DNA of 63,742 bases, filler included, from Octopus bimaculoides (lineage: Eukaryota), in NCBI RefSeq assembly GCF_001194135.2. It is 6 parts of 6 records of this genome, joined end to end, with 100 filler letters (N's around TTAATTAATTAA, not from the genome) between each part and the next. Parts side by side here need not be neighbours in the genome. Positions count along the whole stretch, not along the records: positions 39,011 to 59,332 come from NC_068997.1; 5 more parts are not named here. One strand, given 5' to 3'. Shown here one piece after another: positions 1-63,742 of the stretch (position 1 is the stretch's first letter; every line of letters begins with the position of its first letter). A model generated the notes under the pieces. The model saw only the letters and a program-made list of their open reading frames with translations. It was not told the DNA's origin and ran no database searches. A program made the position numbers and the translations under genes.

Positions 1-30
1 ATAGGCGTATATGTAGATAGATGGACAGAA

Positions 31-80
<50 letters not shown>

Positions 81-107
81 TCATGACTTAATAGAGAGGT
101 ACACACG

Positions 108-630
108 AAATTACTTTTATTTGATTACGAAAGCCATTATATTTACTGAAATTATGGTTTATAATAATAGACACTCAATTAAAACTAATATATATTTCAA
201 TAACATATATAATTAATTACTAAGACAAACAAACAAATATATTTAACCAAATAATTCAATAGTTACGCACAAACACTTGAGTTGTTGAATTTAGCCAATC
301 AAAATATTTTGTTTCTGTCTGAGTAGTCTTAGGTTTTGTTATTTTTCTTTTACCTGTCTTCTAGAATATTTGGTTTATATTCGTCTTCATTACCTCCTTC
401 CGTTTCCATAAGAGGTAGATTTGATTGGCTAATTTCAACAACTCAATTTCTGTGCATAATTGATAAATACATTGTTTGATTTTACTTGCTTTTAGTATTT
501 TGCTTTGTAATTAATTTCATCCATTATTAAAATATATATATTTTAGTTAATTGAATTTCTGTTATTCTAAACCATAATTTTGTAATACAACAATAGTTTT
601 AATAATCAAAAGAAAATGTAACAGATGTTT
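108..630. repeat. Imperfect ~200-bp inverted repeat (foldback/MITE-like)
   Basis: 108-303 (...gagttgttgaatttagccaatcaaa) is the reverse complement of 420-630 (tttgattggctaatttcaacaactc...). Confidence 0.8.
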
Positions 631-1205
631 GTTCTCTCAATACTGGCCAGTCTCTTGTTGGCTTTGGTCTCTAAAAATGACGTTTGCATCAGTTTCATCA
701 AACGTAACCTTGCATCAAGCTACATCCTTGTGAGGGAAAAATAATGCCGTTCTTACAATTACAATAAGAGCGTGTAATCCATTTTTATGACTGAAAACAA
801 AATAGCCTGAGCAATATTAATAATGAATACACTAAACTGGAGAAGTCTAAAATCGAATATTATTAAGCAGCATTATTTTTGAATGTACAATGTTATCAGA
901 GGAAAACATTCTGCGCTCCTGCAATTAGCCATTCACTATTTTACCTTTCTTTTTATTTTATAGAGTATGAACTCACAAAATACTAAGAACAAGAGTTAAG
1001 AGAGAAGATTTATATATAATGAACGTGATGGTGTTGTGATATTTTTTTGTCTTTGTGCATTCTATTGTTGTTGAACACTAAGTCATTCCTAATCCAGAAG
1101 ATCCTTACTCAAAAAATCTGTAGATGTTACTATGCTTGTGTTCAGACATGCAATATCATAGCACTACATTGGACAATAAATTCTCCTAGTTGTAAAGAGT
1201 ATGAC

Positions 1206-1211
1206 TCTCTA

Positions 1212-1297
<86 letters not shown>
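1206..1297. repeat. (CT)n microsatellite
   Basis: Direct inspection; also (GATA)n at about 31-80. Confidence 0.95.
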
Positions 1298-1307
<10 letters not shown>

Positions 1308-1311
1308 AGTC

Positions 1312-1524
1312 TTGCAAAACGCTGCTCCTCTAAATGGAAACCTTATAAGTCTTTGTGGTTTTGTGACGCGAAGCAAAGTAGGCCTTGCCGTCCACTCAAG
1401 GAAACATATATTGAATGATTCACAAACGTTCAAGCAATCTGAGGCCTCAACGTGTTCCCTTTGCCAAAAGGTTTGCAAGAAAGCATCAGGCATCAAGAGA
1501 CACCTTTGTGTCCAGAGGACATGA
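1312..1524 (+). mobile_element. Two decayed C2H2-like zinc fingers, probably the 3' end of an RTE-type LINE ORF
   Basis: LCGFVTRSKVGLAVHSRKH and CSLCQKVCKKASGIKRHLCVQ; each lacks one Zn ligand; no splice context. Confidence 0.45.
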
Positions 1525-1641
1525 TTAACCATTTATTTTACTGAACCCTCATATATATATGTATGTATGCATCTATGTATGTATTTATGTATGTGTGTAT
1601 GTATGTATATGTGTGCATATATATGCAAGTATATATGTATG

Positions 1642-1673
<32 letters not shown>

Positions 1674-1685
1674 CACATATACATA

Positions 1686-1741
1686 CAGGGTGTCCACATA
1701 TAAACGTGTATAAGGGATGACCACTCATCCCTTATACACGT
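1686..1741 (+). mobile_element. Tc1/mariner-like TIR start plus a perfect hairpin
   Basis: TA|CAGGGTGTCC followed by a 17-bp perfect inverted repeat (1704-1720 / 1725-1741). Confidence 0.5.
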
Positions 1742-3433
1742 GTAATAAAAAATTTTCTGAATTTTCAAGGTTTTTTTTTATTTGCTAGGCCACTTGGTTT
1801 TAAATTGAATTAATATTTAATATATCTATATATATATATATATATATATATGTTTATATTTATATATATTCATATAAAGAGATACGCCCTCTGACATTTA
1901 AACCCACTAAAATATTGGCTAACACGAAGCTAAATTAATGTAACAGTTGCTTAAATAGGACACGAAACTTTATGGTAGTGCAACGTACAGCTCACCCATT
2001 CAACTGCAGTCGTTCCTGCACCTCACCGCAACCCTCGATAGGCCTCGCCTGTTGCTTTTAAGGATGGTTCATTGTTTTGTTTCTAAGAAAACGGCGTTGC
2101 TGTAGGATGTTCTTCATTGAGGTTTTATGTATTCATAAAATATGTAATAGAATTTAGATGTCAGTAACGATAACCTACAGTGTTTCTATAATAATAAGTT
2201 CCCCTGTTAATTCCGGATAGGGACAAAAGATGTGAATTTCAAAGAGTCCAAGAAATCCCCCGAAGTTTATAACAAAAACATAGGATTGTCCAACTGGGTA
2301 CAGGGTGTACAATATGGAGATGGTAGACAAAGGAAAAGATTACTAAATGATCAAAGACCACACAGAAAAGGGATTGCCAATTACATTGAGTGTAAATGTA
2401 TGTGATTATATATATATAAAAAGATAATACATACAAACATAATATACATATTTGTGCATACGATTTTTATGATTAAACACGCACACACACACATATACAT
2501 ATATACACATATGTATACGCATATATGATTATACGTATATANNNNNNNNNNNNNNNNNNNNNNNNNNNNNNNNNNNNNNNNNNNNNNNNNNNNNNNNNNN
2601 NNNNNNNNNNNNNNNNNNNNNNNNNNNNNNNNNNNNNNNNNNNNNNNNNNNNNNNNNNNNNNNNNNNNNNNNNNNNNNNNNNNNNNNNNNNNNNNNNNNN
2701 NNNNNNNNNNNNNNNNNNNNNNNNNNNNNNNNNNNNNNNNNNNNNNNNNNNNNNNNNNNNNNNNNNNNNNNNNNNNNNNNNNNNNNNNNNNNNNNNNNNN
2801 NNNNNNNNNNNNNNNNNNNNNNNNNNNNNNNNNNNNNNNNNNNNNNNNNNNNNNNNNNNNNNNNNNNNNNNNNNNNNNNNNNNNNNNNNNNNNNNNNNNN
2901 NNNNNNNNNNNNNNNNNNNNNNNNNNNNNNNNNNNNNNNNNNNNNNNNNNNNNNNNNNNNNNNNNNNNNNNNNNNNNNNNNNNNNNNNNNNNNNNNNNNN
3001 NNNNNNNNNNNNNNNNNNNNNNNNNNNNNNNNNNNNNNNNNNNNNNNNNNNNNNNNNNNNNNNNNNNNNNNNNNNNNNNNNNNNNNNNNNNNNNNNNNNN
3101 NNNNNNNNNNNNNNNNNNNNNNNNNNNNNNNNNNNNNNNNNNNNNNNNNNNNNNNNNNNNNNNNNNNNNNNNNNNNNNNNNNNNNNNNNNNNNNNNNNNN
3201 NNNNNNNNNNNNNNNNNNNNNNNNNNNNNNNNNNNNNNNNNNNNNNNNNNNNNNNNNNNNNNNNNNNNNNNNNNNNNNNNNNNNNNNNNNNNNNNNNNNN
3301 NNNNNNNNNNNNNNNNNNNNNNNNNNNNNNNNNNNNNNNNNNNNNNNNNNNNNNNNNNNNNNNNNNNNNNNNNNNNNNNNNNNNNNNNNNNNNNNNNNNN
3401 NNNNNNNNNNNNNNNNNNNNNNNNNNNNNNNNN

Positions 3434-3536
3434 GAAGAAGAAGAAGAAGAAGAAGAAGAAGAAGAAGAAGAAGAAGAAGAAGAAGAAGAAGAAGAAGAAG
3501 AAGAAGAAGAAGAAGAAGAAGAAGAAGAAGAAGAAG
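3434..3536. repeat. (GAA)n microsatellite at a gap edge
   Basis: Direct inspection. Confidence 0.95.
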
Positions 3537-3899
3537 AGACGTAAATGGGGAGTCAGAAAGAGGCTGGAGAAATGAAGAGGAAGTGGAAGAGTGGCTGGAT
3601 GACGCTGATAGGGATGAGAGGCCGTGGGAAGTGGACGGGATAATTCCATTGGCCTGCGCATATTTTCGGTGCATTTGAATTTGGGGTTAACGTCGGGTAT
3701 ATTTTGGGTGTCAATTGAAGAACTAAAAGAAGTTATCAGCCGCGGCTGAACGGTAAGAAGTTTGCTTAGCAGCCACATGGACCCGCATTCAGACCCCACT
3801 GCGTCTCACCTTGGGCACGTGTCCCCTACCATAGACTCGGGGTGACCAACGCCTTGTGAGTGTATTTGGTAGAAGAAAATTGAATGAAACCTGCCGTAT

Positions 3900-5140
3900 A
3901 CTAGCAGGAGGATCAACAGAGAAACGATGCATCTGGAAACGGAAGCTGGTGACGTGTTTAAAGGTTCTTGACAGAAAGCACGAGACCAGAAAGTTCATGA
4001 GAGTCATGACCATAGAAATACTTATAGAAAAGACACAACGAAGCTACATTTCGCTGATGAGTCAATGACACCAGCTTAAGAGGAAGAAGAGAATCCACCA
4101 TGTTAATAATTCGATTCTGAATTTAAAAACAAGGCGATGGTAGGGAGTTCCGGAGAGGATCGATTTGAGGATAGAAGCTATTAGAATAAAAGGACTTATC
4201 TCTAACAAGAAGCTGAATCGAGAAATAATATGCCTGAGAAGAGAAGCAGGTGACATGCTTAAAGCTCTGAAAAGAAGGTACTAGACCAGAAAATTCGTTA
4301 GAGCAATGACTATGGGGGTATTTCTGGAAGAGCTGCCGTGGAGATAAATATATCCACAATGAGTCGAAGATTCCAAAGCCCAAACCAGTAGAAAGAACAG
4401 TAACTCGATTCTGAATTTGGAAAGAAGACGATGGTAATAGGTTCCAGAGAGCAGCAGTTTGAGAAAAGAAGCTATCAAAATTAAAGGATTTATGACTAAC
4501 AGGAAGGTCAACAGAGAAACGATGCACCTAAGACACGATGAAGATGCATTTTAAGAAGTAACTAAAGACTCTAATCCAGCTGTTGTTGTTGTTGGCACTC
4601 CGTCGCTTACGACGGAGAGGGTTCCAGTTAATCCGATCAACGGAACAGCTGCTCGTGAAATTAACGTGCAAGTGGCTGAGCACTCCACAGACACGTGTAG
4701 CCTTAACGTAGTTCTCGGGGATATTCAGCGTGACACAGTGCGACAAGGCTGACCCTTTGAATTACAGGCACAACAGAAAGAGGAAGTAAGAGTGAGAGAA
4801 GGTTGTGGTGAAAGAGTACAGCGGGGTTCGCCACTATCCCCTGCCGGAGCCTCGTGAAGCTTTTAGGTGTTTTCGCTCAATAAACACTCACAACGCCCGG
4901 TCTGGGAATCGAAACCGCGATCCTATGACCGCGAGTCCGCTGCCTTAACCACTGGGCCATTGCGCCTCCACTCTAATCCAGTAGAAAGAAGAACCACCAT
5001 GTTGGCAACTCGATTCTGAATTGGAAAACGAAACGATGGTAATGAGTTCCAGAGAGCAGCAGTTTGAAGAAAGAAGCTATTAGATAAATGTATGTCCTTA
5101 TTTGAGAAATGGATTCTTAATATGAGGTAGATTAGCATAT
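3900..5140 (-). mobile_element. Tandem array of CR1/Jockey-like LINE RT C-terminal segments, interrupted by a SINE
   Basis: Repeated IQNRV..MV...L.SLTHQRNVASLCLFYKY..GH.S.ELSGLV...HRFSV...SFF.QTAALWNSLPS units. Confidence 0.8.
4580..4970 (-). mobile_element. Full-length tRNA-derived SINE (family 1) with an 11-bp TSD
   Basis: Head GGAGGCGCAATGGCCCAGTGGTT (A box) and GGTTTCGATTCCC (B box); (CAA)n tail; TSD CTCTAATCCAG at 4569-4579 and 4971-4981. Confidence 0.93.
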
Positions 5141-5289
5141 GGGGGTGTTTGCTGTGTGTCTGAAAGTAGAGCTGACAGTAGAAAGGTGGTTTTATGTTTG
5201 GAATCGGTAGTATGAATATATCCAAGAATAAGTCGGACTTCCAAGACGACAGCCGTTTATTTTTGTGGATTTTTGTTTTATTGTTCTGT

Positions 5290-6150
5290 TATGATTGATA
5301 CTGATGACGCTTATGATGATGATGATGATGATGATGATGAGGATGATGATGATGATGATGATAGCAATGATGGTGTTGATGGTGGTGGGGGTGATGATGA
5401 TGATGACGATGATAATGATGACGATGACGATGATGATGATTGTGACGATAAGGAAGACGGTGGTGTTGGTAAATGTGGTGGAGAGTGGATGGGTGGCGGG
5501 CGGGAAGCTCTTGCTAAGTTTGCTGCTGCTGCCAGAGACGACAACGGAGTTGATGACAATGATGACGATGACAATGATGATGACGACGACGACGACGATG
5601 AGGAGGAGGAGGGGGAGGAGGAGGAGGAGAGGAAGAGGAGAGGAGGAGGAGGAGGAAAGCATTCTGATCTCCTTTCGCAGAAGAGCAAGTGAGAACATGT
5701 GCGATGATAGAGGCATGATGTGGGAGAATATAAAACACCGGGGTATTTGTGAGAGACAGAGAGAGATAGAGGGGGGAAAAAAGGAAAAGTGGGGAAGAAG
5801 TAGAGAGAGAGAGGGGGGGACGAGATGATGTGGAGAGCTGAGCAGATATCTGTTAATAATGGACCGAATTCTAAAGGGAGATGAGAATGAAGAGACAGGA
5901 AATATGATAGGTTCTGTGTGTGTGTGTGTGAGGAGAAGGAACTGAGAGACGGAGAGAGACAGACAGACAGAGAGAGACAGAGACAGAGATAAAAAGAGAG
6001 AGAGATAAGAAGAGATAGAGAGATAAAAAGAGAGAAAGAGCGAAGTGGGAGGAGAGAAATTAAAATAAAATTAGGAGACGTTGGAGAGTGAATGATTAAA
6101 ATATTTCGGATGCAATAAAGAAAATTAAGAAGGAAAGAGAGAGAGAAGGA

Positions 6151-6184
<34 letters not shown>

Positions 6185-6523
6185 GAGAGAGAGAGTGAGA
6201 GAGAGTGAGAGATAGAGAAAGTGAGAGAGAGAAAATGAGAGAAAATGAGAGAAAGTGATAGAGAGAGAGAGAGAAAATGAGAGAAAATGATTGAGAGAAA
6301 CAGAGATATGAGAGAAATGGAGAGAGCTGTGTGAGAAAGAAAGACTTGTGTAATTCTACGCATGTATGTATGCACTCAGATACATATATATATGTATATC
6401 TATATATATATGAGTGCGTTAGAGCCATACAACTTGAGTGTATGCATGAATGGGAATATACGAGGATAAATGTTAGTGTTTGCTCGTATGTGTGTGTGTG
6501 TGTGTGTGTGTTTAAAAGCAAGC

Positions 6524-6559
<36 letters not shown>

Positions 6560-6725
6560 ATGAAAGAAAGAAAGAAAGAATGAATGAAAGAATGAAAGAA
6601 AGAAAGAAAATGGCGAATAAGGGAAGAAACAAAAGGAGAGAAGTAGTAGAGAGAGAAGATAGAGCTAAGAGTGAGGAGCAAAAAGGAGAAAAATAATAAC
6701 TGTAAAGGTAGCACTTAAGGGAGCT

Positions 6726-6761
<36 letters not shown>

Positions 6762-6816
6762 TAGAGAGAGAGAGAGAGAGAGATTCTGTGTGTGTGTGTG
6801 TCGTAAAATGCATATG

Positions 6817-6847
<31 letters not shown>

Positions 6848-7934
6848 CTGCGTTTGTGCATGTGTCTAAGGGTGTACAGCGAACGTTAGAATTATGTCAC
6901 AATGTTCAGAATGCCAGCCGGCCCCTTAAAAACAATTAGGTCACACACACACACTCACACACTCACACACACATACACGAACACACGCTCACACGAACGA
7001 ACACAGATTCATTCATACACATACGCACACTTAGCCCCCACCACCACCAACTCCACCACCACCACCACTACCACTACCACCACCACCATTCCCATAGCAC
7101 AGATGTATACCAGCAACCACGTACGCGTTCGCACCCAATTTCACCCTCACACACACACACAAACATGGAATATACATTCAGTCACACCGATATGTGCACC
7201 GCACGCACGCATACATGCATACACACACCCAGATACACAGATACACGCAAACACACGCATATACAAACACACACACAAACACACACACACACCCACACAC
7301 ACACACACATACGCTCATACGTGCGCGTACACACTGGCGTGCGTTCATCCCGTAGACTAATACACACGAACATACAAACAAAAAAAATGCACGTATCCCG
7401 AAATTATAGATTTCAAAAATTGACATCATCATCACCGCTACCCCCACCACACCGCCACTACCACTACCACCACCACCACTACTACCACTACTACCACCAC
7501 TACCACCATCACCTTGATTCCCATCGCCATCATCAACATCATCATCATCACACCACAATGCTAACACAGCCTCCACTACGACCACCACGACCATCACCAT
7601 CACCACAACCACCACCAACAACAACAACCCCAATCACTAGTGATATTGCTATCGCCACCACCACCACCACCACCACCACCATCACTACCACCACCACCAC
7701 CATAATCACCATCATCATCATCACCGTCATCATAGCTATTCTAATTCTTCCATCACAATACCACCCGCACCGCGATCACTCTACTCACGACATTTTTACG
7801 AACTCCACCATCACTACCACCACCACCACCACCGCCACAACAACAACAACAACACCTCCACTACCTTCACCGTCACCACTACTCTCAACTTCCACTACCT
7901 CGCTACTGCCCCCTCCTCCCTCACCTATGCTGTA
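5290..7934. repeat. Compound simple-repeat tract: (GAT/GAC/GAG)n, (GA)n, (GAAA)n, (TG)n, (CA)n, (ACC/ACT)n
   Basis: Mosaic of di-, tri- and tetranucleotide runs; source of the poly-D/S/T/H ORFs. Confidence 0.9.
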
Positions 7935-8548
7935 NNNNNNNNNNNNNNNNNNNNNNNNNNNNNNNNNNNNNNNNNNNNNNNNNNNNNNNNNNNNNNNNNN
8001 NNNNNNNNNNNNNNNNNNNNNNNNNNNNNNNNNNNNNNNNNNNNNNNNNNNNNNNNNNNNNNNNNNNNNNNNNNNNNNNNNNNNNNNNNNNNNNNNNNNN
8101 NNNNNNNNNNNNNNNNNNNNNNNNNNNNNNNNNNNNNNNNNNNNNNNNNNNNNNNNNNNNNNNNNNNNNNNNNNNNNNNNNNNNNNNNNNNNNNNNNNNN
8201 NNNNNNNNNNNNNNNNNNNNNNNNNNNNNNNNNNNNNNNNNNNNNNNNNNNNNNNNNNNNNNNNNNNNNNNNNNNNNNNNNNNNNNNNNNNNNNNNNNNN
8301 NNNNNNNNNNNNNNNNNNNNNNNNNNNNNNNNNNNNNNNNNNNNNNNNNNNNNNNNNNNNNNNNNNNNNNNNNNNNNNNNNNNNNNNNNNNNNNNNNNNN
8401 NNNNNNNNNNNNNNNNNNNNNNNNNNNNNNNNNNNNNNNNNNNNNNNNNNNNNNNNNNNNNNNNNNNNNNNNNNNNNNNNNNNNNNNNNNNNNNNNNNNN
8501 NNNNNNNNNNNNNNNNNNNNNNTATATGTATCTATGTATGTACGTATG

Positions 8549-8589
<41 letters not shown>

Positions 8590-8730
8590 CTTTGTTTTGG
8601 CTGGGAGATTGGCAGACAGTTTGGCGTTGCATGATGGACGTATTGGCATGGTTCTTTATGAAATAAGGTAAAAAAAAAATGTTAAGTTACCTGAAGTTTT
8701 ATAAAGTTTTATTGCTTTATTTGTTAAATT

Positions 8731-8915
8731 CGAACTGCTGCTCTTTAGAACTCATTAGCATCGTCTGGTTTTGCAAATTCAAAGTCGAGTCGCTAACGTA
8801 GTGGATCCTCTTCTTTCTACTTGGTTGGAATCTTTGACTCATCGCCGAAATATATCTTCATTGTGTCTTTTCTATAAGTATTCTAACGATCGTCTGATGA
8901 ACTTTCTGGTCTAGT
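8731..8915 (+). mobile_element. Dispersed copy of the same LINE-tail unit
   Basis: TAAL*NSL...QIQSRVANVVDPLLSTWLESLTHRRNISSLCLFYKY..SDELSGLV. Confidence 0.8.
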
Positions 8916-9231
8916 ACGTTCTGTCTGAGTTTTGCCTGACAGAGGGTACTATTATCATTATTATCATTGTGTTATTATTATCATTGTTTATCATTTTGAA
9001 GTTTCAGGCAAATTTCAACTACGTCACCTGTGTGCAACATTGCGCGTTCTTTTTTGTTGTTGCGAGCGTACAAACTCTTCCCGGTATTGTCTTGTCTCAG
9101 TTTCTATTTTTCGCTGAGGGGTATGGTGCAGTCTTTTGTTGTATTAATGTTTGCATTGTGTGCTGTGTGTGTAATGTGTTAGATATCTGTTATATAATGT
9201 CGTGTTTCTTGATTGTTTTGTTTAGGTAGTA

Positions 9232-9446
9232 TTATTCACTTGATAGTGTTTTGCGTAGGATGTGGGCTGTTCCTAGCAGTGTTATTCTTATGGATAGAAT
9301 GTAGCGTTGAGGATTCAAGTATAGCTTCTACATTTTTGTTCATATGATTTTCTTTTCCTCGTGCCCAATGCTCCAATTATTACTGGTATTGTTTTCACGT
9401 TCGTGCCCCACATTTTAACTACTTCAATTTCGAGGTCTTTGTAGTT
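9232..9446 (-). mobile_element. RLE-clade (R4/HERO/NeSL-like) non-LTR element, C-terminal endonuclease end
   Basis: YKDLEIEVVKMWGTNVKTIPVIIGALGT...ITLLGTAHILRKTLSSE*, followed by a 3' UTR and a (TAA/TGA)-rich tail toward about 8945. Confidence 0.88.
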
Positions 9447-9545
9447 TGAAAACATTTCTCCACTTCTTTTTTGACAATATTTTGGTCAAAAGGGACTGCA
9501 ATGTCTTCCAATCCTTAATAATAATAATGATAATAATAATAATTA

Positions 9546-9601
<56 letters not shown>

Positions 9602-9879
9602 GTTGTTGTTGTTGTTGTTATTGTTGCTGTTGTTATAAGGTGGCAGCATTGTTAGCACGCCGGGCAAAATGCTTTGCGGTATTTCGTCCATCATTACGTT
9701 CTGAGTTCAAATTCTGCCGAGGCTGACTTTGCCTTTCAGTCTTTCGGGGTCTATAAATTAAGTACCAATGAAGCACTGGAGTCAATGTAATCTACTCATC
9801 CGCTCCTCCAAAATGGTTGCCCTTGTGGAAAAATTTGAAACTATTATTATTAAATATGGAACTTAAATATAGAACTGTA

Positions 9880-9959
<80 letters not shown>

Positions 9960-10069
9960 AGACGGTCAGCTGGCAGAATCGTTAAGCACGCCGGGTAAAA
10001 TGATTAGCGGTGTTTCTCCCGTCATTACGTTCAGTGTTCAAATTCTGCCTTGGTCAAGTTTACCATCAT

Positions 10070-10400
10070 ACAATGCCAAATTATCCGTCAATCTCCCAGC
10101 CAAAACAGCACCAACTACCACATTCTATAAGCAACCAGCCTCGAATTGCCATCATGTAATGACACTATACGTCAATTTCCTAGCCAAAATGAATAGGAGA
10201 GTTTTCTGCGGTTGCTTGTGGAATAAGGTAAAAGTTTTGTTTGGCTGGGAAAATGACAGATGATGCGCTGTTGCATGAAGGGGGCTTTGTGTTGGTGTTG
10301 TTTATAGAATGAGTAATTCGCAGATGGATTCGCTTTGCATGACATGGGTACGAGTGATGATTTAGCTGGGAAAAATGACGGAATAGCGTACCATTGCATC
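10070..10400. repeat. Foldback-like element with direct and inverted subrepeats
   Basis: cgtcaat.tccyagccaaaa occurs at about 10088 and 10170; its reverse complement (ggctgggaaaatgac) occurs at about 10242 and 10362. Confidence 0.65.
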
Positions 10401-11789
10401 ATGGGAGTTTTGGTATGACTGTTTCTGAAATGAGGTGAAAGTTCTGATTCGGCCGAGGTGGGATTTCATAGTCTATTATTGCATCGTGGGAAATTTGGTG
10501 TTATTCCTTACTGAATAAGGTGAATAAAAGTTTCGTTGCCAAATGGAAGCTTTGGTGTGGTCGTTTATGGAATGGGGTGAGTGGACTGGTTCGGATATCA
10601 TTGCATAACTGTTTTTATCATTATCGCCGTCCGTCGTCATCGTTGTTGTGGTTGTTGTTAACAGTGGTGGCAGCGGCGGCAGTTGCAACAGTGGGGATGG
10701 TGGTAGCAACGTTGTTGCTGTGCTTGTCGTTCTGTTAGTGTTGCTGATGATAAGGAAGCTCCTGCTGCTGTTTCTGCTGCTGCTGCTGATGATGATGAGG
10801 AGGAGGAGGAGGAGGAGGAGAAGGAAGAGGAGGACGAGGAAGAGGAGGACGAGGAGNNNNNNNNNNNNNNNNNNNNNNNNNNNNNNNNNNNNNNNNNNNN
10901 NNNNNNNNNNNNNNNNNNNNNNNNNNNNNNNNNNNNNNNNNNNNNNNNNNNNNNNNNNNNNNNNNNNNNNNNNNNNNNNNNNNNNNNNNNNNNNNNNNNN
11001 NNNNNNNNNNNNNNNNNNNNNNNNNNNNNNNNNNNNNNNNNNNNNNNNNNNNNNNNNNNNNNNNNNNNNNNNNNNNNNNNNNNNNNNNNNNNNNNNNNNN
11101 NNNNNNNNNNNNNNNNNNNNNNNNNNNNNNNNNNNNNNNNNNNNNNNNNNNNNNNNNNNNNNNNNNNNNNNNNNNNNNNNNNNNNNNNNNNNNNNNNNNN
11201 NNNNNNNNNNNNNNNNNNNNNNNNNNNNNNNNNNNNNNNNNNNNNNNNNNNNNNNNNNNNNNNNNNNNNNNNNNNNNNNNNNNNNNNNNNNNNNNNNNNN
11301 NNNNNNNNNNNNNNNNNNNNNNNNNNNNNNNNNNNNNNNNNNNNNNNNNNNNNNNNNNNNNNNNNNNNNNNNNNNNNNNNNNNNNNNNNNNNNNNNNNNN
11401 NNNNNNNNNNNNNNNNNNNNNNNNNNNNNNNNNNNNNNNNNNNNNNNNNNNNNNNNNNNNNNNNNNNNNNNNNNNNNNNNNNNNNNNNNNNNNNNNNNNN
11501 NNNNNNNNNNNNNNNNNNNNNNNNNNNNNNNNNNNNNNNNNNNNNNNNNNNNNNNNNNNNNNNNNNNNNNNNNNNNNNNNNNNNNNNNNNNNNNNNNNNN
11601 NNNNNNNNNNNNNNNNNNNNNNNNNNNNNNNNNNNNNNNNNNNNNNNNNNNNNNNNNNNNNNNNNNNNNNNNNNNNNNNNNNNNNNNNNNNNNNNNNAAT
11701 TAATGGGTGTGGAGTGCGAGCGGGGAGTGGGACGATTTGGGAAGAGTGGGGGATGGGGTTATCTTGAAAAAGTTCAAAGACACATTACC

Positions 11790-11827
11790 AGGAATAATAA
11801 TAATAATTACCTCCAGCAATAATAATG

Positions 11828-11882
<55 letters not shown>

Positions 11883-12421
11883 TCATGATGATGAGGAGGA
11901 GGACGAGATGGAGGAGGACGAGGAGGGGAAGGAGGAGAATGGTGGTGGTGGTGGTGATGATGACGAATGAGGATGGTGATGATGATGATGATCAGGAGGA
12001 GGATAATAATCATAAAAATATTATTGTTGATGATGACGATGAGGATGACGACGACGACGACGATGATGATGATGTTGATGATGATGATCATGATGATGAT
12101 GATGATGATGGTGACGATGAGAACGACGGCGACACCAATAATAAATAGGAAGCAATATGTCTCGAGTGGTCGCAACAACATCAAAAACAAAAGCAATCAC
12201 ATCTAACAACAGCATCAACAACAACAACAACAGTAAAACGAATAACAACAAGGACGACATCAATAGCGACAACAACAACAACAAAAACAACAACAACAAC
12301 AACAACAACAGCAACATCAATTACATCATATGTCACGACATGTTTGCAACGACAACACCAACAACAACAATCACATCAATAATTTAACAGGAACAATGAT
12401 ATCAAATATGACGAGAACAGT

Positions 12422-12456
<35 letters not shown>

Positions 12457-12560
12457 CGGCAGCTGCAGCAGCAGCAGCAGCAGCAACAACAATCATAATG
12501 AAATCAATAATGACGACAATAATGAAACGAACGATGACGTAAAACAATAACAGCAACAAC
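11790..12560. repeat. Compound trinucleotide tract (AAT, GAT, GAG, AAC, GCA)
   Basis: Direct inspection; similar tracts at 9520-9630, 9870-9960, 10600-10856, 16245-16800 and 27825-28075. Confidence 0.9.
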
Positions 12561-12567
12561 ATCGACA

Positions 12568-13518
12568 GGCGCGGGAGTGGCTGTGTGGTAAGTAGCTCGC
12601 TTACCGACCACATGGTTTCTGGGTTCAGTCCCACTGCGTGGCACCCTGGGCAAGTGTCTTCTACTATAGCCTCGGGCCGACCCAAAGCCTTGTGAGTGGA
12701 TTTGGTAGACGGAAACTGAAAGAAGCCCGTCGTATATATGTATATGTATATGTATATGTGTATNNNNNNNNNNNNNNNNNNNNNNNNNNNNNNNNNNNNN
12801 NNNNNNNNNNNNNNNNNNNNNNNNNNNNNNNNNNNNNNNNNNNNNNNNNNNNNNNNNNNNNNNNNNNNNNNNNNNNNNNNNNNNNNNNNNNNNNNNNNNN
12901 NNNNNNNNNNNNNNNNNNNNNNNNNNNNNNNNNNNNNNNNNNNNNNNNNNNNNNNNNNNNNNNNNNNNNNNNNNNNNNNNNNNNNNNNNNNNNNNNNNNN
13001 NNNNNNNNNNNNNNNNNNNNNNNNNNNNNNNNNNNNNNNNNNNNNNNNNNNNNNNNNNNNNNNNNNNNNNNNNNNNNNNNNNNNNNNNNNNNNNNNNNNN
13101 NNNNNNNNNNNNNNNNNNNNNNNNNNNNNNNNNNNNNNNNNNNNNNNNNNNNNNNTTTCTGGGTTCAGTCCCACTGCGTGGCACCCTGGGCAAGTGTCTT
13201 CTACTATAGCCTCGGGCCGACCCAAAGCCTTGTGAGTGGATTTGGTAGACGGAAACTGAAAGAAGCCCGTCGTATATATGTATATGTATATGTATATGTG
13301 TATATGTTTGAGTGTCTGTGTTTGTCTCCTCAACATCGCTTGACAACCGATGCTGGTGTGTTTACGTCCCCGTAACTTAGCGGTTCGTCAAAAGAGATCG
13401 ATAAAATAAGTACTAGGCTCACAAAGAATAAGCCCTGGGGTCGATTTGCTCGACTAAAGGCGGTGCTCCAGCATGGCCGCAGTCAAATGACTGAAACAAG
13501 TAAAAGAGCAAAAGAGTA
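12568..13518 (+). mobile_element. tRNA-derived CORE-like SINE (family 2) with an internal microsatellite, spanning a gap
   Basis: GGCGCGGGAGTGGCTGTGTGGTAAG head, GGTTCAGTCC B-box-like motif, ccctgggcaagt CORE-like motif, tail ...ggcggtgctccagcatggccgcagtcaaatgactgaaacaag. Confidence 0.88.
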
Positions 13519-13537
13519 AAAAAAAACTTGTCTGCGT

Positions 13538-13898
13538 GGGAACTTCTACATAGTTGCTTGGCATGCACGAAATAGCAACCAAATCTACTTTGTGACACAA
13601 ACGGTCAATACATATGGTGTCGACCGCAACAAGAAGAACATGAACAACTCAAGTTTGTGTACAAGCGAACCTCTACGTAGTTGTTCGATGTGCGAGAAAT
13701 AACAACCAAATCTACCCCGTGACGCAAACGGTGATACATATAACGTCATGAACATCACCGGAAGCTTGTCCATGAGGGAACTTCTAGAACGTCGTTCGAT
13801 CTGCAGGAAATAGCAATCAAATCTGCTTCATAACACAAATGGTTAATACACGTCATCAACAACAACAACACAATCATGTCTACGAGGGAACTTCTACA
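13538..13898 (+). repeat. Degenerate tandem array, 3 full units plus 1 partial, period about 110-127 bp
   Basis: g(g/c)gaac(t/c)tcta...gaaata(g/a)caa(c/t)caaatct...acaaa(c/t)ggt starts at 13538, 13665, 13776 and 13886. Confidence 0.75.
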
Positions 13899-14191
13899 GC
13901 AGTGGTTCTCAACTGGGGTTCGTATGACCCCTTGGGGTTCCGTATAAGGTTTTGCCTTAAAATCTATGAACAATAAGTTGGTTCAATATCGACAATGCAC
14001 AGTAATTTTTTTAATACTATTCTTAATAGACGCAGGCGTGGCTGTCTGGTTAGAAGCTTGCTTCCCAACCACATAGTTCTGAGTTCAGTCCCACTGCGTG
14101 ACACTTTGGGAAAAAAGTCTTCTACTATATTGTCGGGCCGACCAAAGCCTCGTGAGTGTATTTGGCAGGCAGAAACGGAAAGAAGCCTGTC

Positions 14192-14230
<39 letters not shown>

Positions 14231-14553
14231 AGTGTGTGTGTGCGCGCGCAAGGTGTCTGTCTACCCATCTATAGCAAGAAAGGCTACATACAACATCTAT
14301 ATAAAAAACTAAAAGGTAATTATTGTGTAACATTTTACGCCGAAGACAATGGAAGTGGTCCCGAGTCTCTAGGTGCCCTCCTAAGGGAGCTACGGAGCCC
14401 TTTTCGAACATGTACATACCGCAGTTGCAAATAAATCACCAGTCTAAGGGAGATAACTAAACGTTCAATTTATTGAACTCAAATATTACAACAAACAAAT
14501 GTATAAATACCTTTTATTAGGTAACTACAATGTGACGTTGACAATGGTTGTGT

Positions 14554-14787
14554 GAAAGAGCAGCCATGGCGCCAAAGAACATTGCTGTAAATAATTTAAA
14601 TGAAAGACTCGAGAAAGTTTTCCCAGGAAATGAACATACTTATAAATCTATAACTTCTGTTGTTCAGAAATTGTCAATTATCTGGTTGAGTTCTTAAATT
14701 CAATGGAGCCACAAGGAGCACCTCCTCAATGTCTTCAATTGAAAATAGCTGCTCCAATCATGTCTCTGTAGAATTTTTCTCAACCAA
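14554..14787 (+). mobile_element. Helitron RepHel (Pif1-like helicase) fragment
   Basis: [32 protein letters not shown] / [33 protein letters not shown], with one frameshift and a stop. Confidence 0.88.
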
Positions 14788-14845
<58 letters not shown>

Positions 14846-15039
14846 ATATATAGTTAATAAAAGGACATATCAGAAAGAAGCACACTGTAAAAAACAAAGC
14901 AGAAATTATTATAACAAAACTTTATATAGAGTTACTCAAGGTTTCGTACCACAAAGCCAAAGTCTTGTGGACAGCGCGCCAGACACTATATGGAGACGTC
15001 AATAATAATTACAACGATAATCCTTTCTTCTATAGGCAC

Positions 15040-15665
15040 AAGGCCTGAAATTTGGGGGAGGAGTAGAGTTGATTCCATCGACCCCAGTACTCAACTGGTA
15101 CTTATTTTATCGACCCCCCAAAAAGATAAAATACAAAGTCGACCACGGTGGAATTTGAACTCAGAACGTGAAGAGTACAATGATAATGATGGCAACATTG
15201 TGAATATTGACAATAACGATAATACTGCGAGCTGGTAAGAAAGGTGGGGAGATGGCAGAGACGTTAGCACGCCGGGCGAAATGCTTAGCGGTATTTCGTT
15301 TGCCGTTACGTTCTGAGTTCAAATTCCGCCGAGATTGACTTTGCCTTTCATCCCTTTCGGGGTCGATAAATTAAGTAGCAGTTACTCACTGGGGTCGATG
15401 TAATCGACTTAATCCCTTTGTCTGTCCTTGTTTGTCCCCTCTATGTTTAGTCCCTTGTGGGCAATAAAGAAATAAGAAACGTTAGCACGCCGGGCGAAAT
15501 GCTTAGCAGTATTTCGTCTGCCGTTACGTTCTGAGTTCAAATTCCGCTGAGGTCGACTTTGCCTTTCATGATTTTGGGGTCGATAAATTAAGTACCAGTT
15601 GCGTATTGGGGTCGGTCTAATCGACTGGCCCTCCTCACCCTAAATTTCGGGCCTTGTGCCTAGAG
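15040..15665. mobile_element. Cluster of SINE family 3 copies (one minus, two plus)
   Basis: Unit gctggcagaa.cgttagcacgccgggcgaaatgcttagc...GAGTTCAAATTCC (B box)...ggggtcgataaattaagtacc. Confidence 0.88.
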
Positions 15666-16315
15666 TAGAAAACAACATTGTGAATANNNNNNNNNNNNNN
15701 NNNNNNNNNNNNNNNNNNNNNNNNNNNNNNNNNNNNNNNNNNNNNNNNNNNNNNNNNNNNNNNNNNNNNNNNNNNNNNNNNNNNNNNNNNNNNNNNNNNN
15801 NNNNNNNNNNNNNNNNNNNNNNNNNNNNNNNNNNNNNNNNNNNNNNNNNNNNNNNNNNNNNNNNNNNNNNNNNNNNNNNNNNNNNNNNNNNNNNNNNNNN
15901 NNNNNNNNNNNNNNNNNNNNNNNNNNNNNNNNNNNNNNNNNNNNNNNNNNNNNNNNNNNNNNNNNNNNNNNNNNNNNNNNNNNNNNNNNNNNNNNNNNNN
16001 NNNNNNNNNNNNNNNNNNNNNNNNNNNNNNNNNNNNNNNNNNNNNNNNNNNNNNNNNNNNNNNNNNNNNNNNNNNNNNNNNNNNNNNNNNNNNNNNNNNN
16101 NNNNNNNNNNNNNNNNNNNNNNNNNNNNNNNNNNNNNNNNNNNNNNNNNNNNNNNNNNNNNNNNNNNNNNNNNNNNNNNNNNNNNNNNNNNNNNNNNNNN
16201 NNNNNNNNNNNNNNNNNNNNNNNNNNNNNNNNNNNNNNNNNNNCTACTACTACTACTACTACAACTACCTTCACCACCAAAGTTGCTGCTACAAGCACCA
16301 CCACCACCACCACCG

Positions 16316-16346
<31 letters not shown>

Positions 16347-16380
16347 CTTCACCACCAAAGTTGCTGCTACAAGCACCACC

Positions 16381-16415
<35 letters not shown>

Positions 16416-17433
16416 CTCTACTACTACTGTAGTAATGTTGGAAATAGTTACAGTAACATGGACAACGGTGACGATGACATAAGAGACGATTTACAACATT
16501 GTGTATTACTGCACTGGCTCCAACAGCAACAACAACAACTACAACATTGACAACAACAATAATAGCAATATTGACGAGGACGACGATTATAACAACAGCA
16601 ACAGCTGCAAAACGAATAAGAAGAACAACAACAACAATAATGGTGACGAGAAGGAAAAAACAAACAACTATAAGAAGAACAATTACAACAAATCGAAAAA
16701 TGACATCAAACACGACACAATAACAAATATTACAATATAACAAGGAAAACATCGATGACAAAAAAAGACTCCTCTCAGGTTGCGATGACAATGACATATT
16801 CGTCCAAATTGCTAAAAAAAGCAGTTAAATATCCCTCAAAAATACACACAAATGTTTTAATAAACAAATATAAACGGAAGTACGTATTGGAAAATGAAGT
16901 CATAGATATACTTAAATAGATGTGAATGGCATGGGTGGAATGTTTTTAATCATATATGTCGTCTGCCAGAGCTGAAATGGAGCTAAAAATGTAAAATTAA
17001 TAGATATAGAAAAAAATGCAAGAAGCACAACAAAAATGATAATGGCGACGACGACGATGACAACGAAGACGACGACGACGACGGTGATGACCGAAAATAA
17101 ACAATGAAGATGAATAACAGGGGAAAATGGCAGCGATGACTGACAAAGTAGCGAATCAATAATAATAGGAATGTCAAGAATGAAAGGGTTAGCAAGATTT
17201 AGGAAAAAAAAAACCACGTACATCCATACATACATACACATGTGATAAAGGAGAATCATGGAGGTAACTGAATATATCGTCTGTCGTCTGCTTCAATCAT
17301 TTTACTGTCAGATATGTTCGTGTCGAGTCATGTCTGCTTCATTGTTTTCCGGGAGAAGAACTGTGTCTTGTGTGAGTTCAAAGACTCAATTCTTGTGATA
17401 TATGACTGCATATACGTCTATATATTCGTTATA

Positions 17434-17436
<3 letters not shown>

Positions 17437-17521
<85 letters not shown>

Positions 17522-17564
17522 AATACATGTACAAAATCATGCATATATATTATAATATATATTA

Positions 17565-17614
<50 letters not shown>

Positions 17615-17640
17615 GTATGTATGTATGTGTGTGTGTATGG
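17437..17640. repeat. (TA)n and (TATG)n microsatellites
   Basis: Direct inspection; many other (TA)n, (CA)n and (TG)n runs border N gaps across the window. Confidence 0.95.
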
Positions 17641-17911
17641 ATGGAGGGATGGATGTATCTATGTCTGTATGTATGCATTGTGATGTTTATGGGGGAAGGA
17701 AGCCATTTTTCTTTTAAGCGTTTTACACTGAAGATCGGACAGTTTTGAAGTTTAATCTTTTTTTAAAACATTTTTATGAATATTTCATAATTTCCTTATT
17801 ACTCCTTTGAGTTTATTCTGGAAAATTAATGACTCTTATGTTCGTCAAACGATTCTACAGCGTAGACCGTCGCCGTCTTATCTTATTAACGGAGCGCTTA
17901 AAAGCAGCATT

Positions 17912-17957
<46 letters not shown>

Positions 17958-18527
17958 GTAGATATAGATATAGATGTAGATAGATATAGATATGCATACA
18001 TACATATTTATTATATACGTGTATATAATGTCTCGAAATGTATTCCATAACTATTATTTATTTAATATTTATTTAATTTATGCTATAAAATATGATATAA
18101 GTACGACAATGAGATTATGTAAAACTTCCAGGCACGTGTTTTCATGTTCAGTCCCAGGGCGAGGCACCTTGCGCAACTGTCTTTCAATTTGAGTGCAGTT
18201 GATAGACGGAGGCTATTCGAAAGCGTGTCGCGTGTGTGTGAGAGAGAGAGTCTTTATGCTTTTATTTCTCGCCGCTTTCTGATCGTACAATGAGTATCAG
18301 CCAATAAGTACCAGCCAATTTGATCGATCAAAGATGTTAAGAGGGTACTCCAGCCTGACCACAGGCCACTGACTAAAACTGATAAAATTAAGAACGATTG
18401 ATTCTCGTTCCCATGTTATTCAATCATTCTATGCTGCTCTATTCTCGACTAACGCTTTTTCCTTGAGTTTATGTATATTGAGTTCAAACACCAGGTTATT
18501 GGTATGACTATACCTACAGAAATATGA

Positions 18528-18584
<57 letters not shown>

Positions 18585-18891
18585 NNNNNNNNNNNNNNNN
18601 NNNNNNNNNNNNNNNNNNNNNNNNNNNNNNNNNNNNNNNNNNNNNNNNNNNNNNNNNNNNNNNNNNNNNNNNNNNNNNNNNNNNNNNNNNNNNNNNNNNN
18701 NNNNNNNNNNNNNNNNNNNNNNNNNNNNNNNNNNNNNNNNNNNNNNNNNNNNNNNNNNNNNNNNNNNNNNNNNNNNNNNNNNNNNNNNNNNNNNNNNNNN
18801 NNNNNNNNNNNNNNNNNNNNNNNNNNNNNNNNNNNNNNNNNNNNNNNNNNNNNNNNNNNNNNNNNNNNNNNNNNNNNNNNNNNNNNNNNNN

Positions 18892-18927
<36 letters not shown>

Positions 18928-19278
18928 CCACTGAGCCATACTCACTCATACAACTGTTACATAACGTTAACCTAAAGAGAATTAATATTTCGAATATATT
19001 CTGGACATTCTACGTCCGTTTCTAATAAAAAGGAATGAAAAAGTGACAATGCGGAGAAGTCTATTATATACATGCTAAAGGCTCTGCTTTGTCTCTGATG
19101 CTCAAACTATTTCGATCACCTGATTTTAATAGGCTTATCTCCCTTGGTGACACCTTTTACATTTTAAACCAACCTAGACAATGTTTAATCTATTAATTGC
19201 GTGAACTTTCTCACGTGATCGACTTTAATATATTTAATTCCATTTCTTCCAATATATTATTATTATTATTATTATTAT

Positions 19279-19337
<59 letters not shown>

Positions 19338-19502
19338 TTTCAATTTACTGCATCTAATTTAAATTGGCGAAAGATGAAGACACGAAAACAGGAACGTATG
19401 GAAAGGTAACGGAAAAATCCACGAATAAACATATATATGGAGAGAGGGGGAGGGGAGAGAGAGGGGGAGAGAGGGAGAGATAGGAGGAGAGAGAGGAGGG
19501 AG

Positions 19503-19547
<45 letters not shown>

Positions 19548-20372
19548 TGGTGCATGTATGTATGTATATATATACATTTTTATTTACACACACACCGCAC
19601 ACACAAACCTCTACACACAACACACAGTGTGCATACATGCACACTCATACACACACGCACACACACACATACATGACGCATGCACACACACATACATACA
19701 TTTTTACACTCACACGCACGTAAGTACAGACATAGACAGAGTGGGACACACACGCACCCATACACATGTCCACGCGCACACATACACACAATCCCACAAG
19801 GTCTACGTACGCATGCTAACACACGCACGCATCCACACCCGCCCATTTACACACTTTTCACACACTTCTCAGACTATCTCTCGAGCACAGTCTACAACCT
19901 CGACTACAACTGACCGTCCCATCTACGCACATGTCCAAAACACGCAACCACCCATGCATACACCTGTCAATATAGCTGCTGATCTCTCACAACGACATTA
20001 ACAGACACACACACATCACTCACATAAACACATATAAACAGTTAATACCACACACCAAACACACACACACACACACACAATTACCACCACACGCAAGCAC
20101 GCTACCACGCACACACACACGCACACAGTTACAGCCACAGACACACGCTACCTTACACACACTATCACACACACACACACATATGCTACCGCACACAGAC
20201 GAGCAAACACCCACACACACACATAGATGCCAACCATTCTTCACACTCTCCTGTCTCAGAAAGCAGTTTCTCTTTGTCCATCTACTTCCGGTCATTCCAA
20301 AATGTAACTGCAAGTGAACTGTTGGCGATTTTTTCCACCTCCTTCCTTTTCTTTTCGACTTTCCTGTCTCCA

Positions 20373-20407
20373 GTTTCCGAAGAAGAGCTTCGCTCGAAAC
20401 GTCAAAC
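20373..20407 (+). ncRNA. Minimal hammerhead-like motif (U4C variant), PLE-type
   Basis: GTTT-CCGAAGA-A-GAGC TTC GCTC-GAAAC GTC-AAAC: 4-bp stem I, 4-bp stem II, palindromic ACGT stem III, GUC triplet. Confidence 0.6.
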
Positions 20408-20871
20408 AACCACTCTTTCTTTCCTTATCTGAGCATCTTATTAATACTTTGCATGTACCACATCCTCGCGTTATTGTTTTATCTTGTCTTATTTCTCCGT
20501 TTTTTTTTATTATATGTATATATATATATATACATATATNNNNNNNNNNNNNNNNNNNNNNNNNNNNNNNNNNNNNNNNNNNNNNNNNNNNNNNNNNNNN
20601 NNNNNNNNNNNNNNNNNNNNNNNNNNNNNNNNNNNNNNNNNNNNNNNNNNNNNNNNNNNNNNNNNNNNNNNNNNNNNNNNNNNNNNNNNNNNNNNNNNNN
20701 NNNNNNNNNNNNNNNNNNNNNNNNNNNNNNNNNNNNNNNNNNNNNNNNNNNNNNNNNNNNNNNNNNNNNNNNNNNNNNNNNNNNNNNNNNNNNNNNNNNN
20801 NNNNNNNNNNNNNNNNNNNNNNNNNNNNNNNNNNNNNNNNNNNNNNNNNNNNNNNNNNNNNNNNNNNNNNN

Positions 20872-20907
<36 letters not shown>

Positions 20908-21638
20908 GTATATACATATGTGTGTGCGTGTGTGTGTGTGTGTCTTTGTGAATCACAGATAAATATTACAATAACAAAACGAAAAACATCAATAACAACA
21001 GTAGTAGTTGCGGCACTAACAACAACAACAACATCAACACTAGCAACAAAATCAAGAGAGAGATTGCCAAGGAAAATGTTAAGCTTAAACCAAATCATTT
21101 CTTCCGGTCTCAGACCAAAAATAGACCGAAACCGTCCATGTTAGCAATCTTCATTGTACGTTACAGTCTCCAAGTCTCTCATTACAAGTCTAATGGCATG
21201 GCATTGCAGACTATTGTATGTATGTATGTATGTATGTATGTATGTATGTATGTATGTATGTATGTATGTCCTTTCGAGTGTGAATGTGTTTATGTACCTT
21301 AATTTATTTCTCTTTCACATTAATTTTTCTATTTATTTCGTTTTTTTTTTGTGTGTGTACGTGTGTGTGTACGTGTGTGTGTACGTGTGTGTGTAAGTGT
21401 GTGTGTACGTGTGTGTGTACGTGTGTGTGTGTGTGTTGATCCTACCTTAGCGGAACAGTAAAAACCACACACACGCATATATATGTATGTATTTAAAGAT
21501 ATCTCTGCATGTACATATGTATCAACATACATACATGCATATATATATTTATATATGTATGTATGTATATAAATTTATATATATGTATACATTCAAGCAG
21601 ACATATATATATGTATAAATACGCACTGCTTCGCACAT

Positions 21639-21710
<72 letters not shown>

Positions 21711-22181
21711 NNNNNNNNNNNNNNNNNNNNNNNNNNNNNNNNNNNNNNNNNNNNNNNNNNNNNNNNNNNNNNNNNNNNNNNNNNNNNNNNNNNNNNNNNN
21801 NNNNNNNNNNNNNNNNNNNNNNNNNNNNNNNNNNNNNNNNNNNNNNNNNNNNNNNNNNNNNNNNNNNNNNNNNNNNNNNNNNNNNNNNNNNNNNNNNNNN
21901 NNNNNNNNNNNNNNNNNNNNNNNNNNNNNNNNNTATATATACATATATAGATATATATACATATATAGATTTGCTTTACACGTCATTGTCTTTTTTTCTA
22001 TCATATGTGATTATGTGTCAAGGCGTCTCTACTCCGGCTTTTCGTCTGTTATATCTTGAGTTTTCGCTGTTAAAATTGTCGCTATTATTTTCTGTTTTAT
22101 ACGCCCTTTCATGTAAATTCCACATGGTATCGTCCTGTAACATCCTCGATCTCTTTGTTAGGCCCTGAGTGATTAAGAAGC

Positions 22182-22229
<48 letters not shown>

Positions 22230-22259
22230 TACTATTATAACTATAATCAAGCCCAAGGC

Positions 22260-22900
22260 TTTGAGCTGGCAGAATCGTCAGCACACCAGGCAAAATGCTT
22301 AGCGGATGTTTTATCCGTCTTTGCGTTCTTAGTTCAATTTCCGCAGAGGTCGACTTTCTTTTCATCATCCTTTCGCGGTCGATAAAATAGGTACCAGTTG
22401 AGCACAAAGGTAATGGACTTAGCCCCTCCCCTCAACATTTCTGGCTTTGTGTCAAAGTTTGAAAACATTTCTTTCTTTCTTTATGTATTTATTTAGCCTG
22501 AGAGCTGGCAGATTCTTTTGTACGCTGCGTGCAAATGCTAAGCATATTTCGTCCGTCTTTACGTTCTGAGTTCAAATTTCGCTGAGGTCGACTTTGCTTT
22601 TTATCGTTTCGGAGGTCAATAAAATAATTATCTTCTGAGCAACGGAATCGATGTAATTGACTCGTCCACTCGCGAACTTTCTGACCTCATGCTAAAATAG
22701 GAAACCATTATGACACCATATATGGCGGAATCGTTAGCAGTTAGCAAGCCGGACAAAATGGTTAAGGGCTTTTCATATACCTTTACGTTCTGAGTTCAAA
22801 TTTCGCCGTGACGGAAATTGCCATTTATCCCTTCGAGGTAGATAGAATAAACACAAGTTGAGTTTTGGGGGTCGCTGTCATGATTTTGACCCCTCCTTGA
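22260..22900 (+). mobile_element. Three head-to-tail SINE family 3 copies
   Basis: Units start at about 22262, 22500 and 22722. Further copies at 9640-9840, 9960-10070, 36130-36480 (-) and 48185-48330. Confidence 0.85.
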
Positions 22901-23040
22901 AAATGTTAGGCAGTGTACCTATAGTACAGAAGATTATTTCTAATTTTCGCATATGGTCTGCAGCTTTCATTGAGGGAGAGATAGTTGATTACGCTGTCCC
23001 CAGGAATTTGACAGGCATTTTAATATATATACTTGTTCAT

Positions 23041-23450
23041 AGGTGCAGAAGTGGCTGAGTGGTAAGTAGCTTGCTTGCCAACCACATGTTTCAGGATTCA
23101 GTCCAACTGCTTGGCACTTTGGACAAGGGGCTTCTACTATAGCCTCGGGCCGACCAAAGGCTTGTGAGTGAATTTGGTAGACGGAAACTGAAAGAAGCCC
23201 GTCGTATATGTGTGTGCGTGTGTTTGTGTGTGTCTGTGTGTCTGTTTCCCAGCCCTCTCAACATCGGTTGTCAAGCGTTTACGTCCCCGTAACTCCGGCT
23301 AAAGAGACGTCCCCGTAGCTTCGGCAAAAGAGACCGATAGAATAAGTACTAGGCTTACAAAGAAAAGTCCTGGGGTCGATTTGCTCGACTAAAGGCGGTG
23401 CTCCAGCATGGCCGCAGTCAAATGACTGATACAACAAAAAAGAATAAAAG
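23041..23450 (+). mobile_element. SINE family 2, full-length copy
   Basis: Same head, CORE-like domain and tail as 12568-13518. Partial copies at about 3745-3900, 14031-14190, 18120-18370, 46341-46465 (+) and 46580-46712 (-). Confidence 0.88.
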
Positions 23451-25679
23451 ACTAATCTGTTTTATACATACGCATACTGACACATAATATAAAAGTATGA
23501 TATATATATATCTATCTATCTATATATATATATATATATATCACATATATATATATAACCATTACACACACACATANNNNNNNNNNNNNNNNNNNNNNNN
23601 NNNNNNNNNNNNNNNNNNNNNNNNNNNNNNNNNNNNNNNNNNNNNNNNNNNNNNNNNNNNNNNNNNNNNNNNNNNNNNNNNNNNNNNNNNNNNNNNNNNN
23701 NNNNNNNNNNNNNNNNNNNNNNNNNNNNNNNNNNNNNNNNNNNNNNNNNNNNNNNNNNNNNNNNNNNNNNNNNNNNNNNNNNNNNNNNNNNNNNNNNNNN
23801 NNNNNNNNNNNNNNNNNNNNNNNNNNNNNNNNNNNNNNNNNNNNNNNNNNNNNNNNNNNNNNNNNNNNNNNNNNNNNNNNNNNNNNNNNNNNNNNNNNNN
23901 NNNNNNNNNNNNNNNNNNNNNNNNNNNNNNNNNNNNNNNNNNNNNNNNNNNNNNNNNNNNNNNNNNNNNNNNNNNNNNNNNNNNNNNNNNNNNNNNNNNN
24001 NNNNNNNNNNNNNNNNNNNNNNNNNNNNNNNNNNNNNNNNNNNNNNNNNNNNNNNNNNNNNNNNNNNNNNNNNNNNNNNNNNNNNNNNNNNNNNNNNNNN
24101 NNNNNNNNNNNNNNNNNNNNNNNNNNNNNNNNNNNNNNNNNNNNNNNNNNNNNNNNNNNNNNNNNNNNNNNNNNNNNNNNNNNNNNNNNNNNNNNNNNNN
24201 NNNNNNNNNNNNNNNNNNNNNNNNNNNNNNNNNNNNNNNNNNNNNNNNNNNNNNNNNNNNNNNNNNNNNNNNNNNNNNNNNNNNNNNNNNNNNNNNNNNN
24301 NNNNNNNNNNNNNNNNNNNNNNNNNNNNNNNNNNNNNNNNNNNNNNNNNNNNNNNNNNNNNNNNNNNNNNNNNNNNNNNNNNNNNNNNNNNNNNNNNNNN
24401 NNNNNNNNNNNNNNNNNNNNNNNNNNNNNNNNNNNNNNNNNNNNNNNNNNNNNNNNNNNNNNNNNNNNNNNNNNNNNNNNNNNNNNNNNNNNNNNNNNNN
24501 NNNNNNNNNNNNNNNNNNNNAAGGCTTGGCTACTCTGCATTGACAAGGGGCAACACCCTGAAACTAGTCTAGTCTGCAGATGCCAAACCAGCAGGGGGAC
24601 ACTGCTGACCTCCCCTGTTCGAAGGTTATAAAGGACACAGGTTTCGTGTGTCACATAGCTAGCTAGAGGCGATGGCTTCTTGGAGCTAATTCACGGCAGC
24701 TTTCGTCCTAATTTTGGGACTGCCATGTTGGCTTGGCGATAACTATTAATTTCCAGTACCGCTGCCGTAGTCTCCTTTAGAGAGACTTAGAAATATTAAT
24801 AACTCTCTCTCTCTCTATATATATATATATATCACATATATATATATAACCATTACACACACACATATATACTTGCATATATGCATAAATACACATATAC
24901 ATACGTATATAAATGTGCTTGCAGTATTTGTACGCGTGTGAGCATTGATGCGTGCGTGCGTGTACATGCATATGCGTGCGCACGCGCGTATTCGCGTGTG
25001 TCCTATATATATATATATATACAGGATTAATGTGAGTTTTCCAACAAATCTGCGAAGATATACAGATTAAATATCTAAATATCTATTCATTGTAATAAAA
25101 TAACTGGTTTCTCAGACCTTAAGAGGTTTCTAGCGATTCCTCAATCTCAACGGTAAAATGAAATATTATACGATGATAAAGCAGTAAAATATTCGCCACT
25201 CTACCGAAGAATGGCTGCTTTCATTTTATCAAAAATCCATGAAAATCCTATGCAAATATTTTAGAAAGAAGCTCTTTATTATTCAACAAGCATCAAATAT
25301 CAAATCATTTTTTATATTTGACATAAACTTAATATTCCGATACCGCAATGCATGAAATGAATCCAATTATTTCTATATTGAACATTAGTTTATTCCGCAG
25401 TTATCTCTGTGGTGCAGACTGTTCGTGCGCTCTGCTGTTAACCGAAATATTGGTAGTTCAACTCCAGCCGAGGACGACTTACTTTTCAGTGTGAAGCCCT
25501 AGCATGGCCGCTGTCCAATGAGTGAGTCAAGTAAAAGAAGATATAGAAAAAGACAAGAGACCGCTTTTGTATTTGATTTGTAAGATTCTTAATCTTGTGT
25601 GGAAAGAGATTTCGTTGAACGTAGAGAGGGTCATTATGCAAAGAATAACCACATGCACTGGTTCAATTTCACTTCTACT

Positions 25680-26260
25680 ATTATTAAGGCGGTTAGCTAG
25701 CAGAATCGTTACCGTGCCTGAAGAATAGGCTTAACGATATTTCATTCGACTTTACCAGTTGAGTTATGGGATCGATGTAATCGATTTACACCCTCATCCG
25801 AAATTGGTAGCCTTTGCCAAAATGTGAAATCATTATCAAAGCAGCGAGCAAATAGAAACCGGGGAAAATGCTTGGTAGCATTTCATCCGTCTTTACGTTC
25901 TGAGTTCAAATTCTGCCGAGGTCAAGATTACTTTTCATTCTATCAGGGTCGATAAAATAAACTGCAGCTGTGCACTGGTGTCGATGCGATCGACTTATCT
26001 GCCACCACCCAAAATAATTCCTGGCCTTAGGCCAAAAAATTGGAGATCCTTATTATTAAAGTAGCGAGCTGGCAGAATCGTTAGCACGCCGGGCGAAATG
26101 CTTAGCGGTATTTCGTCTACCGTTACGTTCTGAGTTCAAATTCCGCCAAGGTCGACTTTGCCTATCGGGGTCGATTAAATAAGTTCCAGTTACGCACTGG
26201 GGTCGATGTAATCGACTTAATCCCTTCCTCGAAATTTGAAGCCTTGTGCTTCCAGGAGAA
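25680..26260 (+). mobile_element. Three head-to-tail SINE family 3 copies
   Basis: Units at about 25685, 25840 and 26062, with differing degrees of decay. Confidence 0.85.
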
Positions 26261-28326
26261 AGAATTATTGATATCATATAGAAGAGAATCGCCTATTTCT
26301 CTCATTATTTTGGTGGGAAGATTATTTTTACCTCGCTGTCAGAATTTCTCCTATTTCAGATGTGCATATTATTTTATTAAAACAATAATCCATGTGCGCA
26401 TGCGCAGGTGTATACATATATCTAAGCCGTAGATATTATTTTTATTTTCCTGAAAAATATATTTATATATATTGGATTTGATCTGTTCCAGATGATTTCC
26501 AATTGTCTCTTTCTCTTGTGACTTCTATTATATCTTCAGATGGAATAATAACTGTCCTTTGCGATGGTATTTATCATGTTATAACTTTTTATTTTTCTTT
26601 GGATTATATCATTTGTTTGAAGGAAAGACATTCTGTTTCGTTCATTTTACTTCTTTCTTTGTTTTTCTTCCTTGTTTTTTCGTTGGTCTTTTCTTTTTTT
26701 TTATCTTCAAATTCTCATATATTATATGATTCTTCGTTGTTGTCCAAGAAGTTTCCTACATTTATGATTTTGTTCTATAAATTCTTCGACATGAAATTTC
26801 TGTTTTTTTTTTTTTTTTTTTTTTTTTTNNNNNNNNNNNNNNNNNNNNNNNNNNNNNNNNNNNNNNNNNNNNNNNNNNNNNNNNNNNNNNNNNNNNNNNN
26901 NNNNNNNNNNNNNNNNNNNNNNNNNNNNNNNNNNNNNNNNNNNNNNNNNNNNNNNNNNNNNNNNNNNNNNNNNNNNNNNNNNNNNNNNNNNNNNNNNNNN
27001 NNNNNNNNNNNNNNNNNNNNNNNNNNNNNNNNNNNNNNNNNNNNNNNNNNNNNNNNNNNNNNNNNNNNNNNNNNNNNNNNNNNNNNNNNNNNNNNNNNNN
27101 NNNNNNNNNNNNNNNNNNNNNNNNNNNNNNNNNNNNNNNNNNNNNNNNNNNNNNNNNNNNNNNNNNNNNNNNNNNNNNNNNNNNNNNNNNNNNNNNNNNN
27201 NNNNNNNNNNNNNNNNNNNNNNNNNNNNNNNNNNNNNNNNNNNNNNNNNNNNNNNNNNNNNNNNNNNNNNNNNNNNNNNNNNNNNNNNNNNTATATATAA
27301 TTGCTTTGCTGTTTTTCTGTCTTCGCTGATATTGTCTTTTGTCTACGCTATCGTATAATACTGCTATATATTTTCTAAATGTCATATCAACGCTATATCT
27401 TTTTCCCTGCGCCATATTGCCATATTCTTGCCATATTTTTCTTTACAGAATATCATATATATTCTCGCTGTATATTTTCTATACCCGTTGATTTCCTGTT
27501 ATACGACAGGTAGCATTGTATATTTTTTTCTTTCTTTCGGAAATTTCCGCGCTCGTTGTTTTAATTACAACCCACACGACACATTTTACATAAGTCGGTA
27601 TATATTAGTCGTTTTTGTTGTTATTATTAAGATTTTTATTATTATTATATCCATTATTTGCAGTGGAATTATTTTCCTAATGCATCATTAGCTTTCCTAA
27701 TGTGAACACTATATTTTATGTTGCGTTATACCACGTCTTAATTGTTTATTGTTGTCGTTTTTTTTTTTTTTTCAATTTTTATGAATTTATTTTATGCTTT
27801 CAAATATTTGCTTAATTTTCTCCCACCACCATCACCGCTACCACCACCACCACTACCGCCACAGCCCATCATACTTTTACTGGTTGAGAAGGTTCCATTT
27901 GATTGGATGAGCTTATGACGTCTTTCACCACCACCAACAACAACGACTCTTCTACCATGCCCCCTATTACCACCACTACAGAAGCCACAAACAGCTCAAC
28001 TACCAACCCCACCGCCACCACAACCACCACCTCCGCCACCACCATCCCCATCTTCATTATCGCCATCACCATCGCAATCTGTCAAGTCACATCAAGGACC
28101 TCAGACAGATACTACTTTCCTTAAGATGTGTGCTGTGCCCAACAACGTTGCTTTTTGCAAGACATCAATCTTGCATGGGACTTTCATAAATTTCAGGCCT
28201 TGTGCCTTTAGTAGAAATGATTATTATCATTATCATTATTATTTCTCCGGATTACCCTAGTTGAACTGTCTCACCATTGGCCTTTCTATGTATTTATATA
28301 CTTTTGTGAACTCTACTTTCATATCT

Positions 28327-28426
28327 NNNNNNNNNNNNNNNNNNNNNNNNNNNNNNNNNNNNNNNNNNNNTTAATTAATTAANNNNNNNNNNNNNNNNNN
28401 NNNNNNNNNNNNNNNNNNNNNNNNNN
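28327..28426. other. Artificial scaffold-joining spacer N44-TTAATTAATTAA-N44
   Basis: Identical 100-nt cassette also at 35422-35521, 38911-39010, 59333-59432 and 61399-61498. TTAATTAATTAA gives TAA in all six frames. Confidence 0.95.
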
Positions 28427-28491
28427 ATATATATATATATATATGAATAATAATAATAAATGGAGCAAAACGCATATAAACAAAAGTTCCT

Positions 28492-28586
28492 TTAATTCCT
28501 ACATATGTTTCAAAATATATGTGCACTCTACTCCAAAGAAGTAAGAGGTGCTGGAATTGCACATATATTCATCGTCAGGGAACCAA
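28492..28586 (-). ncRNA. Type I hammerhead ribozyme in a PLE terminal repeat (inverted copy)
   Basis: Stem I UUGGUUCC/GGAAUUAA (8 bp, 2 G-U); core CUGACGA; stem II AAUAUAUGUGCA/UGCACAUAUAUU; GAAAC; palindromic stem III ACAUAUGU; cleavage triplet GUA. Confidence 0.8.
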
Positions 28587-28689
28587 CATATAGAAGCAAG
28601 ACAAATGCGAAATGATAAGATTACTTACGAGTTATAATATTATATGGCCAAGATTAGCATCTTGGACTTAAATCCTAAGAGAATTAAGT

Positions 28690-29050
28690 TTTTAAGTGCG
28701 AATGTGGTTTATCAATGTAAGGTAATAATCTCACGCTGATGTCTTGTTTTACGTAGGTAGCTCATCGACGCAGGTCTCCAAGAGAATATCGAACCATTAT
28801 TCTTCATTTAGGGATAGGAATAAAGCTAACATCACCGGCCTAAGTAAATTTATTTGGGAGCTGAAAGATTGCAATAAACAATTCTCTTTAGAATGGTCTA
28901 TACTGACTACTTCAGTTCCCTACGACAAAGGTAAGGCTTTTTGTCCTCTTTGTAACATGGAGCTTTTCCATATTCTGTTCTTCAAGAATCGCTTAGTAAA
29001 CCAGATAACATAGAGAGCGTATCGATGTCAGCACTGGCAGAGACATACCT
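28690..29050 (+). mobile_element. Penelope-like element, GIY-YIG endonuclease C-terminal fragment
   Basis: NVVYQCKV...FYVGSSSTQVSKRISNHYSSF...LSKFIWELK...EWSIL...CPLC matches the PLE GIY-YIG pattern; frame is disrupted. Confidence 0.85.
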
Positions 29051-29098
29051 TCATTTATTATCATTGATTCCATCCTTCCTACTAGTTTAAGTTTTTAG

Positions 29099-29133
<35 letters not shown>

Positions 29134-29169
29134 GTCTCTTTTTTTTACCAAATGTCCTCTGAATAATAT

Positions 29170-29830
29170 CTTTTAATATAATCTTAAATAATATTTATTT
29201 CTGCCTCCATCGCCACTTGTCTTTTATCTTCCTATTCTATAGTTGGTTAAGTAATTCCTTCCCAGTGATGCTACATTAGTTGTCTTTGTACCACTAGTAA
29301 TTTTAACTAAATATACCCGATCTTCTCCTTGTAAGCATGTATATTATTATTATTTCTCAACAAAATATCTTGTACCTTGTTTTACCATTGATTTGCGTTA
29401 ACATCCGTATATTAATATATTACAAGGCAATGATGTTTTATTTATCATGTTTAGATTCTTCGCTTCAAATCAGTATATTATTATTTTTGATATTTTTAAT
29501 ATAATCTTAAACAATATCTATTACTGCCTCCATCGCCACTTGTCGTTTATTTTCCCCTTCTATAGTTGGTTAAGTAAATTCTTCCTAGTAATGCTACATT
29601 AGTTGTGTTTGTACCATTAGTAACTCTAATTAAATATTCCCTTTCTTCTTGTAAGCTTGTATATTATTATTATTATTATTATTATTATTTCTCAACTAAA
29701 TATCCTTACCTTGTTTTACCATTTATTTGCGTTAATATCCGTATATTAATATAATATATTACAAGGCTATGATGCTTTATTTATTTATTATTATATTTAC
29801 ATTCTTCGCTTCAAATTAGTATGTTATTTT
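29170..29830 (+). repeat. Two diverged ~320-340 bp tandem copies in the PLE 3' region
   Basis: ctgcctccatcgccacttgtc...cttcgcttcaaat occurs at about 29170-29480 and 29495-29830. Confidence 0.85.
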
Positions 29831-30116
29831 TTTTTTCTTAAGGAGAAATTATCATATATGATGATCTCTTTGGATTCTCTCCCTTACTCCACATTTGGAT
29901 TAGCTTATAGCTTACGGCTTTAGTTTACTGTGATCCATTTTGCCTCCCTCTATTTTAATCATTTAATTTAAACCTTTAGTATAGCGTTTACAACCCCCTT
30001 TCCGTTATAACTCTATGTAAACCAGCGTTCTTGCTTCTAACGGTCACTCACTTGGCCATATAATATTATAAATCGTAAGTAACCTTATCATTTCGCATTT
30101 GTCTTGCTTCTATATG

Positions 30117-30211
30117 TTGGTTCCCTGACGATGAATATATGTACAATTCCAGCACCTCTTACTTCTTTAGAGTAGAGTGCACATATATTTTGAAACATAT
30201 GTAAGAATTAA
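30117..30211 (+). ncRNA. Type I hammerhead ribozyme in a PLE terminal repeat (sense copy)
   Basis: Near-identical reverse complement of 28492-28586. Has a C-A mismatch at the first stem I pair (GUA|AGAAUUAA) and one stem II mismatch. Confidence 0.72.
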
Positions 30212-30436
30212 AGGAACTTTTGTTTATATGCGTTTTGCTCCTTTTATTATTATTACTCATATCTACTCAAAATGCATCACTTTAACTTGGTATCTCTATC
30301 TATAAAACGGGTGTGATATCCTGGGGGTTTTTTGTGTGATTTTTGCTACCCATGGTAACTATTAACATATTTACATTGTCAAGGTTTTTTTTAACTGAGA
30401 TAATATTAATATATACATAGATTAATATGTGTGTGT

Positions 30437-30477
<41 letters not shown>

Positions 30478-31146
30478 AAACAAAAGAAATGTAAAACTCA
30501 CAGAAAGTTTGTAGAGTAAAGTTTATAGTGATATTAGGATCATATTACATCATTACATCATTACGAATTAAATAAGTACCGGTTTCACGATCAAACGATT
30601 GTTAACTTATATACAGAGAACTTCTTTTGCTGTCAATAGGACGCTATCTTGGAAAAAAAGGGAACAGATATAAAGCAATATGTCAAGGAGAGCAACTCTT
30701 ACTTTTTCATGTAGCTCTTCAGTGTTTTTAGCAAGCATACATTTACAGGAGTCCTTTCATTTTATAGACAGTTAATTATATTAGCGTAATAGGTTTTAAA
30801 GATTAAGTAGTAATGTGTGAATGAGTGTATATACATGTATTTTATGCTCTAACATTTCATTTTCTCTCTTGTAAAATATATATGTATATATAAGTATGAA
30901 CAGTAATTTATACCTAAAAATTGTGGTTGGCATACATATATCTCTTTTTTGCATATGTTGAAATTCCATAATTGAATAAAATAAATCAGTCCAATAAAAA
31001 TGAACGACAAAGCAACTGCCGAGATATGAATACTTTCTTCATAAGAGTCATGTCGGACCTCTCATGGCTCAGGTTTGAATATGAATGGGTGTCCAGGAGT
31101 CAAGTAATTAAGTGACAATTAGTAATACAATTAAAATGAATTGGTG

Positions 31147-33230
31147 TTAAGTACAAGTTTGTATTTTTGATGAAATATGTCTCTTTATTGAGTCGGGCTT
31201 GTGTAGAAGTCCAGTCAGCAAATTTATATAGAAGGAAAAAGTGAATTTAGGTTGTATTTGTTTCGTACATACGCCGATATGTTCACTGAGATAAATTTGG
31301 CGGTACTGTGGTGAGGCTATCTGTTGACGATGCACCATACAACGTTGACGGATAGAATTCCCCGTGCTACCGATATAGACTTTCTGGCAGCCCGAGCATC
31401 TGATTACGTAGATCAAATTTTCGGGTGCGCAAGTGAAATTTGATTTAATTGTAAAGTGTTGCCCTTGTTTAAAATAGCATTCTGACACTTCCAAAAAGTT
31501 GGGGCATGTACCCAGTTTGGGGCGATTACATTTTTTGACATTGGGGCTTGTTGTAGAGGGGAATAATTAAACATTAGTTAGCAGTTTCTTTAATGACTTA
31601 GGTTGTTTGTTGCTTTTGACAATTTTAATGTCACGTAAAATTCTTTTTTGTTTTGGGTTCTTGTGTAGTATTGGTAGGTTTTGTATGATTGTGCTGAATG
31701 CTTCTTTATTTCAAGGCTTGTATGAGGAAATGTAGGGTAGTGTTTTAAGGAGAGGTTTGTTAATGACTTTGACTTTTCTTAATGTCTCGGTGTTGATAGA
31801 TTTGGCACGTTTTATTCCTTCATTAATGAGTCGGATTGGGTAGTGTCTATCCAGGAGGATGTTTTTCAGTTCTTGCAGTCTTAAATCTCAAGTTTTTTTT
31901 CTCTGAGACAATAGTGCAGATTCTTCTTGCAAGGTTGAAGGAGATGTTTGTTTTTGTGTGTCTAGGATGGCAAGAGAAGGTATCGTTTTGCACCTGTTGT
32001 TTTATAAAATATGTCTGTTTCGATTTTGTTGTTTTTTTAAATTAGAATGTCTAGGAATGGAAGTACCTCCTGGTTGTATTCCATTGTTAATTGAATGCTT
32101 ATGGGGATGCTGTTCAGAAGTGTTTTAAATTCTAGGAGTTTGTTTAAGTTATTCCAGAGTATGAAACAGTCATCCATGTATCTCTTCCAATTCTCTTTAA
32201 TTTATTGGGCGAGAGGGTCTCCAAATTTTCACAGTGAATTCTGATATATTTTTTCTCTAAGAATCCCATTGTGAGGTTGGCAATGGTAAGTGCTGCTCTC
32301 GTGCCCATCGCAATTCCCAATATCTGGCGGTAGCAGTTGGTGTCAAAAATGAAATGATTATTCTGGAGAATGAATTTAATTGATTTGTTCATTCATTCCG
32401 GTATTTTCTCTAGATGTAGTTCTAGCCAGAATCGAATCGCTTCCATACCATAATCATGTAGAATGTTGGACTATAGGTTTATAACATCGAAGGAGATCAT
32501 GAGGGATTCTTCTCCGACCTGTTCTGGGAGATGGTTCAGCATGTCTAAATCATCTCTGATGTAGCTTCTTAATATGTTTTAGATATGGCTTCAGGAGAAT
32601 GTCCATGAAGTAACTTAATCTGTGTATCTCACAGGATAGACCAGCTATGATAGGTCGTAATTTTAGGTCTCCTGCTGTTGGGGTATGTATGTGGTGAGTT
32701 GTTGATGGCTTCATTGATGGTTGGGCTTTTGTAGATTTTGGGGAGGCCATAGAAAAGGCTGGGTTTCTACTTGAAATTTGTTAGGAAATCTACTTCCTGT
32801 GAGGACTTTCCTGACGAGAGGTTTTTCATTATTTTTGGGGGGTTGTAGTTGTTGATTTCTTCATTATACTCATTGCTGTTTAGTAAGGACATAACTAGAT
32901 TTCTATAGTAGGATATGTCCGTAATTACCGCTGCGATACCTTTGTCCGCTTCTTTGATTGCAATTTCTTTATTGTTTTGTAGTTCATTAAGTTATTTCCA
33001 TTGGATTTTGTTGAGGTTTGGGATGTTTTTTTGTTTGTGCAAGGTGTGATAGGAGAAGCTTTCGATGTGCTTGCAAAATTCCTCGAGGCTTTTGTTTCTT
33101 TCTTTGTGGGAGGTGTATTCACTTTTGTTCTTGACCAGTGATTCATCCTGATCATCAAAGTCGGTCAGTGCCTTCACAAGTCTTAATTTCCTGCAGAACT
33201 CTGGGACACTGTCTTTAATTTCACTTTGGG
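31147..33230 (-). mobile_element. Degenerate Penelope-like element (RT + GIY-YIG; Neptune-type Cys motif)
   Basis: IKEADKG; LRPIIAG..CEIHRLSYFMDILLKP; FILQNNHFIFD..CYRQILGIAMGT; WKRYMDDCF (about 32163-32189); NFTCAPENLIYVIRCSGCQKVYIGST. Many frameshifts and stops. Confidence 0.92.
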
Positions 33231-33255
33231 TGTAAATATATACATACACCACCCC

Positions 33256-33286
<31 letters not shown>

Positions 33287-34241
33287 NNNNNNNNNNNNNN
33301 NNNNNNNNNNNNNNNNNNNNNNNNNNNNNNNNNNNNNNNNNNNNNNNNNNNNNNNNNNNNNNNNNNNNNNNNNNNNNNNNNNNNNNNNNNNNNNNNNNNN
33401 NNNNNNNNNNNNNNNNNNNNNNNNNNNNNNNNNNNNNNNNNNNNNNNNNNNNNNNNNNNNNNNNNNNNNNNNNNNNNNNNNNNNNNNNNNNNNNNNNNNN
33501 NNNNNNNNNNNNNNNNNNNNNNNNNNNNNNNNNNNNNNNNNNNNNNNNNNNNNNNNNNNNNNNNNNNNNNNNNNNNNNNNNNNNNNNNNNNNNNNNNNNN
33601 NNNNNNNNNNNNNNNNNNNNNNNNNNNNNNNNNNNNNNNNNNNNNNNNNNNNNNNNNNNNNNNNNNNNNNNNNNNNNNNNNNNNNNNNNNNNNNNNNNNN
33701 NNNNNNNNNNNNNNNNNNNNNNNNNNNNNNNNNNNNNNNNNNNNNNNNNNNNNNNNNNNNNNNNNNNNNNNNNNNNNNNNNNNNNNNNNNNNNNNNNNNN
33801 NNNNNNNNNNNNNNNNNNNNNNNNNNNNNNNNNNNNNNNNNNNNNNNNNNNNNNNNNNNNNNNNNNNNNNNNNNNNNNNNNNNNNNNNNNNNNNNNNNNN
33901 NNNNNNNNNNNNNNNNNNNNNNNNNNNNNNNNNNNNNNNNNNNNNNNNNNNNNNNNNNNNNNNNNNNNNNNNNNNNNNNNNNNNNNNNNNNNNNNNNNNN
34001 NNNNNNNNNNNNNNNNNNNNNNNNNNNNNNNNNNNNNNNNNNNNNNNNNNNNNNNNNNNNNNNNNNNNNNNNNNNNNNNNNNNNNNNNNNNNNNNNNNNN
34101 NNNNNNNNNNNNNNNNNNNNNNNNNNNNNNNNNNNNNNNNNNNNNNNNNNNNNNNNNNNNNNNNNNNNNNNNNNNNNNNNNNNNNNNNNNNNNNNNNNNN
34201 NNNNNNNNNNNNNNNNNNNNNNNNNNNNNNNNNNNNNNNNN

Positions 34242-34269
<28 letters not shown>

Positions 34270-34272
<3 letters not shown>

Positions 34273-34900
34273 AGTTGTATGCTGTCAACTTAATGTGACA
34301 GTTCCATGAATGGAATAATACTACTGCTACTTAGCCCTAGGAAGTTGCACTTTGGCTCTATAAACAATACCTTTTTCGAGACATTTTCCTTCCAACGGAC
34401 AGCAGATCCCATCTTTGAAGTTACAGTTCCTCGGATTAGAATCGGCACTGTAGTTATCTGTAATAATTATAGTATTGTGGTGGCTAATAGAAGAGGCGAA
34501 GTTTTTGCAACAAAAATAGCTAATCTTCAGCGTTCTTCTATTAAATATTCTATAGAACTTATGGCTAGGTTGAAAATACTTAGAGACGAATTTTAAGAAT
34601 TCCATACCTATATTAGTTTTTACGGCCATATTAAATGTTGGGTTAAACCACAAATCTCTCCTAGTTCTAGTTCTATGTGTCGTATTATTGCTAGCATTTA
34701 CTTGATTATACTGAATCTACTCCGAGAATCCACTTTTCCTTAATGCGTTATTGTAATAGGGCGCAGCATATTGAAATGCTGTCTCATCCGAAGAAATTGA
34801 TGATATTCGCCTACCTACATTACTAACTAGGTTCCTAAGAATAACGGATGATTCTTTGCTAAAATAACAGCTTTTCATTAGGGTTACGGTAATGTTTAAA
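34270..34900 (-). mobile_element. Penelope-like element fragment (RT thumb/linker into GIY-YIG)
   Basis: WFNPTFNMAVKTNIGMEFL...FNRRTLKISY...HN...CNFKDGICCPLEGKCLEKGIVYRAKV. Confidence 0.88.
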
Positions 34901-35052
34901 TTTATCTAACTGTAAATCTAAAATTGTTTGTATATATGCATTATGATGTAAGTATGTTATTATATATTTATTTTTATGTGTATGTATTGTAGGTATGCAC
35001 ATGTATGTGTATGTATACGTACGCGTACATGTGCGGGGGTGTATATGTGTAT

Positions 35053-35421
35053 GTGCTCCCTGTTCCTATAAATGAACGTATAATGACGCTACGGTTACAC
35101 TTGAAAGGTAAGCGGTTTGCTACTCTAATAAGTGCCTATGCACCTACTTTGACTAGCTGTGATGAAGATAAAACAATCTTTTATACCCAGCTGAGAGCCA
35201 TACTTAGAAAAATCCCCAATTCTGATAAAGTCATTCTACTAGGGGATTTTAATGCCAGAGTTGGAACAGACTGGCAAACATGGAACTCTCTAGGACGTTT
35301 TGGAGTAGGGAAAATGAATAGCAATGGTCTCATGCTACTGGAGCTTTGCGAAGAACATGGACTTTACATCGCAAGCACACATTTTATGCACAAAGGTGAT
35401 CACACAACAACATGGATGCAC
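35053..35421 (+). mobile_element. RTE-clade LINE, APE endonuclease fragment
   Basis: INERIMTLRL...TLISAYAPTL...VILLGDFNARVG...NSNGLMLLELC...TTTWMH; stop-free up to the spacer. Confidence 0.93.
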
Positions 35422-36718
35422 NNNNNNNNNNNNNNNNNNNNNNNNNNNNNNNNNNNNNNNNNNNNTTAATTAATTAANNNNNNNNNNNNNNNNNNNNNNN
35501 NNNNNNNNNNNNNNNNNNNNNATATATACATGTACATATATATGCACATTCACATAAATTCACATGTATATACGCATAACTGGTCATACATTTCTTGCTA
35601 AGTTTTTGACATTCGTCTCTGATAACAACACAGAATAGAAAATTACTTGGTTTCTTCTAAGAAATGCACACCCTTATAGTTGGGATCCAATGCAAGCTAA
35701 GCATATGTGAAGATTTTCAAATAAGTAAATACAATGAGTTGAATATTAGATGCTTGCACCTTAGAAATAAGTCTTTCCGTCATGCTATAAATATTTAAAC
35801 CTTGAAACTAACAAGATATGGATCATTAAAACTGTATAAAGTTTAAAGAGTATGACCAACAACTTTGGTATCTACTGAAAACTGTTTTGATTTCCCTACA
35901 GAATGTATGTAGAAAATTCGAGTATGATGTTCTTTTCGGTCTCATAAAAACTGCCTTGTGATATAATATTTAATATAAATTTAGTAATTTGGTCTTACCT
36001 AACACTGTATTATATATTCCTAATTAATTTTAAGTTATGATTGTATTGGCTAAGTTTATAAAACCGCCTCTGGTTTTGTCTTTCTTCACCGTCTTAATAT
36101 CTTTTTCTGTGAAATACTGAGGAGTGGGGTAATTCGTTTAGAGGGGTCAATCCGAAAGAATGAAAAACAAAGTTGACCACAGTAAAATTTATACTCAGAA
36201 CATGAAGACGGGCGACATGCTACTAAGCCTTTTCTACGGTGCAGTAACAATTCTGCTAGCTGGCCACTTACATCAATGGATTAATATTAGTTTCAAATTT
36301 TGGCACAAAGCCAGCAATTTCGGGGGCGGGTTGTAAGTCATCTAGATTGACCTCAATACTCAACTGGCACTTATTTGATCGATTCTGAAAGGATGAAAGG
36401 TGAAGACGACTTCACTGGAATTTGAACTCAGAACATAAAGACAGATGAAATGCTGCTAAGCATTTTGCCCAGCATAGCCACTTTCATCTTTAGATTAATA
36501 TTGATAAGTCTTCTTTAGGGCCATATAAGAAATTGAAGTTATCACAGCACAGCAAGATAATAACAAATCTCTTTAATTTTACAGTGCAGTAACAACATTT
36601 GAGAGATGTTTTATGATTGAGATGTTTTATGGTCGAAAAATTGTATGTAAACTGATTTCTTCATGGCATAATATGGAGCCCTAATATTACTGAGAAACTG
36701 TTGTACACATCATAGATT

Positions 36719-36751
<33 letters not shown>

Positions 36752-36859
36752 ATGTGCTGTTCCATTATTGGTGGGATAAAAGAAACGGGGCTTAATCTAT
36801 CATCATCATGACTATGATTTCGCTTAGCTTGATTGGTCTTCTCCAACACAGCATATTGC

Positions 36860-37170
36860 CAGAGGTTTCAGTCACTAGTCATGGCATTTGTGAGGCTCAA
36901 AGTTTGAAGATCATGCTTCACCACTTCATCCCATGTCTTCCTGGGTCTATCTCTACCACAGGTTCCCTCCATAGTTAGAGATCAGTACTTTTTTTTACAC
37001 AGCTGTTCTTGCTCATGTGCATTACATAACCACACCAGCGCAGTCATCTCTCTTGCACACCACATCTGATGCCTTTTATGCCTAACTTTTCTCTCAAGAT
37101 GCTTACACTCTGTCGAACATGCACACTGACGTTGCACATTCAGCGAAGCATACTGGCTTCCTTTCTTTGA
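36860..37170 (-). mobile_element. RTE-clade LINE 3' end
   Basis: Decayed LQRNEASMLRWMCNVS...LREKLGIKGIRCGVQERRLRW...GRDRPRKTWDEVVKHDL. Confidence 0.8.
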
Positions 37171-37949
37171 AGCCTAGTGAGATATAAATATCACATATAT
37201 TGCTCCTTATACATCCTGCCCGATAAATAGGATGGTCATGGTTAGAACGTGTTTGATAATAGATGTAGTGAACTGGGGATAATCTAGAGCTAAACTACAG
37301 CTAGTATTCCTCTTTTCTTCCACCTACCCATTCTCCAAATACTACTACTACAATTACTACACCATTGTTCTCTCACCTTCATCAGTTGTGCTGTAATTTG
37401 GTTGCTCAGTGACTGTGCTGTAATCTGTGCTGTAATTTGGTTGCTGAGTGGTCAACTCTGTATTGTAACACTGAGACATGTCTGGCTCTTGCCAGATACC
37501 AGTAAATGGGGAACACTTTGGTGATGCCATACTGGAAGAACTAAAAAATTAATGTAAAATATTGTCAGCTGTGTTTATACATTCATATTCCATCAATTTC
37601 AGAGAAATGTAAAAAAATACATGGTCCTGGGTGTGATTTGAACTCACTCTATCTCCCTATTCTCAAAACAAAGTGAAGAAATGTTTTCTGACTAAAGTTT
37701 AGATTTTAAAAAGATATTACTACATTTGTTCATAAATTAATTTTACTATTTGAAGAATTCAGAAAAAAACAATGAAAATTAAGGATAACTCAGAAGAATT
37801 TATTGGCAAACATAAAGTTTTATTAGAAACATCAGAGCACTTCAGTGTGAGCTCCATTGGTCGAACACAACACAACAAGACAATACGATACAATAAATTG
37901 TGGAGGTTGAAAAGAAAATTTTGGGATACCCTATAAATTGGGAATGATG

Positions 37950-38051
37950 TCTATATCTATAAAACTGAGAATGTATGCCTGTCTGTATATGTGTATCAAT
38001 AAAACTCGAGAACTACCCAACCAATTTCATTCAAATTTGACACATGCCTTA

Positions 38052-38055
<4 letters not shown>
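37950..38055 (+). mobile_element. Non-autonomous Helitron/Helentron-like 5' end
   Basis: TCTATATCTATAAAACTGAGAATG... followed by ...ctcgagaactac.caaccaatttcattcaaattt.acacatgccttactta; Lep1/DINE-like layout. Confidence 0.5.
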
Positions 38056-38087
<32 letters not shown>

Positions 38088-38198
38088 CATATATATACCC
38101 ATATATATATACCTTTATATATATATANNNNNNNNNNNNNNNNNNNNNNNNNNNNNNNNNNNNNNNNNNNNNNNNNNNNNNNNNNNNNNNNNNNNNNN

Positions 38199-38252
<54 letters not shown>

Positions 38253-38630
38253 GCATCTATAGAAATCCACACCTTACAAGATAGCAATCTGGGAGTTGCA
38301 CCAATGGATTCCTCATGGTCGAAAATATCCGGAATCGACCATTTATTATTTTTTTTATTGTTTCCTAAGACCCGAATTTTTGTATTAAAAATAATTTTAA
38401 ACCATAAATACTAACAATTTTCAAATCGGAGCATGAGTTAAGTCCCCTTCTAGCGACGGTGTAAACAGAGGGAGACTGATAGCGACATATAGCTGGTCAT
38501 GCGTGAAAATGGAAGAGAGCAGAAGTTACCAGAGCAAAAATTCTAAGTGTTCACTGTACATACGATCCTTCAAAAATGATCAGCTATTATTTTGTAAACA
38601 ATGTTATGAAACTGTTCATGTTTTCGAATT

Positions 38631-38910
38631 ATATATATTTATATAAAAATGAGAATGTGTGTCTGTCTGTCTGTATGTCTGTCTGTCTGTCTGTCTGTCT
38701 GTGTGAATCCCTAAAACTCGAGAACTACGCAACCAATTTCATTCAAATTTTACACATGCCTTACTTAGGGTTCCAGTTGTGTTTTAGTCAAAATAAAATT
38801 ATTAACTCCTTGCAGAGTTCGAGCACACGGCAACATAATATCTCCTCCACTATTTAAGTATTACGTGTCAAAAGTGAAACAAAAACACTCATGTCAAATA
38901 CTTTCACTTT
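38631..38910 (+). mobile_element. Second copy of the Helitron/Helentron-like 5' end with an internal (GTCT)n
   Basis: Shares about 60 nt nearly identically with 37950-38055, with an expanded microsatellite. Confidence 0.55.
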
Positions 38911-39010
38911 NNNNNNNNNNNNNNNNNNNNNNNNNNNNNNNNNNNNNNNNNNNNTTAATTAATTAANNNNNNNNNNNNNNNNNNNNNNNNNNNNNNNNNN
39001 NNNNNNNNNN

Positions 39011-39593
39011 CGCAGAACAAACACAAGCACCCCAAGAAACTTGTTGTGTTCTGCGTCGTCTCCAGTGAAATAAACTTTGACCAAGAACAGAAGGTCAACA
39101 GAAGGAATAACAAGTATCCATGTGCAGCCTCTACAGACAAATCCATGGTGACGCACACCAAGTTCCCATCATCTCTCATGGTCTTGAGGATTGTGAACAA
39201 GAGCTATGTTATTCCACCTCGCTTCTTTTTGAAGGGACTCTCTGAGCCTATGTCACCATCCTCATCAAGCTGATGGACCCAGTGGTTAAGCCTTGAATGG
39301 GGTGGGTTGGCCAAGGGAAGACCGTGCATGTTTCTGCTACTTTCCACATGGCCTTCACAATACAAGAGTGGCTGGTTGATTTCCCCACAAAATGTGATAT
39401 CCAAGCTCCACTGATATGAACCTCCAACACTGCTACTACATCTGGGATGTCATCAAGAGGGAGACCAGCCAGCAGCTCCACAACATCAAGGACTCATTGA
39501 AGGCCACCATCGCCGATGTGACAGGCAGCATTAATGAGAACCACCTGATTCTGGCATCCAGTCGCTTCCATGGCCGCATTGAAACCGTCATTG
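39011..39593 (+). mobile_element. maT/DD37D-type Tc1-mariner transposase remnant
   Basis: SSEINFDQEQKVNRRNN...VTHTKFPSSLMVLRIVNK..VIPPRFF...DMNLQHCYYIWDVIKRET...DSLKATI...HLILASSRFHGRIETVI. Confidence 0.85.
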
Positions 39594-39789
39594 NNNNNNN
39601 NNNNNNNNNNNNNNNNNNNNNNNNNNNNNNNNNNNNNNNNNNNNNNNNNNNNNNNNNNNNNNNNNNNNNNNNNNNNNNNNNNNNNNNNNNNNNNNNNNNN
39701 NNNNNNNNNNNNNNNNNNNNNNNNNNNNNNNNNNNNNNNNNNNNNNNNNNNNNNNNNNTTTGTTACACAAGTGCATAAGCCACTGTCAG

Positions 39790-40000
39790 ACATCTGAACA
39801 GAAACTACAGCATTGCATCTGCTGTCAAACAAGAAGCTTCCAATTATACTGGAACTGTGGACTGCAGCCCAAGTACACATTCTGGGATAGGCTACACCTT
39901 TCGTTAGTATTTGCTGAGGATCCTCTGCAGCATAAAAAGACAGTCATATCAGCTGATGATGCCATCCACATGAAATGTTGTCTCATCTGACCAAAATATC
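39790..40000 (-). mobile_element. Second Tc1/mariner-superfamily transposase remnant
   Basis: IFWSDETTFHVDG...CTWAAVHSSSIIGSFLFD (first catalytic D motif and the VW motif). Confidence 0.75.
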
Positions 40001-41627
40001 TGAACAACAAAGCAGAGACCACTGCACAAGTACATCAACATTTCCTGGCAGAATTGAGCCTTAGTTACTGTGATGTAACGTAATTAACTCATACTTCTGA
40101 AATGAAAATGTCTGCATATAACCTTCGTTTATATAATATTATTTTAAGTACATGTGATTGGTTATGATAATACAACTCAATAATTATTATACATGGTTCT
40201 TGTACAACTTATGACAAACCCTTTTTATTCAAAATTATTAGCATTGAGAAGTTTCAACATTTCTGAACTTATATAACACTAATTACATTTATTGACTATA
40301 TTCAGAAATATCTATCAACTAACTGTTACCATAAAGGTATTTTTTTGTAGTCAAGATTTTATAATTAGAACCAAAACTAACTTTTGCTTCTCTTAGAACT
40401 ATTTTTGTAGGTCTATTGCTATGAGTCAGTGATAAGCTTTAAAAATTACTTCATACTATTTTGTACATCATTTTATTTTTGAGAACATAAATGGAAGATA
40501 TAATCTCACAATGTGTCAAGCCCGCAACCTAATTTTTGATTTTTAGTGCTAGTCATTTCACTTAGTTCAATAACACAGATGCGAATGACATAATTAACAT
40601 CACATCTCTCTCCTTTACATATCTGGGATATTTTACTTAGACTAAAAGGTAATAAGTACCAAATAGGTAATATTTCAACACTTAATGGTTCTGATTCTTT
40701 ACAGCAAATGATGCTTTCCTTTCACAAAATTGATACATTTGTCAAAAGCATTAGTTTTGCAGACATCTTACATCACTTAACGTGTAAATAAGTCACCTTT
40801 TACTCAAGAAAAAAAAACATATTTGAAATATAATACCTACACCCGTAAAAAAAATCTAACAATTTAGCTGATATGTATATATGTATATATATATATATAT
40901 ATACAAAATCAAGTATATAGTCAAATTCTACACATCTACAGTTATTTTTAAACTAAATATTAACCTAAGTAAAAGTTTGTATGTGATACTCCATCATATA
41001 GCATAACCAAAGAAAATGTAGCCATTCCTTTACCTAAAGCTATACATACACTCACATTAAATATATTGAAGTACAAGAGTCAGAATCTTTATGGGAACTC
41101 AGCCACTGTACTGCAAATATGCAATACTAATTATAATCATTTCAAGTTTTGTGGTAATAAAGGAATACCAAAGCCCTCTTACATGGTATATAACTTGAAT
41201 AGTGGCTCCTAAAATTAATAATTTGTGGCTCGAGAAACACAAAATGAACTACAGACTCTTTGTAGTAAGCTACTAGCTCAGCAAAGTATAATTCTCTCTT
41301 CAAACTAAACTATACAAACTAATTGCCAACGCCAATGGTAGAGAGAAAGTAAACATTCTTCAGATAACACCAAATATCAGATTAGTAATTGACTACCATA
41401 TACTGAACCAATATAATTCATTCTAAACCAGAACTTCATATAAAGTATGCTTAATACAAACCTTTGTGAGCAACATGGATATCACTGGCAAAATGATAGT
41501 TTGTGTCAATATTGTAGATTTGTGTTTTGTTATTTTCATTGAGACAATGAAACAACTAATATAAGGTCAATCTAAGTATACAATAAACAGGCTATTTTAG
41601 GAAATTTAAAGCAAGTGAATTACATAC

Positions 41628-41661
41628 CTGTGGTATCCTTTAATGCATCATCAGATTGTTC
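41628..41661 (-). CDS. SAFB: SAFB-like exon 5 (EQSDDALKDTT)
   Basis: 34 nt; acceptor ttcttcactttccag|GAA, donor CAG|GTATGT; phase 0 to 1, in frame with exon 4. Confidence 0.7.
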
Positions 41662-42054
41662 CTGGAAAGTGAAGAAAAAAAATAACTGATATGACTAATA
41701 GCAACAAATGAAAGAAAACACATACAGTAGCAGTACATTTTTCATTTTTACTTTCATTCATATTATGTCAAATTGCTTATCTTTATATGTAATATAATTG
41801 TGAATCAAGATATGTGTATATGTGAATCAAGATGTTTTTATGTTTCAAGAATTTTAAGTGGAATTTATAATTGGTCAACTGTGATAGATATAGGAAACTG
41901 TTGAATTTCAAGTAAAATAATCTTCATATTAATGAAATCATACCATATCTAACACTAATTATCAATTATGAAATGAAAGTAATAACTTGCACTAAAACAA
42001 GTAGTGCAATATAGTTAGTAGAACAATGTAAAAGGTGTAGTAAATTTTAATTAC

Positions 42055-42294
42055 CTGTAGAACAGTTCCAGTGTCTTTGTCCGTATCTAAAGAGATAGGT
42101 AGTTCCTCTTTAAACTGGTCTTTATCTAAGGTGTTATCTGTCAACATATCTGATGGTTTGGTGTCACTCGAAAGCAGTCGATCCTCTGTAAGGTCTTCCA
42201 CAGAAGTTTTGTCAGAGAGCAAAGAGTAACCATTTGAATTGGAGGTGTTTAAGAAGACATCTGTTAATGCCACGTTAGACGTCTCCGATTCTTT
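42055..42294 (-). CDS. SAFB: SAFB-like exon 4, acidic linker (KESETSNV...DTGTVLQ)
   Basis: 240 nt open frame, D/E/S/T-rich; acceptor ttttaattttcag|AAA, donor CAG|GTAATT; phase 0-0. Confidence 0.8.
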
Positions 42295-45200
42295 CTGAAA
42301 ATTAAAACAAAACAAGTTTCCGTTACCCCTCAACATTGAACCATCCGATATTTATCCTTTGCTCACTGTAATATCCATTAGTATCTTATTCTTATTGAAT
42401 GCTTAAATTATTGCTGTATTCCATTTTTACAGAAGTAAAGAGACAGACAGTTATAGGACATGACACACACAAAAATTTATAAATGTAACACATGGGTAAT
42501 CACAAGCTTAAAATGGCGTATAGTAGACATGTATGTATATATTGAGTGTGTGTGTGTGTGTTGCTTTGCTATGGACAGCAGAAAAGCCACCTACCCCCTC
42601 TCTCCTTAAAGCTACGCATTCCTTACACCCACCTTTCTGTGTGTGTGTGTGTGTGTATGTTGTATCTATGTATTTACGAAAGTACATATGCAGTGTCGTG
42701 TGCATATGACAGCTTTATTAATGTTATCACCCTATTTCTACCTTCACTGATATAAGTCACCCTCTCGCTGTTACTACCTCAGACTTACACTTTTGCAACC
42801 TTCTCATATAATTTGGCCAACACCCCTGGTGGGCACATTATAGATTTTTATTGAAATCTAATTGGCCTATTATTGAACTGGATGTTAGTGTCACATGTAT
42901 GCAAAGTTTCATGAATATTGGTTTGGCGGTTTAGGCACTAAGTTGCTAACAGATAGACAGACAGAAATTGCCATATATATATATATATANNNNNNNNNNN
43001 NNNNNNNNNNNNNNNNNNNNNNNNNNNNNNNNNNNNNNNNNNNNNNNNNNNNNNNNNNNNNNNNNNNNNNNNNNNNNNNNNNNNNNNNNNNNNNNNNNNN
43101 NNNNNNNNNNNNNNNNNNNNNNNNNNNNNNNNNNNNNNNNNNNNNNNNNNNNNNNNNNNNNNNNNNNNNNNNNNNNNNNNNNNNNNNNNNNNNNNNNNNN
43201 NNNNNNNNCACACAAACAAACGTGTGTGAATACATTACTGTTACCATGCCTTCATATCACAAGATAATTGTAAACAATTATCGCAGACTACTATACTAAT
43301 CATAAAGTTGGAGACTAATGTATTACCAACAATAACATGACCACAGTGTCCAAGAAACAGTAGATTTCTATACTAAGACAGGGAAAATGAATGAGTATTT
43401 TAATCACAAATAATCAGCCATGGACTCCATCTCAAAACAAAAAGTGGCAAACACCACCAAAAAAATAGTATACTAAACAGTGACAATTGGAAAATATGTA
43501 GAAGAAAGAAATTATCTACAAAAATATGACAGAATTCACCAACCTCATCCATGTTGTCTGTAGTATGCTCATTTTCTAGAAATAAAAATAATTTAACATC
43601 AATTTAGTAATTTCAATATTATTTATCATTCAGTTACACACACACACACACACAAGCTTATGTTACACGCATCTGAACAGAGACACAAAAACAGTCACAC
43701 ACAGCTGTACACGGCATAACATTGAGTTAATCACACATTACATAATACTGTTACACACATCTAACCAGTTTAAAATTCGGTTTCACACACCTGAATATGA
43801 GAACTAGTTATATCAACTAGTTATAAGAACATGAAACAAGTTGCTGTTTTATATCCAATTATCACATTAACAATGGCAGAAAGGGTTTTAATGCACTTTT
43901 TGCTCATAAAATATATTACTGTCAAATGGGAATGGGACTTGTCAGCTCACTAGACAGAGACAACACAGTTTGCTAAGAACAACACATCTAATTTATTTAC
44001 AGTCTAAAATATAATTATCATGACTTATACATCTCCCAGTGTTAGCACCAACATTATTGCAAAAATCATCATTTAACATCCATCTTTGATGCTGGCATAG
44101 GTTGAACTGTTTGACAGGATCCAACAGAGCCAGAGAATTGTGTCAAGCTTCTATGTCAGCGCTGGCATGGTTTGGATGCCCTTCTAAATACCAACCACTG
44201 TACTCATTGTACTGGGTGCTTTTTCCATAAGACAAGCACTAGGGAGGTCACCAAGTAATTTGCAAAACAAAGGAAAAAAACCCAGCACTGAATGGGATTG
44301 TAGTAGAGTTGGAAGTTATGCCAGGTGTTCAGAGGCCAGAGTATGATAGAGAGACAGGCTCAGGTGTCTTCTTATAGAGAAAATAAATGGCTACACCGAC
44401 ATTATGTAAAGGTGGGTGGGAGTAAGTGGAAAGAAGACAGTGATGGTAGTGACAAAGAGTCAGAGAGTACTCTCAAGACAAAACAAGGTGAGTATAGGAG
44501 AGAATATGGACAGCAGGTGAGGACAGATGGGTGGGTATGTTAATCAGAATGAGAAATGAGAGTAATAACAGATGGTTAGAGAAGGGGGTAGAGATGGATG
44601 TAGTGAAGGAACAATGCTGGAGGTGTGGTTGATGGTCAATATGTGTATCAGAAGAAAAGGAATGGCTCAAGAAGGAAAAGGTGACAAGTGGCAGTGCAAG
44701 GAAGGGTGGAAAGCATAGTATAATAAACCTGTAGACAGATCAAAAAATAGGGAGATTATGAGAGACAGACATGGGAGAGAGAGAGAGAGAGATGTTCAGT
44801 AACAGATATTAATGTCAGAAGTACTAGGGATGGCTATAGAGAATGGGAGATAAAGGTGCAGGGAGACCATCAACAGCAGACACAAGATGGTATAAGAATG
44901 AGAGCAGATGCAAGAAGGTGTTAAAGACAAGTTATGGCAGTCTTAAGATGTGGTTCAGAGAAAGGGAAGAAAAGCAATAAGTAGAGGCACAAAGACAGGT
45001 GATTGGTCAACAATAAAATTCGAAACACAGATGACATAACTTAATATACATGCATACATTCTTAGCATACATATAAACACATATACAAAATCTATATCTC
45101 TATCGTTAATTATATAATTCTGATACTTACTAATATCTTCAGTAGATTGATTTTCTTCCAGATTTTTCTCTTCAGAGTGAGTCTAGAATTGTCAAAATAT

Positions 45201-45737
45201 CAAGTTAAGGCTGTTAAAAAGTCTAGTGAAAGTGACACATTTTATAAAAAATTTGTTATAGGTAATTACAATGAGATGTACATGTGTTTGTGTGCATGTG
45301 AGAGAGAGAGAGAGAGGGAGAGTAAGTTGAAGAAGCAAGAAATTGAAAGTATTGAGAAAAATGCTGACAGAAAACATGTGTGTGTGCAATCCTATTCAAA
45401 ATTGGATTAACACAATTGCCTTTTATCTTTTACTGGCTGCAGCCATTCAGCTGCAGCCATGCTGGGGTACCACTTTGAAGATCCTCATTGAACAAATCCT
45501 GTACCCCACCCCCTGTACTCATCCTTTTAAAACTGGTACAAATTCTCTCAGTATTTTGGCCAAGCTGCAAACAAACCAACACTGGCTATTAAGTGGTGTG
45601 GATTTGGAATGGGGCAAAATTCTTCAGTGGAATTTTATATAATTTAGTGGAATTCTTGAGCAAGATTAAGTTGAGATAATCACAAGAAAAGAGAAATTAT
45701 TAAAATTAAAAAAAAAAAAACAAAAAAAAAAACTCAC

Positions 45738-45763
45738 GTCAATTTTCACCAAGGCAGCTACAT
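45738..45763 (-). CDS. SAFB: SAFB-like micro-exon 3 (DVAALVKID)
   Basis: 26 nt; acceptor ttattgtttttcag|AT, donor GAC|GTGAGT. Phase 1 to 0 links exons 2 and 4 in frame. Confidence 0.7.
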
Positions 45764-45986
45764 CTGAAAAACAATAAGAACATTTAATTAAGAGGAATGA
45801 AAATGAACATCAAATTAGATTTCTAATTATGAATTAACCTATACATAATAGAATCATGTCATTTTCTTCAATAATTAAAGTTTAAGCAAATCCAGTGCTA
45901 GCATACATGCATGGAGAGATGGATAAACAAACAGACAGGTGGGTAGGTGGATGAGTGAGTGAATGGCTGGATGGATTGAGCTAAAT

Positions 45987-46018
<32 letters not shown>

Positions 46019-46533
46019 NNNNNNNNNNNNNNNNNNNNNNNNNNNNNNNNNNNNNNNNNNNNNNNNNNNNNNNNNNNNNNNNNNNNNNNNNNNNNNNNNN
46101 NNNNNNNNNNNNNNNNNNNNNNNNNNNNNNNNNNNNNNNNNNNNNNNNNNNNNNNNNNNNNNNNNNNNNNNNNNNNNNNNNNNNNNNNNNNNNNNNNNNN
46201 NNNNNNNNNNNNNNNNNNNNNNNNNNNNNNNNNNNNNNNNNNNNNNNNNNNNNNNNNNNNNNNNNNNNNNNNNNNNNNNNNNNNNNNNNNNNNNNNNNNN
46301 NNNNNNNNNNNNNNNNNNNNNNNNNNNNNNNNNNNNNNNNAAGAAACTTGCTTCTCAGCTACATGGTTTCGGGTTCAGTTCCACTGCGTGGCACCTTAGG
46401 CAAGTGTCTTCCGCTATAGCCCCAGGCCAACCGAAGCTTTGTGTTTGAATTTGGTAGGCGGAAGTTACTGACACGTATGTATATGTGTGTATAGGTGCTT
46501 GTGCCTCTCCGAGAGAGAAAGAGAGGGAGGGAT

Positions 46534-46584
<51 letters not shown>

Positions 46585-46796
46585 GATGGACTTCCACACA
46601 GTTTTTGTCAACCAAACTCATTGGACAGTCTGGGGTTCTAGTAGAGGACACTTGCCAAAGGTGAATCTGAAACCACATGGTTGCAAAGCAAGCTTCTTTA
46701 TCACACAACTATGCACACATACACACACACAAGTACTGATCTAAAACCAAAAGAAACAAAACACCCATAACTAAAATAAATGAGATAGAACTGCAC

Positions 46797-46854
46797 CTGA
46801 TTTCTCTTCACTTCCTTTGGTATTTTTACGACTTTCTTCTTCACATTTCAGAGC
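46797..46854 (-). CDS. SAFB: SAFB-like exon 2 (ALKCEEESRKNTKGSEEKS)
   Basis: Acceptor tctcttttccacag|GCT, donor CAG|GTGCAG; phase 0 to 1. Gives ERLEK|AL, as expected after the SAP helix. Confidence 0.8.
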
Positions 46855-48051
46855 CTGTGGAAAAGAGATAACAAAAGCACTGATGAGATCCTTGAATCTT
46901 CATTAGCACAACATCTATAACATTTGTTGGTACAGAAACCATTAGATATTTAAAGTAACACAGACATGCTATCAATCTATTACCATCTGGTTTGCAATGC
47001 TGGCACAAATTGTATTTGTTTGCTATATAACAAACCAACCATCTTAGTTTTATCAAACGGGAATTATAGCAATAATAAGTGTGTGATAGATTCTCTTTCA
47101 TAGGACTAATTTGAATAGTGGGAGCCATTTTCTTCCAATCCTAGTTCTACCTTTTACTTTAACCATATTTCTGTCAAAAGACATTGCTTTTGTTTCAATT
47201 TATTTTGAAAGCAGCAAAGAACTTAACCCTTTCATTACTGTATTCATTGAGATGCTCTGTGTTTCTTTCAATTAATTTTAAATAAAACAAGGAATTTAAT
47301 AAAATAACTTAATTATCATTAAGCTAGTGTTAGGAACATAAATTGAGACCATGGTTTGGTGGAAGATTTTAATTCAAAACTTATAATTTGGTCTAAAAAC
47401 TGATTAAAGTTTATTAGGGCCTCAAGGATTTAAATAAACATTTTTAAAAAAATAATGCTTTTAATTTACAACGAAGCTTGTAAAAAGTAATGGAAACTAC
47501 AAAAGTATCGGCACTGTCTTGGTATTAGCTGTCAGAAGTGAAAGTAGAACTGACAAGGAACGTTACTGCTGGTTTGAGTTGATTCTTTGGCTACTGACTA
47601 GCCGGAGCTATCTATCTGTCTGTCTGTCTATCTCACTATCTCTCTCTCTATATATATATATCTATCTACCTATCTATCTATCACTCGTTCACCTCTGTGT
47701 CCGTAGAATTTATCAAATTAGAAAACGCAAATTTAATATAAAAATATATTTTCTGAAATTGAAAATTATTTAAAATATAAAAATATAATTTTCAACAAAG
47801 AGAATTTATCAAAATAGAAAACAAATGAAGTTTGAAGTTTAAAAATAATAGGATCGACCACTCACGTCTAGCTAGCGCGGACTGCATCCTTTAGGCAACT
47901 TCCGTCAAAATACTTTATTAAATTAATTTACAAATTTTGTGACCTAGAAACTAAGTTGCCTCGTAAGTTCACAAGTGCACATCTAAATAAAGAAATGCAA
48001 TTTTTTTTTTATAATGCTAGAATTATATTTACAGATTAATAAATTCAAAAA

Positions 48052-48153
48052 TTGGGCGAAGGTAAAGAATACGTACACCTGGTGTCTAGGGTCAATTTAG
48101 GGTTAGGGTTGCTCCGAAAACGGGTGGTGTGCATATTCTTTACCTCCGCCCAA
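48052..48153. mobile_element. Palindromic MITE-like element with internal TTAGGG
   Basis: 28-bp inverted ends (3 mismatches) around tagggtcaatttagggttagggtt. Confidence 0.7.
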
Positions 48154-48356
48154 AAAATGATTAACAGTAAGTTTTTATATAAGTTAAGCTGGCTGAATCG
48201 TTAACACATCGGACAAAATACTTAGGAGCATTTCCGACGGCCCTTTACATTTTGAGTTCAAATGCCGCCGATAAAATAAAATATCTGTCATGTACTGAGA
48301 TCAAAATAATAGACTACACCCCAAATTTCAGGCCTCGTGTATATAGTAGAAATTAT

Positions 48357-48488
48357 GGTAAATTTTCAGATTAACACCCGCACGATTTTCACAAGGGTGT
48401 TAGGGTTAGGCTTTTAGGGTTAGCGACGGAATTCCTTAACCCTAACACCCCAGTGAAAATCGTGCGGGTGTTAATCTGAAAATTTACC
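48357..48488. mobile_element. Palindromic MITE-like element with a TTAGGG/CCCTAA core
   Basis: 36-bp perfect TIR ggtaaattttcagattaacacccgcacgattttcac. Confidence 0.85.
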
Positions 48489-48701
48489 GAAATGATTATT
48501 ATAATTAGGAATTTTGGTTTCGTAAATAAAAACAGGAAAGAAACAATTTTCAGACATTCGAGTCCGAAGTCGAAAGAAGTGTTTATATATATATATACAA
48601 GTATACAAATGTCATTAAGGAGACGAAATGACAATGTTTAAAACTGATATAGTATTGTTTTTCTCTTGCTTTAATTGGTATGTTGCATAGAGAGACGTTT
48701 T

Positions 48702-48896
48702 GGTAAGTTTTCAGATTAACACCCGCGAGATCTTCATTAGGGTGCTAGGGCTAGGGTTTTAGGGTTAAGGTTACGGTTAGGGACGGAATTCCCTAACCCA
48801 AACCATAACCCTAAAACCCTAACCGTAACGCTAAACCCTGACACTGACCCTAAAACCCTAGTGAAGATCGTGCGGGTGTTAATCTGAAAAATTACC
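48702..48896. mobile_element. Second copy of the same TIR family with a longer telomere-like core
   Basis: Same TIR (ggtaa.ttttcagattaacacccgc...); left half (TTAGGG)-like, right half (CCCTAA)-like. Confidence 0.85.
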
Positions 48897-49696
48897 GAAG
48901 TTTTTACTGTATGCCAAAAATATCAAAACCAAAATAAAATAAAAGCTAATAGCATGACAGTGCCAAAAATTATTTTAATCGACAAAAGTACGTTGATGGT
49001 AGAGAGCAAAAACTTTTGTTTGGTTTTAAATTGTGAATTCCAAATGTTTTAGAATATGGAATATATGAGGGGCAAAAAATTTTTTTCTTTTTTATCTATC
49101 CATGGTTGTGAAGACACGTGGGGGAAGTGGGGCAAGTNNNNNNNNNNNNNNNNNNNNNNNNNNNNNNNNNNNNNNNNNATTTTCTTTTTATAAAACGCTT
49201 CCCCCCCCCCATCATTTTGAAATGCGTGGAGTAAAAAAAAATCCGTAAATCCCGACCAAAACAGAGAAAATCAAACTCATGTGGGTGAGCTTGTTTCGAA
49301 ACTCCGCCATTACGAATCAGTCCTTCGCCTTCCGTTTACAACTGAGTCCCTGATACTATATTCCATTAGATTCCCGTAAACAGTGGAATAATGTTGGAGA
49401 CCAGGGGGTAGATATATAACGAAGGATTACTTAGTAACAAATAATTAATCATGCTTTTATAAAATATAAACAAAAGTCATTTATAAACCGTTTGGGTTTA
49501 AAATGGCTACAAATGACTTTCGCCACAATGAAACCTTAATTTTCTTTCAATATACGTATAATATTTTGATCTGTTAGGCGTTTTTGTACGAGTTTTGAAG
49601 GTTCAGGAAACCCCCAACATTGTTATAATTATAACACTATGTTATTATATATATATATTACATATAAACACCGTCGCTCATTAAGATTTCTCCTAC

Positions 49697-49831
49697 CTTT
49701 TCTAAACGTTCCAACAACACGGCCTTTACTCCAGTCTTGTCCAGACCTCGTTTCTCCAGTTCACTGCGAAGATCCACAACCCTGAGATCCGTTAGTTTGC
49801 CACTAGAGATCTCACCACTTGCACTCGCCAT
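49697..49831 (-). CDS. SAFB: SAFB/SLTM-like gene, first coding exon (SAP domain)
   Basis: Translates to [45 protein letters not shown] (45 codons), which matches the SAP motif of scaffold attachment factor B (L.DLRV.DLR.EL..R.....G.K..L.ERL.K). Ends at AAG|GTAGGA donor, phase 0. Too short for the ORF track. Confidence 0.93.
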
Positions 49832-49993
49832 GGTATGATGTATTATGGTGTGAGCAAATATCGAGAGTCGTTATCCACTGATTTCCCGTCGAAGCAAAAA
49901 CTTAAGGACGCAATTGAAGTTTTATTTATCTTTACAAGAGTTACCTCCCTTTTATGCGTGGTGACGTTAAAGCTGCTTCGTTTGTTGTTGTTG

Positions 49994-50007
49994 CCACCAG
50001 GTGGCAC
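49994..50007 (+). promoter_or_regulatory. CTCF-like core motif upstream of the SAFB ATG
   Basis: CCACCAGGTGGCAC fits the CCASYAGRKGGCRS consensus at every position; about 165 bp upstream of the ATG. Confidence 0.5.
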
Positions 50008-50027
50008 AAGTGTCAAGCTGAAAAAGC

Positions 50028-50041
50028 ATTGCTATGGCAAC
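50028..50041. promoter_or_regulatory. RFX X-box-like motif
   Basis: ATTGCTATGGCAAC versus the palindromic consensus GTTGCCATGGCAAC (2 differences), in the putative promoter. Confidence 0.4.
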
Positions 50042-51353
50042 GACCATCACATTCCTAACAGTCTTCTCTTCATTCCTACTTGTACTGCAGGCAATACCTA
50101 CCTTACGGAACACCGCGTTCCTGAAAATCTTGTCGTAAGGTGGGGTTTCGTAACAGGAAACTGGTTTCTATGCTTATAACTAAGACGGTGCACAAATTTA
50201 TTCTTTGAATTTTCTACCAAAAATATTTGCCAATGTGCATTTTCAATCTTGAATTTTTATTTGTACTTTGTTTTGTTGTGTTACGCTCTCTTTACTGATT
50301 CATATTATATGCCTTTTGTATGACTAAAATACTTACTCTATCAGGTCTAGTCAGAAAACTAGACCTGATAGAGAAAAACTGAAGTTATTTTTGAATTTAG
50401 CAGGTAAATTCACTTAAAAATTTGTTGAAATATTCCAGGCACTGGACAGTTTTTTTTTGTTTTGTTTATTTTTGCCCAGTGTAATGTGACATAGCCATTT
50501 ATCTCCTCAACAGCAAGACGCCTGTCCCTCTATCATACTTTAAGCCTTCAACATCTGGCATAAAGCCACCTCCCCTTCTCTCAAACACTCCTACTCAGTC
50601 GAGGGGGATTTTTCCTTTCTTTATTTCACTTTGCAAGTTGGTGACGTCTCTAGTGCCAGCGTCACAAGAAAAGCACCCAGGGCATTCTGACCCTTTCAAA
50701 CCGTCCAACCCATGCCAGTACTGAAAACAGACATTGAATGATAATAACAATGACAGTGTGAACTGACTTGTACCCTCTGGACTGGACTGCATCTGTTGAA
50801 TGATGGTAGCATTAATATCCTGCACGTGATTTTTGAGAGTTAGGATGGCACATTCAGAAAGCCACTGTAGGTGTTCTATTTGAGATGATTGTCAGAGTTT
50901 GTTTGAAATGACTACAGAACTTTACCTATGATGTGAGTGTTACCTCTGAGAGCTTCTGTATGATTGAAAGCTTCGAACGCAAGTCTGTGCGACATTATGC
51001 ACTCATACTTTCAGCTAGGCCTGCTTGTCCAAATCCTCTGCCAATATTGCATACAGGACTGTCAGTGTGTGCAGGGATGGGTGGCAGTTCATAGCTAAAA
51101 AAGATAGGTCTTGCAACCTGTGGGCAAAGATGTGGCAATTCTGCAGGAGGCCACCACAGGAGGAATCTGAGTGAATAAACTTTTTGTGAAAAGTTAAGTT
51201 GATAACAAAAACGAACATTTTGACTTCCACTAGAAGCTTCAAGGAAAACAAACAGTGACATGTTGAAATAGAGAAAGAGGAAAGATGAAAAAGATGATAG
51301 AGCAAAAGCAGAGGGGGTAAAGAAAAAATATAGAAAGAAATACAGACATGAAT

Positions 51354-51736
51354 GAGTTGTTGTTGGCACTCTGTCGCTTACGTCGAGGGTTCCAGTTGAT
51401 CCGATCAACGAACCAGCCTGCTCGTGAAATTAATGTGCAAATGGCTGAGCACTCCACAGACACGTGTACCCTTAATTCTCGAGGATATTCAGCGTGACAC
51501 AGAGTATGACAAGGCTGGCCCTTTGAAATACAGGCACAACAGAAACAAGAAGTAAGAGTGAGAGAAAGTTGTGGTGAAAGGGTACAGCAAGGTTCGCCAC
51601 CATCCCCTGCCGGAGCCTCGTGGAGCTTTAGGTGTTTTCGCTCAATAAACACTCACAACGCCCAGTCTGGGAATCGAAACCACGATCCTACGACCGCGAG
51701 TCCGCTGCCCTAACCACTGGGCCATTGCGCCTCCAC
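51354..51736 (-). mobile_element. Full-length SINE family 1 copy with a 10-bp TSD
   Basis: Highly similar to 4580-4970; TSD AGACATGAAT at 51344-51353 and 51739-51748. Confidence 0.93.
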
Positions 51737-51797
51737 AAAGACATGAATATATACAGAATAAATAGAATACTTTGCAATTGTTTTATAGTGAATAAAA

Positions 51798-51848
51798 TTT
51801 ATTTCTCCATATATTACATTCTATGTGGTCTCTTTTCACTTCTTTATT
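51798..51848 (-). terminator. Candidate polyadenylation signals of the C-terminal SAFB portion
   Basis: AATAAA on the minus strand at 51843-51848 and 51798-51803, about 430-470 nt past the stop, with U-rich sequence downstream. Confidence 0.35.
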
Positions 51849-52271
51849 ACATTCTGTGGTTGATCTTCTTCCCCTCTCCTCCACTTTCGTAAATACAATG
51901 TATCTGGGCTCCTACCCCTCCTCTTTCATTAATGTATAACAACTGTAGGAAATGTGTGTGTCAGGAATAACAGTATAAAATATAGCAACAAATATGAAGG
52001 AAATAAATATATTAAGACAGTAATGTAAGAAAGAGTAGAGTGGAGTTAGGGAGAAGGCAACGTGTGTGTGTGTGTGTGTGTGTTAAAATATGGAAGGACA
52101 AAAATATGATTGGATGTCCAAGAACCAAGCACTACGTGACAAATGGAATGCAGGATGTGGCTGATATATTGGCTGGAGGGCAGGGTTTTGTTATCTGTCT
52201 CAGAGACTTTCTGCACCTCCAAAATCAAACACCTCACCATGACTCTCACACTTCAGTCCTCAGTTTGGATT

Positions 52272-52618
52272 TCACATAGATCCCATAATACTGTAAGCAT
52301 CAAAACGAGGTTCTTGCATACGTCCACTCGTATTACTACCACTACCACCACCACCACGTGTAACCATCATGATCCCACTATGTGACTGAGAGTTGCCAAA
52401 CGTGTTACCAGGTCCCAAGTTCTGCCCCATCCCCCCACTGTTACCGGGTCTGTTATTGTCAACAAATGCCCCACTGGCATCACGCCCCGTTTTGTGCATG
52501 GGGTTACTAAGCCACGGTTCATTGGATTGGTCCATGTCTCCATGCATGTGGGACCAGTTGTCCACTTTCCTATCAACACTGCCAGAATCCCAAGGAGATC
52601 TCTGGTCAGGTCCACCAC
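52272..52618 (-). CDS. SAFB: SAFB-like terminal coding exon, Gly-rich, ending EPRFDAYSIMGSM*
   Basis: Acceptor tttcttctttccag|GT (phase 1); open to TGA at 52274-52272. G/S/N-rich tail with an RFDAY motif typical of invertebrate SAFB/SLTM C-termini (recalled, not searched). Confidence 0.85.
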
Positions 52619-53080
52619 CTGGAAAGAAGAAAACAGAAAATGTATTAATGAATACACGAATATGAAAAATAAAGCGTGAAAGGAATTGATGTCAAAATAA
52701 AATGAAGAGAATATTGATGAAAAGAAAAGACAAAAGAGATATGGAGAAGAACAGGGCTTAATCCTTTAGCATTCAGATTACTCTGTTGAAAGTAATGTTT
52801 TTTCATTCACATTGTTTTGAATTAGTCATGCATTATCTTGTAGCTTCAAGATTTTGATGAAGTGATTGTTTATTTTGAGAATGACACTGTAGGGGAGGTG
52901 TGAGAAGCCAGATCTAGTTGAACATAAAACAAGTAAAATATCTGGGCCCAACATCAGTGGTTTAAGTGCTACAGAGTTAAAAGAAAGAAATAGAGAAGGA
53001 TAGCTACAAAATGCTTTAAGAAGTGGGTGAAATTTTACTTGAGAGAGAGAAATGATTGAAAGAAGTGAGTGGAAGCTTAC

Positions 53081-53220
53081 CAACAGAATTTCTCACCCTG
53101 CCCAATCTATCGTGAGATGACATATTTCGTCGGTCATTATCACGTCCTCGATCAGAACCAACATATCTTTTATCAGGCTCTCCACTTGGTCCCATATCTC
53201 TTCTTAATTCAAAGGGCATC
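53081..53220 (-). CDS. SAFB: SAFB-like penultimate exon (MPFELRRDMGPSGEPDKRY...RVRNSV)
   Basis: Acceptor caacatacag|G (phase 2); donor TTG|GTAAGC (phase 1) fits the last exon. Confidence 0.8.
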
Positions 53221-53588
53221 CTGTATGTTGAGGTAAACCAGATACAAAATTAAACAAATTACTTTATAAATGTTTAGCAACATACTGTACAAAGGACAAT
53301 ATATACAACCTGAGCAACTGATCAACATTCACCTATATAGAACCTTGTTTACATCAACACTGACCCATATGGAGACTGGCATACATGCCAACATTAACCT
53401 CTAACAGAGATTGGTGTATACACCAAAACTAACCTGCATAGAGGCTAATGTGTGCATAAACTTTGACTGATTTGAAGGATAAGGTTTGTAACAAAAGCCA
53501 GATACCAGCTAGTGTGTAGAATAATAGTGACCAGTAGAAAGATACAAAATCAAAACAAAAAAGTCAGATTTAAAAAAACACAAATTAC

Positions 53589-53774
53589 CTGTTGAGTTTT
53601 TCATCTGTTCGAGAACGATCTTCAGCTCGTCTTTCATCTCTGACTCGAATATCTCGGAAAGGACCCATTTCCCTTCTCATCATTTCTCTTTCTTTACGTT
53701 CATCATAGCGACTTCCACCTTCGAAAGATCTACTGTCCCTTCTACCATAATCAGTATTCTCATATTCATTATAG
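53589..53774 (-). CDS. SAFB: SAFB-like R/D/E-rich exon (YNEYENTDYGRRDSRSFEGGSRYDER...DEKLNR)
   Basis: 186 nt, phase 2-2; acceptor ttttctctttcag|C, donor AG|GTAATT. Confidence 0.85.
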
Positions 53775-54649
53775 CTGAAAGAGAAAAAGGAAGATGAAAT
53801 TAGATAAGTATCCAATATACAATAAGATATGACAACTATTATGTTGATGCTTACTGAGGCAGAAACAAATATCTAAATCTGTCCTCTTGCTTGCAGAGAA
53901 AGCAGACTGCCTTTTCCTTAATCGTATAACAATTTCAGAGAACTCTTGGTTCTTTAGATTGTATCTCTTCCTCATTCAGAATCAGTAGCAATTACCAGCA
54001 GGTCTTTGTTTACCTTCTCTCAAAGCAACAACAATTTCTATAAATCAGAATTGATTTTGTATAGTATTTAGAATACCTTTGTTCACTTTGTTGTCAAAAT
54101 TGAAGCTATTGACCACCGAGTTTATACACACACCTCACATTTACAAACTGGATTATATACCTCGAATATAATTTAATCTCTCGTCACTTCGCATACAGTT
54201 GCCTCCTTCTTTACTGTGGTCCCGCTCAGTTGAATGAAAAAAAAAAAAGCACTTAGTTCAAAGAAACCATGCTAAAACAGATACTGGAGCATGATGCAGT
54301 CCTTCATTCGATTAGGTCCTGTCAAACCATCGGTGTCAGTGAGGAATACCAGAGCCAGGTTTCAGGGCTGTGGTGGAGGATGAGAGCAGCCACTCTAACT
54401 GAAGAGTTATCTTGCAGATATAATCTAGTTGGTATTTTTTGATTTTTAAAAAAATACATTTATTTTTCGATGGGACAGTGTTTCCTTTCCTTTTTGTACA
54501 AACTGTCAAATTTCGCCTCAACACTCTCTAAGCACACACATATAAAACAGGCCAAAGATTGAGAAACGCAAAAGAAACTTTAATTTAGAACACTAGCCAG
54601 GTAATAAGGATTCGATGACAACATATCATCTTCACCACTCACAACTTAC

Positions 54650-54793
54650 CGTGATTCATTCTGGAATGGAAGTTCAAATCTAGAGGGGTGGCCAGAACTG
54701 ATCATCCTGGATCGTTTAGGTTCATCCCAGAGTTCATCACGAAGACGGTTCCGATCATGAGGTTTTTTTGCAGGATGTCTCATTTCATTTAAC
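54650..54793 (-). CDS. SAFB: SAFB-like exon (LNEMRHPAKKPHDRNRLRDELWDEPKRSRM...QNESR)
   Basis: 144 nt, phase 2-2; acceptor gtttcatatcag|G, donor CG|GTAAGT. Resembles the SAFB RRP...D...W.E.KR motif after the coiled coil. Confidence 0.85.
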
Positions 54794-56346
54794 CTGATAT
54801 GAAACAAAAAAACAGCAAAATCAAGTAAAGAACAGCTGTATTGAATGACAAGCAGCTAAAGGATAAGATAACATAGTAAACAACATTAACTTTCAACAAT
54901 CAACCACCAGGACACCGGTTGCACTAACAATGTTGCCTCTGTGCAGTCCTCGAATGTACCAGAACCAGCATGCAAAATGTCCTCAAATTATCCCCCAACT
55001 GTCTTGAGAGAAAAACAAAATGTTGGATGCACTGGATAATGTAGTCCAACATTATGTCTGAGAGAAGAAAAACAAAAAACAAAGCTGGAACACCTTTAGG
55101 TCTGCTCCATCTGAGCTGACTTAGGTTTAAACAAACCCACCACCAATGAGCTGATATCCACATAACAAAAATATGGCAATAAAAAGCCCCCAAATCAAAA
55201 TTATGTAATGACATACCAAAACAGATAATGGACTTAATTTCTTGCTACTAATTAGCTAAAGATAATTTCATGTCAATATATAAAATTGCTTTGTAGACCT
55301 GCTGTTGTCATTCATTGTGTCAATACTGATCTACAACATAAAGTACTCGTTTCAGTCACGAGCAGTGGAATATAGAGATTTGGCTGCTATTGCTAGCAGA
55401 TCAAGCTGCTACATCACATACATGCTTCCACAAAGTGGTTTTGTTGCCATTTTTTTTTTTATTAACATGACTGCCACCTAAAAAGCACCTGTGCTAGAAC
55501 CACATGTGAAGCATCCACGTTGTTGCCCTGTAAAAAGCACCCAGTACATTCTGTAAAGTGGTTGCATTAGGAAAGGCATCCAGTCATAGATACTATGCCG
55601 AAACAGACAAATGGACACTGGTGCAGCTCTCTGATGGGCCAGTTCCTGTCAAACCGTCCAACCCATGCCAGAATGGAAAACGGACATTATGTGATGATGA
55701 TGATGATGAATGGTTGCGTTTAGGCTGTTGGATAAGTTAAGTCAGATGTGATGTGAACACCACTGGTTCATTGTCTTGCATCCTCTATCATGAGATCAAC
55801 AGATCAGTATTACAATATCTTTACATACACAAGAATCCCATTTGAAATTACTTTCCACAATTAGGAAAAGTCCTACATCCTAATCACCAATCCAACAAAC
55901 AAAACAAACATGAAATTATCCAAGGGGAATAAAATATAATTCAATCAAGTAAGTTGTATCAAAGACCTCCCATCCCAAAAAAAACCCAATAAGTTTGTCA
56001 TAAATATTTAGAAACTTTGAGAGAATGTGAAATAATTCATTCTCATCTGCAGAGCTCGAAGAAGATGAAGCTACAAATAATAACATGTACATATTGGCTT
56101 AATAATGTTTACATATAGAAAAAGTCAAAGGCTGCCTGTGGGACAATGGTAGAATGTCTGTCAAATTTACAGAAGATGTAGGTTCATGCTCAAGGGTAGC
56201 CTTTTGGCGTTTTCAGTCCAAAAGGGGTTCCTAGACCCAATATTTACATGATGTTATTTATGGTTTTATCTACTTTAAATTCTACAGATAAAAATTAATC
56301 ATTAAATTGACAGCATAAGAGTAACAACGCAACTTATCTCACTTAC

Positions 56347-56454
56347 CGCATCTCTACGTCACGCCTTTCCATTTCAAGAAGTTCTTTTTCCATCCTGTAT
56401 CTTAATAGTTTCTCTTTCTCCAGCTTCATTTTCTCCAGTTTCATTCTCTCCAAC
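56347..56454 (-). CDS. SAFB: SAFB-like exon B, copy 2 (LERMKLEKMKLEKEKLLRYRMEKELLEMERRDVEMR)
   Basis: 108 nt, phase 2-2; same acceptor context as copy 1, donor CG|GTAAGT. Confidence 0.82.
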
Positions 56455-57636
56455 CTGAAAAGTGTGAAAGAATATAAAGATAACATTAAGAATTTAAACA
56501 TCAAAATAAAAAAAAAAACTGACAATCCTTGCCTCACCAACTTGTATGTACCCTGACATGTTACTCTGCCAGAATATCCAAGAAACGTTCTTTTGAAACT
56601 AGAGGAAATTAAGTATTTGTCACCTTCAAAAACACATTTCACCCCTTGGAAAAGGGAAGTGAGTCAAGAAGATAAAATAACAGATAGAGTATCAGTCTGC
56701 TAAATCACAAATCATCATCACTGTGAGATGGACAAAGAGACTGGAGTCTTAAATAAACATTCACCCAACACTTAATGAGTACCATGTGGAGCTGTCATTT
56801 TCAAACACAAAATACATAAATAATATAGTACTACAGATACCCTCCCAACAAAAAAAAGGTGGGGAACAGTTAAAATTATAAGGTCTTTGATCATAGGCCT
56901 GAATGATAACTAAACAATACAAAGAAAACTTTACTACAAGAACAGAGAAACTGTCTAATAATCATCTCTTTAACTTTCTCTGTTCAATTCTTCCTTAGGT
57001 TTTGAACATGTATGCGTACAATGTATGTGAACATGTATGCAATAGGTGTACGTACATATGTTTTGTGTATGCATGCGTGTGTGTGTCACTGAAGCCAGTC
57101 ATAGATACATACACAACCTCTCTCTCTCTCACATATACACACACCAGCAACATTACTCTCTGTGTCTCTTCATACACACTAATGAAAGAACTTCACATAC
57201 ACACCACACTTTCTGTCTCTCACACCCCATCAAACACACACACATGGCACGCCAACTTCAAAAGAACTTCCCTGATCTAATCACACTGTCTCAGTCTCTT
57301 TCGCTTTCACGCCGACTTCAAAAGATCCCCTTTTCCCTCACCCCACATATATAAAAATTTTTAAAAATTTTTACAGAAAGCGATGATCTTCTTCAGAAAC
57401 ATAAACAAATACACATGCTTTAAGAAGCTATAAACACAGTTCTCATATCGAAAGATCGCCTAGTTTCCATTTATGAAAGCATTGGTCAACCCAAGACTAT
57501 GACAGAGACCACCCGTCCAAAATGATGCACAATGACACTGAATTTGATATTACGGAGGTGTGAAGTAAACTTGTTACCCGCCAAATCATGCAGTTCTGTC
57601 TTAAGCAGTTTAAACATGAATGCACTTTTAACAAAC

Positions 57637-57690
57637 CTTATCTTCTTTCTAACACTGTCCAATCTTATGGCCTCCTTCCTTCTTCAGTTT
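57637..57690 (-). pseudogene. Partial duplicate of the 3' end of exon A (EAIRLDSVRKKIR) with its donor
   Basis: Similar to 58358-58410 and followed by the same intron sequence (57470-57636 resembles 58188-58357). No own acceptor; starts about 35 nt after exon B copy 1. Confidence 0.6.
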
Positions 57691-57724
57691 CCATAACAGT
57701 AACAACATAATCTGTCTCACTCAC

Positions 57725-57850
57725 CGCAACATCTCAGCTGAATGCATCTCTACATCACACCGTTCTATTTCAAGAAGTTCTTTTTCCATTCTGTATCTTA
57801 ATAGTTTCTCTTTTTCCAGTTTCATTTTTTCCAATTTCATTTTCTCTAAC
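57725..57850 (-). CDS. SAFB: SAFB-like R/E/K coiled-coil exon B, copy 1 (LEKMKLEKMKLEKEKLLRYRMEKELLEIERCDVEMHSAEMLR)
   Basis: 126 nt, phase 2-2; acceptor ctttcacacttttcag|G, donor CG|GTGAGT. Confidence 0.72.
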
Positions 57851-58357
57851 CTGAAAAGTGTGAAAGAATATAAGGATAACATTAAGAATTTAAACGGATA
57901 ATTTAATGACTTTGCTCTCCTTTTGCTAAAATTTCCAAATTCCACCTAAGCTACAATTACTATGTAAAAAAACTATTCAAAACATAACAGTACTTAAGTT
58001 TTTAAGACATAGCAGTATTTAAAGTGCTTTCTCAGTGTCTCCAAGACAGAAGGGAAGAAGTTATCCTTAGATTAGAGACCAGGCCTAAAAGTTTGGAAAA
58101 GCGTGTACTCTGTTAAAGGCACCCAAGGATCAGATGTAGTTTTAAACAAGACAACAAAATAATTCTGCCTACAGACAGCTTTTAACATAGTTTCCATCTA
58201 TGAAAGCATTGGCCAACCTAAGATTATGATAGGAAATACCTGTCCAATATGATGCAGAATGACCCTGAATTTGGTATCATGGAGGTGTGAAGTAAACTTT
58301 TTTCTCACAAAATCATGCTGTTCTACCTTAAACAGTGTGAATGCACTTTTAACAAAC

Positions 58358-58535
58358 CTTATGTTCTCTCTAACTTTGCCCAATATTTTCGCCTCCTCCT
58401 TCTGTTTCCGTAAGACATCCTGCGGACACATATGATCTTTCAACCAACGCCTCTCCTGTACCCGACGATTTTTTTGTCTCTGACGTGAACGCTGTCTTTC
58501 TCTTTCCTTTGTCAAGAAATTTGGTGGGGTTTTGT
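58358..58535 (-). CDS. SAFB: SAFB-like R/E-rich exon A (KERERQRSRQRQKNRR...KVRENIR); 5' boundary uncertain
   Basis: Open frame resembling the ERERQRQRERE coiled-coil entry of SAFB. Donor AG|GTTTGT (phase 2) matches the next exon. No canonical AG acceptor follows the pyrimidine tract. Confidence 0.6.
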
Positions 58536-60134
58536 TTTTATTTTCAAGAATGGAATATGGAAAGAGAATAATTATTAAATAGCAAAGAATAAAATCAACA
58601 AAGAAAACATCTTAAAAGTAAATAACCATACAAAATAAGACTTGATATGATACAAAGAGCCAGTGACATAAAATATGGCAAATCTAAATACCACAATAAT
58701 TTAATACAAACATCTCAGATAGATTTTAGCAGTTCTGTATAGCACTAAAAGCTGCTACCCTGATATCGTAATACCCTTATATCCTGATACAAATAGGAAA
58801 ATCTCTTTGTTTTACATAATTTTTCCACACTAGACTAGGAGCTACATTTCCCTCTTCTAGCTAACTATTCAACCTTGAAGTAAATGTGGAATAAATTTTA
58901 TCAGTTGAGCAAACTTGAGTAAGTACAATTATATAATTTATTACAGGAAATAGGACACAATATTACAGATGTACAAAGATTTGAACTTCTACTCTTGTTG
59001 CCAATAGTCCAGTGTTTTACACCCACAGTCACAGTGCCTCTATTCAAATGAAATAGTTGACCTACTTCCACCTAATCTGGTTTGAAACTTCATTACATGT
59101 TCTATACTGCAACAGCCACAACAGTTACTACCACAACTATTGTGACTATTGCAGAGTCACATCTGAATCAATCAGCCTAATTTAAACAATTTCTTTAGGT
59201 TACATCTCAGCCATGCTAAACACTAAGACCTTCATTGGACCAACAATGCACTTCAAATTTAACATCCCAGTTATGATCAGTTTTAAGGCAGAGGAGCTGT
59301 ATCTCATGATTTCAAGAAGACATCAGGGATGANNNNNNNNNNNNNNNNNNNNNNNNNNNNNNNNNNNNNNNNNNNNTTAATTAATTAANNNNNNNNNNNN
59401 NNNNNNNNNNNNNNNNNNNNNNNNNNNNNNNNTATATATATATTGGAGAATGATGAAAATCGTCCCAGCCGCGGCTAGCAAGAACACCAGATGCTTTTCA
59501 GCCTCGTTAAGCCTTGTCATTAGCACATACTCACACTCACCCAAATGTTTAGATAAAATTTGTCACTTACAGTATGTAGGATGACAGTAAAATTCATTGC
59601 CTTATCCTTAGGTGATGATATGTAAGGTGGCCATCACTAAAACCTGGCCGCATAAACCAGCGGATGCAAAGATAGAAATAAACAAACTCTAACTTCCCGT
59701 ATCGCCATACAAGGAAGATTCATGAAAGTTACTGTAATTCATACACAACATTTAATGTCAATTCATTAACCCTTCAAATCTTCCTTGCTCTAATCAATAC
59801 ACGCAGAATATAATTATAGAAAGTCATTCAACGAATACAATGTTTGAATTAAATAACACTTTCATCAACAAGATGGAGAATACTTTACCCCATACACCCA
59901 ATACACCCACTGAGAAAAATTAGGACATCGCCTTACGTACAAAACCCTCACTGAGAGATAACTCAATAGCGCGTTCTTTTTTAGATACACCGGAAAGGAA
60001 AACGAGCTCATATTAGCTAAATACAAACATTTCCAACTAAAACATGAAATGAAAATTATTGTACGATCAAGATCTCAAAAGAATGGAAAGTAAAAAAGAG
60101 AAAAATTATATATTTGTGTCTGCGTGCGTGCATG

Positions 60135-60189
<55 letters not shown>

Positions 60190-60605
60190 CGTGTGGCATA
60201 TAATTATGTTAATCCATTATTCACTTTTTCCATAAAATGATAAGTTTTAGTCTTAGTTAATAAAAATTTTCTCCTTGATTGTTATATTTATTGACAATAT
60301 GTTACATATATCTACAATTTTAAATGGTTACCCTTTGCTTTCACCATAACATTTAATCTTTTCTCATCTTGTTTTATTATTTTTCAAGTCTTTATACCAG
60401 CCATTTCCAATGCTCCAAGCTTTTCATGTGTTCTTTATGCCGCCATATTTAATTAAGATTATGCAATATAACAGAGTGTTAGGAAGCGTTCTACAGTTGC
60501 TATCATTTTTGTGAATATAAGTATTTCAATTTATGTTTGAATGTTCGGTAAATTATTGTGTTTAAACAATGGGTAAGAGTTAAAATGCAGCACCCGGTGT
60601 ATATT

Positions 60606-61110
60606 CAGGGTGCGAGGGGTAAATTGTCGCCATTTTATATTTTTAATTTCCCGCATTGTTTGTTTTTATTTTCTCTACTACACTATACAGTAGGGTCAGT
60701 TGGGCACCGTCTACGAGAAAAACAGCAACATGACGCAATTCACCCTGACAGAAATTTGGAAACGTCATGCTGTACTGCTTGGCATTCGCGCTTGAAGCTC
60801 CATTACGAGCAGATAGTGAACATAAAGAACAACTGTTGGCTTGCCGTGTCCCGAAACATGTACTGAGAGTGATAAAAATCAAACATCCAGTCAACATGAT
60901 GTTGTTTTAAGTGATCATTAGTGATGGCGACGTTATGCCTCCATTCATCTTCCCACACGGCCTCAGACTCAACATGGAGGTCTACCTCGAGTGACTGGAG
61001 GAGGTAGAGCTGCTCTGGGTCAAGAGGCTGACTGCTGGAAGACTCTATGTCTGGCAACAGTACTTTGCAACAAGCCACACATGCAAGAGAACCACATCAC
61101 ATCTAATATC
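60606..61110 (+). mobile_element. Internally deleted maT/DD37D element
   Basis: TIR-like CAGGGTGCGAGGGG at 60606; MTQFTLTEIWKRHAVLLGIRA from 60730; then KHPVNMML..IISDGDVMPPFIFPHGLRLNMEVYLE..EEVELLWVKRLTAGRLYVWQQ. Confidence 0.85.
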
Positions 61111-62055
61111 TGGCCACCCACCCCTCCTCATTTTCTTCCCCTTTTTTCTTTGCCTAAAACCCCGTTTACGGATACGGAAATTCCGGAAAATTGCCGAAAA
61201 TTGGCATTTTGAAATTTTGGCACCCCCTTCCTCCCAACCCCGAATTTCTTCATTTTTTTCACTGTTTTTCCCGTAACCCTAAAACCCTAAAACCCTAACC
61301 CTAACCTTAACCGTAACTACAAAAATTTTGAGAATTCTTTTCATAATCATAATTTCCATATTTTTCAGCATATTTTTTTTAAATTTCTTAATAAAGTTNN
61401 NNNNNNNNNNNNNNNNNNNNNNNNNNNNNNNNNNNNNNNNNNTTAATTAATTAANNNNNNNNNNNNNNNNNNNNNNNNNNNNNNNNNNNNNNNNNNNNGA
61501 GCCACCCATACCTGGGTACAACTCACTCAACAAGAACTCCCCACTTGAGTGGACCATGATACCACAAGACTTAAAAAGGATTTAGATAATCCTATCAGGT
61601 GGTGCTATTAAGTTAAACATGGCCTGGACCAATCTTTGGTTGAAACATATCAAAGTTTTATCTAAGATATACAGATGTACATATGCATCATCATCATCAT
61701 CATTGTTTAACATCCACTTTCCATGCTGGCATGGGTTGGATGGTTTGACTGAGGACTGGCAAGCCAGCAGGCTGTATCAGGTTTCATTCTGATCTGGTAA
61801 GGTTTCTACAGTTGGATGCCCTTCCAAATGCCAACCACTACAAGAGTGAAGTGGGTGATTTTACGTGGGCCAGTCAGGCAGTCCTGGCACCAGCCACACA
61901 TGAAGGGTGCTTTTTATGTACCACCAGCACAGGAGCTTGTCAGGTAGCACCAGCAACAACCATGCTCAAATGGTGCTTTTTACATGCCACTGTATATATA
62001 TGTATACATATATATGTATATATATATGTATGTATGTATGTGTTTGTGTACTAAA

Positions 62056-62340
62056 GGCCTGTGGCTTAGTGGTTAAAGTGTCCTGCTCTCAATTGCAAGG
62101 CTGTGAGTTCCCGGTGGTGGTGTTGTGTCCTGCCATTCAGCTGGCAGAAAGGAGTTGTACATGGGATTCAAAAAGGGCCATTCTTGTCCCATTCTCAGTC
62201 ACACTGAACCTCCATAAGAACTATGTTAAGGATTATGCAATGTCTGTGGAGTGCTCAGCCACTTGTATGCTAATTTCACAAGCAAGTCGTTCCATTGATC
62301 AGATCATTGAGCACTCATCGTCATAACTGACGGGAATGCC
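62056..62340 (+). mobile_element. Older, diverged SINE family 1 relative
   Basis: Retains the gtctgtggagtgctcagccactt...aatttcac.agca central domain and a degenerate tRNA head. Confidence 0.7.
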
Positions 62341-62535
62341 TGTTAGTTACATATGCATACGTACACACACACACACACACATATATATATACACACACGT
62401 AAATACATACATTTATATGTATATAAATGGGAGAATTTACGAAAAAAACAACAGACGAGGACAGGTGGTGTAAACAACAACAGGATGTATTAGTTTAACG
62501 CTCGGGAATAGAGAAAGTCTTTAACGTTTCGAGCA

Positions 62536-62905
62536 CCGTTAATGGCACCTGTGCCCAGCATCGCCTTGCTGGCACTTGTTCTGGATGGCATGTGTAAAGA
62601 CATTCGAGCGAGATCGTTGCCAGTGCCACCGAACTGGCTCCTGTGCAGGTGGCACGTAAAATACACCATTCTGAGTGTGACCATTGCCAGTACCACCTGA
62701 CTGGCCCTCGTGCCAGTGGCACGTAAAAGCACCGACTACACTCTCGGAGTGGTTGGCATTAGGAAGGGTATCCAGCTGTAGAAACTCTGCCAAATCAGAT
62801 TGGAGCCTGGTGCAGCCATCTGGTTCACCAGTTCTCAGTCAAATCATCCAACCCATGCTAGCGTGGAAAGTGGACGTTAAACGACGACGATGATGATGAT
62901 GATGA
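62536..62905 (+). mobile_element. Non-autonomous element with a (GAT)n tail (family 4, RTE-tail-like)
   Basis: ...ggttggcattaggaagggtatccagctgtagaaactctgcc...ccaacccatgctagcgtggaaagtggacgttaaacgacgacgatgatg. Other copies at 61686-61990 (-), 55480-55710 (+), 50690-50750 (+) and 44075-44225 (-). Confidence 0.8.
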
Positions 62906-63289
62906 TATATATATATGTATCCTATGAAATTAAAAGCATTCATTAAAGTTAGTCTTATGTTTCACCTGATGTACATCTGTGTGTGTGTGTGTGTTCAATG
63001 ATGTTTAATTTTATTCAAACCAACAAACAGCTAATTATTCACCCACACACAGTCTCATACACTCTATTATACATTAATCTATATTTATCGCTTGTCAACT
63101 ACTTTTACGCGATAGTTTCAGGTTTTTATCCAAGTGGTCGGAAACACAGACTTTTTTAAACGGTCTTTGTCCCAGCTTTTAAAACAAATGACAAAATGCT
63201 TTTATATCACAAGATTAGGAACATCATTGTTGCTCTGCTTGTTGCTTAGGAAACGGATAATTAAAACTTCCATTCAATGTCTGCAATTC

Positions 63290-63742
63290 CAAAGCAAACT
63301 GACTTTTGCTCAGGGCATTGGGCAACCAGCCTCCTCCAGTGGGTTTCTTCATTCAGCTTCTATTGTCACACATCCATTCTACAAAATGCTGAATGTCTTC
63401 AGGTCATCTTGAAATGGCCACCACCGGGTAGCATGGGATCTTTGGCCTCCCTTTTTTTCACACTTGTTATCAGGTAGTACTCAAGCCATGGTTGTTTTCA
63501 AGTCCTGCTGATTGGTTAGGTACAGAATGGAGCCAGTCAGATGGAATCCCTTGCAATGGTCACAACCTCGCTCTTCTCAGAATCTCTTCGTTTGTGACCT
63601 CATCTGCCAGTTTGCTCCCAACATCTTTCTGAGATGCATTTCATTGAATACAATTAGTTTTCTATTCCTCTTTGTTGTCTTCTTCCAAATCGTTTTCTTT
63701 CAACATGGACTCCAATTTGAAACTCACTCCAGCTTCTTCATT
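63290..63742 (-). mobile_element. RTE-like LINE 3' fragment
   Basis: Decayed WQM.VTNEEILRRA...GRPK..RW..QDDLK pattern. Confidence 0.55.

Follow-up and report, generated by a model that had tools for sequence, protein, structure and literature searches.

Mammals carry three genes of the SAFB family, with SAFB1 and SAFB2 arranged head-to-head. The octopus genes described here belong to the same family as mammalian SAFB1, SAFB2 and SLTM and have the same domain order (SAP, RRM, R/E-rich region, Gly-rich tail); the full-length octopus paralogs match vertebrate SAFB1/SAFB2/SLTM with E values of about 1e-45 to 1e-49. SAFB proteins bind purine-rich RNA and suppress the expression and exonization of transposons in human, mouse and fly, and invertebrates are stated to have one SAFB (PMC10901741). 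The homologous SAP+RRM proteins Drosophila Saf-B and C. elegans PHM-2 are single-copy. On the other hand, we found at least two SAFB-like genes each in cuttlefish and Argonauta and about seven in Octopus, in contrast to the one-per-invertebrate statement of recent work that casts SAFB as a suppressor of L1 and other transposons in somatic cells (PMC10901741). By homology, the octopus proteins may act as nuclear DNA/RNA-binding scaffolds like other SAFB proteins, and a nuclear scaffold role with binding of S/MAR DNA and purine-rich RNA would be expected of them.

We analysed a window of 63,742 nucleotides of Octopus bimaculoides DNA (the whole stretch, along which positions are counted). Its piece 39011-59332 corresponds to chromosome CM046617.1, ~46.042-46.062 Mb, and overlaps by 100% with our locus L003 on the same chromosome. 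The first-pass annotation had described this piece as one SAFB-family gene in circularly permuted order. We instead find two genes, and the piece is very probably the junction of two adjacent same-strand SAFB-like paralogs, the tail of m3 and the head of m4, in a tandem array. The window resembles a single gene in rotated order because the central exons of m3 and m4 lie just outside the piece. The apparent anomaly is thereby removed for this window, in which nothing is permuted, circular or misassembled.

Results

The C-terminal half of m3

Protein threading placed seven minus-strand exons of m3 in the piece, with AG/GT boundaries, chained phases and a stop codon at 52274-52272, encoding the R/E-rich region and Gly-rich tail of a SAFB-like protein. 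The first of these exons had been placed at 58535, but its real acceptor lies about 30 nt downstream, at 58506. The m3 features, in order of transcription, are:

58358-58506, minus strand: R/E exon RE1 (ERERQRSRQ...VRENIR), from threading with AG/GT sites and alignment to the O. sinensis locus L006
57725-57850, minus strand: exon RE2a (LEKMKLEKMKLEKEKLLRYRMEKELLEIERCDVEMHSAEMLR), first of two tandem copies, from threading
57450-57690, minus strand: vestigial copy of the RE1 3' end with GT donor and intron start (repeat D2)
56347-56454, minus strand: exon RE2b, second tandem copy, from threading
54650-54793, minus strand: exon C1 (LNEMRHPAKKPHDR...FQNESR), from threading
53589-53774, minus strand: exon C2 (YNEYENTDYGRR...DEKLNR), from threading
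53081-53220, minus strand: exon C3 (MPFELRRDMGPSG...RVRNSV), from threading
52272-52618, minus strand: last coding exon, Gly-rich tail ...RFDAYSIMGSM, 100% identical to P0001

The exons at 58506-56347 encode ERERQRSRQRQK... and two LEKMKLEKMKLEKEKLLRYRMEKELLE units and align with full-length octopus SAFB paralogs over their R/E region, with a putative coiled coil. The last exon (52618-52272) encodes ...GNSGGMGQNLGPGN...TRGGGGSGSNTSGRMQEPRFDAYSIMGSM; this Gly-rich tail, for which there is no Pfam model, was assigned by alignment and shares 90.5% identity with that of the SAP+RRM protein P0031. The m3 C-terminal exons are 100% identical to RefSeq XP_052829886.1 (P0001), an isoform X2 model that begins at a Met within RE2b, while an older m3 model, P0012, starts in the second half of the RRM, upstream of the piece. 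RE2a and RE2b form a direct repeat, D1 (spacing 1396 nt, identity 92%). The vestigial RE1 copy, absent from mRNA models, is a relic of the internal duplication.

The O. sinensis ortholog of m3 is P0031, a complete protein of 1026 aa that carries an RRM (RRM_1, E=5.6e-12). The SAP and N-terminal exons of m3 itself were found upstream of the piece in O. bimaculoides (L002 16824-23436, the SAP exon at 16824), again with P0031 as best match.

The spacer and the N-terminal half of m4

Between the m3 stop and the m4 ATG lie 2.4 kb:

49832-52271, minus strand: m3-m4 spacer, collinear with O. vulgaris L001 5155-10000 and O. sinensis L006 44462-48770

In the spacer lie the m3 3'UTR, whose AATAAA signals stand at 51848 and 51803 (about 420-470 nt past the stop), and an interspersed repeat at 51749-51367. 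Moreover, the ~240 bp upstream of the m4 ATG are conserved among paralogs and constitute a putative m4 promoter/5'UTR.

Downstream, m4 contributes seven minus-strand exons to the piece, from 49831 down to 41628, all with AG/GT sites:

49697-49831, minus strand: first coding exon, with ATG and SAP domain (Pfam SAP PF02037)
46797-46854, minus strand: exon 2 (ALKCEEESRKNTKGSEEKS), AG/GT
45738-45763, minus strand: exon 3 (DVAALVKID), AG/GT
45131-45182, minus strand: exon 4 (THSEEKNLEENQSTEDI), AG/GT
43544-43575, minus strand: exon 5 (KNEHTTDNMDE), AG/GT
42055-42294, minus strand: exon 6 (KESETSNVALTD...TGTVLQ), AG/GT
41628-41661, minus strand: exon 7 (EQSDDALKDTT), the last m4 exon within the piece, AG/GT

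In a Pfam scan of its product, the first exon gave SAP (PF02037) at E=4.2e-11 and 42.6 bits, against a cut-off of 23.9. The orthologs of m4 are P0002 (825 aa) in O. vulgaris and P0023 in O. sinensis. We did not find an RRM inside the piece, the RRM exons being only in the flanking DNA. The next m4 exon, a large central one, falls into a 4.2-kb N gap that begins just past 39011 in the chromosome record. The RRM, R/E and C-terminal exons of m4 lie 5-15 kb below the piece (L003 5285-14239, 84-96% identical to P0002), a set that leaves out the large central exon and the RE2 exon in this gap-ridden flank. Among them, the RRM exons (L003 5285-5383 and 6426-6575) are 91-94% identical to P0002 (RRM_1 E=2.5e-9), and the C-terminal exons have a protein end of their own, ...NMMGSM.

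Threading thus bore out much of what the first-pass annotation had seen: minus-strand SAFB C-terminal exons closed by a stop, an ATG/SAP exon about 2.4 kb further on, and splice phases in frame within both halves. The SAP exon at 49831 stands, but it is followed by six further N-terminal exons, not four. The two halves, as had been noted, do not overlap and together lack the central region, corresponding to residues ~194-621 of P0031 (large central exon, RRM and K/S-rich linker).

Assembly gaps

Runs of N occur in the piece at 39594-39758, 42990-43208, 46019-46340 and 49138-49178. The stretch 49179-59332 is without N, so that the stop-to-ATG junction lies, as previously claimed, in a gapless 10-kb contig. 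Three of the runs are placed in m4 introns 1, 2 and 5:

49138-49178: assembly gap in m4 intron 1, flanks collinear with L001 10657/11520, no ortholog exons between
46019-46340: assembly gap in m4 intron 2, flanks collinear with L001 14507/15471, no ortholog exons between
42990-43208: assembly gap in m4 intron 5, flanks collinear with L001 19294/20558, no ortholog exons between

At each gap, the flanks keep the order and strand seen in gapless O. vulgaris DNA, where the corresponding intervals contain no P0002 exon. Therefore, these three gaps are, on comparative grounds, intronic. The coding frame chains across them in the same way as in P0002, and, measured against O. vulgaris, their lengths are underestimates by some 60-720 bp. 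Scanning the piece with Rfam returned no matches, and two intronic ORFs near 39.4-40.1 kb, transposase-like by eye, gave no significant Pfam match.

Synteny and the SAFB-like array

O. vulgaris OX597830.1 runs collinear with the piece, with 84-95% identity over the long blocks (window 56973 to 39011 against L001 271 to 24633). In the gapless L001, the end of a 1027-aa SAP+RRM gene at 5154 precedes the start of the 825-aa gene at 10001. Likewise, in the gapless and collinear O. sinensis L006, P0031 is complete, with its SAP at 10001 and its stop at 44461, and is followed by P0023 from 48771 on. The stop-to-ATG junction is thus present in three independent assemblies, with matching flanking non-coding sequence. 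A chimeric contig was accordingly rejected as a candidate.

Orthologous arrays, annotated as SAFB1/SAFB2/SLTM-like, are found in O. vulgaris (OX597830.1, ~22.06-22.12 Mb) and O. sinensis (CM016875.1, ~42.85-43.06 Mb). All three octopuses have in common the exon structure and the order and orientation of a 1026/1027-aa gene, the 825-aa gene and a SAP-less RRM gene. The spacer measures 4.3-4.8 kb in O. vulgaris and O. sinensis but 2.4 kb in O. bimaculoides; the difference comes from 2.7 kb of additional sequence in O. vulgaris.

In O. bimaculoides, about seven SAFB-like genes (a count that leaves out 8 kb between L002 and the piece and 22.7 kb between L005 and L002) form a cluster of two divergent arms on one chromosome. 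The pattern of a stop followed by a SAP exon recurs at other junctions, with spacers of 1.2-4.8 kb, and at the centre two SAP first exons stand head-to-head, 1.3 kb apart. Compared with O. sinensis, the central block of the O. bimaculoides array looks inverted, barring a scaffolding error. At the m3-m4 junction, the m3 stop and m4 ATG are on the same strand and the missing parts of each gene lie in the flanking loci, which bears out the head-to-tail tandem duplication proposed earlier. The arrangement is an ordinary tandem array, yet a large one given that invertebrates are said to have a single copy.

Divergence and constraint

The m3 C-terminal exons are 91-97% identical in nucleotides to those of the orthologs (dS 0.13-0.15). 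Compared with the C-terminal exons of the m4 ortholog, they reach 60-84% nucleotide and 31-82% amino-acid identity, with dS about 0.67. Against orthologs, the C-terminal half gave dN/dS of 0.29 and 0.20 and the N-terminal half 0.22, each comparison comprising only 24-36 nonsynonymous and 20-29 synonymous differences; both halves look to be under constraint. In a rough neighbour-joining tree, built on identity distances and carrying no support values, the two halves fall with different orthologs.

Discussion

Taken together, the stop, the AATAAA signals, the conserved segment before the m4 ATG, the intact splice sites and dN/dS of 0.2-0.3 make m3 and m4 appear functional, each separately terminated and initiated. 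Separate transcription of the two would agree with the stop, the poly(A) signals and the gene models. The array most likely would have arisen through unequal crossing-over that repeatedly involved whole gene units, each with its own promoter-proximal sequence, which could then have diverged with some exchange between paralogs.

The units of the array may nevertheless not be fully independent, as O. sinensis isoform models cross between paralogs. The RefSeq models P0029 (m1 body) and P0036 (m2 body) have the same terminal exons (L007 579-1923), while P0029 and P0030 have N-terminus and centre in common and differ in their C-terminal exon sets. Together with the short array spacers, these models would fit a read-through or chimeric unit, in which transcripts of an upstream paralog cross the 2.4-kb spacer and splice into the downstream one to give mixed isoforms. 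However, the m3 frame closes with a stop before two AATAAA signals, no model joining m3 and m4 was present among the retrieved proteins, and where similar paralogs stand in an array, multi-mapping reads easily make computed models chimeric. We therefore regard read-through at this junction as improbable, though it fares best among the alternatives. Equally speculative is a partly combinatorial array, suggested by the same three models, in which N-terminal/RRM modules would be spliced to alternative R/E and Gly-rich tail cassettes across paralogs. If true, a seven-fold expansion, without parallel in the invertebrates studied to date, would diversify a transposon-suppressing RNA-binding scaffold, and would do so in a genome with retroelement-filled introns.

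One might also ask whether the C-terminal block, the SAP block or both are fragments or pseudogenes left by incomplete duplication. The array genes are already in RefSeq, where the O. bimaculoides models here are only fragments of 304, 226 and 186 aa, and RE1 carries a 12-bp deletion relative to O. sinensis with an amino-acid identity of 74%. The models are fragmented, however, because exons fall into assembly gaps, and the RE1 deletion is in frame. Open frame and AG/GT sites are kept in 14 of 14 exons, the dN/dS values are low, the orthologs are complete genes, and the missing exons either were located in the flanking sequence or coincide with runs of N. Non-functional duplicates are thus very unlikely.

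Slightly less credible still is an assembly artefact, either the collapsed near-identical array that had been suggested or a contig joining a SAFB 3' end to a 5' end by chimerism. The O. bimaculoides assembly was built from short reads and has many gaps, also on both flanks of the piece, and some m4 intron stretches show 95-97% identity to the paralog m2 (window 42428-41449 against L002 2542-3509; window 39593-39127 against L002 5073-5538). Yet the C-terminal exons of the neighbours are too diverged to collapse, and the junction, unbroken here, recurs in the gapless DNA of both other octopuses. A single gene on circular DNA, or one truly permuted through trans- or back-splicing, has only the look of the window in its favour (C-terminal then N-terminal exons, non-overlapping, on one strand) and can be dismissed as hardly conceivable, since the locus is part of a chromosome-scale array, flanked on either side by different paralogs, and its halves group with different orthologs.

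As in the octopus, the mammalian SAFB1/SAFB2 paralogs stem from local duplication, and the centre of the octopus array likewise holds a head-to-head pair, whereas the m3-m4 junction is head-to-tail. The octopus expansion is, as far as the rough neighbour-joining tree tells, independent of the mammalian one, because the paralogs group within cephalopods. We did not find publications on SAFB expansion in cephalopods in a literature search. The octopus offers a natural system in which to ask about a relation of SAFB copy number and diversification to the transposon load of introns or to neural complexity. Tandem expansions of protocadherins and C2H2 zinc fingers were reportedly described in the 2015 O. 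bimaculoides genome paper. Like those arrays, the SAFB-like array is lineage-specific, same-strand and set in a repeat-rich genome, but it is much smaller and belongs to another family.

Exon structure of the two genes

The piece at window 39011-59332 is an ordinary boundary between tandem paralogs: on the minus strand, the C-terminal exons of an upstream SAFB-like gene (m3) are followed by the SAP and N-terminal exons of a downstream one (m4). The first-pass annotation had described one SAFB/SLTM gene in circularly permuted order, with its C-terminal exons before the SAP exon, and had inferred a head-to-tail tandem duplication. That inference was right, since the junction is collinear in O. 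vulgaris and O. sinensis and the missing exons of both genes lie nearby.

Stop-to-stop frames revealed a SAP peptide of 45 residues at 49831 and R/E-rich and Gly-rich peptides from 58.5 to 52.3 kb, all on the minus strand. A protein search with the rough concatenated peptides gave hits in O. bimaculoides, O. vulgaris and Argonauta, under the names SAFB1, SAFB2 or SLTM; one of them, XP_052829886.1 (304 aa), matches the m3 C-terminal exons at 100% identity. Threading the protein through the DNA placed seven m3 exons in the piece (window 39011-59332), with AG/GT boundaries and chained phases, and m4 likewise has seven exons here, with AG/GT at all of them.

Exons of m3 and m4 in the piece
58506-58358, minus, m3, R/E-rich exon RE1
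57850-57725, minus, m3, R/E-rich exon RE2, first copy
56454-56347, minus, m3, RE2, second copy
54793-54650, minus, m3
53774-53589, minus, m3
53220-53081, minus, m3
52618-52272, minus, m3, last exon, stop included
49831-49697, minus, m4, first exon, SAP (Pfam SAP, E=4.2e-11)
46854-46797, minus, m4
45763-45738, minus, m4
45182-45131, minus, m4
43575-43544, minus, m4
42294-42055, minus, m4
41661-41628, minus, m4

Threading and Pfam bear out the exon layout first described, except that the N-terminal exons number seven, not five, and the start had been set about 30 nt too far upstream. All m3 and m4 splice sites in the piece are canonical and the frames are unbroken. Compared with the orthologs from O. 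sinensis and O. vulgaris, dN/dS was 0.29 and 0.20 for the m3 half and 0.22 for the m4 half; these values come from small counts, each comparison having 24-36 differences that were nonsynonymous and 20-29 that were synonymous. Relative to O. sinensis, RE1 carries a clean 12-bp in-frame deletion (window 58420-58400), and the protein there has diverged unusually strongly, with 74% identity in amino acids against 91% in nucleotides.

Full-length octopus paralogs match vertebrate SAFB1, SAFB2 and SLTM (E about 1e-45 to 1e-49) and contain SAP and RRM domains; on these sequence grounds, their membership of the SAFB family is secure. RefSeq already lists the genes as SAFB1, SAFB2 or SLTM. A literature search for SAFB (scaffold attachment factor) in octopus or cephalopods found nothing relevant. 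Ilik et al. 2024 (PMC10901741) showed, for human, mouse and fly, that both L1 retrotransposition and the exonization of transposons are suppressed by SAFB proteins. What makes the locus of modest interest is how far the SAFB family has expanded in Octopus.

Synteny and the missing exons

The O. vulgaris locus (L001, OX597830.1) holds three same-strand genes, and window 56973 down to 39011 is collinear with L001 271 to 24633 at 84-95% identity over long blocks, non-coding sequence included.

Genes of the O. vulgaris locus
Gene 1, ends at 5154: 1027 aa, SAP and RRM
Gene 2 (P0002, the m4 ortholog), from 10001: 825 aa, SAP and RRM
Gene 3, after P0002: 915 aa, RRM

Window 59332 to 45651 is also collinear with L006, an N-free stretch of O. 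sinensis CM016875.1. Its order is P0028 (1020 aa), then the complete m3 ortholog P0031 (1026 aa; SAP at 10001, stop at 44461), then the m4 ortholog P0023 (825 aa, from 48771).

The m3 SAP and N-terminal exons were found in O. bimaculoides at L002 16824-23436, with P0031 as best match, and the start of an old RefSeq model (P0012) falls within an RRM lying upstream of the piece. On the other side, L003 holds the m4 RRM exons (5285-5383 and 6426-6575), an R/E exon and three more C-terminal exons, followed by a final exon that runs to 14239 and whose product ends ...NMMGSM; all are 84-96% identical to P0002. Two m4 exons, the large central one and RE2, fall in N gaps (L003 856-5058 and 8882-9224), which is evidently why m4 appears in RefSeq as two models, a SAP protein of 226 aa and LOC128249682 of 186 aa, labelled 'uncharacterized'.

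Transcripts reading through from m3 into the next paralog are an improbable reading; O. sinensis gene models hint at such read-through at another junction. There, P0029 (SAFB1 isoform X3) and P0036 (SLTM isoform X6) differ in their N-terminal and central parts and share terminal exons (L007 579-1923), while P0029 and P0030 have a common body and different tails; these may be either annotated read-through or chimeric isoforms of neighbouring paralogs, or gene-model artefacts. A collapsed array was rejected: the m3 C-terminal exons are only 60-84% identical in nucleotides to the downstream gene's own (dS 0.67), versus 91-97% to the upstream ortholog (dS 0.13-0.15). A chimeric contig was likewise rejected given the collinearity with L001 and the gapless L006, and circular DNA or a permuted single gene fails because the parts missing from each of the two array genes lie nearby.

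Placement and assembly gaps

The piece has a G+C content of 36% and four N runs, with 49179-59332 gapless. At the low-coordinate end it matches the beginning of L003 with 100% identity, a 165-N gap included. L003 belongs to O. bimaculoides chromosome CM046617.1 (GCA_001194135.2); chromosome position is obtained as 46,042,704 + (window position - 39865), and both m3 and m4 are on the minus strand. The piece ends at 39011 because the 4.2-kb N gap of L003 856-5058 adjoins it in the chromosome record.

All three flagged gaps are intronic and lie in m4, and alignment to gapless O. vulgaris DNA showed that the flanks of each keep the O. vulgaris order and strand.

Flagged gaps and their flanks in L001
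49138-49178: 10657 and 11520
46019-46340: 14507 and 15471
42990-43208: 19294 and 20558

No exons of the O. vulgaris ortholog were found inside these three L001 intervals, and the m4 coding sequence is continuous with the ortholog protein across the gaps, whose stated lengths are too short relative to O. vulgaris. Around small gaps, L003 8210-8293 and 8517-8726 look like an artefactual duplicate.

Layout of the array

Exon classes were mapped over all fetched loci and combined with chromosome coordinates.

Array genes in O. bimaculoides, in order on each strand
m1, minus
m2, minus: C-terminus is P0004
m3, minus: C-terminus in the window
m4, minus: N-terminus in the window
m5, minus: RRM, no SAP
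p1, plus: P0021
p2, plus: P0015
then, plus: a gene without SAFB-like exons in the sequence seen

All internal junctions repeat that of the window, with a last exon and stop, a spacer of 1.2-4.8 kb and then a SAP exon. At the array centre, the m1 and p1 SAP exons stand head-to-head, 1.3 kb apart and gapless (L005 8586-8720, minus, and 10001-10135, plus). The mammalian SAFB1/SAFB2 pair is also head-to-head, and the resemblance probably reflects independent origin.

Comparing O. bimaculoides CM046617.1 46.02-46.20 Mb with O. sinensis CM016875.1 42.85-43.06 Mb (L002-L007), we found the same seven gene types, with the central block (p1, m1, m2) in opposite orientation: in O. sinensis m3 comes after p1 and p2 after m2, whereas in O. 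bimaculoides p2 comes after p1 and m3 after m2. Either inverted paralogs have recombined and flipped the block, or the Hi-C scaffolding is at fault.

The gene after m4 (915 aa in O. vulgaris, L001 53312-63225; 834 aa in O. bimaculoides, L003 22250 onward) has a SAFB-like central exon and an RRM, and yielded no SAP exon. In O. vulgaris only ~170 bp separate its start from the point where the gene model before it stops.

Paralog relationships and possible exchange

Neighbour-joining on the C-terminal regions gave a rough tree that carries no support values. There the window C-terminus sits beside P0031, Argonauta P0005 joins the m4 type, and Argonauta P0035 joins p1. The two Argonauta pairings suggest that at least two SAFB lineages predate the Octopus-Argonauta split, with the rest expanding later.

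The two RE2 copies of m3 lie 1396 nt apart and are 92% identical. O. sinensis P0031 likewise has two, and the number in other paralogs ranges from one to three. Between the m3 copies, at 57690-57450, is a dead copy of the RE1 3' end together with the GT donor and the beginning of the intron. The relic peptide, RRKEAIRLDSVRKKIR, is closer to the RE1 end of m2/m4-type paralogs than to that of m3 itself, which suggests that the internal duplication arose by unequal exchange between paralogs.

Similarity is mosaic, the paralogs being more alike in N-terminal than in C-terminal exons. Window 42428-41449 and 39593-39127, comprising introns and exon 6, are 95-97% identical to m2 (L002 2542-3509 and 5073-5538), far closer than the remainder of the two genes, and the m4 SAP exon has 95.6% amino-acid identity to that of the m3 ortholog versus 91% to that of its own. 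These patterns suggest gene conversion among the N-terminal parts of the array.

Conservation of about 80% among paralogs over ~240 bp upstream of the m4 ATG suggests that a putative promoter-proximal segment was copied along with each unit. After the m3 stop, AATAAA signals occur at 51848 and 51803. Interspersed repeats at 51749-51367 and 55709-55533 have many copies in both orientations, at 75-91% identity, across the fetched octopus loci; one lies inside the m3-m4 spacer.
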